This document shows positions 1-64,000 of a stretch of DNA of 64,000 nucleotides, in pieces. Location of the stretch: contig CAVYIE010000007.1 in assembly GCA_963768615.1 (NCBI GenBank), positions 1,356,648 through 1,420,647 of the forward strand, given 5' to 3'. The number at the start of each line of letters is the position of its first letter. Positions within the stretch are counted from its first letter, which is position 1. The DNA is from Candidatus Eiseniibacteriota bacterium (GTDB taxonomy: Bacteria > Eisenbacteria > RBG-16-71-46 > JABDJR01). The position numbers and the translations under genes are program-made. The notes below the pieces were generated by a model. It had not been told where the DNA came from. It ran no database searches and saw only the letters and a program-made list of their open reading frames with translations.

Positions 1-1
1 G

Positions 2-229
2 GAGAAACTCGAGGACGAGATCGGGGATCTCCTCTACTCGGTGGTGAACCTGGCCCGCTACCTGCGGGTGGACCCGGAGCGGGCCCTCCGGGGCACCACG
101 GCCAAGTTCACCCGCCGCTTCCGCTACATCGAGGAGCGGCTGCACGAGCGGGGGCTGAGCCCGGAACGGGCCGGCCTGGAGGCCATGGACGCCCTCTGGA
201 ACGAGGCCAAGGCCGAAGGCGTGGACTGA
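2..229 (+). CDS. mazG: Nucleoside triphosphate pyrophosphohydrolase MazG, C-terminal part (truncated at window edge)
   Basis: Frame open from base 2: EKLEDEIGDLLYSVVNLARYLRVDPERALRGTTAKFTRRFRYIE...LEAMDALWNEAK, the typical second MazG domain. Confidence 0.9.
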   Translation, partial: EKLEDEIGDLLYSVVNLARYLRVDPERALRGTTAKFTRRFRYIEERLHERGLSPERAGLEAMDALWNEAKAEGVD

Positions 230-248
230 CCGGTTCCGGCGGCCGGAT

Positions 249-845
249 TCATTGAACCCGGCCGGTGGTCCCGCTGGACGAGCTCCCCTTCCGCACCCGC
301 TTGGTGGAGACGAAGACGATCTCCGCCCGCTCGCCGCCGGTGTTCCGGAACCCGTGGGGACGATCGGCGCGGAAATGCAGCGCATCGCCCGGCTCCAGGG
401 TGAAGGACCGGTCGCCGACCCGGAATTCGACCCGTCCCCGGAGCAGGTAGGCCCCCTCCTCCCCCGCGTGGGCCTCGTAGTCCACTTCCCGGCCGTCGCC
501 CGGGTCGAGATGGAGAAGGTAGGCGTTAAGGCGGCCGCCGGAGATTCCCGGGGTGAGGTACTCGCCCCGGACCTTGATCGCTTCCTCCGGAAGGGGCTGC
601 CGATCGTGGTGGCGCACCACCGCGATCTCGTTCAGCTCCTCTTCTTCCAGGAAGAAGGACGTTTCCTTGCCCAGGGCCTCGGCGATGCGGACCAGGGCTC
701 CGATGGTGGGAGAGGTCTTGCCCCGCTCGATCTCGGAGATATGGGTGGCCGAGAACCCGGAGATCCGCTCCAGTTCCTTGAGGGTCAGTCCCCGTTGCTT
801 GCGCACGTTGCGGATCCGGCTGCCCAGATCCTCCTTGGTGATCAT
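249..845 (-). CDS. XRE-family HTH regulator with C-terminal cupin domain
   Basis: MITKEDLGSRIRNVRKQRGLTLKEL...SEIERGKTSPT HTH plus cupin (HAGEEGAYLLRG...PGDALHF...PHGFRN); start set at ATG 845 inside the longer 249..1475 ORF. Confidence 0.9.
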   Translation of the reverse strand: MITKEDLGSRIRNVRKQRGLTLKELERISGFSATHISEIERGKTSPTIGALVRIAEALGKETSFFLEEEELNEIAVVRHHDRQPLPEEAIKVRGEYLTPGISGGRLNAYLLHLDPGDGREVDYEAHAGEEGAYLLRGRVEFRVGDRSFTLEPGDALHFRADRPHGFRNTGGERAEIVFVSTKRVRKGSSSSGTTGRVQ

Positions 846-862
846 GTCCGGTCCTCCCCGCC

Positions 863-1420
863 CTACATCGTGAATCGAGGCCAGTTCGCCCAGAACACCC
901 GGCAGAGGCGGTTTCCCAGATTGATGAGCTTCACCGGCAAGGATGCCTTGAAGTGGATGCTGTCCCCGGTTTCGAGCCGGAAGCTCTCCTCGCCCACGTC
1001 CACGCGGAGGGTCCCCTCGATGATGAGAAGGAACTTGTCCCCGGGGCGGGGGGGGCGCACCAGCGGCTCGGCGCTTCCCGGCTCCAGGTCCAGCACGAAC
1101 AGGGAGAGTTCCGCGTAGGGCCTTTCGGTGGTGAGGATCTCCCAGGCGGCCCCGTTGTTGCCGTTGGTGACCCGGTCCCGGCTGCCGTCCCGGGTGTAGG
1201 AGACGTCGTCTCCCACCGGCAGGTCGACCAGGAAGGAGGGATTCACCTGGAGCGCCTCGGCGATCTTCCCCAGGGCCCCCACCGTGGGGGAGGTCTTGCC
1301 CCGCTCGATTTCCGAAACGTGGGTCGCGGAGACCCCGACGCGGGATTCGATGTCCTTGAGAGTGAAGCCCTGGGACAGGCGGAGCTGCTTGATTCGGCGA
1401 CCCAGTTCGAGGTTGTTCAT
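863..1420 (-). CDS. XRE-family HTH regulator with C-terminal cupin domain (paralog of neighbour)
   Basis: MNNLELGRRIKQLRLSQGFTLKDI...SEIERGKTSPT HTH plus cupin (IEGTLRVDVG...GDSIHF); start at 1420 or 1435. Confidence 0.9.
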   Translation of the reverse strand: MNNLELGRRIKQLRLSQGFTLKDIESRVGVSATHVSEIERGKTSPTVGALGKIAEALQVNPSFLVDLPVGDDVSYTRDGSRDRVTNGNNGAAWEILTTERPYAELSLFVLDLEPGSAEPLVRPPRPGDKFLLIIEGTLRVDVGEESFRLETGDSIHFKASLPVKLINLGNRLCRVFWANWPRFTM

Positions 1421-1491
1421 CTCGGTACTTCCCATTCCTGCCCCGCGGAACCGAGGGGGTTATCGGTCCCTGCAAATCGAAGGGCCGCTAA

Positions 1492-1520
1492 AGCTTATCT
1501 TCTAATAATCTCTTGGTCAA
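1492..1520 (-). promoter_or_regulatory. Sigma70-type promoter for the XRE-cupin pair
   Basis: Minus strand TTGACC-17 nt-TAAGCT in an AT-rich intergenic stretch. Confidence 0.65.
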
Positions 1521-1690
1521 TAAAAAGTGCGCCCCATTGATTTTGTAAAACTGACCGACACCGTTTGCAGGAATCCCATCATTATCTTTGCCGTCCGAAT
1601 TAAGGGATATGTGAGCCCCTGGCCCGCCCGGACCGGGAGATCCGTGCCCCTCCCCGGACGGAGGAATAGCCGTCCCGGCCGGGGGTAGGA

Positions 1691-1719
1691 TTGATCGGGG
1701 CCCGGGGGTGGGGTATACT
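1691..1719 (+). promoter_or_regulatory. Sigma70-type promoter for the 3D-domain gene
   Basis: TTGATC-17 nt-TATACT. Confidence 0.6.
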
Positions 1720-1826
1720 TATTCATCTCAATCGAACTCTCTTGAGCACCTGAATCGCTTTTGACCACGCGCCCCACCCGCGTCGGTTTCGTTCCCGACC
1801 CCCGGAGACCCGAGTCGAGGACCATC

Positions 1827-2426
1827 ATGACCCAGCGAGCGGACATCCCCATAGGATCGCGACCCGGACGGCGCGCCCTGGCCGCCCTGCTGGTCGGGGT
1901 GGGTTTCCTCATCGTGGGCTTCAGCGGCTTCGGGGCCTCCTCCGGGGCCCCGTCCTTCCGGAGCCTGCTCCCCGACGGCGTGCCCGCGTTCAGCCTCCAG
2001 GGGCCGCCCCCGGAGGCGGCCCCCACCGGGCCCCGGCACCTGTTCCGGATCCCGGTGACGGTGACCGGCTACAGCAGCACCGCGGACCAGACCGACGACA
2101 CCCCGTTCACCACCGCCGCCAACACCCGGGTCCGGTCCGGGGTGATCGCGCTTTCCCGGGACCTCCTGCGGGAGTTCACGCCGGGGGCGCCCTTCGCCTT
2201 CGGGGATCTCCTGGAGATCGAAGGGGTGGGCGTGTTCCGGGTCGAGGACACCATGGCCCTCCGGTTCCGGCACCGGGCCGACATCTGGTTCTCCACCCGC
2301 ACCGCCGCCCAGCGGTGGGGATGCCAGCGTCTGCAGCTGGCCAAGCTCACCCGCGAGGCCCGGCACCGGGAGGAGACCCTGCAACGGCGGAGCCTGCCCC
2401 TCTTCGAGGCCGCGGTCGCCGACTAG
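1827..2426 (+). CDS. 3D (Asp-Asp-Asp) domain protein, putative membrane-anchored lytic transglycosylase-like protein
   Basis: N-terminal hydrophobic segment; VTGYSS..QTDDTPFTTA, IALSRDLL, VEDTM and ADIW motifs. Confidence 0.85.
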   Translation: MTQRADIPIGSRPGRRALAALLVGVGFLIVGFSGFGASSGAPSFRSLLPDGVPAFSLQGPPPEAAPTGPRHLFRIPVTVTGYSSTADQTDDTPFTTAANTRVRSGVIALSRDLLREFTPGAPFAFGDLLEIEGVGVFRVEDTMALRFRHRADIWFSTRTAAQRWGCQRLQLAKLTREARHREETLQRRSLPLFEAAVAD

Positions 2427-2458
2427 CAGGCGGCCGGCGTCCTTCCCGCCGGTTGCCC

Positions 2459-2824
2459 TCACACCGTCTCCGGCGGGTTCCCGTCCCCGTCCCGGTGGGT
2501 GTACTTGATCACCTCCACCCGCTCCAGGGTGATGAGCCCCTCGTGGATCATGCCGTCCAGGGTGGGCAACAGGGCCCGGATCCGGTCCTCGGTGTCCACC
2601 ACCTCGATCACCACCGGGAGATCCTGGGACAGCCGGAGGATCCGGGCGGTGTGGATGCGGCTGTGGGCCCCGAACCCCTCCACCCCCTTCAGCACCGTGG
2701 CCCCGGCCATGCCCTCGGAGCGGAAGAAGGCGACCAGGGCATCATAGAGGGGACGCCCCTCGTGGACGTCGTCCTCCCCCACGAAGATCCGGAGCAGCAT
2801 CCCCGGACCGGTCAGCCGTGTCAT
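2459..2824 (-). CDS. DUF190 family (PII-like) protein
   Basis: LLRIFVGEDD..GRPLY...GATVLKGVEGFG...LSQDLPVVIEVVD; usual crcB neighbour. Confidence 0.9.
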   Translation of the reverse strand: MTRLTGPGMLLRIFVGEDDVHEGRPLYDALVAFFRSEGMAGATVLKGVEGFGAHSRIHTARILRLSQDLPVVIEVVDTEDRIRALLPTLDGMIHEGLITLERVEVIKYTHRDGDGNPPETV

Positions 2825-2858
2825 GAGCGACTCCTCTCCGCCGCGCCAGGGCCGCGGC

Positions 2859-3242
2859 TCACGTCCAACGCGAAGCGGCCAGGCCCAGGAATACCGCGAC
2901 CAGGCCCAGGCCGAGGTGCAAGCCCATGTAGGCGCCGGCCCCCCCCAGGCTCCCTTCCCGGACCAGGTTGCCCGATTCCAGGGCGAAGGTGCTGTAGGTG
3001 GTGAACGCGCCCATGAACCCGACTCCCCACAGGAGCCGCCAGGCCGCGGGAGCGGTGGACCGCTCCCAGCGTCCGGCCAGGTAGCCGAGCAGGAAGCACC
3101 CCAGGAGGTTCACGGTCAGGGTGCCCCAGGGAAAGCGCGACCCGGCCAGGCGCTGGACCCAGCCCGATACCGCGTACCGGGACACGGCCCCCAGCGCACC
3201 GCCCAGGGCCACCGCGGCCAGGTTCTTCAATCCCGGGCTCAT
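2859..3242 (-). CDS. crcB: Fluoride efflux channel CrcB/Fluc
   Basis: GGALGAVSRY, FPWGTLTVNLLGCF and GFMGAFTTYSTF motifs; 4 TM. Confidence 0.95.
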   Translation of the reverse strand: MSPGLKNLAAVALGGALGAVSRYAVSGWVQRLAGSRFPWGTLTVNLLGCFLLGYLAGRWERSTAPAAWRLLWGVGFMGAFTTYSTFALESGNLVREGSLGGAGAYMGLHLGLGLVAVFLGLAASRWT

Positions 3243-3270
3243 TCGCGGCCCTCCGCTCCCGGACTGCCGG

Positions 3271-4188
3271 TCATCCTTCCCCCCGTTCCAGGCTGTCGTG
3301 GATCCTCCGGTAGGAATCGTACCGGTGGGGGGCGATCCCCCCCGCCGCCACCGCCTCCTTGATCGCGCACCCCGGCTCGGCCAGGTGCCGGCAGTCCTGG
3401 AAGCGGCATTCCGGCGCCCGGCGGATCATCTCCGGGAAGTGCGCGGCCAGGGCCGACGGATCGAGCCCGGACAGGTCCAGCACCCTCAACCCGGGGCTGT
3501 CGACCAGGCTGCCTCCGCCGGGCAGGTCCAGCATCTCCACCCAGGTGGTGGTGTGGCGGCCCTTGCCGGTGCGGTCGCTGACCTCTCCCACCCGCAAGCC
3601 GGCCCCGGGAACCAGGCGGTTGATGAGGCTGCTCTTGCCCGCGCCCGAGGGCCCCAGGAGGACCCCGGTGCCGCCGCCGATCCGCGCCCGGAGCGCCTCC
3701 AGGCCCGCCCCGGTGCGCGCGGAGAGGAACAGGACCGGGTATCCCAGCTCCGGGTACACGCCCAGGCCGGGATGCTGCCGCACCGCCGGGTCCAGGTCCA
3801 CCTTGTTGAGGCAGACGGCGGCGGGAATGCCCGCGTGGGAAGCCAGCACCAGGTACCGGTCCAGGGTGGCCGGCTTCCATTCCGGATCGCGCACCGAGAG
3901 GACCACCGCGGCCAGGTCCAGGTTGGCGGCCAGGATCTGGCGCTTGCCCGGCCGTCCGGAGGCGGGCCGGCCGAGGGCGTTCCGCCGGGGAAGCACCTCC
4001 TCCATTTGGGCCTCGTCGCCGGCCAGGCTCACCCGCACCCGGTCCCCCACCGCCACCGGGTCCACCGACGCCGGGTCCCGGTGCCGGAGGCGCTTGGGCA
4101 GGTGGGCGGGCCGGTCCCGGCCTCCCACCCGCACGGTGAAGGCCCGGCTCCGGACCCGCACCACCAGACCTTCCGCTTGCGCCGTCAT
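3271..4188 (-). CDS. rsgA: Ribosome small subunit-dependent GTPase A
   Basis: Circularly permuted GTPase NKVD, GPSGAGKSS, GRHTT, DSPG; Zn finger CRFQDCRHLAEPGC. Confidence 0.95.
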   Translation of the reverse strand: MTAQAEGLVVRVRSRAFTVRVGGRDRPAHLPKRLRHRDPASVDPVAVGDRVRVSLAGDEAQMEEVLPRRNALGRPASGRPGKRQILAANLDLAAVVLSVRDPEWKPATLDRYLVLASHAGIPAAVCLNKVDLDPAVRQHPGLGVYPELGYPVLFLSARTGAGLEALRARIGGGTGVLLGPSGAGKSSLINRLVPGAGLRVGEVSDRTGKGRHTTTWVEMLDLPGGGSLVDSPGLRVLDLSGLDPSALAAHFPEMIRRAPECRFQDCRHLAEPGCAIKEAVAAGGIAPHRYDSYRRIHDSLERGEG

Positions 4189-4207
4189 GGTCGCCGAGTC
4201 TATGCGT

Positions 4208-5104
4208 TCACCGGTCCGGGCGGTAGCCGTGATCCGGCCGGTCCGGCGCGGCGGGGCCGGAGCGGGACCCGCAGCGGTAGGCATAGGCCTGGGTGAATTC
4301 GGCCCCGAAGAAGAGGATCTGGGCCGAGTAGTAGACCCAGATCAGGATCACGGCCAGGGAACCGGCCGCTCCGTAGCTGGAGGCGATGCTGGAGTTGCCG
4401 AGATAGAGCCCGATGGCGAACTTGCCCGCCGCGAACAGGACCGCGGTGAGCGCCGCCCCCCACCACACGTCCTTCCAGGCCACCTCGGTGTCGGGAATGT
4501 ACCGGAAGATGAAGGCGAAGAGGCCGGTGACCACGGCCAGGTCCAAGAGCACGTTCACCCAGCGGAGAAGGTCGAACCACTCCGGAAGCACCCCCCCGGC
4601 GAGGTGGCCGGCGGCGGAGAGGGCGGCGGAGATGACCAGCGAGGTGAGGAGGAGGAAGCCGGTGCCCAGCACCATGGCGAAGCTCACCGCCCGGTCCTTG
4701 AGGAGGGTCTGCCACCAGCTTCCCTTCCGTTCCCGGACCTTCCAAAGCATGTTCATGGCGTCCTGGAGCATGTTGAACACCCCCAGGGCGGCGAAGAAGA
4801 GCGCCCCCACCCCGATCGCCGTGGGGAGGATGCCCGCTCCGGGCCGGCGGGCGTTGCGGAGAAGGGCCGAGACCGCCTCGGCGCCCTGCTTCCCGATCAG
4901 TCCCCGGACCTGGTCCACGATCTCGCCCCGGGCCGCCTCCTCGCCGAACACGGCGCCGGCGATGGCGATGCCGATGACCAGGAGGGGGGCCAGGGAGAAG
5001 GCGGTGTAGAAGGCCAGGGCCGCGGCCAGGCGGTGGGCCCGGTCGGCCCGCCAGTCCAGGTAGGTGGTCTTGAGGAGCTCCCAGGCGGTGCGGTACCGGC
5101 TCAT
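4208..5104 (-). CDS. YihY/virulence factor BrkB family membrane protein
   Basis: AAALAFYTAFSLAP, YGAAGSLAVILIWVYYSAQILFFGAE. Confidence 0.93.
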   Translation of the reverse strand: MSRYRTAWELLKTTYLDWRADRAHRLAAALAFYTAFSLAPLLVIGIAIAGAVFGEEAARGEIVDQVRGLIGKQGAEAVSALLRNARRPGAGILPTAIGVGALFFAALGVFNMLQDAMNMLWKVRERKGSWWQTLLKDRAVSFAMVLGTGFLLLTSLVISAALSAAGHLAGGVLPEWFDLLRWVNVLLDLAVVTGLFAFIFRYIPDTEVAWKDVWWGAALTAVLFAAGKFAIGLYLGNSSIASSYGAAGSLAVILIWVYYSAQILFFGAEFTQAYAYRCGSRSGPAAPDRPDHGYRPDR

Positions 5105-5190
5105 GACGCTCCGCGGGATGGGGGCCGGCGGGACGGACTGCTCATACCGTCAGCATACCGGGCACCGGGTCCGCCGATCCAGCCGCGGTC

Positions 5191-6343
5191 TCAGTAGCGC
5201 GGGAGGGAGGGGTCGACCTCCTCCGCCCAGGCCAGGATGCCCCCGTGCAGGTTGGCCACCCGCGGGAAGCCGGCGTCCAGCAGCATCCGGGCCGCCCGGG
5301 CGCTTCGCACCCCGGACCGGCAGACCACCACGATCTCCGCCCCCCGGTCCAGCTCGTCCAGCCGCGCCGGGAGCTCGCCCAGCGGCACCGCGTGCGCCCC
5401 GGGGATGCGGGCGATCTCCAGCTCGAAGGGCTCGCGGACGTCGAGGAGGAGCACCGCGTCCAGGCGCCGCCGGAGCTCGCGCGACATTCATCTCCGGCAC
5501 CGCGGTCCCAGCGCCGGCGGCCCCGCAGAAGGCTTCGTAATCGATGAGGGAGGTGACGGTGGGGTGCTCCCCGCACACCGGGCAGGCCGGGTCCCGGGCC
5601 AGGCGGAGGGAGCGGAATTCCAGGGCCAGGGCGTCGAAGAGGAGGATGCGGCCCACCAGCGGATCCCCGATCCCCAGCAGCAGCTTGACCGTCTCGTTGG
5701 CCTGGAGGGTGCCGATGATGCCGGGGAGGATGCCGAGCACCCCCCCCTCGGCGCAGCTCGGCACCGAGCCCGGGGGCGGGGGCTCCGGGAACAGGCACCG
5801 GTAGCAGGGGCCCCGGGCGGCGTCGAACACCGCCACCTGCCCCTCGAAGCGGAACACGCTCCCGTAGACGTCGGGCTTTCCCAGCAGGACGCAGGCGTCG
5901 TTGACCAGGTAGCGGGTGGGGAAGTTGTCGGTGCCGTCCACCACCACGTCGTAGCCGTCCAGGATCCCGAGCGCGTTGTCCGAGGCCAGCCGGACCGGGT
6001 GGGGAACCACCTCCACGTGGGGGTTCACCGCCGCGATCTTCTCCCCGGCCGAGTCCAGCTTGGGGCGCCCGATGTCCCCGGTGGTGTGGATGATCTGGCG
6101 CTGGAGGTTGGTCTCGTCCACGGTGTCGAAGTCCACCAGCCCCAGCCGGCCCACCCCGGCCGCGGCCAGGTACAGGGCGAGGGGGGAACCGAGGCCCCCG
6201 GCCCCCACCAGGAGGACCGAGGAGCGCTTGAGGCGCTGCTGCCCCTCCTTGCCCACCTGGGGGATGAGGAGATGGCGGCTGTAGCGGCGAAGCTCCTCCA
6301 CGGAGAGCCCCGCGGCGGGTTCGCGGTGATCACGGTCGGTCAT
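5191..6343 (-). CDS. moeB: MoeB/ThiF E1-like adenylyltransferase with C-terminal rhodanese (MoeZ type); apparent frameshift near 5482
   Basis: RYSRHL, GAGGLG, SVFRFEGQ, CYRC, CPVC; the rhodanese (LLDVREPFE...CRSGVRS) continues in another frame after VPEMNV. Confidence 0.9.
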
Positions 6344-6780
6344 GCGGGGATCCCCCTTCCGGCCCTCTCTCCAGGATATCCCTCCAGGGGGACGGGATCG
6401 AAGCGGGAACGGTCCGGCCGCAGCCGCCAGGCCTCGGCGGTCCCCGCCCCGGCCAGGATGAGGTGCACGCAGCCCGGGAGCGCGTGGCGGCGATCGGTCC
6501 CGGAGGGGCGGCTTCCCCCTTCGGGGTGGGAGTGGTAGAACCCCACCACCTCCTCCCCCGCGCTCCGGGCGGCCAGCTCGGCGGCCAGATACTCCGCCGG
6601 GGCGATGCGGAAGCGGCCGCGGGCCCGGCCGGGGGCGGCGTTGGCCGCCCGCCGCACTCCGGTCACCCGGACGGGGCCGGGACCGGGGCGGCCGAGCAGG
6701 AACCCGCAGCACTCGCGGGGGCGCGCCTCGGCGGCATGGCGGCGGAGGCGGCGGAGGTCGCCGGCGGAGATGGCGAGCAC
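6340..6780 (-). CDS. JAB/Mov34 (M67) metallopeptidase, Mec+-like
   Basis: PRECCGFLLG and GFYHSHPEGGSRPSGTD (E...HxHx7Sx2D); stop overlaps the MoeZ start (ATGA); start codon uncertain. Confidence 0.88.
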   Translation of the reverse strand: MLAISAGDLRRLRRHAAEARPRECCGFLLGRPGPGPVRVTGVRRAANAAPGRARGRFRIAPAEYLAAELAARSAGEEVVGFYHSHPEGGSRPSGTDRRHALPGCVHLILAGAGTAEAWRLRPDRSRFDPVPLEGYPGERAGRGIPA

Positions 6781-6827
6781 GGGCGGAGGGTCGCCGGCGA
6801 AGCCGGGCGCGCTCTCCCGGGGCGGAT

Positions 6828-7901
6828 TCAGATCGACTCCGGCCGCCGGGGAAGGATCCTGAGGGCGCCGGCCGGACCTCCGGTCAGCCGCCCGATCACC
6901 GCCGCCGCGACGCCGGCCGCCTCCAGGGCCCGGGTGAGCGCGTCCGCCGAGGCCTCGGGGACGGCGAGCAGGAGCCCGCCGGAGGTCTGGGCGTCGGCCA
7001 GGATCAGGCGGTCGGCCTCGGCCAGGCCGGAATCGAACACGGCGCGGCCGTCCAGGTAGGCCAGGTTCTTCCGCGAACCGCCCGGGACCACCCGGTCGGC
7101 GATGAGCTCGCGGACCCGGGGCTCGAACAGGACCGGCACTTCCTTCGCCCACACCTCGGCCCCGGTGCCCGAGGCCCGGGCCAGCTCCAGGAGATGGCCG
7201 AGGAGGCCGTAGCCGGTGACGTCGGTGGCGGCGTGCACCCCCGCCTTCCGGGCCGCCTGGGCCGGAGCCCGGTTCAGGGTGGCCATCTGGGCCACCACCG
7301 CCTCGATCTCGTCCTCCGGGAGGCGGTCCCGCTTGATGGCGGTGGTGAGGATTCCCACTCCCAGGGGCTTGGTCAGCACCAGCAGGTCCCCGGCGCGCCC
7401 CCCGGAGTTGAGGAGGATCCGGTCCGGGTGCACCCGGCCGGTGACGGCCAGCCCGAACTTGGGTTCGGGGTCGTCGATGGAGTGGCCGCCCAGGACCGCC
7501 ACCCCGGCCTCGATGCACTTGTCCCCCGCCCCCTGCAGGATGCGGTGGAGGATGCCGGGGTCCAGGGTGTCGATGGGGAAGCCGACGATGTTGAGGGCCA
7601 TGAAGGGCTCGGCCCCCATGGCGTAGACGTCGCTCATGGCGTTGGCCGCGGCCACCGCCCCGAAGGCGTAGGGGTCGTTCACGACGGGGGTGAAGAAGTC
7701 CACGGTCTGGACCAGGGCCAGCTCGGGGCTCACCCGGTACACGCCGGCGTCGTCGGCGGTCTCGTTGCCGAGCAGCACGTTGGGATCGTCGAGTCTGGGA
7801 AGCCCTTCCAGCACCTGGACGAGCGCGCCTTGCGCGATCTTGCAGGCTCAGCCGGCGCCGTGGCTCAGGGAGGTCAGCTTGACCACGTCTTCTCCGCTCA
7901 T
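6828..7901 (-). CDS. selD: Selenide, water dikinase (selenophosphate synthetase); selenoprotein with UGA=Sec at 7850-7848
   Basis: ATG 7901 reads MSGEDVVKLTSLSHGAG-TGA-ACKIAQ in frame with DDAGVY, TVDFFTP, AANAMSDVYAMG, TDVTGYGL, DAQTSGGLL. Confidence 0.96.
7814..7846 (-). promoter_or_regulatory. Putative bacterial SECIS hairpin of selD
   Basis: 3' of the UGA: CCUG..GA..GCGC[AAGGC]GCGC UC..CAGG; apical loop starts 16 nt after the UGA. Confidence 0.55.
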
Positions 7902-7932
7902 GGGAGAAGGGTAGAGGGACCACGGTCCCCGG

Positions 7933-8346
7933 TCAACGTGGTCCGGTGGCCGGATCGGGTCCCGGGCGGGGCCAGAGCACGGCATGGAGCACGCCCCAGC
8001 CCAGGTCCACCGACCCCAGCACCAGGTAGAGCCAGGCCGCTCCGGGCCGGGCGGCGAGGGCGAGAAGGAGGAGGATCGCTCCCCCGGCGCTCCGGGCCCA
8101 CAGCACCGGGAACCGGAAGGGGCCCGGGTCGGGGGCCCGGGCCGCGGCCAGGTAGAGGGCGGGCAGCACCAGGAGCGGAAGGGCGGCCAGCCGGAGGTGG
8201 AAGGCCCCCGGCGGAACCGGCGCCCCCAGGGCGGCCAGGACCGCGGGGCCGGCGGCGAGGATGAACGCCCCCAGGACCAGGTCGTAGGCCGCCCCCGCGA
8301 CCAGGCTCCCCCGGAGGGCGCCCTCCCGTCCCCGGCCGGTGGTCAC
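7933..8346 (-). CDS. Small hypothetical membrane protein (~4 TM)
   Basis: Hydrophobic C-terminal part of ORF 7933..9744; GTG start overlaps the OPT stop (GTGA). Confidence 0.75.
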   Translation of the reverse strand: MTTGRGREGALRGSLVAGAAYDLVLGAFILAAGPAVLAALGAPVPPGAFHLRLAALPLLVLPALYLAAARAPDPGPFRFPVLWARSAGGAILLLLALAARPGAAWLYLVLGSVDLGWGVLHAVLWPRPGPDPATGPR

Positions 8347-10313
8347 CGCTTCCGCGCCCCCGAGGTGGCGCTCATGAAGAGGAGGATCATCACCCCGACC
8401 AGCAGCACCGCCCCCGGCCAGGCGAAGGGCTGGGTCTCGAAGAGGGCGAAGATGTTCCGGCCGAAGGCGACCAGGGGAAGGGCGAGGAGGATGCCCACCA
8501 GCGCCTCCCCGGTGATGAGCCCGGAGGCGAAGAGGAGCCCGTTCCGGTCCGAGACCTCCGCCACCTCGGGACGGGTGCGCGCTCCGCGGTTGAGCTGGTA
8601 GTTGCGGGCCGCGTGGGAAACGAGCCCCCCCAGGAAGATGGGCACCGAGAGCTCGATGGGGAGGTAGATCCCCACCGCCACCGCCAGCACCGGGGCCCGG
8701 AAGCTGGAGCCCCGGGCGCGGAGCATCTGGTCGAAGATGATGATGGCCACCGCGATCACCGCCCCGATCATGGCCATGGTCCAGGGCAGCCCGCCCCGGA
8801 ACACCCCCTCGGCCACGCTGGCCATGAGGGTGGCCTGGGGCGCGGTGAGCGGGTTGGGGTGCTCGGGGGTCGGAGCGCCGATCCCGTACCCCTTCAGCAG
8901 CAGGGTCAGCACCGGAGCCATCACGAAGGCCGAGGTCACCGTGCCCAGCACCTGGGCCACCTGCTGCTTCCAGGGCGTGGCCCCCAGGATGTGCCCCGCC
9001 TTCAGGTCCTGCATGTTGTCCCCGGCGATGGCGGCGGCGCAGCAGACCACCGCCCCGATGAAGATGGCCGCCGAGGGCCCCACGTGGCTCTCGGTCCCCA
9101 TCAGCGCCACCAGGAGGAGCGAGGCGCTGAGGATGGTGGCGATGGTCACCCCGGAGATCGGATTGTTGCTGGACCCCACCAGCCCGGCCATGTAGGCGGC
9201 CACGGCGCTGAACAGGAACCCGGCCACCAGCATCAACACCGCCATGAGGAGGGACACCGCCACGACCTTCACCACGTACAGGTAGACCAGGAAGATGGGG
9301 ATCACCGAGAGGGCGATGGCCCCGAGCACGTAGGGCATGGGGGTGTCGAGCTCGGTGCGGGGAACGGCCCGCGCGCCGGGCCCGGCGTGACGGAAGGTGG
9401 CGATCCCGCTCCGGATGCCCAGGGCCAGGGACCCGCGCAGGTTGACCAGGGCCCACAGGCCGCCCACCACCATGGCCCCGATCCCCATGTAGCGGATGTA
9501 GTGGCTCCAGATCCAGTTGGCCGCGTCGGCGGCGGCCATCGGTTCGGGCAGCGCCCCCCGGCCGTGCTGGATCAGCCACCAGGGGATGCCGATGAACCAG
9601 CTGATCGCGCCCCCGGCGAAGACCAGGACCGAGATGTTGAGCCCGACGATGTAGCCCACGGCCAGGAGCGCGGGGGAGAGGTTGCTCCCCACGTAGCCCA
9701 CCCCCCGGCCCAGGTACCGCGCCTTCTCGTAGGTCGCGGTCCATAGGTTCAGCCCCGCCTCCCCGAACTTGAACAGGGCCCCCACCGCCGCCGCCCAGGC
9801 CAGGTACTTGACCGCGGAACCGCCCTTCTCGCCGCTGGTCAGGACCTCGGCCGTGGCCACCCCCTCGGGAAAGCGCAGCGGCTGCTCCACGATGAGCGCC
9901 CGCCGGAGGGGAATGGTGAAGAACACCCCGATCACCCCGCCCAGGGCGGCGATCATGGTGGTCTCCCAGTAGTCGAAGTGCTGCCAGTAGCCGAGGATGA
10001 CCAGGGCGGGGAGGGTGAAGATCACCCCCGCGGCCAGCGATTCCCCGGCCGAGGCCGCGGTCTGGACCAGGTTGTTCTCCAGCACGTTCGACTTGCGGAA
10101 GAGCCGCAGCACGGCCATGGAGATGACCGCGGCCGGGATGGAGGCGCTCACCGTCATGCCCGCGAAGAGCCCCAGGTAGGCGTTGGCGCTGGCCAGGGCC
10201 ATGGAGAGGACGATGCCCAGCACCAGGGCCTTGGGGGTGAGCTCGGGGAGCCGGGTTTCCGCCGGAATCCGGGGCTCGTCGGCGGCGGGGGTCGGACGGG
10301 CGGATTCACCCAT
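8343..10313 (-). CDS. OPT family oligopeptide transporter
   Basis: ANAYLGL..GMTVSASIPAAVIS, ENNLVQTAASAG, LRFPEGVATAEVL, SNNPISG, DNMQDLKAG, APQATLM. Confidence 0.97.
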   Translation of the reverse strand: MGESARPTPAADEPRIPAETRLPELTPKALVLGIVLSMALASANAYLGLFAGMTVSASIPAAVISMAVLRLFRKSNVLENNLVQTAASAGESLAAGVIFTLPALVILGYWQHFDYWETTMIAALGGVIGVFFTIPLRRALIVEQPLRFPEGVATAEVLTSGEKGGSAVKYLAWAAAVGALFKFGEAGLNLWTATYEKARYLGRGVGYVGSNLSPALLAVGYIVGLNISVLVFAGGAISWFIGIPWWLIQHGRGALPEPMAAADAANWIWSHYIRYMGIGAMVVGGLWALVNLRGSLALGIRSGIATFRHAGPGARAVPRTELDTPMPYVLGAIALSVIPIFLVYLYVVKVVAVSLLMAVLMLVAGFLFSAVAAYMAGLVGSSNNPISGVTIATILSASLLLVALMGTESHVGPSAAIFIGAVVCCAAAIAGDNMQDLKAGHILGATPWKQQVAQVLGTVTSAFVMAPVLTLLLKGYGIGAPTPEHPNPLTAPQATLMASVAEGVFRGGLPWTMAMIGAVIAVAIIIFDQMLRARGSSFRAPVLAVAVGIYLPIELSVPIFLGGLVSHAARNYQLNRGARTRPEVAEVSDRNGLLFASGLITGEALVGILLALPLVAFGRNIFALFETQPFAWPGAVLLVGVMILLFMSATSGARKR

Positions 10314-10460
10314 TCACGCGCCTCCTTGTCGGCTGGGGGTTCGCGGCCTCCCCCCCCGGGAACGGGGGGCGGGGGCGGGGGACGCGGTCCCCCGCCCGGA
10401 CCCGCGTACCTTAACCAAGAGCGGGGCCGGAGACAACGTCCGCCCCGCTCCCGGCTCCGA

Positions 10461-11309
10461 TCAGGACCCGGCCGCCCGCGCCACCGCGGCCTTGAAGTCG
10501 GCGAAGCCCGAATCCTTCTCCTCCAGCCCGGACTTGGGGGGCAGCTTGTCGATGAGACTCTGGGTGTAGCTGATCCGGTCCTCGGTCAGGGGATGGCTGG
10601 CGAAGAACTGCTCGAGGGCCCCCGGCTTCTGCTGGCGCATGTCGAGGAGGACCCGGAAGAACTGCACCATGCCCTCGGGGTCCACCCCGGCGTCGTACAT
10701 GTAGCGCACTCCCAGCTTGTCCGCCTCCTCCTCGGCGTCCCGGCTGAACTTGGACACCGCCCCGTTGGCCAGCACCGAGGCCAGGATCTGCTCGTAGACG
10801 GCGGGGTTCCGGCCCAGGACGAGCGAGGCCACGATGGAGATGCCGTACTGCTTGGTCAGGTTCTCCACCCCGTGGCGGGCGAGGCCGTGGGAGACCTCGT
10901 GGGCCATGACCCCCTCCAGCTCGTCGTAGCGGGCGGCGGCGGCCACCAGTCCCGAGTTCAGGTAGACGTGTCCCCCGGGGATGTTGAAGGCGTTGACCGT
11001 CTCGTCCTGGATGACGTGGAAGTCCCAGGGCTGGTCCGCCACCGGGGTGTCGCCCTTGGCCGCCTGCACGATCCGCTCCCCCATCCGGGTCACGTACTGC
11101 TTGATGGCGGGGTCGTCGAGGAGGCGCTTCTGCTGGGCGACGTCCGCGGCCAGGGAATCGCCCAGCTGCCATTCCTCGCCGATGGAGATGAGGCTCAGGT
11201 CGCCCTTGTTGATCCCGCTGGTGGCGCAGCCGAGGAATCCCCCCAGGGCGGTGAGGGCCAGGGGGAACAGCCAGGCGCGAAGGCGCCGCGGGGACGATGC
11301 GAGGTTCAT
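10461..11309 (-). CDS. M48 family zinc metalloprotease, lipoprotein
   Basis: Lipobox-like FLGC, VNAFNIPGG, HEVSH, SRDAEEEAD, FASHP. Confidence 0.93.
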   Translation of the reverse strand: MNLASSPRRLRAWLFPLALTALGGFLGCATSGINKGDLSLISIGEEWQLGDSLAADVAQQKRLLDDPAIKQYVTRMGERIVQAAKGDTPVADQPWDFHVIQDETVNAFNIPGGHVYLNSGLVAAAARYDELEGVMAHEVSHGLARHGVENLTKQYGISIVASLVLGRNPAVYEQILASVLANGAVSKFSRDAEEEADKLGVRYMYDAGVDPEGMVQFFRVLLDMRQQKPGALEQFFASHPLTEDRISYTQSLIDKLPPKSGLEEKDSGFADFKAAVARAAGS

Positions 11310-11404
11310 GATCGTTTCCTTCCGCTCGGGGCCGGGGCCCCATGATTTCAACCGGCGCTATCCGGGAGCCGCGGAAGCGGAGACCGCAACCCGGGCTCCC
11401 CTCC

Positions 11405-12106
11405 CTATTGAAACACGTTCCGGTAGAGGTTCACCACCAGGTCCACCCCCCGCTCCAGACCGACCCGTTCCAGGTTCAGCATCAGGTCGTAGGCCTCCGG
11501 ATCGGTGATGTCGCGGTGGATGTACCGTTCCACGAAGCCGGCCCGCTCCTTGTCGGTCCGGGCGACCAGTTCCCCGGCCTCCTCCCGGTCCATCCCCTGC
11601 AGGCGGACCACCCGGCGCACCCGGAAGTCGAAACCGGCCACGGTGCGCACGTGGAGTCCGGGCTCCCCGTCGAGGATGAAGTTCGCCCCCCGGCCCACCA
11701 CCACCGCGGAGCCGGTGCGGGAGATGGTGATGAGCGCCTTGCCCAGGGACCGGACGTAGTCCTCCCCGCTCACCAGCCGGTTGTGGAGCACCCCGTCCAC
11801 CCACTGTTCGATGCCGCTCCGGGTGTGCTGATCCAGAGCCTCCAGGACCCCCTTGTCCACCCCGGACTCCTCGGCCACCACGTCGATCATCTCATGGTCC
11901 ATGAGCGGGTAGCCGAGCCGGACCGCCACCATCTCGGCCAGTTCGGTTCCCCCGCTTCCGATCTGGCTGGACACGGTGACGATCGGACGCAGCGGGCCCT
12001 CGGGCGCGGCCGGCCGGGTCCGGCCCTCGGCCTCCTTGGCCGCCTTCTGCTCCAGGATCCACCGGTGGATCTGGTTCTCGATGAGCTTCCGCGATTCTCC
12101 CTTCAT
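11405..12106 (-). CDS. Cytidylate kinase-like family protein
   Basis: VTVSSQIGSGGTELA, VVGRGANFIL, YDLMLN. Confidence 0.88.
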   Translation of the reverse strand: MKGESRKLIENQIHRWILEQKAAKEAEGRTRPAAPEGPLRPIVTVSSQIGSGGTELAEMVAVRLGYPLMDHEMIDVVAEESGVDKGVLEALDQHTRSGIEQWVDGVLHNRLVSGEDYVRSLGKALITISRTGSAVVVGRGANFILDGEPGLHVRTVAGFDFRVRRVVRLQGMDREEAGELVARTDKERAGFVERYIHRDITDPEAYDLMLNLERVGLERGVDLVVNLYRNVFQ

Positions 12107-12229
12107 GGCCTCACCGCCTCCTTTCCCCCGATCATTCTAACCTGAAAAGTCCTTGTCAGGAGCCCGTGGAGTGGCTAATGTGCGCGACACACTTCACCTC
12201 CGGCCTGCGGACAATCCCCGGGAGAGCGA

Positions 12230-13339
12230 ATGGTACAAGGCAAGCGCTCGACGTTTCGGCGCCTCTTCGAGCCCCGCGGGCTTCTCCCCGCTCTCTGCGT
12301 GCTCTCCCTGCTCCTCCTTCCCCTCCTCCCGTCCCGGCCGGCCGCCGCCCAGACCCCTCCCGCCGACAGCGCCGGAGCCGACACCGGCGGCATCGTCTCG
12401 CCCGCCCGTCCTCCCCTGGAGGCCACCCAGTCCGCCCTGGACACCCTGGCCGGCGAGACCCCGGTGGGCGTCCCGGACCAGGCGTCTCCTCCCCTGACCG
12501 TGGCCGAGGCCCGGGAGCGGGGGCCGAAGTACTTCTTCACCAACCGGTTGAACCTCCTGGTCATCCTCCTGATCGTGGGCGGCGCCATCTTCACCTACAC
12601 CCTCCGGGCTACCCGCGGGGTGTCCTACAAGATCCGGCGCATCGCCGGCATCGACGCCATCGAGGAAGCGGTGGGCCGGGCCACCGAGATGGGCAAGCCG
12701 GTGCTGTTCATCCCCGGCATCCAGGACCTGGACAACGTGCAGACCGTGGCCGGCGTCACCATCCTGTCCTCGGTGGCCGGCCGCATCGCCGAGTACGACG
12801 CCCGGCTGGCCGTGCCCACCTCCCGCTCGCTGGTCATGACCACCGCCCGGGAGACGGTGAAGGAGGCCTACTCCGCCGCCGGACGGCCCGACGCCTACAA
12901 CGACGACATGATCTACTACGTGACCGACGAGCAGTTCGGTTACGTAGCCTACCTGGACGGCTACATGGTCCGGGAGAAGCCCGCCACCTGCATCTACATG
13001 GGCGCCTTCTTCGCCGAGTCCCTGATCCTGGCCGAGACCGGCTACTCGGTGGGGGCGATCCAGATCGCGGGTACGGCCATGCCCACCCAGCTTCCCTTCT
13101 TCGTGGCCGCCTGCGACTACACCCTGATCGGCGAGGAGCTCTTCGCCGCCAGCGCCTACCTCAGCCAGGACCCGCGACTCCTGGGCAGCCTCCGGGGGCA
13201 GGACTTCGGGAAGCTGTTCGCCATGGTCTTCATCGCCCTCGGCAGCCTGGTAGTCACCGTGGACGTGGTCTCGGGCGGGGTCTTCCACGGGCTGGCCGAC
13301 TGGCTCGTCAACGTCGTCTTCACCGTCGTGCAGCACTAG
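12230..13339 (+). CDS. DUF6754 domain membrane protein (gene 1 of uncharacterised 4-gene operon)
   Basis: Signal peptide, low-complexity linker, TM, then IRRIAGIDAIEEAVGRATEMGKPV...ESLILAETG...QLPFF...DYTLIGEELFAASAYLS; family name from recall. Confidence 0.8.
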   Translation: MVQGKRSTFRRLFEPRGLLPALCVLSLLLLPLLPSRPAAAQTPPADSAGADTGGIVSPARPPLEATQSALDTLAGETPVGVPDQASPPLTVAEARERGPKYFFTNRLNLLVILLIVGGAIFTYTLRATRGVSYKIRRIAGIDAIEEAVGRATEMGKPVLFIPGIQDLDNVQTVAGVTILSSVAGRIAEYDARLAVPTSRSLVMTTARETVKEAYSAAGRPDAYNDDMIYYVTDEQFGYVAYLDGYMVREKPATCIYMGAFFAESLILAETGYSVGAIQIAGTAMPTQLPFFVAACDYTLIGEELFAASAYLSQDPRLLGSLRGQDFGKLFAMVFIALGSLVVTVDVVSGGVFHGLADWLVNVVFTVVQH

Positions 13340-13348
13340 GAGGACCTC

Positions 13349-14029
13349 TTGCTCCGCGTCACCATCCCAGTCTTCATCGCCTCGGTGGTGGGGGTTCTCC
13401 TGGTCCTGGCCATGTTCTTCCCTCCCCTCCACGGGGCGGACAACTATTTCTCCCAGTGGTTCGACATCATCGCCGCGGTGGCCTTCGCCCTCGGCGGCGG
13501 GAACCTGCTCCGCATCCACCTGGAGAAGCTCTACCGCCGGAAGCCGGGCTGGTGGTACAGCCTGGTCACCCTGGGCGGGTTCTTCTTCACCCTTCTCGCC
13601 GGCCTGTTCAAGATCGGGAATCCCCAGGGCTGGCAGGGGAACGTGAACGCCCAGGGCTCGCTGTTCAACTTCGCCTACGACGGGATGTTCACCCCGCTCC
13701 AGGCCACCATGTTCTCCATCCTCGCCTTCTTCGTGGCCTCGGCCTCCTACCGCGCCTTCCGGGCCCGGAACGTGGAGGCCTCCCTGCTCCTGGGGGCGGC
13801 GTTGATCATCCTCCTCGGCCGGACCTTCGTGGGGGCGTGGATGACCGCCTGGCTTCCTCCTTCCCTCGACTTCCTCACCGTTCCCAACCTGTCCAACTGG
13901 ATCATGTCCACGATCAACCTGGCCGGCCAGCGGGCCATCCTCATCGGCATCAGCCTGGGGGTGATCTCGACCTCGCTCAAGATCATCCTCGGCATCGAAC
14001 GGTCCTACCTGGGCGGGAGGGAGTCCTGA
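13349..14029 (+). CDS. Hypothetical integral membrane protein (~6 TM), gene 2 of DUF6754 operon
   Basis: TTG start after AGGAGG; ATMFSILAFFVASASYRAFRARN. Confidence 0.85.
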   Translation: MLRVTIPVFIASVVGVLLVLAMFFPPLHGADNYFSQWFDIIAAVAFALGGGNLLRIHLEKLYRRKPGWWYSLVTLGGFFFTLLAGLFKIGNPQGWQGNVNAQGSLFNFAYDGMFTPLQATMFSILAFFVASASYRAFRARNVEASLLLGAALIILLGRTFVGAWMTAWLPPSLDFLTVPNLSNWIMSTINLAGQRAILIGISLGVISTSLKIILGIERSYLGGRES

Positions 14030-14030
14030 G

Positions 14031-14906
14031 ATGAGGTCCTTCCTGCAGAGCATGGGCCGGCTGGACCGGCGCTGGATCTTCCTGACCATCGCCCTGGCCG
14101 TGATCATCCCCCTCGCCCTCCACCTGGTGTTCCCCGTACTCACCAGCCCCATCGTTCAGAACATCTTCGACAAGGTGGACAGCCTGCCCCCCGGGTCCAA
14201 GGTGCTGATCTCCGCCGACTACGGCCCGAGCACGGTGCCGGAGAACCAGCCCATGCTGGATGCGGTGGCCCGGCACGCGCTGCACAAGGGTCTAAAGGTC
14301 TACTTCATGAGCCTGTGGGCCACCGGCCCGCCCATGCTGGTGCAGATGAAGCACGACGTCATCGACAAGGACTTCCCCGGCCTGGACCAGGGGACGGACT
14401 GGATGAACCTGGGCTATCAGGCCGGCAACCAGGGCGTGATCAACTCCGCCTACGCCGACTTCAAGGTCGCCTTCCCGGTGGACTCCCGGGGCGAGAACAT
14501 CCACACCGTGCCCATGATGAAGGGCATCCACCGGCTGGCCGATTTCGACCTGATCGTCGGCATCGGCTCCGGGTTCCCCGGGGTCAAGGAGTGGATCCAG
14601 TTCGGGGGCGACCCGGCCGGGGTGCCGGTGGCGGGCGGGGTGACCGCGGTGGAGGCGCCGCTCCTCTATCCGTACTACCCGAAGCAGCTCCTGGGGCTGA
14701 TGGGCGGCCTGCAGGGGGCGGCGGAGTACGAGGCGGCCCTGGTGGCCAGGTACCCGCAGTACCAGGCCACCTCCACCCAGGCCATCCAGCGCATGGGACC
14801 GCAGACCGTGGCCCACCTCGTCATCATCGGATTCATCATCATCGGCAACATCGCCTACCTGGCCGGCGGGCGTGAGAAGCCGCGACTGGGGGTGGGACAG
14901 CGATGA
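14031..14906 (+). CDS. Hypothetical protein with N- and C-terminal TM helices and a soluble domain, gene 3 of DUF6754 operon
   Basis: Starts 1 nt after the previous stop; DRRWIFL TM, GGLQGAAEYE, AHLVIIGFIIIGNI. Confidence 0.85.
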   Translation: MRSFLQSMGRLDRRWIFLTIALAVIIPLALHLVFPVLTSPIVQNIFDKVDSLPPGSKVLISADYGPSTVPENQPMLDAVARHALHKGLKVYFMSLWATGPPMLVQMKHDVIDKDFPGLDQGTDWMNLGYQAGNQGVINSAYADFKVAFPVDSRGENIHTVPMMKGIHRLADFDLIVGIGSGFPGVKEWIQFGGDPAGVPVAGGVTAVEAPLLYPYYPKQLLGLMGGLQGAAEYEAALVARYPQYQATSTQAIQRMGPQTVAHLVIIGFIIIGNIAYLAGGREKPRLGVGQR

Positions 14907-15604
14907 GCTTCGGATCCGGATTGGAACTCTGGGTCGGGGCCCTCCTGACCTTCATGATCTTCTCGTTCCTGTACAAGGACAACCCGTTCTACAAGTTCGC
15001 CGAGCACCTCTTCGTGGGGGTCAGCGCCGCCTACTGGATGGTGCAGGGCTTCTGGGCCACCCTGATGCCGAACCTCTTCGGGCGCCTCTATCCGCCCATG
15101 GTGCGGTTCGCGCTCCCCTCCATCGCCGACAACAAGCCGGACCTGCTCCAGCTCATCCCCCTCATCTTCGGGCTGCTCCTCCTCACCCGGCTCATCCCCC
15201 CCCTGGCCCAGCTCTCGCGGCTGGCCATGGGCCTGATCATCGGCTTCACCGCCGGGACCAACCTCACCCGCTACCTCCAGTCGGATTTCGTGTCCCAGAT
15301 CGGACACACCATGGCCCCCCTGGTGGTGACCCACCCCCAGGGCGGGTTCTCCCTCGGCGCCTCCTTCTCGAACATCGTGATGGTCACCGGGGTGCTGTCC
15401 GGACTGGTGTACTTCTTCTTCTCCAAGGAACGGACCGGGGCCACGGCCCGGCTCAGCCGCTACGGGATCTACGTGCTGATGATCTCCTTCGGCGCCTCCT
15501 TCGGCTACACGGTGATGGCCCGTATCTCGCTCCTCACCGGGCGCATGGAGTTCCTGGGCCGCTGGCTCAGCCAGGGCATCCCCTGGCTCTTCGGCGGCTT
15601 CTGA
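14903..15604 (+). CDS. Hypothetical integral membrane protein (~6 TM), gene 4 of DUF6754 operon
   Basis: ATGA overlap with gene 3; FLYKDNPFYKFAEHLFVG, LMISFGASFGYTVMAR. Confidence 0.85.
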   Translation: MSFGSGLELWVGALLTFMIFSFLYKDNPFYKFAEHLFVGVSAAYWMVQGFWATLMPNLFGRLYPPMVRFALPSIADNKPDLLQLIPLIFGLLLLTRLIPPLAQLSRLAMGLIIGFTAGTNLTRYLQSDFVSQIGHTMAPLVVTHPQGGFSLGASFSNIVMVTGVLSGLVYFFFSKERTGATARLSRYGIYVLMISFGASFGYTVMARISLLTGRMEFLGRWLSQGIPWLFGGF

Positions 15605-15770
15605 CCGTCTCCGACTCCACCCCTTGCGCCCCGGCACCGCCGGGGCGTCTTCGTCTCCGGTCGCGAGCGGGCTTTCCGTTTGCCGGGCCCTCGGGGACGA
15701 GGTGTATAGTTGAAGGACGGACTTCAAGCGTTGGCCTCATGACGGACACATTCATCGGGAGGTGGAAGGA

Positions 15771-16903
15771 ATGGCCCAGAACCCCTTACTGCAGCTGAAG
15801 GAGCACGGACAGAGCGTGTGGCTGGACAACCTGACCCGCGCCATGCTCCGGGAGGGCCGGCTCGAGGCCCTGATCAAGGACGACGGGATCAGCGGGGTGA
15901 CCTCGAACCCGTCCATCTTCAACAAGGCCATGACCAAGGGGAACGCCTACGACGACCAGTTCCGCGAGCTGGCCGACAAGGGCCTGGAGACGGGGAAGAT
16001 CTACGAGGCCATGGCCGTCCGCGACATCCAGGGCGCCGCCGACCTCCTCCGCCGGGCCTACGACGACTCCAACGGGACCGACGGCTACGTGAGCCTGGAG
16101 GTTTCCCCCACCTGGCCCGGGACACCGACGGCACCATCGCCGAGGCCCGCCGCCTGTGGAAGGAGGTCGACCGGCCCAACGTGCTGATCAAGATCCCGGG
16201 CACTTCGGAGGGCGTCCCCGCCATCCGGCAGTGCCTGGCCGAGGGGATCAACATCAACATCACCCTCCTCTTCTCCCTCGACGCCTACCGGGAGGTGATG
16301 GAAGCCCATCTCCAGGCCATGGAGGACCGCAAGAAGAAGGGGGAATCCCCGGCCCAGGTGGGCTCGGTGGCCAGCTTCTTCCTGAGCCGGATCGACGTGA
16401 AGGTGGACAAGATGCTGGACGCCATGAAGGACCGGGGCGAGCACGCCGAGGAGGCCAAGGCCCTCCGGGGCACCGCCGCCGTGGCCAGCGCCCGCCTCGC
16501 CTACCAGCTGTGGAAGGAGACCTACGCCGGTCCGCGCTGGGAGGCCCTCCGGGCCGCCGGAGCCCGGGTCCAGAAGCCCCTCTGGGCCAGCACCTCGACC
16601 AAGGACCCCGCCTACCCGGACGTGAAGTACGTGGAGACGCTGATCGGCCCCCAGACCGTCAACACCATGCCCGACGAGACCGTGGACGCCTTCCGGGACC
16701 ACGGCCGGGTCGAGGACACGGTGGAGCGGGATCTCGAGGAGCAGCGCTCGGTCCTGGCCCGGCTGGAGAAGATCGGGATCTCCATGAAGCAGGTCACCGA
16801 CGAGCTGGTGGACGAGGGGATCGAGAAGTTCAACCAGCCCTTCGACGAGCTGATGGAAGCCCTGGAGGAGAAGCGGAAGTCCCTGTCCGGAACCCGGGGC
16901 TGA
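15771..16903 (+). CDS. tal: Transaldolase; apparent frameshift (one C missing in the run at 16105-16109)
   Basis: GQSVWLD, GVTSNPSIF, GYVSLEVSP then frame change to HLARDT, NVLIKIPGT, INITLLFS, ASFFLSRID, LWASTSTK. Confidence 0.95.
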
Positions 16904-16921
16904 GCCCCGGGCCCCCCGGGG

Positions 16922-17377
16922 TCAGGGCAGCAGAACCCGCGCCCCCAGGGCCCCGCCCACGTCGAACTCCGGGTCCGGAACCAGGTCCACGGTGGGCGCG
17001 ATCTCCATGAAGAACTCGAAGCGACGGGTGTCGGTGAGGTAGGACAGGCCCACCGGCACCCGGACCCCGAGCCGGTTCCGGTGATCGAGCAGGAGCCGCC
17101 CCCCCACCCCGTAGTACAGGGGCAGGAATCCCCGGTCCACGGCGAAGAGACCGTAGTCGTGGTGCAGGTAGTCGGCGTGGAGATGGAACCGGTCGTGATG
17201 GACCAGGGACCAGGAGAGCCCGGCGTCCACCGCGGTGGCCGGAGCCAGCCAGACCTTGCCGGTGAGGCCGGTGGGTTCGCCGACCATGACCCCCAGGGCG
17301 ACCCGGTCCTGGTCCCCCCGGGCGGGGGCGGCGGCGAGGGCGAGGAGGGCGGTGATCATGAGCGCGGTGCGTTTCAT
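16922..17377 (-). CDS. Small outer-membrane beta-barrel protein (DUF3996-like)
   Basis: Signal peptide; GEPTGLTGK, FHLHADYL, YYGVGG, GVRVPVG, FFMEIAP beta-strand pattern. Confidence 0.7.
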   Translation of the reverse strand: MKRTALMITALLALAAAPARGDQDRVALGVMVGEPTGLTGKVWLAPATAVDAGLSWSLVHHDRFHLHADYLHHDYGLFAVDRGFLPLYYGVGGRLLLDHRNRLGVRVPVGLSYLTDTRRFEFFMEIAPTVDLVPDPEFDVGGALGARVLLP

Positions 17378-17489
17378 CGTCACCTCCGGATCGTCGGCCG
17401 CCCGGCCAGTGCGGAAAGAAATGCGGGGCGCCCGTGGGTGCGATAACGGGCGCCCCGTCCGTGTCTCCCCGAAGGCAGCCGTGGGCCGC

Positions 17490-18587
17490 CTACTGGGAGC
17501 TGGACTCCGATGGAACCTCCTGGGCCACTTCCGCGCGGGCGCCGGCCCCGGGGAGTCCCGCCCGGGCCTGGGCCATGTCCTGCTCGAAGCGGCCGGCCAG
17601 CGCGGCCAGGTCCACGGGTTCGGTCCCTGGAAGGTCGTCCAGGAGCCTCACCCGGGCCAGGTTCGCCGCCGCCCGGTTATGCCCGGGATCGGCGTCGAGA
17701 GCGGCAGCGTAGGTCCCGGCGGCGGCGCGGAAGTGGCCGGTCCGCTCCAGGGCCAGCCCGAGGTTGTTCCGGAACACCGCCACCGTGCCGTCCACCTGTA
17801 CCGCCCGGGCCAGCGGGGGGAGCGCCTGCTCAGCCTGGCCGCCCTGCAGGTAGAGCAGTCCCAGGTTGTTCATGGACCACGCGTCGCCGGGGTCCAGGCG
17901 CACCGCCCTCCGGTAGGCCGCCTTGGCCTCCTCGTTGCGGTTCAGGTTCTGATACGCGCGGCCGAGCACCCGCTGGGCGTCGGCGGAACGGGGATCCAAG
18001 GCGGCAGCCTGCTCGGCGACGACTCGGGCGTCCCGGAAGCGACCCTCGTCGATCAGCACACGGGCCAGGTTGGTGCGGCCCTCCAGGTGCATCGGATCCC
18101 GTTCCACGGCGGCGTGGAACGCCGCCTCTGCGTCCTCCCAACGCCCCGCCTTCCACAAGGAGAGCCCCAGCATGGTGTGGCCCCAGGCGCTTTCGGGGTG
18201 CTCCTTGGTCCAGACGGCGAAGTGCTCGGCCGCGTCGTCGTAACGGCCCTCCTCGAGGAGGGCCTTGGCCTCGGCGAAGCTCCCCGGATCCTCGGATCCG
18301 GCCTGCTCCCGGGCCTCGTTCTCCATCGGGGACGTCCCGGCGCCGGCGGGGTCGTCCACCCCCGCCACGGCGGCGCCGGTCGTCGGCTCCTCGCCCGGAG
18401 CGGTCCCGGTATGGGCCGGGACGGCCTCGGGCGCCGGCGCCTGGTTGCGGGCGACCGGAGAGGCGGTGCCCTCCTCCCGTCCCCCACACCCGACGGCGCT
18501 CAGGGCAACCCCCAGCGCCACGGTCAGAGTCAGTGCCCCCAGAAAGACTCCCACCGGTTTCCACGAAGTTTTGATGATCGCGAGCAT
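17490..18587 (-). CDS. Tetratricopeptide-repeat lipoprotein
   Basis: Signal peptide ending AVGC, Pro/Ala linker, several TPRs (e.g. SMNNLGLLYL, FRNNLGLALE). Confidence 0.88.
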   Translation of the reverse strand: MLAIIKTSWKPVGVFLGALTLTVALGVALSAVGCGGREEGTASPVARNQAPAPEAVPAHTGTAPGEEPTTGAAVAGVDDPAGAGTSPMENEAREQAGSEDPGSFAEAKALLEEGRYDDAAEHFAVWTKEHPESAWGHTMLGLSLWKAGRWEDAEAAFHAAVERDPMHLEGRTNLARVLIDEGRFRDARVVAEQAAALDPRSADAQRVLGRAYQNLNRNEEAKAAYRRAVRLDPGDAWSMNNLGLLYLQGGQAEQALPPLARAVQVDGTVAVFRNNLGLALERTGHFRAAAGTYAAALDADPGHNRAAANLARVRLLDDLPGTEPVDLAALAGRFEQDMAQARAGLPGAGARAEVAQEVPSESSSQ

Positions 18588-18658
18588 GTCTCTCAGTCCT
18601 TATTTCGCCTCACGGCTTCCAGGGTGGCGTTGCACGCCCGGGGCACGTCCATTCCTTC

Positions 18659-18675
18659 AGCAAGAAGGCGGCCAA
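18659..18675 (-). promoter_or_regulatory. Sigma54 (-24/-12) promoter of the TPR lipoprotein gene
   Basis: Minus strand TTGGCCGCCTTCTTGCT: GG-N10-GC, ~70 nt upstream of ATG 18587. Confidence 0.75.
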
Positions 18676-18770
18676 TTCTCGCGGCGGGATCCCCCGTGAT
18701 GTAGGCGTTTCTCCGACAGGCCATTACGGAGTCGGCCACAGGGGTGGGAGCGGGACGGGGAGAGGCCATC

Positions 18771-18810
18771 GTGTCCAAGTGGACACGGGCCTCCGTGTAC
18801 AAGCGGACAC
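18771..18810. promoter_or_regulatory. Tandem palindromic upstream activator sites GTGTCC-N4-GGACAC
   Basis: GTGTCCAAGTGGACAC (18771-18786) and GTGTACAAGCGGACAC (18795-18810), ~100-135 bp upstream of the sigma54 promoter. Confidence 0.7.
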
Positions 18811-18821
18811 GCTGCGGGGGA

Positions 18822-20178
<1,357 letters not shown>

Positions 20179-20182
<4 letters not shown>

Positions 20183-21939
20183 GCTCGCCCTCCCTTGGCG
20201 GGCAACCGGACGGTGAACCGGGCGCCCCCGGCGGGCCCGTTCCCGGCCCGGACCGTCCCGTCCAGGTCGGAGACCAGGCGGCGCACGATGGAGAGGCCCA
20301 GCCCGGCTCCGGACTTCTTGGTGGTATAGAAGTCGTTGAAGATATCATCCAGGTGTTCGGCGGGGATACCGGGCCCGGTGTCGCTCACCGAGAGCTGGAC
20401 CTGGCTCCCGCCGTCGTCCCCGGCGGCGCGTCCCGTGGCCACGGTCACCGTGCCGCCCGCCTCGCCGAGGCTCTCCACCGCGTTGCGGATCAGGTTCTCC
20501 AGGATCCTGCGGATGGCCACCGGGTCCGCCTGCACCGGCGGCAGTTCCGGATCCGGTTTCATCTCCAGGGTCACCCGTTCCGGTCCCGAGAAGGCGGCCC
20601 GGACCTGGTCCAGGGTGTCGTTCACGTTCCAGGTCACCGGAGCCCCGGTGACCGAGAGCCGGGCGTAGTGATGGGCGAGAAGCTCCAGGTACTCCAGGCT
20701 CTGCTCCACGCTCTCCTGGCGCTCGGCGAACACCCGCGCCAGCCCCTCCGGCTTCTCCCGGGCCACCTGGCGCAGGTGCCGGAAGGTGTTGCGGAGCGGG
20801 GTGAGCCCGTTCCAGATGTCGTGATTGACCTGCCGGGCCATGTCCCCCTGGGTGGCGCGGCGTTCGGCGTCCCGAAGCCGCTCCGCGCTCGCCCGCAACC
20901 GCCGCATCATGTCGGCCAGGAAGCGGCTCAGGGTTCCCACCTCGTCCCGGCGCCGGCTCTCGAACCGGCCGTCGAGGTGGTCCAGGTCCAGGGTCTCGGT
21001 CCGCCGGGAGAGATCGACGATGGGCCGGCTGATGGCGGCCGAGAACCACACGGCCAGGATCAGGGTGCCCAGGGCGGTGGCGGCCAGGGCCCCGGCCAGC
21101 CAGGCGTCCAGGCTCCGGAGCAGGCGGTGGAGCGGCCCCAGGGGATAGCTGATCAGCACCTGGGCCTCGGCCAGGCGGGCCGGCTCGCTGCCCGTGACCA
21201 CGAAGGGGATGGACAGGCTGCGCACCAGGTACCGGTCGCGGGGCAGGACCGTCCGCCAGGAGGCCCCCTTCCCGCTGTCGGGCAGGGCGGCCAGGCGGAC
21301 GGCGAGGGAGTCGTCCGAGGACAGGGCGTCTCCCGGTACCAGGAGCGACACCGCCAGCTCCCGGTCCCGGGCCAGGCCGGAGAGGAAGCTCCGGTCCACC
21401 TGCATTCCGCCCACCACGGAGAAGGTCTCTCCGGCCATGGAGAAGCGCTCCAGGCGGGCCAGGGCGAGGAAGCTGCCCGTGGCCAGCCGGGCCCGGGTGA
21501 GGGCGGTGGAATCGGGCGCCTCGGCCAACCGGCGGGGCAGCCCCGGCTCCCGCCGGTCGTACTCGTTCCGGAAGTGCCCGGAGCTCAGGATCCGCCCCGA
21601 GGAGTCCTGGATCTGGAGCATGGAGAGGCCCATCAGCCCCATGGCGCGTCCGGCGTAGTCGAGCAGGTAGGTCCGCTCGCTGGCAATGCCCGCCACCGCG
21701 GCCAGCCGGAACTGGTTGTCGTCGACGATCCGGGGGACCAGGATGGCCAGCCGGGTGTCCACCGACCGCCCCCGCTCGCCCAGGTTCTCCTGGATCACCT
21801 CGGCCAGGGTTTCCACCCGGCGGTCGTACTGCTCGGACAGGCGGCGGGACATCTCCTGCCGGATACCGAGGGCGAGCAGGGCCAGGGGCACCAGGACCAG
21901 GATGGTGGACGCGGCCAGGATGCGCAGCCGGAGGCTCAA
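20179..21939 (-). CDS. Membrane sensor histidine kinase (2 TM, periplasmic domain, HAMP, HisKA, HATPase)
   Basis: TTG start overlaps the SBP stop; QVNHDIWNGL H-box, NLIRNA, DTGPGI, FYTTK, GLGL. Confidence 0.92.
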
Positions 21940-23492
21940 GGCACCACCTCCTCCGCGTCCGCGGACCACCCCAGCCGGTCCAGGAGGAGGGTGCCGTCCC
22001 CGTCCACCCGCAGCCCGGCCAGGGTCCGGCGCACGGCCGCCTGGGGCCGGGTCCGCACCAGGGGCAGCGCGGCCAGGCCCAGCCGGTACGGGCTCCCGGA
22101 GGTGCATCCTCCGGCCAGGCACCGGAGCCAGGGCGCGTCGGCCACCAGGGCCCGGGCCTCGCGGCAGGGAGGGGCGAAGGCGCGCACCAGGGGCACCACG
22201 TAGGCGATGTCGCTGCCCGAGGCCAGCTGCTCGCGGAACTGCACCCCGGTCAGCGCCTCGGCCCGCGGTCCCCCGCCCTCCCGGCCCAGGGCCTCCAGCG
22301 CGGCGGCGGCGCCGGCACCCCCGCCGGTCTCCTTGGACGCCGAACCCAGGGCCACCACCCGCTCGGCCAGCCGCTCGGCGTCGGTATCCCCCGACGGGTA
22401 GACGACCCGGTTGCTGAGCGGAGCGCTCGGCCACACCGTGCGCGGTGCCGGAGCGGGAGGCGTGGCCGGGCAGGGCGCCCCCCCGGAACCGGCGAAGGAG
22501 AACCCGGCCGCCCCCTGGGCGGCGGAGACGGCCACGTCCCGGGCCAGTTCCTCCCCCAGTTTGCCCGAGGCGGGCGGGGAGCCGGAGCCCGAGGGATCGA
22601 AGGCGGTCCCCCCTTCCCCCGTCCGCACCGGCGAAACCAGCACGTAGAGCCGGTCGAAGGGGAGCTCCCGCATGACGTAGCCGGGAAGGCTGGACGCGTA
22701 GTCCACCGCGCCCCGGTCCCGGAGCAGCATGAGATCCACCTTGGGGGTGAAGACGTCGCGGGGATCGGCCCCGGGGTGGATGCCGACGCGGATGACCGAG
22801 AGCGCCGGCTCCGAGCGTCCGGTGGTCACCGGGAGCAGGGCCAGGTCGTAGCCGGACGCGTCGCCGGGACGGTAGGGCCCGGTGCCCATGGGCCAGGCGG
22901 AATCCTCGCTCGGCTTGGCCACGGCCAGGGCGGGATGGGCGAAGAGGGCGGGACTCTCCCCCAGGGGGGCGGTCAGGGCGACCCGGACCTCACGGTCCCC
23001 GGAAACCGACACCGACTCGGGACGGATCCAGATCCAGGGCAGCGACGCCGATCCGGACGCGTGCATCCCCCGCGTTCGCCGCCAGGCCGCGCTCACCGCC
23101 TGGGGCCAGATGGGGACTCCGTCCCAGAATCGCGCCCCGGCCCGGAGGGTGAAGGTCCAGATCCGCCCGTCCTCCGTGGACCGCCAGCCTTCGGCCAGTC
23201 CGGGAACGACCTCCCCCTCGCAGTCGATGCGGACCAGGGTCTCGTACAGCTGGCGGAAGATCAGCCGTTCGGCGTCGTTGTCGGGAAGGGGGGCATGGCG
23301 GGGGTTCACCGAGGCGTCCAGGGCCAGGGCCACCGGAGCCCCGTGATCGGCGGGACCGGGACCCACGTAACAGGGCGCCGCGGCCGGACCGGGCACCTCC
23401 GGCCGCCCGGCGGGGGGAGCGCATCCCGCGGCCACGGCCATCAGCGCCGCCCAAAGCACGAGTCGTAGCGAGCATCTACCGGCCGGTTTCAT
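21936..23492 (-). CDS. Family 5 (peptide/nickel-type) substrate-binding lipoprotein
   Basis: Lipobox AAGC; LYETLVRID..GEVVPGLAEGW..DGRIWTFTLR..ARFWDG; GTGPY. Confidence 0.82.
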   Translation of the reverse strand: MKPAGRCSLRLVLWAALMAVAAGCAPPAGRPEVPGPAAAPCYVGPGPADHGAPVALALDASVNPRHAPLPDNDAERLIFRQLYETLVRIDCEGEVVPGLAEGWRSTEDGRIWTFTLRAGARFWDGVPIWPQAVSAAWRRTRGMHASGSASLPWIWIRPESVSVSGDREVRVALTAPLGESPALFAHPALAVAKPSEDSAWPMGTGPYRPGDASGYDLALLPVTTGRSEPALSVIRVGIHPGADPRDVFTPKVDLMLLRDRGAVDYASSLPGYVMRELPFDRLYVLVSPVRTGEGGTAFDPSGSGSPPASGKLGEELARDVAVSAAQGAAGFSFAGSGGAPCPATPPAPAPRTVWPSAPLSNRVVYPSGDTDAERLAERVVALGSASKETGGGAGAAAALEALGREGGGPRAEALTGVQFREQLASGSDIAYVVPLVRAFAPPCREARALVADAPWLRCLAGGCTSGSPYRLGLAALPLVRTRPQAAVRRTLAGLRVDGDGTLLLDRLGWSADAEEVVP

Positions 23493-23704
23493 TCCAGGGC
23501 TCCAGGGATGGACCGCGCGGGGTTGCGCGGCCGGGGGAAGAATCCCGATCAGGAACCGAAGTCTAGCAGGACCCGCCGGCACCGGTCTTCACGGCGAAGG
23601 CCGCCGCCTTTCCCCGCCCGCCCGCGCGGGTTAGAGTCGGAAGCGGGCCGGGACGCGTGCGCCCGCCGTCTCCGGCCGCGCACCCGCGGGCGAGGCGAGG
23701 CTCC

Positions 23705-24193
23705 ATGAAGACCCACACCGGGGCCGCCCGGGCCTGGTTGATCTGGGACGGCGGCTGAGGATTCTGCTGCCGGGCGGTGACCTGGGCCCGGCGGCGCGGC
23801 GCGGAGCGCCGCTTCCGCATCGTCTCCTACCAGGACGCGCCCTCCCCCCCCATGACCCCCGCCCTGAGGGAACGGGCCCGGCGCGCGGTGCAGGTGCTGA
23901 CCCCCGAGGGACGCCGGCTGGAGGCCGGGCGCGCCTCGCTCTACGTGCTGGCCCGGGTGGGCTACCCGGGCGCGGCCCGGGTGCTCTCCCTGCCCCCGTT
24001 CTCATGGGCGGTGGAGCTGGGCTACCGCGGCGTGGCCGCCAACCGCCGGTTCCTGGAGCGCTGGCTCTCCCGCGATCCACGGCGCTGCCGGGCCGAGGAC
24101 CGGAACCGGGTCGGCGTCCCGGACGCCGACCCACCCTCCCCTGCATCCGGCGGAGGAGGCGGTCACTCCTCCAGCATTCGCAGCCAGCGGTAG
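23705..24193 (+). CDS. DCC/DUF393-family thiol-disulfide oxidoreductase, predicted selenoprotein (UGA=Sec at 23756-23758)
   Basis: ATG 23705: MKTHTGAARAWLIWDGG-TGA-GFCCRAV in frame with ORF 23777..24193 (GYRGVAANR); UGA occupies the first Cys of DGxCxxC. Confidence 0.85.
23766..23795 (+). promoter_or_regulatory. Putative bacterial SECIS hairpin of the DCC gene
   Basis: 10-bp stem GCUGCCGGGC/GCCCGGCGGC, loop GGUGACCUGG starting 17 nt after the UGA. Confidence 0.65.
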
Positions 24194-25476
24194 ATCGACG
24201 CCCGGGCGTAGCCGGTGTGACGGACCCAGGCCTCGATGTCCCGTCCCAGGAGCGCGTGCACCTCGCGCAGGTAGGCGTCCTCGACCCGGGACAGGACCGC
24301 GCGCCACGGCAGGCGGGCCAGCTCGGCGATGGCGGGAAGCTCCGGCCGCTCACCGGATCCGGACGTGAGGGCGCCGGCGCCGTGGATCACCGCCCGCCTC
24401 AGGTCGTGGAAGTTCTCCGGCCAACCGCACGCGGCCAGCTCCGGCAGGTCGGCGGGGCGGAGCGCCCCCAGGCCGTGCTCCCCGGGACGGCCTTCCAGCC
24501 GGGCCAGGCGGGCGGCGTGGAACTCCAGGTCCTCCGCCTGCTCGCGGAGCGGGGGAACCTCCACCGTCCACGGTTTCCAGAAGGCGGCCAGCGGGGGCGA
24601 CCAGTCCCGGTCCCCGCCGCCGCCGGTGCGGCGCGAGCAGATGACCCGGGCGCTCAACCGGCGCGTCCGGGCGCTGCCCACCCGCCGGTAGCCACCCGAG
24701 GCCAGGGCCAGGCGCAGTCGCTCCAGCCGGTCCTCGGGAAGATCCTCGAGCCCCTGCACGAACACCGTGCCCCGGGCCGCCGCGCCCAGGGCGCCGGGAA
24801 GGCCGTTCCCCCGCCCCTCCACGCCGTAGAACTCCCGCTCGAACTCGTCGGCGTCCCGCGAGCGTGCGCTCACGGGAATGAACGGCCCCGAGGCGACCCG
24901 GGACCGGGCATGGATCCAGCGGGCGGCGGTGAGCTTCCCGCAGCCCAACTCCCCGGTCAGGAGGAGGGGCTGGAGCCCCTCCTCGTAGGGGCGGAGAAGC
25001 TCACGCAGGGCTCGCGCCGCCTCGCACCCGTTCCAGGGAAAGTCCTCCGCCTCGGGAACCGCGTCCAGCAGGTTCCGGTAGTGGCCCAGCTCGTCGGTGA
25101 GCAGGCTGTGCTCGATGGCCTGGCCCACCTCGCGCCGGAAGGTGCCCGGATCCAGACGCTCGTCCTTGTTGATATAGGGAATCCCCTCCACCAGGGCCCG
25201 GCTGGTGGTATTGGTTCCGGCATAGATGGTGAGGAGGATCACCGGAAAGCGGTGCCCCTCCTTCCGGAGCCTCTGGTGCACGGTGAACCCGTCCTCGTCC
25301 AGGCCGAGGGCCAGGTCCAGGAGGAGGAGGTCCGGGGTTCGCGCTTCCAGGGCCACGAACAGCGCTTCCGGTGCGGCGAAGGTCTGGATCTCGAAATCCT
25401 TGCCCAGGAGGTGGACCGCCTCCCGGCGGAACCCCTCCTCGTCGTCCAGCAGCATGACCAACGGCCTCGGAATCAT
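24163..25476 (-). CDS. Atypical NtrC-like response regulator (intact REC, degenerate AAA+, HTH)
   Basis: LLDDE, LLLDL, T and K of REC present; Walker A GELGCGK; no GAFTGA; Walker B reads VFVQG; C-terminal ARASIYRW HTH. Confidence 0.82.
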   Translation of the reverse strand: MIPRPLVMLLDDEEGFRREAVHLLGKDFEIQTFAAPEALFVALEARTPDLLLLDLALGLDEDGFTVHQRLRKEGHRFPVILLTIYAGTNTTSRALVEGIPYINKDERLDPGTFRREVGQAIEHSLLTDELGHYRNLLDAVPEAEDFPWNGCEAARALRELLRPYEEGLQPLLLTGELGCGKLTAARWIHARSRVASGPFIPVSARSRDADEFEREFYGVEGRGNGLPGALGAAARGTVFVQGLEDLPEDRLERLRLALASGGYRRVGSARTRRLSARVICSRRTGGGGDRDWSPPLAAFWKPWTVEVPPLREQAEDLEFHAARLARLEGRPGEHGLGALRPADLPELAACGWPENFHDLRRAVIHGAGALTSGSGERPELPAIAELARLPWRAVLSRVEDAYLREVHALLGRDIEAWVRHTGYARASIYRWLRMLEE

Positions 25477-25509
25477 GTTGATCCATCCTCCCCGGGACCG
25501 GAGTCCCGT

Positions 25510-28500
25510 TCAGACGTTGTCGAACCGGGGCACCCGCACCTCGGCCCGGACCCCCCCGCCGGGGGCGTCCGTGATCCGTGCCTTCCCGCCGTAGGCGGCC
25601 AGGATCTGGTTCAGGCGCGTGAGCCCGGAGCGGGAGCCCGGGCGCCCGTCGCGGGCCCACTCCGCCTCCACCGAGGCCCCGTCGTCCCACACCCCCAGCA
25701 CCGCGACCTTCGGCCCCTGGGCGGCCACCGTCACCCGGATGGTCCCCGGAACCGGGACCTTCTTCCCGGCGTTGGCCAGGAACTCGTCCAGGCAGGCGAA
25801 GGCGTCGGCCGCGCTCAGGGGAAACCGCCGGCCCAGGTCGGAGTCCTCGATCTCGCAGACCGGTACCGGGCCGGTCCCGCCGTGGTGGGTACGGAAGCGC
25901 ACCACCCGCTCCAGCACCTCCGCCGGGGCGCAGCTGAACCGCTCGACCAGCGGCCCCTGGATGAGGGTCAGCGAGGTCCGGAGCGCGCTCCCCGCTTCCA
26001 GGAGGCGCTCCGGGTCCGCGATCTCCTCCCCGCAGACGCGCTCCAGCTCCCGGATAGCCCGGTCGGCCGTCCGGGCCCCCTCCAGGCCCAGTTCCCAGGC
26101 CACCTCGACCGCGCGCCGGAGGCGGGCCAGCACCTCGGGGGGCAGGTACTCCCGGAAGGGAGGATCGGCGGGAACCGCCGCCTCTCCGCCTCCGTTCCGG
26201 GCCCCGGCCCGGACCGCCCGGGCCGCCCGGGAGACCCCGGCCAGGGCCAGCCGCCAGTGGGCATGGGACGAGAAGCCCACCACCGAGAGGAGCTCCCTCC
26301 ACATGCGCTCCTCGTCCCGGACCCGCCGCCGCCTCCGGATCCCCGCCCCCAGGAGGATCAACCCGGCCGCCGCGGCCAGCCCGGCCGCGGCCCGGGCCCC
26401 CGGCTCGCGGGCCGCCGCCCGCGGGATCTCGCTCCAGGTGGGAAGCCGCCAGCGCGCCCAGGACCCGATCGCCGCCGCTTTACCCCGCCAGCCCGGGGGG
26501 CGGCCCGGCGTCACCGTGACCCTGTCGCCGGGCAGGCCCGGCGGGGCCTCGGCGGGCGGACCGAAGCCCTGGACCGAGAGCCGCTCGCCCGCGGCGACCA
26601 GGAAGGGGGCCGTCCCGCCCCGATGGGTGGAGGTGCGGAGTACGCTCCAGGGCCGGGGACCGGCGCCGGTGAGCCGCGCCCCGATCCCGCCCGAGTTGGG
26701 TCCGGGGCGGCGGAGCTGGACCCGGCGCACCGGCCCGGTGCCGGGCAGGGGAACCACCTGGGGGCCATCCTCCCGGGACAGCACCGCCTCCACCGTCCCG
26801 TCGCCGTCCAGGTCGGCGAGGAAGACCATCTCCGCGCCGGCCAGGGAATCCGGACGATCGGTGAGGGTCAGCCGGCCCGGCCGCACGCCCGGCTCCTCCG
26901 GCGCCCTCCGCACGGGATCGAAGTCGTAGGCGACCAGGCCGTCCATCTCCTCCAGGGTCACCAGCTCGGGGCCCCCGGCGCCGTTCACGTCGGCCATGAC
27001 CGCGTCCCCGGTGACCTGGCCCCCCTCCATCCCCCAGGCCGTGGTCACGTCCTCGAAGCGGAAGCCGCCCCGGTTCAGGAGCATGAAGTTGTTGCCGCTC
27101 ACTTCGGGCCGGGCCGAGATGTTCACCACCGGCGCGTAGAGATCCAGACGGCCGTCGCCGTCCAGGTCGGCCACCACCAGCGTGCGCTGGAATCCCTCGT
27201 CCATGACCGCGACCTGGACGCGCCTGCCGAACCGGCCCGGCCCCAGACCGGGGAACGCCGCCAGCCCGTACACCCCGGTCAGGCAGGCCAGATCCAGGAC
27301 CCCGTCCCCATCCAGGTCGGCGAGGCGGATGTGGTAGATCCCGTGCAGGTTCGGATAGCCCGAGCCCTCCACCGGCCGGGCGGCGGCGAACCCCGCCTTC
27401 CCCCGCCCCTCCAACCGCTGAAGCCGCGGGTGCGCGTTGTCCCCCATGAGGTGATAGCCCAGGTAGAGGTCCAGATCCCCGTCCCCGTCGTCGTCGGCGA
27501 GCTCCAGGGCGGTGAGGATCGCCCCCAGCTCCGGCACGGGAACGCGGAGGGTGTCGCCCCGGAACCCGCCCCGGCGGTTCCAGAGCAGATGCAGCGTCTC
27601 CCCGTCCGATTCCGCGGCCACCAGGTCCAGGTCGCCGTCCCCGTCCAGGTCCCCGGCGACCATGATATCCAGGGCCTCCGGCCGGGCCAGGGCGTCCTTC
27701 CGCGGGGAACGGCGGTACCCTCCGGTCGCGGGATCGAAGACCCAGAGTTTCTCTCCGTGCTTCCAGGGGGTGACCACTTCGGGCACCCCGTCCCCGTCCA
27801 GGTCCGCGGGAAGGAAGCGGCCCTCGGTCACCTTGGGGCGGCGGCCGCGGGGGGGAGGAACGTGCCGGTCGCGGGCCCGTCCGTAGCTGAGGCGCCCGAG
27901 CCAGACCTCCTGCTGGTGGGGCAGGTCCATGCTGATCTCCACGCCGACGAAACGGCCCGGCTCCTCGGCGGCATCGTAGCCCTTGAGGCGGCCGAACTCC
28001 TGCACGTCGGCGATGGAGGTCCAGGCCTGCTGGTAGCGCCCCGGCGGACGGAAGAAGTCGTCCCCGTAGTCGTAGATGGAGTGGGAGGCGGCCAGCTGGA
28101 ACACGCGGCTCCGGTCGTCGATGAGGCTGAGAACGACCCGGTCCGCGGTCTTCATGTTGGCCACGTACCAGTCCCATCGCCAGAACTCCGCCTCCTCCCG
28201 GGAGAGGGGGGGGATTCCCAGGTCCGAGAACCTCAGGATGAAGGCTGGCGTTCGAGCCGGTGCGGCCGGAGGGGGCGTCGGCCCGGAAAACCCACATGGG
28301 ACGAAGTCCGGCATGACCCAGGCCGACCGACCCGTGCGCCCCCCCCGCCGGCGGCAGCGCCGTCCATTCGGCGCCGGAACGGGGGATGATCTGGTGGATC
28401 GGCTGCGCCGCGGCCGTTCCCACGGACAGCGCCAGCGCCGCCGCCGCGGCCAGGAGCCGGGCGGGTAACGCGATGGGGCGGCGGTGATTCCGGAGCGGCT

Positions 28501-28519
28501 TGGAGGAAACAGTCGGCAC
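25510..28519 (-). CDS. Sensor kinase-like protein with extracellular FG-GAP propeller and ASPIC/UnbV-like segment, TM and C-terminal HATPase-like domain; apparent frameshift at 28339-28346
   Basis: Signal peptide (LLAAAAALALSVGTAAA) in another frame; seven (A/G)DxDGDG-type repeats; NSGGIGARL; TM followed by RRRRR; EFLANAGK, VWDDGAS, SGL, GGGVRAEV. Confidence 0.75.
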
Positions 28520-28705
28520 GTGAAACCCGATGGAAGGCCGGAGCCAGGCGCTCCGGCATGGAAACGACTTTTCCGGTCATCGAGCTTCGCGGGGGAAGGC
28601 GAAGGGATTGGGATTATAGCGGAGCGGGGACGGGGAGAAAAGCCGGGTCGGGGCCGGCCACCGACGGGGGCCGCCCGTCCGCGCGCGGGGCGGTGAGCAA
28701 TGCGG

Positions 28706-28840
28706 CCTCAAGAGTTCTGGCGCCTCGGAGTGGATCAACGGCATTTGCACCGGGCCGGGTTTCCCCCAGGTCCCGCCGTGGCGGGACCACGTCCAGCCCG
28801 ATCCGTGCCGCGATTCATCCTCGGCGCCAGAACATCCAGG
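28706..28840. other. Long nested inverted repeat, candidate structured RNA or palindromic element
   Basis: GTTCTGGCGCC(28714-24)/GGCGCCAGAAC(28823-33), CGGCA/TGCCG, CGGGC/GCCCG, inner GGTCCCGCC/GGCGGGACC. Confidence 0.5.
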
Positions 28841-29058
28841 AAGATGCGTCAACTCGCAGGAGGCGTCTCCTCGCCCCCGATTGCAGTTTCCACATCCTGG
28901 GCAGCAATGACCACCCCATCCGCGCGGATTCGCGTCTCATTATTGAGACGAGGGTCCACATCGTTGAAAGATTTCTTCGATACGGCGCCGGCTTTGGTTC
29001 GATCGTGACGCGAAAACTCGATCCGTATCGCAGAACCCTCCGCCGCAGCCGGGCCGGA

Positions 29059-29526
29059 TCAGGCCGGTTTCACCGCCGCGCCCAGCTCGCCGGGCTTCCG
29101 GAGCATCTTGTCCACCTCGCCCAGGTGGCGGACTTCCTGCTCGATCATTCGCCGGGCGTACTCCTCGAGGGCGGTGGAGCGGTCCTCCACCGCGGCCAGG
29201 AGGTCCCGGTAGTGCTGAAGGCCCTCGCGCTCGTGTTCCACCGACTCCCGCAGGATGTCGCCGATGTCGTGCTTCTCGGTCTCCAGGAGCTTCCCGATGC
29301 CCAGGGAGGGATGCCCGCCGAGCTGGGTGATGAGCTCCCCGGCCTCGTGGGCGTGAGCCAGGCTCTCGGCGGCCTGCTCCCGGAGCCAGGAGGAGATGGG
29401 AATCCGGCTGTAACCGAAGACCATGAACGAATAGTGGGTGTAGCGGACGACCCCGGCCAGCTCCAGTTCCAGGATGTGGTTCAGCGCGGCAAGGACCCGG
29501 TCCCTGTCGGCGTCCTTCTCGAACAT
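29059..29526 (-). CDS. Bacterioferritin/ferritin-like protein
   Basis: LNHILELELAGVVRY, ESLAHA, ITQLGGHP, EQEVRH di-iron pattern. Confidence 0.88.
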   Translation of the reverse strand: MFEKDADRDRVLAALNHILELELAGVVRYTHYSFMVFGYSRIPISSWLREQAAESLAHAHEAGELITQLGGHPSLGIGKLLETEKHDIGDILRESVEHEREGLQHYRDLLAAVEDRSTALEEYARRMIEQEVRHLGEVDKMLRKPGELGAAVKPA

Positions 29527-29560
29527 GGTTCCTCCTCTCGGAATGGGATGCGGTACACGT

Positions 29561-32465
29561 TCACCTTAGCGGCAACCGCACCGGGAGCGCGAGCCGGACC
29601 CGGCTCTCGGTCTCGTCCACCAGCCGGATCTCGCCGTAGTCGACCATCCCGTCGGGGGCGACCCGGGGAGGGGAATCGCACTCCAGGGTCAGCTCCACCG
29701 GCACGTCGGGCCACAGGTCGAAGCGCGCGTCCTTGCCGTGGCGGACGCGAACCGGCACCGATTCGACCCGCCGGTAGGCCTCGCGCAGGGTGAAGCTCCA
29801 GCTCGTCTCCGCCTCGGCGGCGGTGAACCCGGCCCAGACCCGCAGGGTGTAGGTTCCGGAGTCCGGGGATTCCGGATGCGGGTTCCGGAGGACGATGTCC
29901 AGGTAGCGATCGCCGAAGCCCGAGTTGACCACGGCCTTTCCGGTCCCGTCCAGGACCTGCACCGCGCAGTCGGTGAGGGTGTCGTAGACCGGGGCCGGCA
30001 TCTCGAAGTGGAAGTCCACCCGGTCCAGGTCGGGGCCCATCTTGAAGTCCCGGGTCCACACGTCCGTCCCCGACACGCGGATCGTCCCCTCCCGGAGGTA
30101 GCCGGCGATCTCCCCCTCGCCCCGTCCGTGGAAGGCGCGGTCCAGCACCGCGGTGGCGGTGACCTCGGCGGCCGGACTCCCCCCCTGGGGATAGCGGAAG
30201 GCGCGCAGGGTGTCCGGATCGGCCCGGATCCCGTCCACCCGGGCCCGCAGCCGCCAGGCGCTGGCCCCGGTGTTCCGGTAGTCCGCCACCACCACCGCCT
30301 CCCAGGTCCCGGGGACCAGGTCCGCGCCGGCCAGGGTCACCGAGGCCGCGCTCCGTTCCTCGGAGTCGGCCCACCCCGCCCCGCCGCCCGACCGGCGTCC
30401 GGCGGGATCGTAGAGGGCCAGCCGCACCCGGCCGTGCTTGCCCTCCGGCACCTCCAGGTCCAGCACCATGGCGCTCGCTCCCGCCGGAGGACGGAGATAG
30501 AAGCGCCGGATCTCCCCCGCCTCCAGTCCCTCCCCGCTCCAGGCCCGGTCGTAGCCGGTGTCGCGGTCGAAGGCGTGGGGCACGATCACCGTGTGCCAGG
30601 ACTCCCACTCCGGCGCCTTGGATCCGCCCAGCCCCTTGGCGTAGGCCAGCACCCGCCCCACGTGGAGCCCGGGTTCGCGGAGCCGGTCCGGGTCGTAGCG
30701 CACGGTGAAGGTCCGGCTCTCGCCCCCCTTCAGGTAGGTCTGGTCGCGATCGAGGGTGAGCCAGGGCGCGTCGCTGCGCAGGGTGAAGGCCCGGTAGAAG
30801 GCGTCCTCGGCGTCGGGGCCGGCGGCGGCGGCGAAGGCGGGCGTGACCGTCACCGCCACCCCCCGGGGCGGTTCGGGATAGACCCCGCCGGTGCGCCAGA
30901 AGGCGGCCTGGGGAGAGGCGCCGGTGGGGATGGGGCCGTCGGCGGTCACGGTGTAGGCCAGGAGCGGGGACCCGGCGCGGTCGGAGAGCCCGGTCAGGGC
31001 CCGGAAGGCCTCGGGGATCGCGATCACTCCCGCCCCCTGGTCGAGCACGGTATACCCGGGCAGCGGCCGGGCCGTCCCCCGCACCGCCTGCTTCAGGAGC
31101 GCCCAGGTATAGGGCACGTCCTCGGCCACCGCCGCCCCCACCAGGGCGGCCATCGCTCCCGCGGCCTGGGGCGAGGCCATGCTCGTCCCCCACATGGCGT
31201 CGCCGCGCGCATAGGGAGGGACGCTGGAGGAGGCGGCGCCGGGGGCGAGAGCGGTGGGCTTCATGAGCTCGCCCCCCCGGGAGGAGAAGTGGAAGGGCTC
31301 GTTCCGGGCCAGGTCCCCGCCGTAGAGGCGGCGGGACAGCTCGGCGGGAAAGAGCGCGCCGGTGGTGAAGGCGAAGTACCCCGCCCCCGGCGTGCCCACG
31401 GTGGAGAGCCCGGGGCCGTCGTTCCCGGCCGAGGTCACGAAGACCAGGTCCGGGTGCTGGAGGAGGAAGTCGTCCACGAAGACGTCGATGGCGCTGTGCC
31501 CCTCGGTCTCCGAGCCGATCCCGTAGGACATGTTGAAGACCACCGGCCGGCCGTGGTCCCGGGACCACCGGGCCCCGAACTCCAGCGCCTTCTTCACGCT
31601 CCCGGTGGTGGTGGCCCCGCCGCTCAGGCTGTTGTGACCGATCTTGAGGCTCAGGATCTGGGCCCCCGGGGCCACGCCGTCGAACCCGTCCTGGCCGTTC
31701 AGCCGCCAGCCGGCGGCGATCCCGGCCACGTGCGTCCCGTGGGCGCCTCCGGCGATGTGGAACTCCACCGTGTTCCGGGCGGGAAGGATGGTCAGGCCGC
31801 CGGTGACCCGGTGGAGCTTGGCGGTATCGGTGTCGGAGCGGAAGCGCAGGGTCTGGTGGTCCACCCCGTAGCTCCGCACCGGGGTCTCGTCGTCCAGGTT
31901 CCCGTCCCCGTCCAGATCGACCAGGGCCACCCAGTCGCTGTCGGCGGGATCGGCCACGGTGGGGAAGGCCAGGACCGCGAAGCGCTCGTCGGTGCGCCCG
32001 TCGTTGTTGAGGTCGGCGATGGGGGTGTTGGCGTACTGCGCTCTCCTCCAGGAACCCCAGCCGGTACACGCCGTCGGCGGGGGTGGCGGCCAGGCGATCC
32101 ACCCCGAACACCCGCCTCCCGTCCCCGTCGAGCAGGGAGACCCGCCCGTCCACGGTGTCGAAGCTGGCCTCGGTCAGGGCCACGTCGCCGGCCCCGGTGA
32201 AGTCCCGGGCGTCGAGGATCTTCACCCTGCCGTCGGGGGTCTCCATCAGACCCGGGGTCCCCAGGTCGACACCGGTGTCCATGACCCCGATCACCACCCC
32301 CCGGCCGTCCCCGGCGGGATGATCGGCCCGGAAGGTCCGGGCCCCGATGATGTCGGTGGGGAGGAAGCTCCAGTCCTCGGAGGCGGGAGCGGCGGCGGCG
32401 GCGAGGCTGAACAGGGCGAGCCCGGCGGCGGCCACCGCCGCGGCCGGGATCCGGCGCGTCTTCAT
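29561..32465 (-). CDS. Secreted S8 subtilase resembling tripeptidyl-peptidase II; apparent frameshift near 32040
   Basis: Signal peptide; DGRGVVIGVMDTGVD, HGTHVAGIAAG, SAGNDGP, GTSMASP catalytic motifs split over two frames. Confidence 0.9.
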
Positions 32466-32612
32466 GCGTTCTCCTTGGGGAAGGGACGGGCCCGGGGGGC
32501 CGAGGCCCCCTACCATAGCCTCGCCGGGCCGGGTCCACCAAGCCCCGGCGCGGGGCGGAATCCCCGTGTCCCCCGGCCGCCGCGCCGGACTCCGGCCTCC
32601 GCCGGTTCGGAG

Positions 32613-34175
32613 CTAGGCCGCCCGCCGGCCGGCGGCCCCGTCCAGGAGTTCCCGCACCCGGGCGCAGAGCCCGGAGGGGGTGAAGGGCTTGGGCAGGAAG
32701 GCCGCTCCGGGATCGGCGATCCCCTCCGCCACCAGCCGGTCGCCGGGATACCCGGAGGTGTAGAGCACCGCCGTCTCCGGGTGGACCTTCGCCATCCGTC
32801 CGGCCAGCTCCCGGCCGTTCATGTGGGGCATCATGACGTCGGTGATCATGAGGTGGATGGTCTCGGGGCGGGAGGAGGCGATCTCCAGGGCTTCCTCCCC
32901 GTTCACCGCGTCCAGGACCCGGTATCCCTCCTCGGTGAGCACCTCCAGGGCCAGCTCCCGGATCGCGTCCTCGTCCTCCACCAGGAGCAGGGTCTCGGGG
33001 CCGCGGGTATCCGCCGGGCCCTCCCCGTCCGACCCGGGGGAGGATGCTTGCATCTCCCCGCGGGGGAAGAGCACGTCGAACTCGGTGCCCTTCCCCGGCC
33101 GGCTCCGGACCCGGATCTCGCCTCCGCTCTGGTTGACGATGCCGTACACCGTGGCCAGCCCCAGGCCGGTTCCCTTCCCCACCGGCTTGGTGGTGAAGAA
33201 CGGCTCGAAGATCCGCTCCAGGGTGGCCTCGTCCATGCCGCACCCGGTGTCGGCCACGCTCACCCGGATCGGGCCCCGGGGCCCGAAGCGGTCCGGATCC
33301 GCTCCGGACTCCGCCTCCCCGGCCCCGGAGGCGGTGGTCACGGTGACCACCCCGGTGCCCCCCACCGCGTCCCGGGCGTTGACGATCAGGTTGACCAGCA
33401 CCTGTTCCACCTGGGCCCGGTCGGCCCGGATGGGGCCCAGCTCCGGCTCCAGCCGGGTGACCAGCTCCACCCCCTCCCCCACCACCCGGCTCAGCAGCGA
33501 CACCATCTCCTCCACCGTTGCGTTCAGGTCGAGGTCCTCGGGGCGGAGCATCTGCTTCCGCCCATAGGCGAGGAGCTGCTGGGTGAGGGAGGCGGCGCGG
33601 CGGGCGGCCCGGCCGATCCGTTCCGCGTGCGGCACCAGCGGGCTGTCCGGCTCCAGACCGTCCAGCAGGACGTCGTTGTAGCCGAGGATGGCGGTGAGGA
33701 GGTTGTTGAAGTCGTGGGCGATCCCGCCGGCCAGGCGCCCCACCGCCTCCATCTTCTGGGCCTGGCGGAGCTGTTCCTCGCTGCGCTGCAACGCCCGCTC
33801 CGCCCGCACCCGGCCGGTCACGTCCCGGCAGAGGAGGATCGTGCCCGCCACCGCGCCCGAGGCGTCCCGCCAGACCCGCCCCACCACCTCCACCACCACC
33901 GGTCTCCGGTCGGGCCCGGCCCCCACCGTGAGCTCCATGGGGTCCGGATGCTCGGTCCGGGCCTCCATCACCGGGCCCGTCCCCTCGCCGAAGAACGGGG
34001 CGAGGGCGTCCGGGACGAGGGGGGCGCCGCCGTCCCCGCCGTCCCCGAAGAGCTCCCGGGCGGCCGGGTTCACGACCAGGACCCCGCCGTCCAGATCAAG
34101 CACCAGGAGAGCGTCCGGGATGCCGTCCAGCACGCCGCGCAGATCCCCGTCCCAGTTGTTCGGGCTCAAGGCCAC
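32613..34175 (-). CDS. Cytoplasmic hybrid histidine kinase (PAS-HisKA-HATPase-REC), CckA-like
   Basis: [57 protein letters not shown]. Confidence 0.94.
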
Positions 34176-34409
34176 CTCCGACCGGCCGGAGGGTTCCGCC
34201 CTCGCGGACCCGGGATGCCGCGCTCCGGCCTAATCGGATGATCGGCCTCCCGGCGGGGCGCTGAAGGCCCGGGGGAGGGCTCTCGAACCGCGGGCCATCC
34301 AATTGTGGAAGAGATTCAAATAGAGGTACGTGTTATACAAATATAGAGGACATCTTGAATTCCGGGGGATATGCCCCGGCGCCGAGGCAAGCCCGGACGG
34401 CGGGGCCGG

Positions 34410-35585
34410 CTAGACCTGCACCCGGACCCGGGGGATGTGGGCGGCGATGCGGGCCACGATCTCGTAGGCGATGGTGCCCGCCCAGCCGGCCAGGTCCTCG
34501 GCGCGGATCCGCTCCTCCTCCTGCCCGCCGATCAGGACCACCTCGTCCTCCAGCTCCACCCCCGGGATGTGGGTCACGTCGACCATGGTCACGTTCATGC
34601 ACACCCGGCCCCGGACCGGCGCCCGCCGGCCGCGGACGAGCACGTGGCCCACGTTGCTGAGGCCCCGGTCGTAGCCGTCGGCATAGCCCACCGGGAGCAC
34701 GGCGATCCGGCTGGCCACCGGCGCCTTCCAGGTGCAGCCGTAGCCCACGTAACCACCCGCGGGGACCGCCTTCACCTGGGCCACCCGGGTCTTCCAGGCC
34801 AGGACCGGCTTCAGGTCCAGCCGGGCCTCCTCGTCGTGGTTGGCCGAGACCCGGGTCTCCTTGCTCGGCCACAGGCCGTAGGAGGAGATGCCGACCCGGG
34901 CCATGGCGAAGTGGGAGTCGGGAAACAGGATGGCGGCCGCGGAGCAGGCGGCGTGGGGGACCGGCACCTCCATCCCCGCCTCCCGGACCCGGGCCAGGGC
35001 GGCGGTGAAGCGGTCGAGCTGTTCCTGGGCGAAGGAGTGGTCGGTGGTGTCCTCGATGTTGGCGAAGTGGGTGGTGAGGCCCTCGAGCCGGAGCCCGGGC
35101 AGGGACTGGATGAGGTTCACGTAGTCGAGGAGCTCGTCCTCCCCCACCCCGTAGCGGTGGGTGCCGGTCTCCACCTTCAGGTGCACCGCCACCTCGCGCC
35201 CGCGCTCGGCCGAGGCCTTGGACAGCACGAGCAGGCTCTCCCGGTTGAACACCACCGGGCTCCCCTCGGCATCCACCACCGTCTCCCAGGCGTTGAGGGG
35301 AACGTAGCCGAGGACCAGGACCGGCAGCCGGACCCCGGCGTCGCGCACCCGGGCCAGCTCCTCCACCGAGATCACGGCCAGGCGGTGCACGATGCCGGCC
35401 GCCTCGTCCTCCCGGGCCACCAGCTGGAGGTCGTGGCCGTAGGCGTTGGACTTGACCACGTGGGCCAGCTCCACCCCGGGTCCCAGCCGGCGGCGGAAGG
35501 CGTGGAGGTTCCCGAGCAGGGCCGCGGTGTCGATCTCGACCCAGTTGAGCGCGGCCCGGGCGGCGCGGAACCGGCCGGGGCTCAT
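34410..35585 (-). CDS. alr: Alanine racemase
   Basis: VVKSNAYGH, HLKVETG, VGYG, PVGYADG, GRVCMN, TIAYEI; ATG 35585 overlaps the upstream stop. Confidence 0.95.
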   Translation of the reverse strand: MSPGRFRAARAALNWVEIDTAALLGNLHAFRRRLGPGVELAHVVKSNAYGHDLQLVAREDEAAGIVHRLAVISVEELARVRDAGVRLPVLVLGYVPLNAWETVVDAEGSPVVFNRESLLVLSKASAERGREVAVHLKVETGTHRYGVGEDELLDYVNLIQSLPGLRLEGLTTHFANIEDTTDHSFAQEQLDRFTAALARVREAGMEVPVPHAACSAAAILFPDSHFAMARVGISSYGLWPSKETRVSANHDEEARLDLKPVLAWKTRVAQVKAVPAGGYVGYGCTWKAPVASRIAVLPVGYADGYDRGLSNVGHVLVRGRRAPVRGRVCMNVTMVDVTHIPGVELEDEVVLIGGQEEERIRAEDLAGWAGTIAYEIVARIAAHIPRVRVQV

Positions 35586-36214
35586 GACCGGCGGAGGCTC
35601 AGGCCCACGCCGTCCCGCACCGGCATCAGGCTGGACAGGAACTCCGGGTCCTTCCACATGAGGTTCAGGTACTCGCGGACCCCGGCGGTGGCGGGATCGT
35701 CCCGCCCCTCGGCCGGCTTCCCGCTCCAGACCAGGTTGTCCACCACCGCCATCCCCCCCGGACGGATCCGGTCCCGGAAGAGCCGGTACCCGTCCGGATA
35801 CTGCTCCTTGTCGATGTCCATGAACACGATGTCGAACTCGCCCGGGGTCCGGGGCAGGATCTCGCGCGCGTCGCCGGTGGAGAAGACCACCCGGTCCAGC
35901 ACCCCGGCCCGGTCCAGGTACTCCCGGGCCCGGAGCGTGTTCTCGGGGTCGCCGTCGGTGTGGTAGACCCGGCCCTCCGGCCCCACCCCCCGGGCGAACC
36001 ACAGGGTCGAATAGCCGAACCCCGATCCCATCTCGAACACCCGGCGGGCGCCGGAGATCCGGGCGACCTGGTAGAGCAGCCGGCCCACCTCCGGCCCCAC
36101 GATGGGGAAACCCCGTTCCTTGGCCTCCCGGTGCATGTCGGCCAGGACCGGGTCGTCGTCCACCCCGGCCAGCTCCCGAAGCCAGGCGGCCACGTCGTCG
36201 CGCATCACTCCCAT
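35582..36214 (-). CDS. SAM-dependent O-methyltransferase
   Basis: PIVGPEVGRLL, FEMGSGFGYSTLW, FDIVFMDIDKEQY, DNLVWSG. Confidence 0.92.
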   Translation of the reverse strand: MGVMRDDVAAWLRELAGVDDDPVLADMHREAKERGFPIVGPEVGRLLYQVARISGARRVFEMGSGFGYSTLWFARGVGPEGRVYHTDGDPENTLRAREYLDRAGVLDRVVFSTGDAREILPRTPGEFDIVFMDIDKEQYPDGYRLFRDRIRPGGMAVVDNLVWSGKPAEGRDDPATAGVREYLNLMWKDPEFLSSLMPVRDGVGLSLRRS

Positions 36215-36323
36215 GATGGTCTCCTTGAAAACGACGCCGCGCCGGGGCCTCGGGGAGGCGCGCACGGCGCGGCGGAATCAGAACCCGACCGGCGGAGAGC
36301 GGCGCCGCCCTCCCCCGGAGAAA

Positions 36324-36731
36324 TCAGTACCGGGGCATGCCGGGGTCGACCTGGGCCGCCCAGCGGTCCACTCCCCCGGCCAGGCTCTTCACCTGCTCGT
36401 AGCCGAGATTCCACAGCACCATGGCCGCCTCCATGCTGCGCACCCCGTGGTGGCAGTAGAGGACGATCTCGTCGAGGGGATCCAGCTCCTCCTCGGCACG
36501 GTACTGCAGTTCGTTGAGGGGAAGGAGCAGGGACCCGGCGATGGAGGAGATGTTGGCTTCCCAGGGTTCCCGGACGTCGACCAGGACCAGGGGTTCACCC
36601 AGGTCCAGCCGGCGCTGGAGTTCCAGGGGCGTGATCTCCCAGGCGTCCACCTTGTCGGTGTTCACCGGATAGGTGCCCTTCCAGTCGGAGGGCCACCAGG
36701 GCCACTTGCCGTCGGAGGCGAAAGAGCGCAT
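36324..36731 (-). CDS. Single-domain rhodanese-like sulfurtransferase
   Basis: LVDVREPWE, YCHHGVRS, LAGGVDRW...DPGMPRY; AGGAAGGA upstream of ATG. Confidence 0.9.
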   Translation of the reverse strand: MRSFASDGKWPWWPSDWKGTYPVNTDKVDAWEITPLELQRRLDLGEPLVLVDVREPWEANISSIAGSLLLPLNELQYRAEEELDPLDEIVLYCHHGVRSMEAAMVLWNLGYEQVKSLAGGVDRWAAQVDPGMPRY

Positions 36732-36938
36732 GAAGCAGTTTCCTTCCTAGGGGGGCCGGACGGCGGCCGAGCTCCCCCCGGATACGGACGGGGCTCGGGC
36801 GCCGGAGGCGGGTGGGTCCGGCTCCTGAACGTCCATCATACCCCGTCCATACCGGGGCCGATCCACCCCCTCGTGCCGCCGGCGGCACTTTTTCTTCAAC
36901 ACGTTGCAAGAAAATGGTTTAAGGGTCCGGCGACCGGG

Positions 36939-37502
36939 TCAGCTCTCCAGCACCGCGGCCGCCCCCTGCCACAGCGTTCCGTCCACCGAGGCCGGGTCCC
37001 CCTCCACCAGGCCCTGGCGCTCGAAGAAGGCGAGCCGGATGGCCATGCCCAGGAGGAGGGCGGTCTTGGTGCTCACGTTCCCCTCCGGGACCTCCCCCGC
37101 GGCCATGGCCGCGCGGAGCTCCCGCTGGACCACGTCCCGGGGCTTGGGGTGAGCGACCAACCACCGGGCGTAGTCGGAGTGGAAGACGTGGAACAGGAAG
37201 GCGTATTCGGCCGGGTGCGCCCGGGCATAGTCGAGCAGGCCCTGGAGGGCCCCCACCACGCGTTCGGCCGGGCTCCCCCGCCGGCCCGCCCCGGCCTCCA
37301 TGGCCTCCAGGAACCGGGCCTGGGCCTCGTCGAAGAGGGCCCGCGCCAGGTCTTCCTTCCCCTCCCAGTGCTTGTAGATCGCGGCCTGGGAACACCCGGC
37401 CCGGCGGGCGATCTCCTGGGTGGTGGTCCCGGCCACTCCCTTGCGGGCCATGAGCTCCATGCAGGCGCGGCGGATGCGGTCGCGGGCGGGTTCGGGGGTC
37501 AC
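36939..37502 (-). CDS. TetR/AcrR family transcriptional regulator
   Basis: GVAGTTTQEIARRAGCSQAAIYKHWEGKEDL HTH. Confidence 0.92.
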   Translation of the reverse strand: MTPEPARDRIRRACMELMARKGVAGTTTQEIARRAGCSQAAIYKHWEGKEDLARALFDEAQARFLEAMEAGAGRRGSPAERVVGALQGLLDYARAHPAEYAFLFHVFHSDYARWLVAHPKPRDVVQRELRAAMAAGEVPEGNVSTKTALLLGMAIRLAFFERQGLVEGDPASVDGTLWQGAAAVLES

Positions 37503-37520
37503 GCGTCCTCCTCGGTGGCT

Positions 37521-37563
37521 GGTGAGTGAATTACCACTAACCCACCTGGATGGCGCTTGTCAA
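37521..37563 (-). promoter_or_regulatory. TetR promoter with probable autoregulatory operator
   Basis: TTGACA on minus strand (37563-37558); imperfect palindrome GGTnAGTG-N6-CACTnACC (37521-37542) over the -10 region. Confidence 0.55.
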
Positions 37564-37712
37564 CCCCCCGGGGGAAGAGTAGGCTCGCGGGTACGGGCGC
37601 TCCGGCCCCGGTTTTGCGCGCCCCTCACCCTTCAGCCCTTGGCCCCCAAACACTTGCTCGCCGGCCCCCGAATCCATCCGGCCGGCCGCACCCATGCGGA
37701 AGGAGACCTGCG

Positions 37713-39122
37713 GTGGCGGAAGCACCATCCTACGACGTGGTGATCATCGGCGCCGGACCCGGCGGCTACGTGGCCGCGGTCCGGGCCTCCCAGCTCGGAC
37801 TCAGGACCGCGGTGGTGGAACGGGACAAGGCCCTGGGCGGGACCTGCCTGCTCCGGGGCTGCATCCCGACCAAGTTCCTGCTCCAGGCCGCCCAGCTCAA
37901 GGACGAGTTCGAGGGGATGGGGCGCTACGGCCTCACCGCCGAGGGACTCGGGGTGGACTGGAAGAAGACCCTGCAGGAGAAGACCAAGGTGGTGCGCCGG
38001 CTCACCGGCGCGGTCAAGAACCTGATGAAGAAGGGCGAGATCGACGTCTACGAGGGTCACGGCCGCCTCGACGGACCCCGGACGGTGCGGGTGGAACTGA
38101 ACGAGGGGGGCACCGAGACCCTCTCCACCCGCTTCGTGCTCCTGGCCACCGGCTCCTATCCCCGGATGCTCCCCTTCCTGGAGCGGGACGGGAAGCGGGT
38201 GATCACCTCCGACGAGGCCCTGGAGCTGCCGGAGATCCCCGGGTCCCTGATCGTGGTCGGCTCGGGCGCGGTGGGGAGCGAATTCGCCTCCATCTACCGC
38301 TCCTTCGGGTCCCGGGTGACCCTGCTCGAGGCCCTCCCCCGGCTCATCCCCCTCGAGGACGCGGACATGAGCACCGCCCTCACCCAGGCCTTCACCAAGC
38401 GCGGCATCGACGTCCGGGCCGGGGTCAAGCTGGAGGGGGCCGAGGTCGGCGACGCCGGGGTCAAGGTCGCCCTGGCCGACGCGGAGGGCAAGAGCGAGAC
38501 CCTGGAGGCGGAGATCCTGCTGGTGGCGGTGGGGCGCGGCCCCATCTCCTCCGAGGTGGGGCTCGAGACCACCTCCATCCGGCCCGACCGGAACGGCTTC
38601 GTCCCCGTGGACGGGCTCATGCGGACCGCGGAGGAGGGGGTCTACGCCATCGGGGACCTGGTGCCCACCCAGGGCCTGGCCCACCTGGCCTCCAAGGAGG
38701 GGATCCTGGCCGTGGAGCACATGGCCGGCCGCGAGGTGCGGCCCATCCGCTACGAGACCGTACCCAACGCCATCTACTGCGAGCCCGAGGTGGCCTCGGT
38801 GGGTTACACCGAGGCCAAAGCCCGGGAGCTGGGCCACGAGGTCAAGGTGGGGAAGTTCCCCTTCACCCACAACTCCAAGGCCATGGTCGGAAACCACCAG
38901 GCCGGCCTGGTCAAGATCGTGGCCGAGTCGAAGTACGACGAGGTCCTGGGCGTGCACATCATCGGCTACAAGGCCACCGAGCTCATCGCCGAGGCGGTGG
39001 TGGGGATGACCCTGGAAACCACCGTGGAGGAGATGTTCCGGGCCATCCATCCCCATCCCACCCTGTCCGAGGCGGTGATGGAGGCGGCGGAGAACCTGCA
39101 TGGCGAAAGCATCCACATCTAG
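37713..39122 (+). CDS. lpdA: Dihydrolipoyl dehydrogenase (E3)
   Basis: GAGPGGY, GGTCLLRGCIP, GSGAVG, HPHPTLSE; GTG start after AAGGAG. Confidence 0.96.
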   Translation: MAEAPSYDVVIIGAGPGGYVAAVRASQLGLRTAVVERDKALGGTCLLRGCIPTKFLLQAAQLKDEFEGMGRYGLTAEGLGVDWKKTLQEKTKVVRRLTGAVKNLMKKGEIDVYEGHGRLDGPRTVRVELNEGGTETLSTRFVLLATGSYPRMLPFLERDGKRVITSDEALELPEIPGSLIVVGSGAVGSEFASIYRSFGSRVTLLEALPRLIPLEDADMSTALTQAFTKRGIDVRAGVKLEGAEVGDAGVKVALADAEGKSETLEAEILLVAVGRGPISSEVGLETTSIRPDRNGFVPVDGLMRTAEEGVYAIGDLVPTQGLAHLASKEGILAVEHMAGREVRPIRYETVPNAIYCEPEVASVGYTEAKARELGHEVKVGKFPFTHNSKAMVGNHQAGLVKIVAESKYDEVLGVHIIGYKATELIAEAVVGMTLETTVEEMFRAIHPHPTLSEAVMEAAENLHGESIHI

Positions 39123-40215
39123 CCCCGGCCGCGGCCGGCGGAAGTCCGGGGCCTCGGGGCGGCGCGCGCCGGGGCGCGGGAAGGGCAAGCGCCCCTCCGA
39201 CGCCCTCGGCACCGGGCAGCTCCTGGAGATCCATCGCTGGATGCTCCTCACCCGCAAGCTGGAGGAGCGCCTGGTCAACCTCTACCGCCAGAACCAGGTG
39301 GTGGGCGGGCTCTACCGGAGCCTGGGCCAGGAGGCGGAGACCATCGGCGCCGTCTACGCCCTGGAGCCCCAGGACTGGATCGCGCCCCTGATCCGCAACA
39401 TGGGCGCGGTGCTGGTCAAGGGCTACCGCCCCCGGGACGTGATCATGCAGTACATGGCCCGCTCCGGCGGCCCCACCGGGGGGAAGGACCTGAACGTCCA
39501 CTTCGGAAGCGGCGAGCGCGGAGTGGTGTCCCCGATCAGCATGCTCGGGGACCTGATCCCGGTCATGGCCGGGGTGGCCCTGGCCGCCAGGCTGCGAGGC
39601 GAGGACCGGGCGGCCCTGACCTGGATCGGGGACGGCGGCACCTCCACCGGCGCCTTCTACGAGGGCATGAACCTGGCCGCGGTGTGGAAGCTCCCCCTGA
39701 TCGTGGTCGCCGAGCACAACCGCTACGCCTACTCCACCCCTACCTCGCGCCAGATGGCGGTGGCCGACATCGCCGAGAAGGCGGTGGGCCTGGGGATCTG
39801 CGGGGAGACGGTGGACGGGAACGATGCCCTGGCCGTCTACGACGCCGTGCGCGGCGCCCGGGCCCGGGCCGCGGCCGGGGAGGGCCCGACCCTGCTCGAG
39901 GTGAAGACCTACCGCCGCAAGGGGCACGCCGAGCACGACATGCAGAAGTACGTGCCCGAAGGGGAGGTCGAGCGCTGGGCGGCCGAAAACGACCCCCTGG
40001 ACCGCTACGAGGCCATGCTGGCCGAACGCGGGGCGGCGGACGGGAAGGCCCTGGACGCGGTCCGGGCCGAGGTGTCCGCCTACCTCGAGGCGGAGACGGA
40101 TGCCGCCCTCGCCTCCCCGCTCCCCGAACCCGAGGTTGCCCTCCGGGACGTGGTCGCCGACCCGCCCCGGGCCGCCGACGTGCTCGCCCCCTACCGCGGG
40201 GAGGCCGGACGATGA
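39100..40215 (+). CDS. TPP-dependent 2-oxoacid dehydrogenase E1 alpha subunit
   Basis: GQEA, IGDGGTSTG...HNRYAYST TPP motif, TYRRKGH. Confidence 0.93.
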   Translation: MAKASTSSPGRGRRKSGASGRRAPGRGKGKRPSDALGTGQLLEIHRWMLLTRKLEERLVNLYRQNQVVGGLYRSLGQEAETIGAVYALEPQDWIAPLIRNMGAVLVKGYRPRDVIMQYMARSGGPTGGKDLNVHFGSGERGVVSPISMLGDLIPVMAGVALAARLRGEDRAALTWIGDGGTSTGAFYEGMNLAAVWKLPLIVVAEHNRYAYSTPTSRQMAVADIAEKAVGLGICGETVDGNDALAVYDAVRGARARAAAGEGPTLLEVKTYRRKGHAEHDMQKYVPEGEVERWAAENDPLDRYEAMLAERGAADGKALDAVRAEVSAYLEAETDAALASPLPEPEVALRDVVADPPRAADVLAPYRGEAGR

Positions 40216-41186
40216 GCACGGTCAGCTACCTGGAAGCGCTCCGTCAGGGCCTGTTCGAGGAAATGGAGCGGGACGAGCGGGTGCTCCTGCTCGGGGAGGA
40301 CGTGGGCACCTACGGGGGCGCCTTCGGGGTCACCAGCGGGCTCAAGGAGCGCTTCGGGGACAAGCGGGTCCTGGACACTCCCCTCTCCGAGACCGGCTTC
40401 ACCGGGGCCGCCTGCGGGGCGGCCCTGGCCGGGTTCCGGCCCATCGTGGAGTACCAGTTCATCGACTTCATGTCCTGCGCCTTCAGCACCATCGTCAACT
40501 TCGTCGCCACCGGCCGCTATCGCACCGGCATGGTGCTTCCGCTGGTGCTGCGCGGTCCCTGCGGGGGCGGGGTCCACGGCGGGCCCTTCCACAGCCAGAA
40601 CCCGGAGAGCTACTTCATGAACGTGCCCGGGCTCAAGATCGTGGCCCCGGCCACCGCCCACGACGCCAAGGGGCTGTTGAAGGCGGCGGTGCGGGACGAC
40701 GGCCCGGTGATCTACCTGGAGCACAAGTACCTCTACCGCCGGATCAAGGACGAGGTGCCCGGAGAGGACTACGTGGTCCCCATCGGCAAGGGCGCGGTGC
40801 GGCGCGAGGGCCGGGACCTGAGCATCGTCACCTACGGGAGCATGGTCTTCCGCGCCCTGGAGGCGGCCGAGGCCCTGGCCGGGGACGGGATCTCGGTGGA
40901 GGTGGTGGACCTCCGCACCCTGCTCCCGGTGGACGAGGAGCTCCTGCTCGCCACCGCCCGCCGCACCGGCAAGGTGCTGGTGGTGCACGAGGCCACCCTG
41001 ACCGGCGGAGCCGGGGCCGAGTTCGCGGCCCGCATCGCCGAGAAGGCCTTCGAGTACCTGGACGCCCCCGTGCTCCGGGTGGGGAGCCTGGACACTCCCG
41101 TCCCCTATTCGCCGCCCCTGGAAGAGTTCTTCATGCCGAACACCCAGATCATCATGAACGCCGCCAAGAAGCTCGCGGCCTACTGA
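40212..41186 (+). CDS. 2-oxoacid dehydrogenase E1 beta subunit
   Basis: GEDVG..GGAF, DTPLSE, EYQFIDF, HSQNPE, EHKYLY. Confidence 0.94.
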   Translation: MSTVSYLEALRQGLFEEMERDERVLLLGEDVGTYGGAFGVTSGLKERFGDKRVLDTPLSETGFTGAACGAALAGFRPIVEYQFIDFMSCAFSTIVNFVATGRYRTGMVLPLVLRGPCGGGVHGGPFHSQNPESYFMNVPGLKIVAPATAHDAKGLLKAAVRDDGPVIYLEHKYLYRRIKDEVPGEDYVVPIGKGAVRREGRDLSIVTYGSMVFRALEAAEALAGDGISVEVVDLRTLLPVDEELLLATARRTGKVLVVHEATLTGGAGAEFAARIAEKAFEYLDAPVLRVGSLDTPVPYSPPLEEFFMPNTQIIMNAAKKLAAY

Positions 41187-41201
41187 CGGAGGCAACCGAC
41201 C

Positions 41202-42683
41202 ATGGCACAGGACGTCATCATGCCCCAGATGGGCGAATCCCTCGCCGAGGGAACCATCACCAAGTGGCTCAAGAAGGTGGGCGATACCGTGGAGCGGGAC
41301 GAGCCCCTGTTCGAGATCTCCACCGACAAGGTGGACGCGGAGATTCCCGCCCCGGCCGCGGGCACCCTGACCGAGATCCTCCACGGCGAGGGGGAGACGG
41401 TGGAGGTGAACTCGGTGGTGGGCCGGATCGGGGCCGCGGGCGAGGCGCCCTCCGGCGGGGGCGAGGCCGCCCCCAAGGGACCGGAAGCGTCGGCCGGGAC
41501 CCCCGCCGCCGAAACGGCGGCGCCGGAATCCGAGGCTCCGAAGGCGGAGGAGGCTCCGGCGGCCGAGCCCGGCCCGGCGGAGGAGGCCGAGCGGGAGACC
41601 CGGGGCGAGCGTGAGTCGGCCAAGGAACGCGAGGGGGCGGCGGGGGCTCCCGCCGGCCGCGGGGACGGCGGGCGCACGGTGGAGAAGCCCTACGACGGCT
41701 ACTCCCCCGAGGAGATGCGCCGGGTCCGTTCCTCCCCGGTGGTGCGCAAGATTGCCGACGAGCACGGGGTGGACATCGCCGAGGTCCCGGGGACCGGGGT
41801 CTCGGGCCGGGTGACCAAGAAGGACATCCTGGACTACCTGGAGGGGGGCGCCCCGGCCCGGGAGCCGGCGTCGGAGACGAAGGCGGGAACCCCGGCCCCG
41901 GCGGCATCCGCTCCGGCCGCGCCCGCCCCCTCCGGGGCGCCGGTGGAGGGGATCCGCCTCCCCGATCTCCACATCCCCCCCTACGTGGAGGGGGAGCCGG
42001 TCTCGGTGGAACCGATGTCGGTCATGCGGAAGAAGATCGCCGACCACATGGTCTACTCCCAGACCGTGGCCGCCCACGTCACCTCGTTCTTCGACGTGGA
42101 CTTCGAGGCGGTGGCCCGGCAGCGCCGGTCGCTCAAGGAGTCCTTCGCCGAGAAGGGGGTCAAGCTCACCTACATGCCCTTCATCATCCGGGCCATCGTG
42201 GACGGGCTGCAGACCTTCCCCTATCTGAACGCGGCGGTGATGGGCGACCGCATCGTGTTCAAGCAGGAGATCAACATCGGTATCGCGGTGGCCCTGGAGG
42301 GGGGGAAGGGGCTCATCGTGCCCGTGATCCGGAACGCGGACGAGAAGAACCTCCTGGGCCTGGCCCGGGCGGTCAACGATCTCGGCGAGCGGGCCCGGAC
42401 CAAGAAGCTCTCTCCCGACGAGGTGCAGCGGGGGACCTTCTCCATCACCAACCCCGGGGTCTACGGGGGCCTCGGCGGCACCCCCATCATCAACCAGCCC
42501 CAGGTGGCCATCCTGGGGGTGGGGGCGATCGAGAAACGCCCGGTGGTCATCGACGACGCCATCGCCATCCGCCACCGGTGCTACCTCTCGCTCTCCTACG
42601 ACCACCGGCTGGTGGACGGGGCCATGGCCGAGATGTTCATGGCCCACGTGAAGCGGTTCATCGAGGCCGGGAACGTCCAGTAG
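41202..42683 (+). CDS. Dihydrolipoamide acyltransferase (E2)
   Basis: Lipoyl domain STDKVDAE, E3-binding GTGVSGRVTKKD, catalytic SYDHRLVDG. Confidence 0.95.
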   Translation: MAQDVIMPQMGESLAEGTITKWLKKVGDTVERDEPLFEISTDKVDAEIPAPAAGTLTEILHGEGETVEVNSVVGRIGAAGEAPSGGGEAAPKGPEASAGTPAAETAAPESEAPKAEEAPAAEPGPAEEAERETRGERESAKEREGAAGAPAGRGDGGRTVEKPYDGYSPEEMRRVRSSPVVRKIADEHGVDIAEVPGTGVSGRVTKKDILDYLEGGAPAREPASETKAGTPAPAASAPAAPAPSGAPVEGIRLPDLHIPPYVEGEPVSVEPMSVMRKKIADHMVYSQTVAAHVTSFFDVDFEAVARQRRSLKESFAEKGVKLTYMPFIIRAIVDGLQTFPYLNAAVMGDRIVFKQEINIGIAVALEGGKGLIVPVIRNADEKNLLGLARAVNDLGERARTKKLSPDEVQRGTFSITNPGVYGGLGGTPIINQPQVAILGVGAIEKRPVVIDDAIAIRHRCYLSLSYDHRLVDGAMAEMFMAHVKRFIEAGNVQ

Positions 42684-42710
42684 CTCCCGGGCAGGGTGTA
42701 CACTCGAACC

Positions 42711-43412
42711 ATGAGTCCACGATTCCTGGAAACATCGTTCCTGGGCCGGGTGGCCTACGATGACGGCCTCCGGCTCCAGGAGGAGCGGGTGGCCGCGGTC
42801 AAGGCGGGGGCGGCCCCCGAGGCCCTGTTCCTCCTCGAGCACGATCCGGTCATCACCCTGGGACGGAACGCCCGCCGCGAGAACGTGATCGCCTCCGGGG
42901 AGGCGCTGGAGCGCCTCGGGATCACGGTCGCCGAGTGCGGGCGGGGCGGCGACGTCACCTATCACGGCCCGGGACAGCTGGTCGGCTACCCCATCCTGAA
43001 CCTGGCCCCGGACCGGAAGGACGTGTGGAAGTACGTACGGAACCTGGAGGAGGCGCTGATCCGGACCCTGGCCGGCTACGGCGTGGCCGGGACCCGCAAG
43101 CAGGGGCTGACCGGGGTGTGGGTCGGGGACGCGAAGGTGGCCGCCATCGGGGTGCGGGTCTCGCGCTGGGTGACCAGCCACGGCTTCGCCCTCAACGTGA
43201 CCACCGATCTCTCCCACTTCGGGACCATCGTCCCCTGCGGGATCACCCGGTACGGGGTGACCAGCCTGGAGCGGCTGCTCCCCTCGCCCCCTTCGCTGGA
43301 CGAGGTGGGAGCGGAGTTCGCGCGGGAGTTCGCCCCCCTCTTCGGGCGCGAGGTGGTCTGGACCGCGCCCCCGCACCCGAACGACAGGACCGAGAAGACC
43401 GCCGCCTGCTGA
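42711..43412 (+). CDS. lipB: Lipoyl(octanoyl) transferase
   Basis: LEHDPVITLG, RGGDVTYHGPGQ, KVAAIG, HGFALN, PCG. Confidence 0.95.
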   Translation: MSPRFLETSFLGRVAYDDGLRLQEERVAAVKAGAAPEALFLLEHDPVITLGRNARRENVIASGEALERLGITVAECGRGGDVTYHGPGQLVGYPILNLAPDRKDVWKYVRNLEEALIRTLAGYGVAGTRKQGLTGVWVGDAKVAAIGVRVSRWVTSHGFALNVTTDLSHFGTIVPCGITRYGVTSLERLLPSPPSLDEVGAEFAREFAPLFGREVVWTAPPHPNDRTEKTAAC

Positions 43413-43446
43413 GGCGGGCGCGGCCCAACCTGGAAACGGAGCCCGG

Positions 43447-44391
43447 ATGCCCGACAGCAAGACCCCTTCCCCCCGCCGGCCGGAGTGGATCAAGATCCAG
43501 CTCAACAACACCGACGCCTACCGGGAGGTGAAGTCCCTGGTCAAGGGGCTCGCCCTCAACACGGTGTGCGAGGAGGCCCGCTGCCCCAACATCTTCGAGT
43601 GCTGGGGGCGGGAGAAGACGGCCACCTTCATGGTCATGGGCGACATCTGCACCCGCCGGTGCATGTTCTGCAACGTGGCCAAGGGACAGCCGGGGTACCT
43701 CGATCCCGACGAGCCGCGCCACGTGGGAGAAGCGGTGGCCGCCCTGGGGCTCCGCCACGCGGTGATCACCCAGGTCAACCGCGACGACCTCCCCGACGGC
43801 GGGGCCGAGCACTTCGCCCGCACCATCCGGGCCATCCGGGAGAACGCTCCGGAGTGCCGGGTGGAGGTCCTGATCAGCGACCTCCAGGGGGACTGGGACG
43901 CCCTGGAGACCCTCCTCGACGCCGGGCCGGACGTGCTCGCCCACAACGTGGAGTGCGTGAAGCGGCTTTACCGCCGGGTGCGCCCCTACGCGGTGTACGA
44001 ACGCTCCATGGAGCTCCTGGCCCGCGCCGCCCGGGCCCGCGGCACCCGGATCAAGGCCACCAAGTCGGGGATCATGGCCGGCCTGGGCGAGACCTTCGAG
44101 GAGGTGGTGGATCTCATGGGGGACCTCCGCCGGGCCGACGTGGACATCTTCACCGTGGGGCAGTACCTCCAGCCCACGAAGAAGCACCTGCCCATCGCCA
44201 AGTACCTCACCCCGGAGGAATTCGCGCGGATCCGGGAGGCGGGCGAGGCGGCCGGCTTCGTGTACGTGGAGTCCGGACCCCTGGTGCGCTCCTCCTATCA
44301 CGCCGGGCGGGCCGGAGAGGCCATGGAACGGCTCCTGGCCGCCTGGGGCCAGGCTCCGGCACCGGCGGCCCCCGCCCCCGCCGGATCCTGA
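43447..44391 (+). CDS. lipA: Lipoyl synthase
   Basis: CEEARCPNIFEC, CTRRCMFC, RSSYHA. Confidence 0.97.
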   Translation: MPDSKTPSPRRPEWIKIQLNNTDAYREVKSLVKGLALNTVCEEARCPNIFECWGREKTATFMVMGDICTRRCMFCNVAKGQPGYLDPDEPRHVGEAVAALGLRHAVITQVNRDDLPDGGAEHFARTIRAIRENAPECRVEVLISDLQGDWDALETLLDAGPDVLAHNVECVKRLYRRVRPYAVYERSMELLARAARARGTRIKATKSGIMAGLGETFEEVVDLMGDLRRADVDIFTVGQYLQPTKKHLPIAKYLTPEEFARIREAGEAAGFVYVESGPLVRSSYHAGRAGEAMERLLAAWGQAPAPAAPAPAGS

Positions 44392-44393
44392 TC

Positions 44394-45347
44394 GTGCGCC
44401 GGGGCGGGTTCCTGGCCGCGGCGCTCATGTTGGCTCTCTGCTGCGGAGGCCCGGCCATGGCCGAACCGCCCGATACCGGGGCGCTCCCGGACTTCGACGC
44501 CTGGTGGGACTACGCTCACCCCGATTCCACCGAGGCCCGCTTCCGGGAGCTTCTCCCCCGCGCCCGCGCCGCCGGCGACCCGGACCTCCTCGCCCAGCTC
44601 CTCACCCAGATCGCCCGCACCGAGGGGCTCCAGCGCCGGTTCGACGACGCCCACCGCACCCTGGACGAGGCGGAAGGGATGCTCTCCGCGGACACCCCGG
44701 TGGCCCGGGTGCGCTACCTCCTGGAGCGCGGCCGGGTGTTCAACTCCTCGGGGAAGGCCGGCGAGGCCCGGCCGCTCTTCCTGCGGGCCTGGGAGACCGC
44801 CGGCGCCGGCGGCCTGGACTTCTACGCCGTGGACGCCGCGCACATGATGGGCATCGTGGAGACGGGCGATTCCTCGGTGGCCTGGAACGAGCGCGCCATC
44901 GCCCTGGCGGAGACCTCGACCAGCGAGCGGGCCCGCGGGTGGCTGGGTTCGCTCACCAACAACCTGGGCTGGACCTACCACGACGCGGGCGAGTACACCC
45001 GGGCGCTTACGCTCTTCGAGAGGGCGCTGGCCTTCCGCCGCGAGCACGGTACGCCGGAGCAGGTCCGGATCGCCCGCTGGTGCGTGGCCCGGGCGCACCG
45101 GAGCCTGGGCCGGATCCGGGAGGCGCTGGCCGAGCAGGAGGCGCTCGCCGCCGAGCTGGAGGCGGCGGGAGCCGGGGACGGCTACGTGGAGGAGGAACTC
45201 GGCGAGTGCCTCACCCTCCTCGACCGTCCGTCCGAGGCCGCGCCCCACTTCGCCCGGGCCTACGCGCTCCTCTCCCGGGACCCCTGGTTCCGGGAGGGCG
45301 AGCCCGAGCGCCTGGCGCGGATGAAGGAGCTGGGCGGCGTTCCCTGA
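44394..45347 (+). CDS. Secreted tetratricopeptide-repeat protein
   Basis: Signal peptide, then TQIART.GLQ, YLLERGRVFNS, DAAHM, NNLGW TPR-like helices; C-terminal part of ORF 43485..45347. Confidence 0.82.
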   Translation: MRRGGFLAAALMLALCCGGPAMAEPPDTGALPDFDAWWDYAHPDSTEARFRELLPRARAAGDPDLLAQLLTQIARTEGLQRRFDDAHRTLDEAEGMLSADTPVARVRYLLERGRVFNSSGKAGEARPLFLRAWETAGAGGLDFYAVDAAHMMGIVETGDSSVAWNERAIALAETSTSERARGWLGSLTNNLGWTYHDAGEYTRALTLFERALAFRREHGTPEQVRIARWCVARAHRSLGRIREALAEQEALAAELEAAGAGDGYVEEELGECLTLLDRPSEAAPHFARAYALLSRDPWFREGEPERLARMKELGGVP

Positions 45348-45365
45348 CCCCGCCGCCCTGTCCTC

Positions 45366-45818
45366 TCAGACCGTGCCCTTGAACAGCTCCCGCAGATCCA
45401 GGGAGGGGGCCTGGCCCTCCGCGGCCAGGGACACGTAGGCGCGGGCAAGGGCGTCCTTGCCCATGCCCAGCACCGTGCTCACCAGCCCCAGGGCGCGGGC
45501 CAGTTCCCCCGGCTCCAGGAAGGCCAGGGCCCGGGCCCACACCGCCTCCTCCAGCGCGTTGAACGCGGTCTGCACCTCGAGCAGATCGTAGCCGGAGGCG
45601 AAGCGCTCCGCGGCCACCTCCCGGGCGTGCCGGTTCATCGGCTCCGCGTTCCGGGTCCGCACCGCCTCCCGCATCAGCTCGAACAGCCGGTTCAGCCGTT
45701 CGCGGACCCGTTCCGGCCCCTCGGCCTCGTAGTGGCGCAGGTGGCAGCGGCGCAGGCACTCCACCGCCGAGGTCACGATCCGCTCCCCTTCCACGTCGAG
45801 AAGTTCGATCACGTCCAT
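45366..45818 (-). CDS. Hypothetical all-helical protein, RsbRD N-terminal-like
   Basis: GGAGG SD; ERFASGYDLLEVQTAFNALEEAVW pattern. Confidence 0.65.
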   Translation of the reverse strand: MDVIELLDVEGERIVTSAVECLRRCHLRHYEAEGPERVRERLNRLFELMREAVRTRNAEPMNRHAREVAAERFASGYDLLEVQTAFNALEEAVWARALAFLEPGELARALGLVSTVLGMGKDALARAYVSLAAEGQAPSLDLRELFKGTV

Positions 45819-45952
45819 GGGTACCTCCCGGCGCGGCGTTCACCGGCCGCGTCGCCTCCATTCTAGGCAGCGCCGACGCGGGAGGGACCTCGGTTCCCTG
45901 GAAACGGCGTATCCACGCCCCGCGGGTCGGGGGCGCCCCGCCCTCCCGGCGA

Positions 45953-47625
45953 TCAGCTCAGGTCGGCGGTGGCCAGGAACCGGGGCGGCCGGCGGTGCCG
46001 GGTCCCCTGCTCGTAGGCGTAGGCCAGCTTCAGCAGCAGCGGTTCCGTCCAGGCCCGGCCCACGAAGGAGATCCCCACCGGCAGCCCGAAGACGAAGCCG
46101 GCGGGCACGGTGATGCTGGGATAGCCGGAGACGGCGGCCGGGGTCGAGCTCCCCCCAGGTAGTGGTCGCCGTTCACCAGGTCGGTGGTCCAGGCCGGCCC
46201 CCCGGTGGGCATGACCAGGGCGTCGAGGCGGTGCTCGTGCATGACCGCGTCGATCCCCTCCTTCCGGGAGAGCCGGCGGCACTTGTCCAGGGCGTCCTGG
46301 TAGGCCGGGTCGCTCAGCGGGCCCTTCTCCTCGGCCAGGTGCATGATCTCCTGGCCGAAGAAGCGGAGTTCCTCCTCCCGGTGGGCCTCGTTGAAGGCGA
46401 TCACGTCGGCCAGGGACTTGACCCCGGCGGTGGGGGCCCACTCCCGGAGGTAGGCCTCCAGATCGGCCTTGAACTCGTAGAGGAGCACCTCGAACTCGGC
46501 GTCGTCGTACTCCCCGGCATGGGGGATGTCGGCGGGGTCCACGATCTCCGCCCCCAGGCGCTTCAGGTCCTCCAGGGCGGTCTCGACGATCCGGTCGGCG
46601 GGGTCCGAGTAGCCGAAGAACTTCTCCCGGGCCACGCCGATCCGCGCCCCGGCCAGCCCGTTCGGGTCCAGGAAGCGGGTGTAGTCCTCCTCCCGGTGCC
46701 GGCCGGCGGCGGCGGTGGCCGGGTCCATGGGATCCACCCCGGCCAGGGCGCCCAGGAGGATGGCGGCGTCGGTCACGGTGCGGGCCATGGGGCCGGCGGT
46801 GTCCTGGGAATGGGCGATGGGCACGATCCCCGAGCGGCTGACCAGGCCCAGGGTGGGCTTCACCCCCACCACGCCGTTGGTGGCCGAGGGACAGACCACC
46901 GAGCCGTCGGTCTCGGTCCCCACCGCCACCGCGCACAGGTTGGCCGAGACCCCCGCCCCCGACCCGGAGCTGGAGCCGCAGGGGCTCCGGTCCAGGGCGT
47001 AGGGGTTCCGGGTCTGGCCTCCCCGGGCGCTCCAGCCGCTGCTGGAGCGGGTGGACCGGAAGTTCGCCCATTCGCTCAGGTTGGCCTTGCCCAGGATCAC
47101 CGCCCCGGCTTCGCGGAGCCTCGCGGCCACGAAGGAGTCCCGGGGTGGAGCCGCCCCGGCCAGGGCCAGGGACCCGGCGGTGGTCTGCATGCGGTCGGCG
47201 GTGGCGATGTTGTCCTTGATCAGGACCGGGACCCCGTGGAGCGGGCCCCGCGGACCCTGGGCCTTGCGCTCGGCGTCGAGGGCCTCGGCCAGGGTCAGGG
47301 CCTCGGGGTTGGTCTCGATCACGTGGCGCAGCTCGGGCCCCATGAGGTTGGTGGCCTCGATCCGCACCAGGTAGCGGCGGGTGATCTCCCGGGAGGTGAG
47401 CTTCCCGTCCCGCATGCGCCCCTGGAGATCGGCCAGGGTGGCCTCCTCCAGGTCGAAGGGGGGCGCGCCGCCGGAGCCGGACCCTCCCCCGGCGGGGCCT
47501 TCCTCCCCGGGGGGAGCCGCGAACACCGAACGCACCGGGCCCGCGGCCATGAAGGCCCCTCCCGCGGCGGCGTTGCGAAGGAAGTTCCGGCGACTGATCC
47601 CTGCGCGCTTCCGGCTCCGGCTCAT
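45953..47625 (-). CDS. Tat-exported amidase (amidase signature family); apparent frameshift in the run at 46151-46156
   Basis: SRRNFL Tat motif; GPLHGVPVLIKDN, GSSSGS, GTETDGS; C-terminus (GYPSITVPAG..GLPVG) in another frame. Confidence 0.92.
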
Positions 47626-47811
47626 GGCGTTCCTCGCTGGGTCAAGGGTTCCGCCGGCGGCGAGTTCGTTCACCGCGGCGGCGCCATTCTAGCCGTCGTC
47701 GCCCGAGCGCGCGACCCCCGGGAGTGCCGCGGCCGGAACACCGGCCGCACCGGCCCCGCAGGAACCGGCGCGGCCGAGGGACCGCCGCGGCGGGGGCAAC
47801 CGGTTACCGGA

Positions 47812-48630
47812 TCAGCGGTAGAGGGCCTTGATGTGCCCCCAGGTCACCGGTTCCACCGGGACCGAACCCCAGTCGCAGGCCTCGACGCAGAAGTCCACCT
47901 GGACGGTGTCGTTCCCGCAGACCATGTAGAGCGGGAAGCAGCAGACGGTACCGATGTTCACGGAGGCGTCCGCGCTCACGCAGAGAAACCCGCTCCAGCC
48001 CGGAGGGACCGGGTTCGGAGCGGCGGTGAAGTCCTCGTTGACCAGGGTCATGGCGTACCCGGGACAGCCGGGCCCGAAGTTCCAGTTCACCGGTCCGGAG
48101 CACGCGGTGACGATGTGGATGTAGGAGTTGCCCGCGCCCGGGCAGACCTGGAGGGTCCCGTAGTGCTTCCACACCTCGCCTCCCCCGCCGGCGGGGTCGG
48201 TCCAGACCACGTCCACGTTCCCGTCCCAGTGGTCGTCGGGCGGACAGGCGGCGGGCGCGGCGCCCACGCCGGGTGCGGGCGCGGTGCCGGGGAGGATGTT
48301 CGCGGCGCTGGGCGGAAGGTCGCCGAGGGGAACTTCGAAGACGATGTCGAAGAAGCTGTCCGGAGCCAGGCGGGGCACGGTGAAGGTGCCGATCTCCCCG
48401 AAGCGGGGAACGAAGGCTCCGAAATCCTGGGAGTAGAGGACCCCGGTGGCGGCGGCGCTGGTATCGGGGCCGGGATTGCTGAAGCGCAGATTGAAGACCA
48501 CGGTGCCGGCGGACGTGGTGGTCCAGCCGATGTCCTCGTGTTCGATGCCGAGGGTGGCCGAGGCGGCCGGGGCCAGGAGAACGACGACGAGGGCCACGAG
48601 GGTTGCGCCGATGAGGTTAGAGAGCCGCAT
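47812..48630 (-). CDS. Secreted Cys-rich hypothetical protein with C-terminal VPVEPVTWGHIKALYR motif
   Basis: AAAGGAG SD, signal peptide, 10 Cys, terminal TWGxIKALY motif. Confidence 0.85.
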   Translation of the reverse strand: MRLSNLIGATLVALVVVLLAPAASATLGIEHEDIGWTTTSAGTVVFNLRFSNPGPDTSAAATGVLYSQDFGAFVPRFGEIGTFTVPRLAPDSFFDIVFEVPLGDLPPSAANILPGTAPAPGVGAAPAACPPDDHWDGNVDVVWTDPAGGGGEVWKHYGTLQVCPGAGNSYIHIVTACSGPVNWNFGPGCPGYAMTLVNEDFTAAPNPVPPGWSGFLCVSADASVNIGTVCCFPLYMVCGNDTVQVDFCVEACDWGSVPVEPVTWGHIKALYR

Positions 48631-48808
48631 GGGGATCTCTCCTTTCCGATGGTTCGGGGGTGGGAACTCCGGGGATCCTCTGCGGCCTCCGGGCCCGAAC
48701 CTACTCCCAGGCGAGGGAAAACACAACATTTATCATGAATTTAATATGATTTAAGTAACTTCCACACCCGCTTGGGGTTGCTCAACTGCCTTTCGTACAC
48801 TTCAGGGT

Positions 48809-49624
48809 CTACTTCACCGCCCCCGCGGTGAGCCCCTGGACGATCCGCCGCTGGAAGAGGAGCACCAGCACCGCCACCGGGGCGGTGGCCACCACCGCCC
48901 CGGCCAGGATCTCCCCCCAGGGAACCTGGTACTGCCCCCGGAAGAGGGCGATGGCCACCGGCACCGTCTGCCGCTCGGGGCCCAGGGTGAAGGCCAGCGC
49001 GAACAGGAACTCGTTCCAGCAGTAGACGAAGGTGAGGATGGCGGTGGTGGCCAGCCCCGGCGCGGAGAGGGGAAGGATGATCTCGCGGAAGGTCCGGAGT
49101 CGGCTCGCCCCGTCGATCCGCGCCGCGTCCTCCAGCTCCCGGGGGAGCTGGCGGAAGAACCCGACCAGGAGCCACACCGTGAGCGGCATGGCGAAGGTCA
49201 TGTACGGGAACACCAGCCCCGGGTAGGTGTCGATCAGGTGGAGCGCCCGCAGGACCAGGTAGAGGGGCGAGACGATGGAGATCTGGGGGAACATGGTCAC
49301 GGCGAGGATGAAGGAGAGGATGGGCTTCTTCCCCCGGAATCGGAGCCGGGCCACCGCGTAGGCGCAGAAGGCGCCCAGGACCACGCAGAGGAGGGTGGTG
49401 GACCCGGCCACCACCAGCGAGTTCCGGATGGGGAGCCAGAACCGCCGCTCGGTGAAGAGCGCCCGGTAGTGCTCCAGGGTCCAGCTCCCGGGGACGAGCG
49501 ACGGCCGGGCGTAGAGCGCCGCCTCCGGGGTCAGGGACGAGACCAGCGCCCAGTAGAAGGGGAACAGGATGGCCACGACGAGAAGGGCGAGCAGCACCCG
49601 GGCGGTGAGGGCGCGCGCGCTCAC
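48809..49624 (-). CDS. Carbohydrate ABC transporter permease (MalG-like)
   Basis: ELEDAARIDGAS EAA loop, WNEFLFA, GLTAGAVK; GTGA overlap. Confidence 0.93.
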   Translation of the reverse strand: MSARALTARVLLALLVVAILFPFYWALVSSLTPEAALYARPSLVPGSWTLEHYRALFTERRFWLPIRNSLVVAGSTTLLCVVLGAFCAYAVARLRFRGKKPILSFILAVTMFPQISIVSPLYLVLRALHLIDTYPGLVFPYMTFAMPLTVWLLVGFFRQLPRELEDAARIDGASRLRTFREIILPLSAPGLATTAILTFVYCWNEFLFALAFTLGPERQTVPVAIALFRGQYQVPWGEILAGAVVATAPVAVLVLLFQRRIVQGLTAGAVK

Positions 49625-50520
49625 GACCCGTCCTCCCCGGTCAGCCCCGCCCCCAGGATCCGCACGTAGACCATGGCCAGGGCGAAGGTGATCCCGAACA
49701 CGATCACCGAGAGGGCGGAACCGTAGCCGAAGCGGAGGTTCTGGAGCAGCTCGGTGAAGGTGTAGAGGGCCACCGGCTCGGTGGAGGTCCCGGGGCCGCC
49801 CCCGGTCAGCACGTAGACCAGGTCGAAGACCCGGAAGGCGTCCAGGGTGCGGAAGATGAGGGCGACCAGGATGGCCGGCTTCAGGAGCGGCAGGGTGATG
49901 CGCAGGAGCACGGTCCAGGCCCCCGCCCCGTCCACCCGGGCCGCCTCGTAGAGCGTCTCGTCGATGTTCTGGAGCCCGGCCAGGAGCAGCAGGGTCACGA
50001 AGGGGGTCATCTTCCACACGTCGGCCAGGATCACCGGCACCCAGGCCGCGGCGGCGTGGGAGAACCAGACCAGGGGGTGGTCCAGGAGGCCCACGTCCAC
50101 CATGGCCGCGTTCACGATCCCCGCCCGGGCGTCGAAGAGGTACCGCCACAGGAGCGCCGAGACCACGGTGGGGAGGGCCCAGGGCACCAGGACCGCCGTC
50201 CGCATCAGTCCCCGCCCACGGTAGGCGCGGTTCAGGGCCAGGGCCAGGACCAGCCCCAACCCCATCTCCAGGGTCACCGTGGCCGCGGTGAAGATCCCGG
50301 TGTGGAGGAGCGCGGCCCAGAACCTCCCGGCGGAGAGCGCCTCGGCGTAGTTGGCCAGGCCCACGAAGGGCCGCCCCCGCCACGGCATGCGGAGGTCGTG
50401 CACGTGGAGGGACTCCCACCCCGCCCAGAGGAGCGGGAACACCGCCACCACCGCGATCACCCCCACCGCCGGGAGCACCAGGCCCCAGGCCAGGCGGGCC
50501 TCGCCGCGCCGGAGACTCAA
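49621..50520 (-). CDS. Carbohydrate ABC transporter permease (MalF-like)
   Basis: FVGLANY, LYEAARVDGAG, TGGGPG; TTG start overlaps the SBP stop. Confidence 0.93.
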   Translation of the reverse strand: MSLRRGEARLAWGLVLPAVGVIAVVAVFPLLWAGWESLHVHDLRMPWRGRPFVGLANYAEALSAGRFWAALLHTGIFTAATVTLEMGLGLVLALALNRAYRGRGLMRTAVLVPWALPTVVSALLWRYLFDARAGIVNAAMVDVGLLDHPLVWFSHAAAAWVPVILADVWKMTPFVTLLLLAGLQNIDETLYEAARVDGAGAWTVLLRITLPLLKPAILVALIFRTLDAFRVFDLVYVLTGGGPGTSTEPVALYTFTELLQNLRFGYGSALSVIVFGITFALAMVYVRILGAGLTGEDGS

Positions 50521-51854
50521 CCGCCTTCCCCTTTCCCCGGCGCCGCCGGCCGTCCCTCCGAGGCGCCCCCGCCCGTGGCGGCCGGCCCCAGCCCCACCCG
50601 GCGCAGCAGCTCCCGCAGGTCCCGCGCCGTGTCCCGGAGCGCATCCCCGGGGGACTTCTGCCCGGTGAGCGCGCGGTGGAGCCCGATCTGGAGCCGCTCC
50701 GAGAGCTGGGTGTAGACCGGGGTCACCGGGCGCGGCCGGGCGGCCTCGATGACCCGCCGGGCCTCGGCCGGGGGCACGGCCAGGGCCGCGGCCAGGCGCG
50801 GGTCGTCGTAGAGGCTCCGGCGGGCCGGATACTGCCCCGCCACCCGCGCCCGCTCCAGCATCTGCGCCGGCCGGGTGAGGTAGTCGATCACCGCCCAGGC
50901 GGCCTCGGGGTGGCGCGACCGGGCGTTGATGGCGAGCTGGGAGCCGCCGAGGCAGGCGGTGGCCCGCCCCCCCGGACCCGCCGGCATGGGGCTCACCCCG
51001 AAGCGTCCCGCCACCCGGGACTTCGTGCTGTCCTCCATGAGCGGGTAGGCGTAGGGCCAGTTCCGCATGAACACCGCCCGGCCGTTCTGGAAGTCGAAGC
51101 GGGTCTCCTCCTCGTGCCAGGTGAGGACCGCCTCCGGGGAGACGTGGAGGCGGTGCACGGCGTCGTTCATGGCCGTGAGCGCCCGCACCGCGGCCGGGGA
51201 ATCCACCACCACCGCGCCCTCCGGATCCAGGATGCGCCCGCCGTAGGCGCCCAGGAACTCCACGAAGACCGTGACCAGCCCCTCGTAGCGCGCTCCCTGC
51301 CACACGAAGCCGTCGGGGACCCCGGCCGAGTCCATGACCGCCCGGGCGTCCCCGAAGAGTTCTTCCAGGGTGCGGGGGGGCCGGGGGACGAGGTCGGTGC
51401 GGCGGTAGAGCATGCCCACGTCCACGAACCAGGGCAGGGCGTAGAGGCGCCCCTTCCAGCGGTCGGCCTCCAGGGCGGCGGGGAAGACGTCGGCGGTGTC
51501 GGGGGCGAAACGGTCCAGGGGGAGGATCCAGCCCGCGGCGGCGAACTCCGGGGTCCAGATCACGTCGAGCTGGAGGATGTCGGGCTCGCTGGCCCCCGCG
51601 TTCAGCCACTGCACGTAGAGCTGGTGGCGCTGGTCGGCGGCGTCGGGGGTCGTCCGCCGTTCCACCCGGATCCCGGGATGGGCGGCCATGAACCGGTCCA
51701 GCTGCCGGTTCAGGACCTCGGCCTCCGCCCCCACCGCGCTCCCGGGGAAGGTGACCACGGTGCCGGATTCCTTCCGGCCGCCGCACCCGGCGGCCAGGGC
51801 CGGGGCCAGGGACAGGGCCAGCAACGCGAGCAGCCCGCGGACGGCGGGGCGCAT
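50517..51854 (-). CDS. Carbohydrate ABC substrate-binding lipoprotein (trehalose/maltose-like)
   Basis: Lipobox AAGC, LDVIWTPEFA, QGARYEGL, FMRNWPYA, RPVTPVY. Confidence 0.92.
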   Translation of the reverse strand: MRPAVRGLLALLALSLAPALAAGCGGRKESGTVVTFPGSAVGAEAEVLNRQLDRFMAAHPGIRVERRTTPDAADQRHQLYVQWLNAGASEPDILQLDVIWTPEFAAAGWILPLDRFAPDTADVFPAALEADRWKGRLYALPWFVDVGMLYRRTDLVPRPPRTLEELFGDARAVMDSAGVPDGFVWQGARYEGLVTVFVEFLGAYGGRILDPEGAVVVDSPAAVRALTAMNDAVHRLHVSPEAVLTWHEEETRFDFQNGRAVFMRNWPYAYPLMEDSTKSRVAGRFGVSPMPAGPGGRATACLGGSQLAINARSRHPEAAWAVIDYLTRPAQMLERARVAGQYPARRSLYDDPRLAAALAVPPAEARRVIEAARPRPVTPVYTQLSERLQIGLHRALTGQKSPGDALRDTARDLRELLRRVGLGPAATGGGASEGRPAAPGKGEGG

Positions 51855-52084
51855 CGGCACCGCGGTTACTCCCGGCGGTCCCGGCTGGGTCGGGCCATGA
51901 CGAGGCTCCTTCGCGCTGTGGAGGTTCGGCGGATCCGGACGCGTCCCCGGCTCCGGCCCCGCGAGGCCGGGGACGGGCGCCGCGGCTGCTTCCATCCTAG
52001 GCGCGGGGTCGGCGGAGGGCAAACCGCGTCCGGCCATCGCGCGACCGGGCCCCGTCTCCCGGCAGCCTGCTAGACTGTCCGGCC

Positions 52085-52915
52085 ATGATCGGCATCCGGA
52101 TCGGCGGCGAGGTGATCCAGATCGAACCCGAGGAGTGGAACCTCTGGGTGCAGGACGGCCGGATCCCCCCCGAAGCCGAGGTCTGGGTGGAGGGACGGGG
52201 CTGGGTGCCGGCCGGGAGCCTCGCCGCCTGGCGGGATGCGGTCCGGACCGCGGCGGCGCCGCCGGAGTCCACCGAGCCCCGCGTGCGGGAGGTGATCTTC
52301 CCCCGCCGGGGGCTCTCGGTGACCGAGGTCCTCCTCCTGGTCAACCTCCTGGTCATGGTGGTCCTGGTGGTGATCCTCCGGGACACCTACCGCATGACCG
52401 TGTACCGCTGGACCACCGGCTGGTGGCACGAGGTCCACGCGCACGGGGCGGCGTGGTGGTGGGTTCCCACCCTCTTCATGCACGCCGGCCCCAGGCACAT
52501 CCTCAGCAACATGTCCGCGCTCCTGGCCACCGCGGGGGCGGTGGAGTTCCTCATGGGGCGCCGGTGGACGGTGGCGGGATACCTCTTCACCGGTCTGGCC
52601 GGAATGGCGCTCTCCTACTACGGACACGGAGGGCCCCCGCTCAGCATCGGCGCCTCGGGGGCGGTGTTCGGCCTCGGGGGCATGACCGCGAGCTTCCTCA
52701 TCCGCCGCTACCGCCGCTTCACCTACCGCCAGCGGTGGAAGGCCCGCCGGGTCTACCTGCCGCTCTTCGTGGCCCTGGTCCTGCCCTCGATCCTGAACGC
52801 GGACTGGATGGGCCACCTGGGCGGCTTCGTCTCCGGCTTCGCCCTGGGGTTCCTGGTCCCGCCCCATGAGCGGGTGCGCGAGCTCATGGCGGAGCAGCGA
52901 CCGCCGGCTCAGTAG
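52085..52915 (+). CDS. Rhomboid intramembrane serine protease with N-terminal GYF_2-like domain
   Basis: FMHAGPRHILSNM, GASGAVFG, GHLGG; N-terminus VQDGRIPPEAEVWVEGRGW. Confidence 0.88.
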   Translation: MIGIRIGGEVIQIEPEEWNLWVQDGRIPPEAEVWVEGRGWVPAGSLAAWRDAVRTAAAPPESTEPRVREVIFPRRGLSVTEVLLLVNLLVMVVLVVILRDTYRMTVYRWTTGWWHEVHAHGAAWWWVPTLFMHAGPRHILSNMSALLATAGAVEFLMGRRWTVAGYLFTGLAGMALSYYGHGGPPLSIGASGAVFGLGGMTASFLIRRYRRFTYRQRWKARRVYLPLFVALVLPSILNADWMGHLGGFVSGFALGFLVPPHERVRELMAEQRPPAQ

Positions 52916-54807
52916 TAGTCCGCCAGCACCAGCCCTTTCACCGTTCCCCCGGCCAGCTCCACCCGGACCTCGGTTCCGGGGGCGCGGCGGGAGAGTTCCA
53001 GGAGGCGCTGCCGGTAGTCCGCTCCCAGGGGGGAGCCGTCCACCGCGATCACCCGGTCCCCCTTCACGATTCCCGCCTTCTCGGCCGGACTCCCCGGGGC
53101 CACCAGGAGCACCTCGCAGCCGCCGTCGCCGGCGGCCTGGAGCGAGAGCCCGGTGCGATTCCGGTCGAAGGGGCGGGAGCCCCACCCCTCCCCCGGCTCC
53201 ACCAGGAGCCGGTCCTGCCCGTAGTCGAAGATCACCCGGAACCGGGAGAGGATCCCCGCCCCCAGGTTCCCGGCCGAGCGCCGGGTGTCGAAGGCCCCCA
53301 CCGCCTCCCGGTGGAAGCCCACGGGGACGTCGTGGAGCACGTAGCCGGCGAAGGTGAACGTCTTCAGCGTCCCCACCTTGGAGACGGTGACCCCGCCCAC
53401 CCCGCCGCTCAGGGCCTCGGAGAGCGGGCGCCGCCCCTCCAGGAGCGCGTGGTCGTCGGTGTAGGCGCGGAAGAGGTCCACCGTCTTGCCGCTCCCGGTG
53501 TCGAGGCCGAAGAGGGCCGGGGGGAGATCCTCCACCTGGGCCTCCACGTTCCGCTGGCCGTCCTCGGCGGCCACGATCCGGACCGGGTGGCCGCTCCCCT
53601 GGTACTCGAAGCGGGAGGGATCGTGGAACCGCAGCCGGCGGCCCGGATAGTCCACCTCCACCACCAGGGCCTGGAAGGCCTCCTTGCCCAGGATCACCGG
53701 AAGCGGACGGCCCAACCGTCCGGCCACCGGCCCCAGGTCCAGCACCGCCGCGGTGAGGCCGTGGAAGGACAGTCCGCCCACGGTGAGGTCCACCCCCTTG
53801 GCGAAGGAAGCGGTGGTCTCGCCCCCGGTGCCCTGGGCGGCCACGTTCCCCGCCGTCTCGAGACCGGCCGCCTCGGCCACCGGGCGGTCGAGCACGGTCA
53901 TCCCCGCCCCCGAATCCAGGACCACGTCGGTGGCGATCCCGTTCACCGTGCCCTGGAGATAGATGTAGGACCCCAGGTAGAGATCCATGGGAATCCAGTC
54001 CGTGGCCGCGGCCCCTCCGGCCAGGGTCCACACCTTGCGCGAGGCCGACGGCCGGGCGAAGGCCTCCGGCGCGAGACCGGTGTTGGCCTCCACCGAGTTC
54101 CACACGAAGACCTCGTCCCGGTCGGGGTTCTCGTGGAAGGTCTCGTGGCGGAAGGGCATCCGCACCCCGGCCACCGGACGCCAGTCGGAGAAGCGGTGCC
54201 AGACGGTGCGGGTGTCGCGGTGCTCCCGGGCCCAGGTCTCGGCCCCGTCGGCCGGGTCCAGGAAGAGGTCCCAGGTGTCGCCGTCGGGGCGGGTGTGGCG
54301 GAGCACCGGCCACTCCCGGCCCGCCTTCGGTTCCGTGCCCAGGTCCTCCCACGCGTCACCGCCGGCGAGAACGGGCACGAAGAAGGTGCGGGCGAGATCG
54401 GCCCGCCCGCGAACCAGCTCGTCCTCCCCCATCGGCTCCACCTGGCCGCTCTCGTTGACCGCCCAGCCCCCCTCGGGGCCGAAGCCCTCGGCCCCGGTCA
54501 CCACCCCCAGGTCGTAGCGGGTGAGCTGGTAGCCGTCGCGGCGGGCCAGCACCTCGAAGGAGCCGGAGAGGCCGGACGCGCTCAGGATGCCGGAGGCGTG
54601 GAGATCCTCCACCGCCCGGAGCCGCTCCGCCCCGCCCAGCCAAGCCACGTGCCGGTCCAGGAGGGCCCGGGTGGAGCCGGCCGGGGACGAGGCGGCGGCC
54701 GGCGCGGCGGAGGGCGCGGGGGCCTGGGGGACCGCGGACGCCGGGGCCGCCCCGGCGGCGGCCAGGGCGAGGACGAGAGCGACGGGAACGTAGGTGGCTT
54801 TCATCAT
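52909..54807 (-). CDS. Secreted double retropepsin-like aspartyl protease with C-terminal PDZ
   Basis: Signal peptide; VLDSGAG and GLDTGSG; ILG/NLG flap motifs; GSPAEKAGIVKGD PDZ. Confidence 0.88.
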   Translation of the reverse strand: MMKATYVPVALVLALAAAGAAPASAVPQAPAPSAAPAAASSPAGSTRALLDRHVAWLGGAERLRAVEDLHASGILSASGLSGSFEVLARRDGYQLTRYDLGVVTGAEGFGPEGGWAVNESGQVEPMGEDELVRGRADLARTFFVPVLAGGDAWEDLGTEPKAGREWPVLRHTRPDGDTWDLFLDPADGAETWAREHRDTRTVWHRFSDWRPVAGVRMPFRHETFHENPDRDEVFVWNSVEANTGLAPEAFARPSASRKVWTLAGGAAATDWIPMDLYLGSYIYLQGTVNGIATDVVLDSGAGMTVLDRPVAEAAGLETAGNVAAQGTGGETTASFAKGVDLTVGGLSFHGLTAAVLDLGPVAGRLGRPLPVILGKEAFQALVVEVDYPGRRLRFHDPSRFEYQGSGHPVRIVAAEDGQRNVEAQVEDLPPALFGLDTGSGKTVDLFRAYTDDHALLEGRRPLSEALSGGVGGVTVSKVGTLKTFTFAGYVLHDVPVGFHREAVGAFDTRRSAGNLGAGILSRFRVIFDYGQDRLLVEPGEGWGSRPFDRNRTGLSLQAAGDGGCEVLLVAPGSPAEKAGIVKGDRVIAVDGSPLGADYRQRLLELSRRAPGTEVRVELAGGTVKGLVLADYY

Positions 54808-55769
54808 CGGGATCCTCCCCGCGGGTTGCGGGTCCTGGAGGGGGTCCGGGGGCGGGCCTTGGAGCCGGCCTTGCCCCCCGTCCCGGTCCGTGTCTTGCGC
54901 TTCGCCGCCGGCCCGGCCCCGGCCCGGGCCCCGGGGTCCGCCTCCCCGAGGCGCCGCCGCAGGTCGGCCAGCCCCGGGGGATCGGCGTTCAGGAGCAGCA
55001 CCGGGTCGGCCTGGAAGTCGCCCCCCGCGCCCGCCCTCCGGGTGAAGGCGATCTCCATGGCCACGTGGTTGTGCTGCAGGCAGGAGAGGAACGTGCTCTG
55101 GCTCCAGAGCGCCTGGTGCACCCCGGCCAGCTCCCGGTCGAAGAGGGCGAGCAGATGCTCCCGCGCGTCCACCACCAGGCTGAGCTGCTGGCCCGGCCAC
55201 CGGGACCGGGCCCGCTCCGGATCCGGCTCCCGGACCAGGTCCACGCCCTTGGCCTCGGCCGGCGCGTACACCTTTGCCGCGGCGCGCACCCCGCGCCCGG
55301 CGGCGGCGGCGAGGTCGTCCCGCAGGAGCGCGAACACCCCGGGGAACACGTCCAGCACCGCGATCACCTCCGCCCGGGCGAGCATGGCCCGGGCCCGTTC
55401 CAGGACCTGCTCCGGGGTGCGCAGGGCGTAGACCCGGTCGTCGGCGTCGGGACGCTCCAGCTCGGCCAGGGCTCCCGCCGCCCGCTCCCGGCGCTCGCGG
55501 AATCCGCGCTCCAGGCGCGCGAGCAGCTCCTCCGCCGGCACCGACCGCACCAGCCGGCTCTCCCCCTCGTCCACCTGCACCGCGCCGCGGGCGGCCAGGG
55601 AGGCCACCGCCTGGTAGGTGTTGGCGGCGGGCTTCCCGATGGCGTGGGCGATGCGGTAGGCGGTGGCCGGCTCGTGCCCCAGCAGGTAGGCGTAGATCCG
55701 CGCCTCCAGGTCCGTGAACCCGAGGTCCCGAAGCACCCGGTGGCCGTCCTTGACATTATTAGTAGTCAT
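54804..55769 (-). CDS. TrmB family transcriptional regulator
   Basis: LGFTDLEARIYAYLL...TAYRIAHAIGKPAANTY wHTH plus effector domain; ATGA overlap with the protease. Confidence 0.9.
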   Translation of the reverse strand: MTTNNVKDGHRVLRDLGFTDLEARIYAYLLGHEPATAYRIAHAIGKPAANTYQAVASLAARGAVQVDEGESRLVRSVPAEELLARLERGFRERRERAAGALAELERPDADDRVYALRTPEQVLERARAMLARAEVIAVLDVFPGVFALLRDDLAAAAGRGVRAAAKVYAPAEAKGVDLVREPDPERARSRWPGQQLSLVVDAREHLLALFDRELAGVHQALWSQSTFLSCLQHNHVAMEIAFTRRAGAGGDFQADPVLLLNADPPGLADLRRRLGEADPGARAGAGPAAKRKTRTGTGGKAGSKARPRTPSRTRNPRGGSR

Positions 55770-55805
55770 AGCTACTAACAATAGCTGGCCACGGTGCGGG
55801 GTCAA
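55756..55805 (-). promoter_or_regulatory. TrmB promoter with palindromic operator over the start codon
   Basis: TTGACC-16-TATTGT-8-ATG; TTAGTAG-N6-CTACTAA at 55759-55778. Confidence 0.65.
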
Positions 55806-55863
55806 GAGGAAAGTGCCGGGGCCGCGGATCCCCCTGGGTGACGGCGCCGCGACCGGCGGGCAG

Positions 55864-55953
55864 GCGGTTTACCCGGGTAAACCGCTTTCCTGGGCCTCGG
55901 CTTTGAACTTCCTTGGACGAAGCGCGTTCCCCGGGAAACAGCCTTGTGTTCGA
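55864..55953. repeat. Dispersed intergenic repeat, copy A, with 22-bp perfect palindrome GCGGTTTACCCGGGTAAACCGC
   Basis: 55873-55953 aligns ungapped to 63455-63535 at 62/81 identities (hand count). Confidence 0.75.
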
Positions 55954-55984
55954 GATGGCGCCGGCACCGCCGGCGTCTCAGTGC

Positions 55985-56313
55985 GGCCGCAGCCGCCCCG
56001 CGAACGACGAGGCAACCTGGACGGCGGCGGGCCGAGCGGCGCAGCCGCGAGGAGGGTCCCGCGCCGGCCAGAGCGAGCCGATAGAACGATCCGGGGGATC
56101 GTTCCGGCGAGCGCTGCCGAGGAGCCGCGGGGCGGAACGGCCGCCTTTGCCCAAGGCCGCAGCCGCCCCGCGAACGACGAGGCAACCTGGACGGCGGCGG
56201 GCCGAGCGGCGCAGGCGCGAGGAGGGTCCCGCGCCGGCCAGAGCGAGCCGATAGAACGATCCGGGGGATCGTTCCGGCGAGCGCTGCCGAGGAGCCGCGG
56301 GGCGGAACGGCCG
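55985..56313. repeat. Tandem duplication of a 159-bp palindromic REP/BIME-like unit
   Basis: 55985-56143 and 56155-56313, one mismatch, 11-bp spacer; terminal IR CCGCCCCGCG/CGCGGGGCGG; inner GAACGATCC/GGATCGTTC. Confidence 0.9.
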
Positions 56314-56318
56314 GCCGC

Positions 56319-57932
56319 CTAGTAGGCCAGCGGCCGCCCGTCGGCGCGCCGGTCGCCGCCCACCGCGTAGCCCCGCCCGGATCCCAGGCTGAGGATGATC
56401 TGCCCCCGCCCGAAGGGGCCGGGGTCGGAGGTGCGGGCCAGGTCGTGGCCGCGGGCGCGCAGGGCGTCGGTGACCGCGCGGTCGAACCCGCGCTCGGCCT
56501 GGACGCGCAACCCGTCCTCCCAGATCCAGCGCGGCAGATCGAGCGCGGTCTGGGGGGGAAGCCCGAAGTCGACCAGGGCCCGCGCCACCTGCACGTGGCC
56601 CTGGGGCTGCATGTGCCCCCCCATCACCCCCATCGGCCCCCAGGGCCGGCCGTCGCGGAACAGGAAGCCGGGAATGATGGTGTGGAACGGGCGCTTGCCC
56701 CCGGCGAGCACGTTCGGGTGGCCGGGCTCCAGGGTGAAGCCCGCGCCGCGATTCTGGAGCGCCACCCCCGCCCGCGGCACCACCACCCCCGAGCCGAAGC
56801 CCATGTAGTTGGACTGGATGAAGCTCACCATCATCCCGTCCCGGTCGGCGGCGACCAGGAACACGGTGCCGTGGTCCCGGGCCAGCCCGCTCGTCCGCGC
56901 CTCGGCCCGCGGCCCGATCGCCCCCCGCCGCCGGGCCAGGTACTCCGGGTCCAGCATCGCCGCCGGCGTCACCCGCAGGTGCCCGGGGTCGGCGACCTCG
57001 GCCCGGGCGTCGGCGAAGGCGAGCTTCACCGCCTCGATGGACGCGTGAAGGGCTTCGGGATCGTCCCAGCGCTCCCCCGCCGGCAACCCGTCCAGGACCC
57101 CCAGCGCGGACAGGGCCACGATGCCCTGCCCGTTGGGGGGGATCTCGAACAGCTCGGCGTCGCGGTAGCGCATGGAGACCGGATCCACCCACAGCGTCTC
57201 GTGGGCGGCGAGGTCATCCAGGGTGAGCATCCCCCCGGTCTCCCCGGCGAAGCGCGCGATCTCCCGGGCCACCCGGCCCCGGTAGAAGTCGTCCCCCTTG
57301 GACCGGGCGATCCGGGCCAGGGTGCGGGCGTGCCCGGCGAGACGCACCGTCTCCCCCGCTTCCGGGGCACGGCCCCCGGGGGCGAAGGTCCGGCCCCAGC
57401 CCGCGAACTCGGGGCCCTCCAGGCCCAGGAACACCTCCGCCGAGCGCTTCCAGTAGTGCGCCACCACCGGGGCCACCGGGTGGCCGGAGTAGGCCAGGTC
57501 CACCGCCGGCCGGAGCACCTCCTCGAAGTCCAGCCGCCCGAACCGGGCGTGGAGGTCGCGCCACAGGGCCACCGCGCCGGGGACGGTGACCGGCCACCAG
57601 CCCCGGGCGGGCATGCGCCCGTGCCCGGCGGCCCGGAGCGCGTCCACCGAGGCCGCCCGGGCCGACCGCCCGCTTCCGTTCAGCCCGTGGAGAGCGCCCT
57701 CGGCCCAGACCAGGGCGAAGGCGTCGGAGCCGAGTCCGTTGCTGGTCGGCTCCACCACGGTGAGCGCCGCGGCCATGGCCACCGCCGCGTCCACCGCGCT
57801 CCCCCCCGAGCGGAGCATGAAGAGCCCCGCTTCCGCGGCCAGGGGATGCGAGGTCGCGCAGGCCCCGTGGGGGCCGTACACGGTCCGGTCCCGCGGCCCG
57901 CCCGCGCCCGCCGCCCCGAAGTCGAACTCCAC
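56319..57932 (-). CDS. ggt: Gamma-glutamyltransferase family protein
   Basis: GGSAVDAA, VVEP..NGLGSD, TVPG, PPNGQG, nucleophile HG-T-VFL, SNYMGFGSG, GGHMQPQG. Confidence 0.93.
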   Translation of the reverse strand: MEFDFGAAGAGGPRDRTVYGPHGACATSHPLAAEAGLFMLRSGGSAVDAAVAMAAALTVVEPTSNGLGSDAFALVWAEGALHGLNGSGRSARAASVDALRAAGHGRMPARGWWPVTVPGAVALWRDLHARFGRLDFEEVLRPAVDLAYSGHPVAPVVAHYWKRSAEVFLGLEGPEFAGWGRTFAPGGRAPEAGETVRLAGHARTLARIARSKGDDFYRGRVAREIARFAGETGGMLTLDDLAAHETLWVDPVSMRYRDAELFEIPPNGQGIVALSALGVLDGLPAGERWDDPEALHASIEAVKLAFADARAEVADPGHLRVTPAAMLDPEYLARRRGAIGPRAEARTSGLARDHGTVFLVAADRDGMMVSFIQSNYMGFGSGVVVPRAGVALQNRGAGFTLEPGHPNVLAGGKRPFHTIIPGFLFRDGRPWGPMGVMGGHMQPQGHVQVARALVDFGLPPQTALDLPRWIWEDGLRVQAERGFDRAVTDALRARGHDLARTSDPGPFGRGQIILSLGSGRGYAVGGDRRADGRPLAY

Positions 57933-60632
57933 CTAACCGATCTCCTCCACCAGCCTCCGCTCCACCGCGGGGAGGGTGTGGACCTGCTCGTACCGCCCCC
58001 ACTTCTCGCGGTAGACGTAGGAGGGCGGCGCCCCGGAGGCGATCCGCTCCCGGAGCGGGGCCAGGGTGGCTGCCGCCCCCGCGGCGTCGCCGGCCGCGGC
58101 CTGGGCCTTGGCCTTCACGATCACGGCCAGGTCGCACCAGGGACCGGAGGCCAGCGCCTTCTCCGCCTCGGCCAGCGCCGCCGATGCGTCGCCCCGGGCC
58201 AGGGCCACCCAGCCGGAAAGGGCCAGGGTGTTCGGATCCCCGGGGTCCAGGAGCAGCGCCGCCTTCACCTGCTCCTCCGCCCGGTCGGTCTCGCCGGCCA
58301 GGAGCAGGTCCCGGGCGTAGTCGTTCCGCAGGTCCACCACCCCGGTCCGAAGCCGCACCACGTCCTCGTAGCGCTTCCAGGCCTCGGCGGCGTTCCCGGC
58401 CAGGGCCGCGGCCGAGGCCATTCCCCAGATCCCCTCCGGGTTGTCCTTCTGGTAGTCGAGCACCCGGGCGTAGGCCTCCCGGGCCTCCTCCGCCTTCCCC
58501 GCGCTCCACAGGTAGCCGCCCAGCCCCTGGTCCACCTGCCAGCGCTCCTCCTCGCGCACCGCGTCCCGCCCCTCCCGGAGGGCGTCGATGGCGCTGTCCA
58601 GGCCCCGTCCGGCCATCCGCAACGCCGCCGCCTTGCGGAGCAGCAGCGAGGCGCTGGCCGGGTCGGCGGCCGAGGCCCGCTGGGCCAGGTCCAGGGCGGC
58701 CGAGGCGCTGTCGGCCACCTCCAGGGCGAAGACCAGGGAGCCGGTGGCCGACTCCTCGCCCGGGGTCCGGGCCAGGGCCTTCCGGTAGGACTCGATGGCC
58801 TCCCCGGGGCGGCCGCGCTCCAGGGCGTCGTCCCCGCGGTTGGCGTAGCCCACCGCGTAGCAGCTCTCCACGTCGGCGCCGGTCATGAACCGCTGGACCA
58901 GGGCCTTCAGGGCGGGGTCCTTGGCGTCCAGGCGTTCGAGGACGATCTCCCGGGTGTCGTAGCGGTCGAAGCGGGGCGACTCCAGGGCGTTGGCCCCCTC
59001 GGCGAAGTACTCCCACACCGAGCCTCCGGCGTAGCGGGAGAGGAAGGCGTCGGCGCCCCCCTCCTCGCGCTCCTTGGTCTGCCGGTAGAGCTCCTGGATC
59101 TCGCGCTTCCCGGCCGCGGGGAGCACCCCGTGGACCTGGTGGGTGAGCTCGTGGAGCACGGTGTTGTAGCGGTCGTGGATGGTCCGCTCCACGTCCTCGA
59201 CCCCGGTCACGGTGTGGTAGCCGCCGCAGCCGCGCACGTCGTCCCAGAGCCGGGAGTCGTAGTTGATGCGCAGGTCCCGCAGGGTCTCCTGGCCCGGGGT
59301 CTCGGACAGGAGCTCGTAGAGCGGCTTGATGTAGTAGGTGGCGCCGGACTCGATGAGCACCGGGACGTAGCGCTTCCAGGGCTCGATGGAGAGGGCGACC
59401 CGCTTCTGGTGGCGCGGGCTCAGGGAGTTCCAGTTGACCACGAAGGTCTCGATCCCGGGGACGTCGGGCATGGGGGTGGCGGCGAAGCGCCGCTCGTACT
59501 CGGGGAGGTGCGCCTCCACCGCCAGCCGCTTGGCCTCCAGGGCCTTGGCCAGGCCGTTGTGGGCCCGCCCGTACTCGGGGCAGGCGGCCAGGGACTGCAT
59601 GAAGTCGTCCCGGGCCCGGTCGTAGCGGCCGAGCTCCCACTCCAGGGAGCCCAGCCGGGTGAGCACGTCGGCCCAGGCCGGGTAGCTCAGGTGCAGGGCC
59701 TGGTAGTGGCGGCGGGCGCCGGAGAGGTCGCCCCGGGCCAGGAGGGAGTCGGCCCGGGCCAGGGCCTCCCGCCCGCGCGCGTCGGCGAAGCTCTGCGGGT
59801 AGGCGGCGAAGAGCTGGGTGTAGTTCTTGCGCGCGTAGCCGTTCCCCAGCATGTAGTGGGCGCGCTCGTGGTAGACGTCCACCCGCACCGCCAGCTCGTC
59901 GGCGTCGATGGCCTCGTCGGTCCGCCCCAGCCGGATCAGGGTCTGGGCCAGGTCGTCGAGCAGGTCGGGGTCGGGATCCGAGAGGGCCAGGGCCCGGGTC
60001 AGGTAGTCCAGGGAGGCGTCGAAGTCCCGCTGCCGGTAGACGGTGGTCCCCAGCCCGGCCAGGGCCCGGGCGCTGTCGGCGGCGGTTCCGGCCGCGGCCA
60101 GGGCGGCCTCGAATCCCGACCGGGCCGCGTCGTAGTCCATGAGCTGGGCCCGGAGCTCCGCCTTCATCAGCCGGTCGGCCTCGGTCATGTCCCCCGCCTT
60201 CTCCCGGACGGAGAGGGTGGAGTCCACCTTGCCCAGGTCGGCGGTCACCTCCCACCAGCGGTAGACCAGCCGGCGGGCGTGGGGGTCGTCCGGCGCCTCG
60301 GCCTGGAGGTCGGCGATGACCGGACGGAGGGCCTCGAAGTCGAAGACCGCGAACAGAGCCTCGGCCGCCGCCGCCTTCCCCTCCGGACCCAGGGCCAGGA
60401 GCTTCGGCACCTGCTCCGCGGCCGCGTCCTGGTGCCCGGTCTGGAGCAGGAGCGGCGCCGCCTCCAGCGGGTCCGGGGCCCGGTCCAGCCGGGCCTGGGC
60501 GGCGTCCATCTTCGCCCGCACCGGGACCAGGAGGTCCTCGGCGTGGACGGAGGCCGGTGCCAGGGTGAAGGAGGCGGCAAGGAGGATGGCGAGGGCGGCC
60601 GGCGCCGCCCCGCGAAGGTCGGAGGCTCTCAC
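57933..60632 (-). CDS. Secreted TPR protein with central HExxH zinc-metallopeptidase domain (ATLF/PPEP-like)
   Basis: Signal peptide, TPR arrays on both sides of WDDVRGCGG...VLHELTH...SRYA...EYFAE. Confidence 0.8.
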   Translation of the reverse strand: MRASDLRGAAPAALAILLAASFTLAPASVHAEDLLVPVRAKMDAAQARLDRAPDPLEAAPLLLQTGHQDAAAEQVPKLLALGPEGKAAAAEALFAVFDFEALRPVIADLQAEAPDDPHARRLVYRWWEVTADLGKVDSTLSVREKAGDMTEADRLMKAELRAQLMDYDAARSGFEAALAAAGTAADSARALAGLGTTVYRQRDFDASLDYLTRALALSDPDPDLLDDLAQTLIRLGRTDEAIDADELAVRVDVYHERAHYMLGNGYARKNYTQLFAAYPQSFADARGREALARADSLLARGDLSGARRHYQALHLSYPAWADVLTRLGSLEWELGRYDRARDDFMQSLAACPEYGRAHNGLAKALEAKRLAVEAHLPEYERRFAATPMPDVPGIETFVVNWNSLSPRHQKRVALSIEPWKRYVPVLIESGATYYIKPLYELLSETPGQETLRDLRINYDSRLWDDVRGCGGYHTVTGVEDVERTIHDRYNTVLHELTHQVHGVLPAAGKREIQELYRQTKEREEGGADAFLSRYAGGSVWEYFAEGANALESPRFDRYDTREIVLERLDAKDPALKALVQRFMTGADVESCYAVGYANRGDDALERGRPGEAIESYRKALARTPGEESATGSLVFALEVADSASAALDLAQRASAADPASASLLLRKAAALRMAGRGLDSAIDALREGRDAVREEERWQVDQGLGGYLWSAGKAEEAREAYARVLDYQKDNPEGIWGMASAAALAGNAAEAWKRYEDVVRLRTGVVDLRNDYARDLLLAGETDRAEEQVKAALLLDPGDPNTLALSGWVALARGDASAALAEAEKALASGPWCDLAVIVKAKAQAAAGDAAGAAATLAPLRERIASGAPPSYVYREKWGRYEQVHTLPAVERRLVEEIG

Positions 60633-60800
60633 GGGCGGTTCTCCCCGGGCCGCGCGGCCCGCGGCCCTGGAAACGAGGTACGGGCAGCCGGGCCGGGAAA
60701 GGCGCCGAGGGCGGCGCGCTCCGGAGGCTGCGAAGCGAGGGGTCCGGGCATTATACGGATTCGGAACGCCGGTGCATCCCCCGGCCGGAGCCGGTCCGGG

Positions 60801-63356
60801 TCACCGCGGCCGGCGGACGGGAAAGCCGAGGGACAGGGTCCAGAGGTCCCGCCCGTCCCCGGTCCGCCCGTAGGCGACCTCCAGCGGTCCGGCGGGAAGG
60901 GAGACCCGGAGCGCGGCCCCGTAACCGAAGATGAGCCCATCGGGACGGATCGCTCCCCACTCCGGCCACGCGCCCCCCACCTCGGCCAGGAGCCGGACCG
61001 CCACCGGCCCGGGGAGGCCCAGCTCCTGGTAGAGGCCGGCGGTGCCGAGGGCGTTTCCCAGCAGCTCCTCCTCGTGGAGCCCGGCCAGGCTCTCCGGCCC
61101 CCCGGCCCGGAAGGCGCGGGCGGGAGGGAGCGCGGGCGCGTTGGCGGCGAGGTCCAGCCGCCCGCCCAGCGTCCCCCCCAGCGGGCCCGGAACGCGGCTC
61201 CGGAGATGCGCCTCGCCGTGGCGGAAGGCCCGCTCCCCGCCCAGGGCGGCCCAGCCCTGCTCCAGGACGGCGGTGAGGTCCAGCCCCCGGCGGCGCCCGG
61301 CGTCCTCGCCGCCGTTCAGGTAGAACCCCTGGGCCACCGCGGAGAAGAAGCGTTCCCGGTCCTCGGGGTACCCGCCCCCGGGGAAGGGCTCGTTCTCCGT
61401 CCACTCCCAGCGCGGACCCAGCTCCACCAGGGTGTGGCGGCCGGAGAGCCAGCCGAAGTGGAAGGCGTCCACTCCCAGCCGCCGCACGGTCAGGGTGCCG
61501 GTCTCGCGCTCCCCGCGATAGCGGCGAAGGTCGTCCTCGAACCCGTAGACGCGGGTGCGCTGGGTCCAGTGCTTGGGGAGGAGGTAGGGGGTGCGCCCCT
61601 CCAGGACCGCGTAGCGCCGACGGTCCCCGATCAGGGCCTCGGCGGTGGCGGTGCTGGCCGTGCGCCACACGTTCACGTTCTGGAGCCGGATGAAGCCCTC
61701 CCAGCCGCGATCGGTGTCCACCCGCACTCCGAGGCCGGTCTCCCAGGCCGGGGCCTCGGTGACCCGGATCACCACGTCCAGGCGGCGGCCGGGAAGCCGG
61801 TGCAGCTCCAGGCGGACCGAGTTGAACCGGTCGCTGCTGTTCACGTTGCCGAGGCTCCGGACCGCCTCGGTGGTGCTCCACCGGTCCCCCTCGGCGATGG
61901 TGAGCTCCTGCCGCACCACCCTGGGTTCCAGGTTCCGGAGCCCCTCCACCCGGATGCGGCCGATCCGCTCGTCGCCGAGTGCGGTGCGGACCCGGGCCCG
62001 GAAGGCACGGCGGGCGGCCAGGTTCTCCTCCAGCCAGGCGCGCGGGATTCCCAGCGAGTCGCACACGGCCAGGAGCCGGGGAACGGCGGCGCGGCCGGCG
62101 CGGTACCCCCAGGCGACCAGGCTGTCGGCGCGGCCGAAGGCGGTGGTGCGGGTGAAGCCCAGGTCGGGTTGGACGAGGAGATCGGCCTGGTCGTTGGTCT
62201 TGTCCTTGGTCTGCTGGTTCAGGATCTCCAGGGTGCGGGCGGCGATGGTGAGGGGGCCGAGCGAGGCCGGCTCGGCCCGGAGCGGGGTGCCCACGTCCAC
62301 CCCCACCACCGCCCGGGCGCCCAGGTCCCGGGCGGCGAAGACGGGGAAGTTGTCGATGATCCCCCCGTCCACGGCCAGCAGCGAGTCCAGCACCACCGGC
62401 TTGAACACCAGCGGCACCGCGCTGCTCGCGGCCATGGCCCGGCCCACCGAGCCCGAGCCCAGGAAGACCAGCTTGCCGCTCCGGAGGTCGGCCACCGCGG
62501 CCCGGAAGGGCATGGCCAGGGAGTCGAAGTCGGCCCCGGCCAGGTACTCCGCGGGGAGGGTGAGCCGGGCGTAGAGCTCCTCGGCCTGGGCCGAGCCGGC
62601 CAGGGACTCGGTCACCTCCACCGGGCGCTCCCCGAACCAGCGCAGGGTGAGGAGGCCGGGCCTCTGGTCCAGGGCCTGGAGCACGTCGACGTAGCGCCGC
62701 CTGGAGCCGATGGAGAAGAAGCCGTCCCAGTCGATGGACCGGGCCAGGGAGTCCATCTCCGCCGGGGACCATCCGCAGGCGTAGAGGCCACCCACCACCG
62801 CGCCCATGCTGCAGCCGACGACCAGGTCCGGCGCGATGCCCGCCTCCTCCAGGGCCCGCAGCACCCCGATGTGGGCCAGGCCCCGGGCGCCGCCGCCGCT
62901 GAGCACGATCCCCAGCATGGGGGGGCGCGACTCCTGCACCGGGTAGAGCTGCACCGGCTCCGGGGCGGACCGGAGGGTGTCGGGGGGCACGACCACGGTG
63001 TCCCCGGAGGTGGGTTCGTTGGATGGGGGCGCGGCCGTTTGCCGGGGCGCGGCCGTTTGCCGGGGCGCGGCCGTTTGCCGGGGCGCGGCCGTTTGCCGGG
63101 GCGCGGCCGTTTGCCGGGGCGCGGCCGTTTGCGGGGGCGCGGCCGAGGCTCCGCGCGAGGTGGCCGGGAGGGCGAGGAGGATGAGGGCGGCGGTGGTGAG
63201 GGCGGCGGTGGTGGCGGCGGTCGCGGCAGCAATGACGACGGCGGTGGCAGCGGTCGCGGCGAGGGTCGCCGCCCTCCGGATCCGGCCGGGTTTCCGGCCG
63301 GGTGGCCGTCCGGCCGCGATGGACCCTTCGCGGTATTGATCCCCACGCCCCTTCAT
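60801..63356 (-). CDS. Patatin-like phospholipase-POTRA-beta-barrel protein (PlpD/type Vd-like)
   Basis: LSGGGARGLAHIG, GCSMG, DGG, POTRA-like IRVEGLRN, C-terminal barrel; start codon uncertain. Confidence 0.88.
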   Translation of the reverse strand: MKGRGDQYREGSIAAGRPPGRKPGRIRRAATLAATAATAVVIAAATAATTAALTTAALILLALPATSRGASAAPPQTAAPRQTAAPRQTAAPRQTAAPRQTAAPRQTAAPPSNEPTSGDTVVVPPDTLRSAPEPVQLYPVQESRPPMLGIVLSGGGARGLAHIGVLRALEEAGIAPDLVVGCSMGAVVGGLYACGWSPAEMDSLARSIDWDGFFSIGSRRRYVDVLQALDQRPGLLTLRWFGERPVEVTESLAGSAQAEELYARLTLPAEYLAGADFDSLAMPFRAAVADLRSGKLVFLGSGSVGRAMAASSAVPLVFKPVVLDSLLAVDGGIIDNFPVFAARDLGARAVVGVDVGTPLRAEPASLGPLTIAARTLEILNQQTKDKTNDQADLLVQPDLGFTRTTAFGRADSLVAWGYRAGRAAVPRLLAVCDSLGIPRAWLEENLAARRAFRARVRTALGDERIGRIRVEGLRNLEPRVVRQELTIAEGDRWSTTEAVRSLGNVNSSDRFNSVRLELHRLPGRRLDVVIRVTEAPAWETGLGVRVDTDRGWEGFIRLQNVNVWRTASTATAEALIGDRRRYAVLEGRTPYLLPKHWTQRTRVYGFEDDLRRYRGERETGTLTVRRLGVDAFHFGWLSGRHTLVELGPRWEWTENEPFPGGGYPEDRERFFSAVAQGFYLNGGEDAGRRRGLDLTAVLEQGWAALGGERAFRHGEAHLRSRVPGPLGGTLGGRLDLAANAPALPPARAFRAGGPESLAGLHEEELLGNALGTAGLYQELGLPGPVAVRLLAEVGGAWPEWGAIRPDGLIFGYGAALRVSLPAGPLEVAYGRTGDGRDLWTLSLGFPVRRPR
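63026..63145. repeat. 18-bp in-frame tandem repeat (~6.7 copies) encoding (PRQTAA)n
   Basis: GGGGCGCGGCCGTTTGCC repeated, last full copy with one change. Confidence 0.95.
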
Positions 63357-63454
63357 GCCTTCGAGCCTACAGCGTTTCCGGGTGGGCGGCGACGGGGCGC
63401 CGGGCGTCCCGGGTTCCCCCGGGTGTCCGTCGCGCCGGGCGGCCGGAGTTGCTT

Positions 63455-63580
63455 CCGGGTAGACATTTTTCTTGGTCGCTCGCCTTGGACTTCCTTGGAT
63501 GCGGCCCGTTCCCTGGGGAACAGCCCTGTGTTCGACTTCAGCTGGCACGCCCGGCGTGATGGGTGTGCACCCGGGTACAC
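63455..63580. repeat. Dispersed intergenic repeat, copy B, bounded by CCGGGTAGAC / CCGGGTACAC motifs
   Basis: Homologous to 55873-55953; near-palindrome GTGCACCCGGGTACAC at 63565-63580. Confidence 0.7.
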
Positions 63581-63629
63581 CGCCGCCGGTCGCCAGGGGA
63601 CCCGGCTTCCCCGGAGGAGCGATCGGGGG

Positions 63630-63670
63630 AAAAAGAAACAGGGCCGGGTGGACGAAGTCCCCCGGCCCTG
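63630..63670 (-). terminator. Intrinsic terminator
   Basis: Stem CAGGGCCGGG/CCCGGCCCTG followed on the minus strand by TTTCTTTTT. Confidence 0.8.
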
Positions 63671-63707
63671 GCCCGTGAGCCGCTCCAGGCTCACGACTGC
63701 TGTGAAC

Positions 63708-63743
63708 CTAGAGCGGCCTCCTTAGGCACGTACTACTGTTCAT
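63708..63743 (-). CDS. Putative 11-aa small ORF MNSSTCLRRPL
   Basis: GGAGGTG-7 nt-ATG, TAG stop, then a hairpin and the terminator. Confidence 0.4.
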   Translation of the reverse strand: MNSSTCLRRPL

Positions 63744-64000
63744 AGGCAGACACCTCCCCCGCCATCGTCGGCGGCACCCCGCTCGACGCGCGTCTCTGCG
63801 ACCACGCGTTCGGCGCCATGCCGGGCGCGCGCGGCGCGCATCGGCTGTCCGGGGTGTTCGGAATTGGTTCGGTAAGCACCCGAACCCGGGCCTGCCACCG
63901 GGGAAGGGGAGGTTCCCTAGCGAACCTCGACCCTACGAGCCCGTTCCCGGGGCCTCCATCCTGGGAAGCCCGCCCCGGCGGTACGTATCCGAAAAATCGT

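Follow-up and report, generated by a model that had tools for sequence, protein, structure and literature searches.

A conserved four-gene DUF6754 operon looks to encode a self-contained inner-membrane complex made of two oppositely inserted modules

Among the described membrane systems that come closest to the operon reported here are the gliding-type ABC-2 systems (GldF + GldG, ABC_transp_aux PF09822), in which the bitopic GldG, a periplasmic alpha/beta domain flanked by a TM helix at either end, is paired with GldF, a ~6-TM protein of about 230 aa. KTN/RCK transporters (Trk, Ktr, Kef and MthK) carry a six-stranded Rossmann-like cytoplasmic domain on their membrane subunits, and EmrE-type SMR pairs and Fluc are formed by oppositely inserted partners that are clear sequence homologues. 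In the type VII ABC systems MacB, FtsEX and LolCDE a conserved cytoplasmic engine is combined with periplasmic domains acting on envelope macromolecules, and no substrate passes through the membrane. Very little can be added for DUF6754 (PF20539), which is listed in Pfam as a family without described function: a literature search for DUF6754 or PF20539, or for Eisenbacteria together with a membrane complex, gave no match, and, among the papers seen on Eisenbacteria genomes and metabolism, none concerned this complex.

The operon is located in the 64,000-nt stretch of DNA that we analysed as a whole (the window), to which all coordinates refer, and its genes 1 to 4 are called G1 to G4. Like the gliding-type systems, it pairs a bitopic protein with a periplasmic domain (G3) with a ~6-TM protein (G4), but it lacks an ATPase and contains, in G1 and G2, a further module that is inverted and whose soluble domain is cytoplasmic, and the PF09822 and ABC-2 models match neither G3 nor G2 or G4. 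Like the KTN/RCK systems, G1 has a six-stranded Rossmann-like domain in the cytoplasm, although here it is inserted between the TM helices of G1, the operon has no pore subunit of the TrkH/KtrB type, and its second Rossmann-like domain is outside the cell membrane. As in the SMR pairs and Fluc, adjacent genes encode oppositely oriented partners, but G1/G3 and G2/G4 show no sequence similarity above shuffled controls and each half has a large soluble domain. The resemblance to MacB, FtsEX and LolCDE is in logic only, as no ABC ATPase gene is consistently present and there is no FtsX or MacB family match. The features of the operon are the following.

12230..13339, plus strand: G1, 369 aa, the DUF6754 subunit (ORF; PF20539 match; AF2 pLDDT 86)
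12230..12349, plus strand: predicted signal peptide of G1, aa 1-40 (hydrophobic segment 17-35; A-A-A before Q41)
12548..12604, plus strand: TM1 of G1, aa 107-125 (hydrophobicity/charge analysis; AF2 helix 9-33 of the trimmed model)
12605..13213, plus strand: cytoplasmic six-stranded Rossmann-like domain of G1 (alignment A1; AF2; best VIA Z 10.0, with many ties)
13214..13270, plus strand: TM2 of G1, aa 329-347 (hydrophobicity; AF2)
13339..13344, plus strand: GGAGGA Shine-Dalgarno-like hexamer, overlapping the G1 stop codon and 4 nt 5' of the G2 TTG start (direct read)
13349..14029, plus strand: G2, 226 aa, 6-TM, N-in and C-in (ORF; TM/charge analysis; alignment)
14031..14906, plus strand: G3, 291 aa, bitopic (ORF; alignment; AF2; charge analysis; no Pfam match)
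14903..15604, plus strand: G4, 233 aa, about 6-TM, N-terminus outside (ORF; alignment; topology from G3-G4 fusions)

The initial annotation had described four tightly coupled genes, and the four ORFs and their junctions read exactly as it claimed. Read directly, G1 and G2 are separated by a 9-nt gap (TAG, GGAGGA, TTG) and G2 and G3 by 1 nt (TGA-g-ATG), and G3 and G4 overlap in ATGA. Scans for promoters and terminators were uninformative: the single promoter-like site is on the minus strand, and a single terminator-like site was located within G2, at or below the shuffle expectation. The PF20539 match covers residues 100-346 of G1 (395.8 bits, E 8.6e-119, against a gathering score of 27 bits). 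For G2-G4, no family was matched in Pfam, NCBIfam, PADLOC or PDB. Pfam searches across 30 G2 members gave scattered weak matches (at most 5/30 for any family; best DUF4149, 3/30), nothing was found in more than one of 29 G4 members, PDB sequence profiles against G2 and G4 returned noise only, and the ESM Atlas contained unnamed clusters only. Pfam and NCBIfam revealed no ATPase subunit in the operon and, as had been stated from the sequence, no ATPase, redox or enzyme family was found in Pfam, NCBIfam or PADLOC; the latter matched the four proteins to 0 families at E<=0.01, that is, to no known anti-phage defence system. No known complex matches the operon. Pfam has no entry for three of the four protein families, so that at the least a defined operon and three new families await a name.

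Similar operons, which the initial annotation had mentioned for uncultured anaerobes, turned out to be common in uncultured bacteria. The order G1-G2-G3-G4 was found in 32 arrays (31 loci plus the window) of Eisenbacteria, Zixibacteria and Planctomycetota, and in nine of ten Planctomycetota loci. A row-by-row comparison of 201 Eisenbacteria genomes gave 179 with both G1 and G3, four with G1 alone, three with G3 alone and 15 with neither; each of the two genes is present in 1-9 copies per genome, and in 53 of the first 56 rows of this comparison G1 and G3 have the same number of copies. The DUF6754 system is near-universal in one candidate phylum (183/201 sampled Eisenbacteria genomes, up to 9 copies), and it is also found in 42/151 sampled Planctomycetota, some of them assembled as a single contig, with further relatives in Zixibacteria, Eremiobacterota, Armatimonadota, Chloroflexota and others according to source names and atlas taxa. 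The G3 family alone comprises 5451 representatives at 50% clustering. Furthermore, the pairwise identities of the four proteins correlate across 29 complete operons (r 0.88-0.93), three natural G3-G4 fusion proteins exist, and one genome (G247) keeps all four genes although they are scattered over one contig (0.29, 2.30, 3.48 and 3.53 Mb apart). Across phyla, the four genes thus act as a single conserved unit, which speaks for a heteromeric membrane complex, and the operon looks like one encoding a self-contained four-subunit inner-membrane complex without a characterised relative. The four-chain prediction with G1 as the partner scored 0.70 in three runs and 0.00 and 0.00 in the partner-replaced controls, but 0.67 in the chain-3-replaced control, and hence speaks neither for nor against binding. 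A four-subunit antiparallel complex of this kind, with no recognisable energy source, represents a sizeable annotation blind spot in environmental bacteria.

The architecture of the two bitopic subunits could be followed in detail. G1 starts with a predicted signal peptide, the cleavage site of which was inferred by eye from the sequence, followed by a low-complexity outside linker, TM1, the cytoplasmic Rossmann-like domain, TM2 and a short outside tail; the K/R-rich stretch after TM1 places the domain that follows it in the cytoplasm. G3 has a cytoplasmic N-terminus with an invariant RR, TM1 (aa 16-34), a periplasmic six-stranded Rossmann-like domain (aa 35-259), TM2 (aa 260-278, with invariant H262 and N273) and a K/R-rich cytoplasmic C-terminus. 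The common layout of TM helix, soluble domain and TM helix proposed for G1 and G3 is borne out by the AF2 models (pLDDT 86 and 91, respectively), in which the order of secondary structure elements is identical. Their proposed opposite orientation also agrees with the K+R counts, which support a cytoplasmic G1 domain and a periplasmic G3 domain, with the secreted G1 heads of relatives and with fused domains: a cytoplasmic zinc ribbon fused ahead of a G3-like protein supports the orientation of G3, and in two proteins (P0099 and P0114) a G3-like domain lies within the outward-facing G1 head, supporting an outside location of the G3 domain. The TM/charge analysis concurs with about six TM helices for both G2 and G4, as had been counted initially. 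G2 is N-in, and the three fusion proteins, in which one added TM helix stands between G3 and G4, place the N-terminus of G4 outside, so that the antiparallel architecture holds. Thus, G1+G2 and G3+G4 are two modules of one design, a bitopic Rossmann-like protein plus a ~6-TM protein, and they are inserted oppositely, with a cytoplasmic G1 domain and an N-in G2 in one module and a periplasmic G3 domain and an N-out G4 in the other.

The initial annotation went further and aligned G1 with G3 and G2 with G4 by eye, as pairs of an inverted pseudo-symmetry. Profile-profile comparison gave no sequence signal for either pair (hhalign probability 0.8% for G1/G3 and 0.2% for G2/G4), and block-shuffled controls of the G1/G3 soluble domains scored at least as high as the real pair in 27/30 global and 20/30 local alignments. 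The two halves of G2 (3.3% probability) and of G4 (12.9%) also gave no significant internal repeat. At the sequence level, therefore, the by-eye alignments are not above chance, and the pairs are not recognisable as homologues or true inverted repeats by profiles, shuffles or internal-repeat search. A more far-reaching but improbable idea is that of a new class of membrane machine, derived from an ancestral pair (a bitopic Rossmann-domain protein and a 6-TM protein) that was duplicated and inverted in topology, with DUF6754 as a previously unknown energy- or ligand-coupling module standing in for ABC ATPases or RCK rings and driving envelope work in many uncultured phyla. A relationship of G3 to GldG was considered as well and rejected, as the G3 profile compared with the genome's own PF09822 protein gave an hhalign probability of 0.2%; PF09822 had no match in G3 at E<=1.

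The Rossmann-like domain of G1 is the most conserved part of the system, with 46 invariant columns and a mean column identity of 59% in alignment A1. These columns include the motifs GRATEMG, AESL, AGT, QLPFF and DYTLIGEE, and by our own mapping ~17 of the 46 lie together where the C-terminal ends of the strands form a crest. Invariant crest residues include E168, T187, D201, E207 and E208 in the numbering of the trimmed alignment. In the alignment read by eye, no classical nucleotide-binding motif is visible in G1; strand 1 is followed by P-G-[ILT]-x-D/G with a single invariant G68, and there is no glycine-rich dinucleotide loop of the GxGxxG type. Three other candidates were dropped by eye because of non-conserved residues or a wrong position: a P-loop in G1 (GRATEMGK precedes strand 1 instead of following it), a DxDxT of the HAD type behind strand 1 of G1, and in G3 a MIDAS motif of the vWA type. 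Foldseek searches of the PDB with the G1 and G3 models gave generic alpha/beta matches (TM <=0.35), and in the wide VIA structure search many Rossmann families tied at Z 9-10 and none was distinct. KTN/RCK was the most frequent VIA class, with 13 of the best 50 matches for G1 and nine of the best 50 for G3 (examples are 6i8v for G1, Z 9.7, rmsd 3.0, 116 aligned, and 3l4b for G3, Z 9.2, rmsd 3.4, 128 aligned), but its chains (Z 8.7-9.7) are tied within 1 Z unit with sirtuins, GT-B halves, SDRs and transhydrogenase dIII. The tied scores of these Rossmann-like folds span many unrelated families and point to no particular ligand.

This frequency of KTN/RCK neighbours for G1 and G3 would fit the proposal of the initial annotation, an ion- or gradient-coupled secondary transporter or channel for small solutes, in which the antiparallel halves would form the pathway, G3 would be a tethered substrate-binding domain and DUF6754 an RCK-like gate. 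The opposite orientation of two ~6-TM subunits and the lack of an ATPase in or consistently beside the operon point the same way, as do the up to nine diverged copies per genome and the tandem arrays, which are expected of substrate-specific transporters, and the presence of peptide transporters near the operon in some loci. However, no transporter family was matched by Pfam, NCBIfam or PDB sequence, the internal repeats are missing in G2 (3%) and G4 (13%), and the alignments show no conserved acidic residue inside the membrane in G2 or G4. The conserved intramembrane polar residues are few, H262 and N273 in TM2 of G3 being the only ones, so there is no positive sign of ion coupling. Moreover, the invariant residues of the G3 domain are kept across paralogues, contrary to varied substrate specificities, and large protein-binding modules on the outside would be unusual for solute carriers. 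The link to peptides or amino acids had been drawn from nearby OPT and M48 genes, which we found in only four loci each, all of them close relatives of the window, so that this link is not supported. Taken with the evidence on both sides, a transporter of small solutes seems to us rather unlikely, though less so than the other alternatives discussed below.

The two faces of the complex differ in a way that bears on its function. The cytoplasmic face, made of the DUF6754 domain and the conserved cytoplasmic loops of G2 and G4, is nearly invariant; conserved motifs are YRAFRAR (after TM4) and GIERSYLGG (C-terminus) on the cytoplasmic side of G2, and KDNPFYKFAEH, YFFFS-EHKG and FGASFGYTVMARISLL in G4. 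Every lineage-specific addition, in turn, is found on the periplasmic side: G1 may bear an FN3-like, beta-propeller or RHS head, G2 a loop insert, and G3 an insert of HEAT-like or Ig-like type. The window G1 has an Ala/Pro-rich linker (aa 41-~100) in place of the FN3-like head of most relatives, and a folded outside head is also absent from the G1 of the paralogous operon, so that the head is dispensable.

Our best guess, which we put forward with low confidence, is that the complex is an envelope-directed transducer or translocon and not an ion-coupled carrier of small solutes. The DUF6754 domain would bind a cytoplasmic ligand at the crest of the C-terminal strand ends and dock on the loops of G2 and G4, and the complex may then hand on a conformational change, or a substrate, through the membrane, to be received by the G3 domain and by the binding modules that face outward, its target being possibly an envelope or extracellular macromolecule (glycan or protein). 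Against this reading stand the headless G1 copies, the tied matches of the Rossmann-like folds, the lack of a visible classical nucleotide-binding motif in G1 and the weak neighbourhood signal described below. If true, such a new mode of envelope-polymer handling or transport would alter our picture of the physiology of these phyla.

Sensors, too, typically combine a conserved inside core with variable modules on the outside, and the many diverged copies per genome and a conserved crest suited to a small ligand would agree with a transmembrane receptor or signalling complex, in which the outside modules and G3 sense a cue and DUF6754 relays it to a cytoplasmic partner or second messenger. But no output domain (kinase, cyclase or DNA-binding) is fused or consistently adjacent, four subunits with ~16 TM helices go far beyond what signalling needs, and the window G1 has no sensory head, which makes a receptor improbable. 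More doubtful still is a passive anchor or scaffold, with no catalytic or transport cycle, that displays the variable outside modules of G1, G2 and G3 at the cell surface or links the inner membrane with the outer membrane or the wall. The decorations are indeed binding modules (FN3-like, beta-propeller, HEAT-like, Ig-like, RHS) and no energy source was found, yet this role would leave unexplained both the top conservation of the cytoplasmic domain, with its 46 invariant columns, and the retention of headless copies. As for the multiple diverged copies per genome, they would equally fit substrate-specific transporters or sensors.

A survey of the DUF6754 neighbourhoods revealed no partner common to the 31 other loci (201 flanking ORFs). 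Among these ORFs, ABC ATPases were found in only two loci (L027 and L043), where they belong to other transporter operons. As a raw count, uncorrected for background, 9/31 loci have glycan-related genes at a distance of up to about 6 kb. The neighbourhood signal is weak, and genes for peptidases and peptide transporters occur near the operon about as often. In individual cases, the paralogous operon is directly preceded by a GT2, L026 and L035 have two NTP-transferases directly upstream and L040 has a GT-C-like gene upstream, and in one protein (P0007) G1 is itself fused to a GT-C-like domain.

We have shown that the four genes G1 to G4 encode what is predicted to be a conserved, self-contained and antiparallel four-subunit membrane complex. 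In the window they lie as follows:

12230-13339, plus strand: G1, ORF of 369 aa
13349-14029, plus strand: G2, ORF of 226 aa with a TTG start
14031-14906, plus strand: G3, ORF of 291 aa
14903-15604, plus strand: G4, ORF of 233 aa

The tight coupling proposed in the initial annotation (9-nt gap, 1-nt gap, ATGA overlap) was borne out when the sequence was read: the TAG stop of G1 is followed by a GGAGGA hexamer and the TTG of G2 with a gap of 9 nt, the G2/G3 junction is TGA-g-ATG, and that of G3 and G4 is an ATGA overlap. Pfam DUF6754 (PF20539) covers residues 100-346 of G1 (E 8.6e-119); G2, G3 and G4 gave no match above noise in Pfam or NCBIfam, and the PADLOC models gave zero matches for any of the four. 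The G3 family has 5451 representatives at E<=1e-3, and its homologues (1121 matches) are all titled 'hypothetical' and carry no Pfam domain. No mention of 'DUF6754' or 'PF20539' was found in the literature searched, and we regard the system as new in that it has no characterised counterpart to which it could be assigned. Three of the 30 G2 homologues in alignment A3 matched Pfam DUF4149 (best E 1.6e-6), which may reflect either a real distant tie to this 4-TM family or hydrophobic likeness only.

The four genes are one unit, conserved far beyond chance. BLAST recovered the order G1-G2-G3-G4 in 32 arrays (31 fetched loci and the window), Zixibacteria and a Planctomycetales genome being among the carriers. 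The exceptions to this order among the fetched loci are L018, where the array is cut by the contig end, and L029, where, at 9732-14610, a complete operon is directly followed by an extra solo G1. In the 29 complete arrays, in which all four proteins meet an 80% coverage filter, the levels of pairwise identity of the four proteins are closely correlated (r 0.88-0.93), and therefore the arrays diversify as blocks. Furthermore, the window's genome has a second, diverged whole operon in the same order (identity 56% for G1, 39% for G2, 31% for G3 and 39% for G4), and the Zixibacteria contig L021 (32-8043) carries a tandem run of three operons in head-to-tail order, of which two are complete and the first is truncated at the edge of the locus. 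In a tree of G1, two clades separate at depth (support 98/98); the window copy belongs to one and its paralogue to the other, and both contain copies from Zixibacteria. Among 201 sampled Eisenbacteria genomes, DUF6754 was found in 183 and the G3 profile in 182 (both tallies include one match each from the unpublished genome G015); comparison of the tables gave 179 genomes with both G1 and G3, 4 with only G1, 3 with only G3 and 15 lacking both. The number of matches per genome ranges from 1 to 9, and for 53 of the first 56 rows the G1 and G3 counts agree. The DUF6754 family was present in 42 of 151 sampled Planctomycetota genomes and absent from all 14 well-known control genomes. In nine of the ten Planctomycetota loci fetched the gene order is conserved, with an insertion of ∼1.2 kb after G1 in two of the nine; in the tenth, from genome G247, all four genes are present but scattered over a single contig, at 0.29, 2.30, 3.48 and 3.53 Mb. 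Two Planctomycetota operons, L048 (9904-10380) and L049 (same position), have an extra ORF of ∼158 aa between G1 and G2, for which there was no Pfam match.

Regarding membrane orientation, the N-terminal segment of G1 is signal-peptide-like and is followed by a conserved head of ∼100 residues (D-x-P-N-D-x-G-G...W...Y-Y-Y-R-V) in 29 of the 39 distinct copies listed, by our reading. As a K/R-rich stretch also comes after TM1, the N-terminus is placed outside and the DUF6754 domain inside; protein P0023, with RHS repeats after TM2, fits an outside C-terminus. Pfam fn3 matches longer G1 forms, which also bear PQQ-like beta-propellers, and stayed below significance on the two short-headed G1 proteins tested. 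The short ends of G3 have K+R values of 4.0 (N-terminal) and 4.2 (C-terminal), in a distant relative (P0242) TM1 is preceded by a zinc ribbon and a long tail, with no signal peptide, and P0099 and P0114 carry a G3-like domain, apparently circularly permuted, after the signal peptide in the G1 head. All these data place the G3 domain outside. In P0241 the G3 domain is tandemly duplicated. G2 is N-in and C-in (K+R 11.5 for inside loops vs 4.0 for outside loops), and the bias of G4 is weaker. In the G3-G4 fusions P0284, P0297 and P0364 the joint is exactly one extra TM helix, which, because the G3 C-terminus is cytoplasmic, puts the G4 N-terminus outside. Taken together, these orientations make the two halves antiparallel.

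According to AF2 models built on our own alignments (pLDDT 86 for trimmed G1 and 91 for G3), each of the two proteins is a six-stranded Rossmann-like sandwich between two TM helices, with the shared order TM helix, helix, six strand-helix units, TM helix. Foldseek returned generic matches only. In VIA, a structure comparison search, the top match was 5ojn for G1 (Z 10.0, rmsd 3.8, 142 aligned) and 1kjn_B for G3 (Z 10.4, rmsd 3.7, 141 aligned), with sirtuins, KTN/RCK domains, GT-B halves, SDRs and transhydrogenase dIII all within one Z unit. By our count 16 entries are common to both top-50 lists, and the domains therefore have a similar Rossmann flavour, but no family can be named. The initial annotation had aligned G1 with G3 by eye, and these alignments do pair corresponding elements of the two domains (helix 5, strand 6 and helix 6); they are not evidence of homology, as the profile-profile probability was 0.8% for G1/G3 and 0.2% for G2/G4, and of 30 block-shuffled controls of the G1/G3 soluble domains, 27 equalled or exceeded the score of the real pair in the global comparison and 20 in the local one. 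Comparison of the halves of G2 and of G4 gave no significant repeat. Of the inverted architecture proposed there, the opposite orientation of G1 and G3 holds (K+R, fusions and fused domains) but sequence homology within the pairs is not supported.

The cytoplasmic domain of G1 is the most conserved part, with a mean column identity of 59% and 46 invariant columns, and ∼17 of these lie, in our mapping onto the AF2 model, at or just past C-terminal strand ends, which is where Rossmann-like domains usually have their ligand crest. Conserved motifs are also present in G2 (YRAFRAR, GIERSYLGG) and G4 (KDNPFYKFAEH, YFFFS-EHKG), in loops assigned to the cytoplasm, and every lineage-specific addition is outside: the G1 heads, a G2 insert and the G3 inserts near residue 112, which by eye resemble HEAT-type and Ig-type repeats. 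The G2 insert, of ∼380 aa in outside loop 3, makes the G2 of genome G247 (L057:580-2403) a 607-aa protein; it looks helical and has repeated T/P-E-Q motifs. We tentatively favour a function as transducer or translocon: the DUF6754 domain would bind a cytoplasmic ligand, and the complex would act on an envelope or extracellular macromolecule. A receptor seems rather improbable to us, and a passive anchor still more so. Within the membrane the only invariant polar residues are H262 and N273, both of G3. A small-solute carrier or channel is, in our opinion, an unlikely function, if somewhat less so than a receptor.

The surroundings of the operon in the window are:

upstream, minus strand: cytidylate-kinase-like gene, M48 peptidase and OPT transporter
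15762-16903, downstream: transaldolase
17490-18587, minus strand, downstream of the transaldolase: TPR-repeat protein
18822-20348, minus strand, downstream of the transaldolase: sigma-54-dependent response regulator

A link to peptides had been suggested from the OPT and M48 genes, but these, like the kinase-like gene and the transaldolase, recur in the closest relatives only (4-5 loci), and the link is not supported. Pfam analysis of 201 flanking ORFs in the 31 other loci revealed neither a partner common to the loci nor an ATPase that regularly adjoins the operon. In counts taken without a background control, glycan-related genes are near the operon in 9 of 31 loci, and genes for peptidases and Opp-type transporters recur at a similar frequency. 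Two NTP-transferases are directly upstream of the operon in L026 and L035, a GT-C-like gene is upstream in L040, and P0007 is a G1 protein fused to a GT-C-like domain. In the region of the paralogous operon (L003, G000:C7:795000-809000; 3997-12994, minus strand) a GT2 glycosyltransferase lies 22 nt upstream of G1 on the same strand. Also before it on that strand are a DUF2270 membrane protein, an unknown 373-aa protein and a MutL/GlmL-like PF13941 protein, and an Opp-type peptide ABC transporter follows; the pair of PF13941 gene and unknown protein also adjoins the operon in L041, L042 and L043. The TPR-repeat and sigma-54 regulator genes are syntenic in close relatives only (L014-L016). The transaldolase is split over two frames: its N-terminal part is read from 15762 and the remainder in the frame of 15818-16903, with the switch near 16106-16110 at a run of five C. 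In its relatives it is a single uninterrupted gene of 368-402 aa, and the split probably reflects a sequencing error in the homopolymer, a pseudogene being less likely.

Follow-up and report, generated by a model that had tools for sequence, protein, structure and literature searches.

In the 64,000-nucleotide window (the whole stretch of DNA analyzed here), one plus-strand reading frame is interrupted by a TGA that, when translated as selenocysteine (Sec; TGA=U), gives a protein of 162 residues with U at residue 18 (MKTHTGAARAWLIWDGG-U-GFCC...). The features of this gene and its surroundings are listed in Table 1. The read-through protein matched the Pfam DCC1-like family (PF04134) over residues 13 to 119, on both sides of the TGA, with an E value of 1.4e-13 and 52.5 bits (cut-off, 27.8 bits), and this match covered profile positions 2 to 112 of 113; among the families of NCBIfam release 20.0, none was matched at an E value of ≤0.01. 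The ATG at 23705 is preceded twice by GAGG (23692-23695 and 23697-23700) and shares one frame with the GTG at 23777, from which the ORF in the table-11 list begins; the 138-residue product of that ORF lacks the whole redox motif. The start codon of the full-length gene is uncertain, being either this ATG or an in-frame GTG at 23657. Stored gene calls also begin 3' of the TGA, both in the source genome (G000; call P0002) and in G002 (P0004, NCBI/ENA), one of three other species of the same genus (G001 to G003) that were compared together with a homologue from another genus of the same family (G006). An earlier note on this DNA had proposed a Shine-Dalgarno-preceded ATG at 23705 in frame with the ORF start at 23777, and had predicted that annotation pipelines would truncate the gene; both proposals are borne out by these observations.

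Table 1. Features of the Sec-form DCC1-like gene and of selD in the window
Feature	Position	Strand	Evidence
Probable full-length Sec-containing DCC1-like (PF04134/DUF393) thiol-disulfide oxidoreductase gene	23705..24193	+	TGA=U translation, Pfam match, positional orthologues in G001-G003
In-frame UGA, very probably decoded as selenocysteine (U18), on the first Cys of D-G-x-C-x-x-C	23756..23758	+	Translation, alignment, TGA kept in G001, G002, G003, L058, L059 and 28 metagenome loci
Codons of C21 (resolving Cys of UxxC, family-invariant) and C22 (extra Cys, clade trait)	23765..23770	+	Sequence, alignment
SECIS-like hairpin in the coding region, 10-bp stem and 10-nt loop GGUGACCUGG	23766..23795	+	Folding; 90% paired in 5-sequence clade
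Shine-Dalgarno-like GAGGCGAGG 5' of ATG 23705	23692..23700	+	Read from sequence
Possible -10 promoter element, hexamer TAGAGT	23632..23637	+	Conserved 5' of the gene in G001-G003
Truncated ORF as called by gene callers, 138 aa from GTG	23777..24193	+	Table-11 ORF list; stored gene call P0002 identical
selD (selenophosphate synthetase), itself Sec-containing	6948..7880	-	TIGR00476, 383.7 bits, 1 TGA inside

The TGA stands in the motif D15-G16-G17-U18-G19-F20-C21, in which the first Cys of the family motif is written UGA. Alignment of 55 subfamily sequences showed D15, G16, C18 (where the present protein has U) and C21 to be invariant, and Cys occupies the U18 column in about 106 homologous proteins; the placement of the UGA on the first motif Cys, as originally read from the sequence, is thus upheld both by this column and by the Pfam match across the TGA. 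Redox-active Cys residues are the usual sites of Sec/Cys pairs. The extra Cys in UGFCC, which the earlier note had singled out as unusual, is real, but it characterizes the clade and is not tied to Sec, given that CGFCC occurs in two relatives of the Cys form, G006 and P0003. At the level of the DNA, a contig from a public DNA run over 23629-23779, the independence of which from the assembly is uncertain, differed from the window at a single position (23686) and left the TGA unchanged, in line with the expectation that the reads should carry TGA. The two public runs represented small shares of the window (0.09 and 0.04 of words), and a contig from an RNA library, which gives neither strand nor transcription, spans 23995-24227 only.

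TGA was present at the same column and at the same locus in all three congeneric species (3/3), each reading W-D-G-G-U-G-F-C-C, with the neighboring SBP_bac_5 gene and sigma-54 response regulator gene kept. The four species of the genus with TGA share 58 to 66% protein identity and have intact frames of 129 to 152 codons. Within the genus, codons 5' of the TGA vary synonymously (TTG/CTC for Leu, GGC/GGG for Gly and GCC/GCT for Ala) and the peptide is unchanged; therefore, this stretch is very probably translated. The homologue G006 has TGC at the column; its DCC gene, the only close Cys-form DNA compared, lies off the syntenic locus and is a homologue rather than a proven orthologue. Across the phylum, a PF04134 match was found in 127 of 206 genomes and a TGA inside the match only in the four genomes of this genus; within this sample of the phylum, no genus but this one has the Sec form.

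Outside the phylum, U-x-x-C DCC genes were found in two metagenome-assembled genomes (MAGs), one from the Chloroflexia (L058) and one from the Planctomycetaceae (L059), both of which have selA. A pattern search of metagenomes gave 35 hits, 28 of which were DCC genes with U at the column, and open frames of 110 to 190 codons starting just before the motif were present in 25 of these 28 loci, the exceptions being two cuts by contig ends and one TAG. Since this search required TGA, the absence of TAA or TAG at the column carries little weight. Homologues with TGA aligned to Cys, which had been put forward as a check on the reading, thus exist in the congeners, in other phyla and in metagenomes.

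The source genome has a complete Sec machinery, comprising selA (480.6 bits), the SelB winged helix (68.6 bits), tRNA-Sec (69.6 bits; anticodon tca) and selD, so that the search for the selA, selB and selC functions proposed earlier turned up each of them. As had also been pointed out, selD lies in the same window; its own TGA is at 7848-7850 (minus strand) and reads SHGAG-U-ACK. Other TGA-containing genes were sought in G000 by a crude, GC3-based genome-wide scan, which gave 243 raw candidates, mostly adjacent same-frame genes, and which missed the DCC gene itself (with an upstream part of 17 codons), so that it does not represent a complete selenoproteome. Six candidates were picked and then compared with Pfam and NCBIfam. 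Curated cut-offs were reached by a TGA-interrupted thioredoxin-like gene with WUGSC (PF13899, PF00085), by a TGA-interrupted AhpC/TSA-like gene and by a TGA-interrupted TUGYCR (seleno)protein gene (NF053656; 222.7 bits). MsrA reached the PMSR cut-off, and its selenoprotein-MsrA helical domain scored just below the cut-off (E, 8.4e-05; 22.7 bits versus 23.7 bits). Besides the DCC gene, the TGA genes reaching a cut-off therefore number four when MsrA is counted and three without it. Matches to the UshA-like family NF041198 (241.5 versus 275 bits) and the DG zinc-ribbon family NF049953 (71.4 versus 130 bits) were below the cut-off. The genome is thus Sec-rich, with SelD, the DCC gene, three TGA-interrupted genes above curated cut-offs and three weaker candidates.

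The SECIS-like hairpin downstream of the UGA consists of a 5' arm (GCUGCCGGGC; 23766-23775), a loop (GGUGACCUGG; 23776-23785) and a 3' arm (GCCCGGCGGC; 23786-23795). Its stem begins 7 nt and its GGU-started loop 17 nt after the UGA; the 10 bp and the GGU loop given in the earlier note were correct, and its distance of 17 nt applies to the loop but not to the hairpin. The bSECIS model has a spacing of 16 to 37 nt from the UGA to the apical loop, an apical loop of 3 to 9 nt with G as its first two nucleotides, an upper stem of 4 to 16 bp and a minimum free energy (MFE) of ≤-7.5 kcal/mol, and some real elements lie outside it (PMC13188914). Compared with this model, the spacing of 17 nt, the GG at the first loop positions, the 10-bp stem and the energy of -23.5 kcal/mol (45 nt) fit, and the 10-nt loop of G000 is 1 nt over. 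The bacterial SECIS geometry claimed at the outset is therefore right in spacing and loop G; with no covariation, a stability no greater than that of synonymous recodings and a loop 1 nt too long, the hairpin evidence for this clade is weaker than had been implied.

In comparison with dinucleotide shuffles, the 60-nt segment was unusually stable in G000 (z, -2.87; 0 of 200 shuffles as stable), and the corresponding z-scores were +0.18 in G003 and +0.13 in L080. Upon synonymous recoding with the genome's own codon usage, the G000 hairpin had a z-score of +0.24, with 57% of recodings equally or more stable; z-scores ranged from -1.12 to +1.05 in the five clade sequences, and no clade was significant in the synonymous-recoding MFE test (z, -1.87 to +1.73). 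This test being null in very GC-rich DNA, the stability of the hairpin alone is not beyond chance, and overall folding energy, which does not discriminate in GC-rich coding DNA, was dropped as support and counted against. The 90% pairing of the helix over five clade sequences (G000, G001, G002, G003 and L080) included 0 compensatory changes, and two lower-stem pairs were broken by synonymous changes in 2 to 3 of the 5. In G003, the minimum-energy fold is a different one, and in L080 only a 5-bp remnant of the hairpin is left; the loop measures 10 nt in G000 and 8 nt in the other four. A search of Rfam with 23650-23900 (E ≤ 10) gave no SECIS family and two chance snoRNA-like matches only. A second hairpin at about +44 nt (GCGGCGC-GGA-GCGCCGC) was rejected as a SECIS, its spacing exceeding 37 nt and its structure not being conserved across the clade. 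Taken together, the hairpin evidence for this clade is only moderate.

The main soil Sec clade has a different helix, of 8 bp, whose GGU loop lies 26 nt 3' of the UGA. It was 92.6% paired (slid controls, 21 to 43%) and had compensatory changes at 3 pairs. Rare codons make up its arms: Ala was encoded by GCT in 16 of 19 loci and Arg by CGA in 18 of 18, whereas in the remainder of these genes GCT accounts for 6% of Ala codons and CGA for 9% of Arg codons. The soil-clade helix is an RNA structure with evolutionary support. In the alignment, columns 11 to 20 pair with columns 31 to 40 around a GU-started loop of 8 to 10 nt in the genus, and columns 22 to 29 pair with columns 33 to 40 around a GGU triloop in the soil clade; both helices finish at the invariant C of column 40. 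A quick tree required 7 Cys/Sec changes, of which at least 3 were forced by well-supported branches. We give even chances to the view that the DCC 'PSPPMTP' subfamily has switched between Cys and Sec repeatedly and independently, as a hot spot of such changes; each lineage would have built its own SECIS from the same dozen codons, and the genus studied here would represent a recent, genus-level case.

In an AlphaFold2 model (pLDDT, 81; pTM, 0.70), the predicted order of elements is strand-helix-strand-helix-strand-strand-helix, and U18 is placed between the strand of residues 10 to 14 and the helix of residues 19 to 30, just ahead of the latter. In thioredoxin folds, the CxxC motif occupies this junction between strand and helix. 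With this model, Foldseek gave no match in the PDB at an E value of ≤0.001, and a sequence search of the PDB found no solved relative. The best matches by VIA-align were weak (Z ≤ 5.5), with all top rows of the GST type and glutaredoxin-like structures lower (Z, 3.6); these GST/glutaredoxin-type thioredoxin folds were too weak as matches for a closest structure to be named, and such naming was dropped.

To our knowledge, hardly any biochemistry has been reported for the DCC family. Its Cys-type members (DCC1-like/DUF393, PF04134; for example, the CGFCRR...PSPPMTP subfamily, P0003-P0114) carry the same domain above the Pfam cut-off, and have the D-G-x-C-x-x-C motif, PPM and other columns in common with the protein described here, at up to 70% identity; the fold predicted for the present protein is probably thioredoxin-like. 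They differ at the first redox Cys, which here is a UGA followed by a hairpin, whereas in the Cys form G006 no such hairpin was found after the TGC. Arabidopsis DCC1 is described as a functional thioredoxin acting on mitochondrial complex I and reactive oxygen species (ROS) (PMC6603150). Catalogued UxxC selenoproteins with a thioredoxin fold comprise thioredoxin, glutaredoxin, DsbA-like, Prx-like thiol:disulfide oxidoreductase, redoxin and TlpA-like proteins (PMC13188914, Table 1). Like these, the present protein would have its Sec N-terminal in UxxC, where helix 1 of a predicted thioredoxin-like fold begins, in a family dominated by Cys homologues and with a putative SECIS located within the coding sequence immediately 3' of the UGA; unlike these, it belongs to domain family PF04134. 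Neither DCC nor PF04134 is among the 119 prokaryotic selenoprotein families and subfamilies of a 2026 inventory (PMC13188914, Table 1), and the main text of the deep-Sep paper contains no mention of DCC, DUF393 or thiol-disulfide (PMC12013277). Our search for literature on PF04134, or linking selenoprotein or selenocysteine to DUF393, DCC or YuxK, found none, and survey supplements may list the family under another name; a search for selenoprotein together with DCC1 returned unrelated papers only. The placement of this gene outside the classic bacterial selenoprotein families, made before any database was consulted, agrees with this inventory and with the NCBIfam result.

We consider it highly likely that the product of the gene is a DCC1-like thiol-disulfide oxidoreductase with a thioredoxin fold and with Sec in place of the attacking active-site Cys (U18-G-F-C21). 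Judged from the sequence comparisons, the internal UGA is very probably decoded as Sec, and the product would be a real and so far uncatalogued selenoprotein family member. We infer Sec as the residue inserted, the hairpin as the SelB-binding element, and the redox chemistry and substrate, as follows. SelB with Sec-tRNA(Sec) would be recruited by the mRNA hairpin just 3' of the UGA, and the UGA would then be decoded as Sec without termination. The selenolate would attack a disulfide or an oxidized substrate, and the resulting selenenylsulfide would be resolved by C21, possibly with relay to C22 in this clade.

In the existing annotation (P0002, P0004), the UGA is instead taken for a genuine stop, which would leave a 17-residue peptide and a separate DCC-like protein of 138 aa from the GTG at 23777. 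Such a GTG exists, and in this clade the statistical case for the hairpin is not compelling. However, the shorter product would be devoid of all four invariant residues (D15, G16, C18 and C21), the peptide 5' of the TGA is preserved despite synonymous codon differences and forms part of the Pfam match, and the same layout recurs at more than 30 loci in several phyla, with TGA in every case, though the searches asked for TGA; termination at this codon is therefore very improbable. Least probable of the readings is a TGA produced by a sequencing error, or a pseudogene in which a Cys codon (TGC/TGT) has recently mutated to the stop codon TGA. A single base change suffices to turn TGC into TGA, and the metagenome relative L084 has an additional TAG, but the TGA is common to four species of the genus with intact frames, to two MAGs and to 28 metagenome loci, and it is kept in the public-run contig (possibly not independent of the assembly). 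Moreover, this gene is the single PF04134 gene of G000, which has no other DCC gene.

The foremost of the alternatives, itself very unlikely, accepts the read-through and differs in the residue inserted, which would be Cys or Trp, brought in either by the near-cognate tRNA for one of these residues or as Cys-tRNA(Sec). The identity of residue 18 is deduced from sequence, and the SECIS evidence in the clade is moderate, both of which leave room for this view. Against it stand the complete Sec machinery of the genome and no fewer than three further TGA-interrupted genes with matches above curated cut-offs of redox or selenoprotein families, the position of the TGA exactly on the redox Cys, and the use of TGA as an ordinary stop throughout the G000 genome, at many gene ends. 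The reading of UGA as Sec is the one that we favor.

A gene decoded in this way would add a widespread family, represented here in soil and sediment metagenomes and in at least three phyla, to the prokaryotic selenoproteome. Automatic annotation systematically cuts the gene to a protein without the active site, and the annotation of the gene and its relatives is corrected accordingly. The Sec/Cys pair would mark residue 18 as the catalytic nucleophile and lends support to a redox function of the family. The two hairpin solutions within one subfamily make a useful case for the origin of bacterial SECIS elements inside coding sequence. If the subfamily is indeed a hot spot of Cys/Sec switches, it would constitute a natural series on how a coding sequence gains a SelB-binding element, and it would show what Sec gives to a thiol oxidoreductase in bacteria of oxic soil and sediment.

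The 138-amino-acid ORF listed under translation table 11 lies in a frame that stays open upstream of its GTG to an ATG preceded by two GAGG tetramers (23692-23695 and 23697-23700), and reading the intervening TGA as selenocysteine (Sec, U) gives a product with the N terminus MKTHTGAARAWLIWDGG-U-GFCCRAVTWARRRG. PF04134 (Pfam DCC1-like) matched this read-through protein (E = 1.4e-13, 52.5 bits; cut-off, 27.8) from residue 13 to residue 119, spanning the TGA on both sides and nearly completing the profile; an NCBIfam search returned no matching model. Alignment with 54 relatives showed no variation at D15, G16, C18 (the U), or C21, so that the UGA falls exactly at the first cysteine of D-G-x-C-x-x-C, and the profile match and this column bear out what the earlier note had read. 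The gene is flanked on both sides by minus-strand genes and stands alone; its 3′ end shares 31 nt (24163-24193) with that of the convergent response-regulator gene, which leaves no space for separate terminators between them, and the neighboring genes examined gave no hint on function. A 1,461-amino-acid plus-strand ORF (24004-28389) was rejected as spurious, being antisense to the real response-regulator and FG-GAP/HATPase genes on the minus strand; it exemplifies the long spurious ORFs typical of high-GC DNA.

Features of the DCC locus and selenoprotein genes of the window's genome, with C2 to C7 denoting contigs of that genome and the six candidates, all outside the window, matched in order to loci L099 to L104
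Feature	Position	Strand	Details
selD	6948-7880	-	within window; TGA 7848-7850; Sec at canonical SHGAG-U-ACK
SBP_bac_5 solute-binding protein gene	21936-23582	-	DCC neighbor
Read-through DCC gene	23705-24193	+	ATG start; TGA = U; 162 residues
In-frame UGA	23756-23758	+	first cysteine of D-G-x-C-x-x-C
SECIS-like hairpin	23766-23775 with 23786-23795	+	10-bp stem, 10-nt loop
Table-11 ORF	23777 (GTG)-24193	+	138 aa; ORF list
Sigma-54-type response regulator gene	24163-25476	-	DCC neighbor
Thioredoxin-like protein with WUGSC (L099)	C2:272821-274023	+	PF13899, PF00085; above cut-off
AhpC/TSA-like protein (L100)	C2:643850-644767	+	PF00578; above cut-off
TUGYCR thioredoxin-fold (seleno)protein (L101)	C2:566791-567405	-	NF053656, 222.7 bits; above cut-off (100)
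UshA-like/multihaem (seleno)protein (L102)	C5:321145-322656	+	NF041198, 241.5 bits; below cut-off (275)
MsrA (L103)	C6:5305-6399	-	PF01625 (PMSR), above cut-off; selenoprotein-MsrA helical domain, E = 8.4e-05, 22.7 bits, just below 23.7
DG zinc-ribbon (seleno)protein (L104)	C7:1780293-1780823	-	NF049953, 71.4 bits; below cut-off (130)

We considered whether the TGA might be a sequencing error or the mark of a pseudogene. The read-through protein matched 17 of 61 related genomes, and in the three other species of the genus (G001, G002, and G003; 58 to 66% identity) the motif reads W-D-G-G-U-G-F-C-C, the TGA occupying the identical column and the frame remaining open past it; the second TGA of G002 and the TGA of G054, a related unpublished genome, are terminal stops and nothing more. 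G054 enters the analysis solely through the counts for these 61 genomes and for the 206 of the phylum, and supports none of the conclusions. Both neighboring genes are retained in the three species, whose DCC genes are therefore positional orthologues. Codons before the TGA vary synonymously between species (TTG/CTC, GGC/GGG, and GCC/GCT) with the peptide (A/P)WL(I/F)WDGG constant, which argues that the segment 5′ of the TGA is translated. A public DNA run that is possibly, not certainly, independent of the assembly supplied a 151-nt contig spanning 23629-23779; it has a single mismatch at 23686 and keeps the TGA, the codon at which the earlier note would have counted TGC or TGT in raw reads as refuting. 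Conservation of the TGA in the genus, the open frames, and this contig make both an error and a pseudogene very unlikely. As that note had also foreseen, gene-calling pipelines truncate the gene: the stored calls for the window's genome (P0002) and for G002 (P0004, NCBI/ENA) start at the GTG after the TGA.

Within the phylum, PF04134 matched in 127 of 206 genomes searched; a TGA within the match occurred in only four of the 206, all of the window's genus, and a TAG in one further match. The window's copy is the only DCC gene that this search found in its genome. G006, of the same family and another genus, has TGC in the column (WDGTCGFCC), and its homologue sits off the syntenic locus. Upstream of the gene, the hexamer TAGAGT (23632-23637) is kept in all four species. 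An ATG 6 nt past it opens a 16-codon upstream ORF in G001 (L013) and G003 (L015), the TGA of which overlaps the DCC start codon (ATGA), and the corresponding ATG of G002 is in frame with DCC, possibly as a leaderless start; neither arrangement occurs in the window. The response-regulator orthologue next to DCC in G002 (L012, about 214-1508) aligned as two abutting tblastn pieces joined at 876, which hints at a frameshift or a misassembly in G002.

selA (480.6 bits), SelB (68.6 bits, identified through its winged-helix domain), and tRNA-Sec (69.6 bits; ARAGORN anticodon tca), for which the earlier note had proposed a search, were all found in the window's genome. selD does lie in the window, as that note had stated, and is itself a selenoprotein gene (…LSHGAG-U-ACKIAQ…) that gene callers will likewise truncate or split. 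A crude scan for TGA flanked by high-GC3 coding sequence yielded six further candidates in this genome, a list that is probably incomplete, and all six had a domain match across the TGA. Judged from its genes, the organism clearly appears to decode UGA as Sec, including in thiol oxidoreductases. selA was also present in the Cys-form genome G006 and in four more genomes from the family and order; the Cys/Sec difference is thus gene specific.

TGA in this column is not confined to the genus. The DNA pattern W-D-G-x-U-x-x-C...P-P-M-T-P matched two species genomes, a Chloroflexia MAG (L058, WLIWDGGUTFCRN...) and a Planctomycetaceae MAG (L059, WMLWDGDUGFCGR...), both of which carry selA, as do G001 to G003. 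A slightly looser pattern matched 35 metagenome stretches, of which 28 encode genuine DCC proteins that have U in the column; the other seven (L066, L070, L075, L079, L091, L092, and L093) proved to be chance matches once translated. Counted from just before the motif, 25 of the 28 loci stay open for 110 to 190 codons. The frames of L074 and L097 end at contig ends, and in L084 a TAG replaces a conserved Trp codon nine codons past the U (L084:127-180, plus strand), which could mean that this copy is decaying or was misread. These searches required TGA; they place Sec forms widely, at a frequency that is not derivable from them. Among predicted proteins the Cys form is dominant, 106 of the 111 hits considered having the CxxC motif at full length.

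Over only 112 columns, 27 Sec and 107 Cys domains (134 sequences in all) went into a quick maximum-likelihood tree; excluded were the window's own protein (P0001), the truncated calls P0002 and P0004, any hit lacking the motif or shorter than 100 residues, Sec rows shorter than 100 residues, and duplicates. Sec forms took several positions: an all-Sec group (n = 17), L058 with L095 beside a Cys clade, three singletons, and the window clade (SH-aLRT, 99), in which five Sec forms stand with two Cys forms (G006 and P0003). On this quick tree the Sec label needs seven changes, at least three of them forced by well-supported branches; from these sequences, Cys and Sec have evidently been switched more than once, be it from Cys to Sec or the reverse.

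The loop of the hairpin, GGUGACCUGG, starts 17 nt past the UGA. In the bacterial SECIS consensus given in PMC13188914, the loop has 3 to 9 nt, the stem 4 to 16 bp, and the first two loop positions a G, with a UGA-loop spacing of 16 to 37 nt and a minimum free energy of at most −7.5 kcal/mol. The SECIS geometry claimed in the earlier note agreed with that consensus in spacing, G, stem, and energy and departed from it in the loop, which is 1 nt over the range; an extra C-G pair in G001, G002, G003, and the locus L080 gives an 8-nt loop beginning GU. Hairpins after the UGA of the other selenoprotein genes of this genome have loops GUC, GGU, AGUUC, GGA, AAG, or GUG at 16 to 33 nt, next to which the DCC element is usual in position and larger in loop. 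Over the five sequences of the clade the helix was 90% paired (slid controls, 28 to 58%), and the G006 homologue (TGC) has no hairpin at the corresponding place. For this clade we rate a SECIS function as plausible rather than proven: the five sequences hold no compensatory change, synonymous changes disrupt two pairs of the lower stem, the helix is the lowest-energy structure for the window's genome, G001, and G002 and not for G003, only a 5-bp remnant is kept in L080, recoding the segment synonymously at the codon usage of this genome gave equally stable folds (z, +0.24), and Rfam gave no match to a SECIS family.

The main soil clade (22 distinct sequences) has a different helix, which pairs alignment columns 22-29 with 33-40 around a GGU loop 26 nt past the UGA. 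It was 92.6% paired, with compensatory change at three pairs (slid controls, 21 to 43%), and uses rare codons, Ala GCT in 16 of 19 loci (6% of the other Ala codons of the same genes) and Arg CGA in 18 of 18 (9% elsewhere in these genes). Each clade's helix fitted the other poorly (55% and 58% paired); both end at an invariant C in column 40.

An AlphaFold2 model from the 55-sequence alignment (pLDDT, 81; pTM, 0.70) runs through strand 10-14, helix 19-30, strand 37-41, helix 52-60, and strands 63-65 and 71-73 into further helices, with U18 predicted directly before helix 1, the place of CxxC in thioredoxin folds. Foldseek gave no match at E ≤ 0.001, VIA-align matches were weak (best Z, 5.5 or less; top rows all GST type, glutaredoxin-like ones lower at 3.6), and a sequence search found no solved relative. 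By analogy with the family and with known UxxC selenoproteins, the selenolate of U18 would attack and an Se-S bond would then form to C21; C22 may serve as a relay in this clade. Arabidopsis DCC1 is described in a review (PMC6603150) as a functional thioredoxin that affects complex I and ROS.

A May 2026 review presents itself as the most comprehensive inventory, with 119 families and subfamilies under Pfam/NCBIfam identifiers (PMC13188914); its Table 1, taken whole, has no entry for DCC1-like, DUF393, or PF04134. Full-text literature, with subscription papers and supplementary tables outside the scope, yielded no paper on PF04134, or on the DCC family, a DCC oxidoreductase, DUF393, or YuxK in combination with selenoprotein or selenocysteine, and DCC-type terms are absent from the main text of the deep-Sep paper (PMC12013277). 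By the standard logic of Cys/Sec pairs, DCC is one more family alongside the known thioredoxin-fold UxxC selenoproteins, to which the window adds a genus-restricted Cys/Sec switch and a hairpin register that differs from that of the main clade.

Follow-up and report, generated by a model that had tools for sequence, protein, structure and literature searches.

An FG-GAP propeller receptor and its adjacent regulator form a conserved two-component system with a non-canonical histidine module in Eisenbacteria

The window analysed here, a 64,000 nt stretch of DNA from a Candidatus Eiseniibacteriota bacterium, contains a sensor gene and a regulator gene side by side on the reverse strand. The main open reading frame of the sensor gene (25510..28314) is 934 aa long and encodes an FG-GAP propeller and a HATPase-type output. 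A signal peptide with an AAA/Q-type cleavage site is found in the upstream frame at 28406..28519, where, judging from the translation and homology, the probable start codon is a GTG at 28519. It aligns with the signal peptides and mature N-termini of the paralogues and the orthologue. The regulator gene (24163..25476), encoding a REC domain, a degenerate AAA+ domain and a C-terminal HTH-like region identified with Pfam and by alignment, starts 33 nt past the kinase stop codon. No sigma70-like promoter was found within 23400-29200.

The two frames of the sensor gene are separated by one extra base. The first-pass annotation had placed this frameshift in the run of C at 28339-28346, but the upstream frame keeps its homology with the paralogues and orthologues until about 28245, some 100 nt beyond the run, which rules out the run and moves the site to position 28246. 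A close relative lacks this base in one contig of 151 nt (run X2), which has a depth of 2.8 and differs at 6 other places, and the orthologues in genomes G002 and G003 are intact. The NtrC-like and S8 peptidase genes nearby are likewise split in the window's assembly, as is the regulator gene of G002. An assembly indel is therefore likely, and the extra base is probably, if unproven, a long-read assembly error. It is very unlikely that the base is genuine and the window copy a recent pseudogene, with the paralogues alone functional. The presence of the base in the assembly favours such decay, but the relative lacks it, the other split genes are what indel errors are expected to produce, and the gene has an in-frame GC3 of 0.93-0.97 with every motif preserved. 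The doubt that the fusion might be an assembly chimera can also be set aside. Two more full-length copies, 43% identical over the whole length, are in tandem on contig C4, orthologues are present in all three same-genus genomes, and orthologues and paralogues occur in four other genomes. The propeller-to-kinase fusion in one membrane sensor is real.

Seven DxDxDG-type motifs are present at residues 171, 222, 274, 333, 383, 442 and 501, spaced 50-59 aa apart, and the open reading frame 25510..28314 matches Pfam FG-GAP_3 (E 1.4e-27). These bear out the seven Ca-binding-type repeats and, from the number and spacing of the motifs, the region at 26725..27822 is predicted to be a seven-bladed beta-propeller. 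In front of it is a domain of about 170 aa (27865..28405) that spans the frameshift and had been overlooked. It has no Pfam match in the window protein or in the 32 proteins scanned, and is common to a distant clade (L056/57/58/61; hhalign 96.9%). When residues 24-200 of paralogue P0005 were searched in the ESM Atlas, the CBM30, Lyase_N and SGBP_B_XBD clusters were returned at 0.91-0.92, with 145-159 shared features, which is under the tool's guide of 170 and makes the match a lead only. On this lead the domain may be a beta-sandwich of the CBM or galactose-binding type.

The region after the propeller (26485..26736) is 42-44% conserved in the paralogues and a Pfam match was sought for it without success. 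Its reading as an ASPIC/UnbV-like segment is unsupported, with no Pfam match at E<=1 and a profile probability of 0.14% by hhalign against a shallow three-row profile of distant members. Two of these three (P0037 and P0054) are weak UnbV_ASPIC matches in Pfam and the third (P0159) carries the domain as a precomputed assignment; among the 32 scanned proteins, 3 have a weak UnbV_ASPIC match. The ectodomain is followed by a single Ala-rich transmembrane segment (26335..26400) of weak hydropathy (KD 1.71), with five Arg directly after it as a positive-inside segment, which agrees with the one membrane helix proposed before, as the upstream frame does with the signal peptide. The equivalent segment has KD values of 1.37-2.85 across 15 close-clade rows.

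What the ectodomain senses was earlier thought to be adhesion, contact or Ca2+, in the manner of an integrin. Integrin alpha propellers carry Ca-type FG-GAP motifs, and the seven motifs of the window protein resemble them. However, the number of strict motifs varies from 2 to 7 among the propeller-bearing members and is only 3 in each of the C4 paralogues, the CBM-like N-terminal domain points to glycans, and a full-length profile matches no solved structure, and so no solved adhesin, at E<=0.01. There is thus no direct support for an adhesion, contact or Ca2+-sensing receptor, and this is rather unlikely. The best guess for the signal is a glycan or cell-surface carbohydrate, a guess drawn from the CBM-like domain and from the analogous propeller sensors of Bacteroides. 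Nothing in the neighbouring genes points to the use of glycans. Members L054 and P0011 have different ectodomains on the same kinase core.

The C-terminus (25510..25935) is a GHKL/HATPase_c domain with a shortened ATP lid. Pfam HATPase_c is matched at residues 841-930 (E 4.9e-5) with 24.2 bits, under the cut-off of 26.4. An AlphaFold2 model of residues 658-934, made from 33 rows (pLDDT 92.9, pTM 0.89), has helices at model residues 2-22, 29-50, 63-84, 90-105 and 111-135, then an alpha/beta domain. The latter aligns with the CA domain of HprS (VIA-align Z 15.1, rmsd 2.3, 133 aligned), and the CA domains of HK853, NtrB, VraS and DesK match the model at Z 12-14; Foldseek agrees. The divergent HATPase boxes noticed at first are thus confirmed, and the C-terminus does adopt a GHKL fold. 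An Atlas search with a distant member returned generic HATPase_c clusters alone. Residues N848, D877, G879, G897 and G921 are invariant in 36/36 full cores, from which binding of Mg-ATP would be expected.

A quick tree of 36 cores (midpoint-rooted, SH-aLRT 98, several long branches) sets a clade of 15 short-lid rows, including the window protein, apart from 21 full-lid rows. In the short-lid clade the distance from G1 to G2 is 18-20 residues, against 26-28 in the distant members, leaving the lid 7 aa short. Arg takes the place of the first G2 glycine in 13 of the 15, DxGxG is intact in just 3, and E844, K851, K852 and R891 are invariant (15/15). All 21 distant members have a complete DxGxG and full-length lids.

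It is the module between the membrane and the ATP domain (25936..26343), more than the propeller, that is unusual in this sensor kinase. A phospho-His had been proposed within its motif SSHAHW. The first His, His684 (codon 26263..26265), is invariant in 37/37 aligned members, of which ten were found with a profile containing the His and some are near-duplicates, and this His is the predicted phosphoacceptor; the second is variable and drops out. His684 is the sole invariant column of the module, among members at around 20% identity. The residue after it is A (17), G (13), T (4), S (2) or N (1), and never D or E; of 49 control cores, 38 show the pattern, and in 32 of these E or D follows the His. 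Willett and Kirby (PMC3510030) report that HisKA enzymes need the acidic residue after the His for their kinase activity. The residue before His684 is often small, as in HisKA. The distance from the His to the N box is 156-211 aa in full cores against a canonical median of 116 (110-124 in 26 of 27), with about 50 extra helical residues, overlooked before, separating the His from the ATP domain.

None of 19 members matches the HisKA, HisKA_2, HisKA_3, HWE, His_kinase or Hpt families of Pfam at E<=5, and no NCBIfam model attains its cut-off in the rows shown. Folded alone in AlphaFold2, the module has a pLDDT of 90.4, and the extra helices are present in a monomer model. About 120 of its residues align to single-chain four-helix bundles at Z<=10.7, and the HPt structure 3myf aligns at Z 8.3 (rmsd 2.9, 100 aligned), scores in the generic range for helical bundles that reflect arrangement and not kinship. 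Foldseek gave no match for the module at E<=0.001 (HPt E>0.3), and comparison of its profile with solved structures returned helical-repeat noise alone. In the model His684 is not in mid-helix but at a break (residue 27, between helices 2-22 and 29-50) where the local pLDDT is 79-83. In a global alignment the canonical hairpin fell on the final two helices of the module, with very low column confidence. The box was also considered as that of HisKA_3 with a relocated His, which was dropped for want of a HisKA_3 match, and the idea that the module arose when a DHp hairpin was duplicated found no backing, the two hairpins being dissimilar to one another (0.5%) and to the canonical DHp (hhalign <=5.4%). 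The best reading of the model is that the module represents an undescribed phosphoacceptor type, a four-helix module that is as yet unclassified.

The adjacent gene is directly downstream of the kinase gene in 4/4 orthologous loci (the window, G001, G002 and G003), and in the distant family a REC gene holds this position in 10/10 true loci. Receiver residues D11, D12, D54, T83 and K104 are invariant in 14/14 loci with a partner. With the GHKL fold and the invariant His, this gives good support to the proposal that the kinase signals to the adjacent regulator. The AAA+ domain of the regulator is degenerate, which had been overlooked. GAFTGA is absent and the Walker B DE has become QG in the regulators of the window, G001 and G003, and that of G002 has lost both across two frames. 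An AAA+ domain is present in the 9 distant partners not cut by a contig end, and these have a GAFT-like loop in 9/9 and the Walker B DE in 8/9, with one NE. With both motifs lost, the regulator of the window is not a sigma54 activator; most likely it is a phosphorylation-switched DNA-binding factor that is sigma54-independent. Its best NCBIfam score is to NtrX (E 6.6e-27), but the 94 bits fall far short of the cut-off of 600, and it is therefore not a member of NtrX. The degenerate regulator is single-copy in G000, the genome of the window, and in all three genomes of the same genus (in G002 a frameshift splits it), against 2-3 kinase copies per genome in the genus. From these gene counts alone, the orphan C4 paralogues probably feed the same single regulator. 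An NtrY-like/NtrC-like pair 2-5 kb away is kept syntenic.

The first-pass annotation had called for the architecture to be sought in other genomes, and it is found there. When 40 relatives were searched, full cytoplasmic matches were present in 3/3 same-genus genomes and in 1/4 other genomes of the same family; six further genomes had weak matches to the CA domain alone. Exhaustive searching with a profile returned 205 clusters at E<=0.001, of which 17 reach <=1e-10. The 32 proteins scanned with Pfam, from the 150 clusters listed, consist of close members, distant proteins with FG-GAP and HATPase_c domains but without HisKA, and ordinary HisKA kinases, and two distant clusters are named as KSB1 and Krumholzibacteria. 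With a profile restricted to the His module, 15 of 206 genomes in the phylum gave a match. Of 11 distant-family loci 10 are true members, L063 being a false match to a chemoreceptor. Besides L063, the rows left out of the alignments were a repeat artefact (P0019), generic HisKA matches, near-duplicates of included rows, and C-terminal fragments that do not reach the His region (P0010, P0015-17 and P0021). A metagenome scan found 1 locus, which ends at the kinase stop. As for sequencing runs, two DNA runs have small shares and no RNA run is listed. A literature search, mainly outside subscription papers, found no description of this FG-GAP propeller kinase family.

Taken together, the propeller sensor and its regulator are a real, conserved and under-annotated two-component system. 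The favoured reading, with a probability of about 0.6, is that the sensor is an active and probably glycan-sensing kinase with a new type of phosphoacceptor, driving a sigma54-independent regulator. A ligand outside the cell would bind the CBM-like domain and the FG-GAP propeller, in which Ca2+ is probably structural; a glycan or a carbohydrate of the cell surface is the likeliest candidate. The signal would cross the membrane through the one transmembrane helix to the single-chain four-helix module, and the GHKL domain would bind Mg-ATP and phosphorylate His684. The phosphate would then pass to Asp54 of the adjacent regulator and switch its DNA binding, with the orphan C4 paralogues feeding into the same regulator.

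The intact DxGxG and full lids of the 21 distant members speak for an active kinase; the missing acidic residue after the His (37/37) and the position of His684 at a helix break of lower pLDDT speak against it. In the short-lid clade there is also the broken DxGxG (12/15), the Gly to Arg change at G2 and the shortened lid. For this clade the main functional rival is a pseudokinase, acting as a phosphatase, a phosphate sink or relay, or an ATP-gated scaffold for the regulator, with His684 either loaded by another kinase or serving in docking only. The parallel decay of the partner's AAA+ domain and the syntenic NtrY-like/NtrC-like pair would fit such a role. However, none of the 15 rows of the clade departs from N848, D877, G879, G897 and G921 or from the new basic residues K851, K852 and R891, which fits a remodelled nucleotide pocket rather than a dead one, and the acidic residue is missing from the full-lid members as well. 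Activity is known for kinases with a short lid, DesK among them. A pseudokinase is considered unlikely.

It is possible, though doubtful, that the protein is instead an ordinary dimeric kinase derived from HisKA, with a diverged DHp, a two-helix insertion and the standard mechanism. Its CA domain is of the standard class I type, the distant members score best over the CA region to models of the NtrB/ZraS/AtoS/PrsK type, the partners are of the NtrC type, and the small residue before the His is often shared. Against such a descent, neither hairpin is similar in profile to the canonical DHp, HisKA is matched by none of the 19 members, the His lies much further from the N box than in canonical cores, and in the model a single chain provides the packing of all four helices. 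The active kinase with a new phosphoacceptor remains the preferred reading. A bolder extension of it is that the family is a new class of transmitter, with a one-chain bundle, monomer signalling, a His without an acidic base, a remodelled lid and several receptors converging on one regulator; this is tentative. So is the idea, from the model, that the receptor is competent as a monomer: since one chain supplies all four helices of the bundle, a single-pass membrane receptor could signal without a partner. If the extension is true, a His at a helix break is phosphorylated without the usual neighbouring acidic base, the short ATP lid of this clade has been remodelled with Arg and Lys, and several propeller receptors converge on one sigma54-independent regulator.

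By near-textbook rules, a membrane histidine kinase dimerises through a two-helix DHp and has an acidic residue next to its phospho-His. Both rules appear to be dropped in this family, even though it retains the ATP domain, the His and the operonic regulator, making it a compact natural experiment on the chemistry of the phosphoacceptor and on the need of a membrane kinase for a dimer. Propeller-sensor kinases and atypical H-boxes are kinds already known; a four-helix module in place of the usual phosphate-carrying part suggests a new way to build a two-component sensor, and FG-GAP propellers are seen to be reused as receptor ectodomains in bacteria. The His module defines a phosphoacceptor profile that is missed by Pfam and falls outside the stretch searched in a 2026 survey (bioRxiv 10.64898/2026.02.27.708494), so that Eisenbacteria, Krumholzibacteria and KSB1 are under-annotated for such systems.

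The closest known systems are NtrB, ZraS and AtoS with their NtrC-family regulators. The window system shares their class I layout, the GHKL fold of the CA domain (Z 13-15 to HprS, HK853, NtrB and ZraS) and an operonic partner of REC, AAA+ and HTH. It differs in having no HisKA match and no H-E/D-x-x-T/N motif, in the roughly 50 additional residues that form a single-chain four-helix module and, in the window's clade, in the short lid and the degenerate regulator. NtrX-type regulators of the NtrC family have REC and AAA+ domains without GAFTGA and are sigma54-independent. The regulator of the window is alike in design, but scores far below the NtrX cut-off and has also lost Walker B. With the secreted FG-GAP/ASPIC-UnbV proteins similar to CRTAC1, and with integrin alpha, the sensor shares blades of the DxDxDG type; unlike the CRTAC1-like secreted proteins, it has a transmembrane helix and a kinase output, and its ASPIC segment is undetectable.

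The hybrid two-component systems of the Bacteroidetes, with a Reg_prop double propeller and Y_Y_Y, likewise carry a large extracellular beta-propeller on a histidine kinase, and the propeller-sensor kinases of Bacteroides bind oligosaccharides (PMC3243724). In the window protein, by contrast, the blades are FG-GAP and not Reg_prop, a CBM-like domain stands in front, the regulator is a separate gene and the His module is non-canonical. In the monomeric HWE/HisKA_2 kinase EL346 (PMC10359499), a single chain covers the dimer face of its own DHp. This is done by the LOV domain of a soluble protein, whereas the window protein is a membrane receptor in which, going by the model, a second hairpin would do so. 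The main text of the 2026 preprint (bioRxiv 10.64898/2026.02.27.708494) reports 18 new HisKA-like profiles, from HATPase proteins that lack a Pfam HisKA and have a conserved His, and recounts that the His first chosen for the Lpl0330 family was not the true one, which is further upstream. FG-GAP, propeller and four-helix are absent from that main text. Its profiles, from RefSeq genomes, are two-helix, DHp-like folds located 30-130 aa ahead of HATPase, whereas His684 is about 150 aa upstream; judged by the main text, a search so framed would probably miss it.

Synteny between the propeller sensor kinase locus and a nearby operon is kept in all three same-genus genomes. The operon (window 18822-23582, minus strand) encodes an SBP_bac_5 protein together with an NtrY-like HAMP-HATPase kinase and an NtrC-like regulator whose GAFTGA motif is intact, and is followed by the gene for a TPR lipoprotein (17490-18587). 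A DCC1-like thiol-disulfide oxidoreductase gene (23777-24193, plus strand), convergent with the REC-AAA+ regulator gene and overlapping its 3' end, is also kept in the orthologous loci. A secreted S8 peptidase (29481-32516, minus strand), with a weak tripeptidyl-peptidase-II Ig-like match, is encoded upstream of the kinase in every orthologous locus that reaches that far. Between these two genes the window has an inserted ferritin-like gene (29059-29526, minus strand), which was not found in the orthologous loci of G002 or G003, two of the same-genus genomes.

The NtrC-like and S8 peptidase genes are apparently split across frames in the window, at approximately 19480 and 32170, respectively. 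The match of the NtrC-like query to its orthologues stops at residue 233, and the S8 peptidase orthologues are single ORFs, which is consistent with indel errors in the window's assembly.

The same genome carries two full-length kinase paralogues in tandem on another contig (locus L001, 8134-11202 and 11214-14141). Their final ~100 residues are identical to each other, which suggests recent gene conversion or duplication. No regulator gene was seen near the pair in the L001 neighbourhood. Cyclopropane-fatty-acid-synthase-like genes lie on one side of the paralogues and a hydroxylase/desaturase-like gene and a Ser/Thr kinase on the other, these labels having been assigned by eye.

Among members of the family, the His module, the helical region between the TM and the GHKL domain, is found behind various ectodomains. 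Three distant members of ~1170 aa (P0037, P0054 and P0159) have an additional N-terminal repeat region, FG-GAP and weak ASPIC/UnbV matches, and up to three TMs, followed by the same His module as in the kinase. Long, variable insertions, of up to ~45 additional residues, separate the last two helices of the module in L057, L058 and L061; the loop joining these helices therefore probably points away from the functional site. The propeller is absent from two members: L054:563-2104 combines a small ectodomain with three TMs, and in P0011 the TM comes almost directly after the start of its CBM-like domain. The His module is modular.
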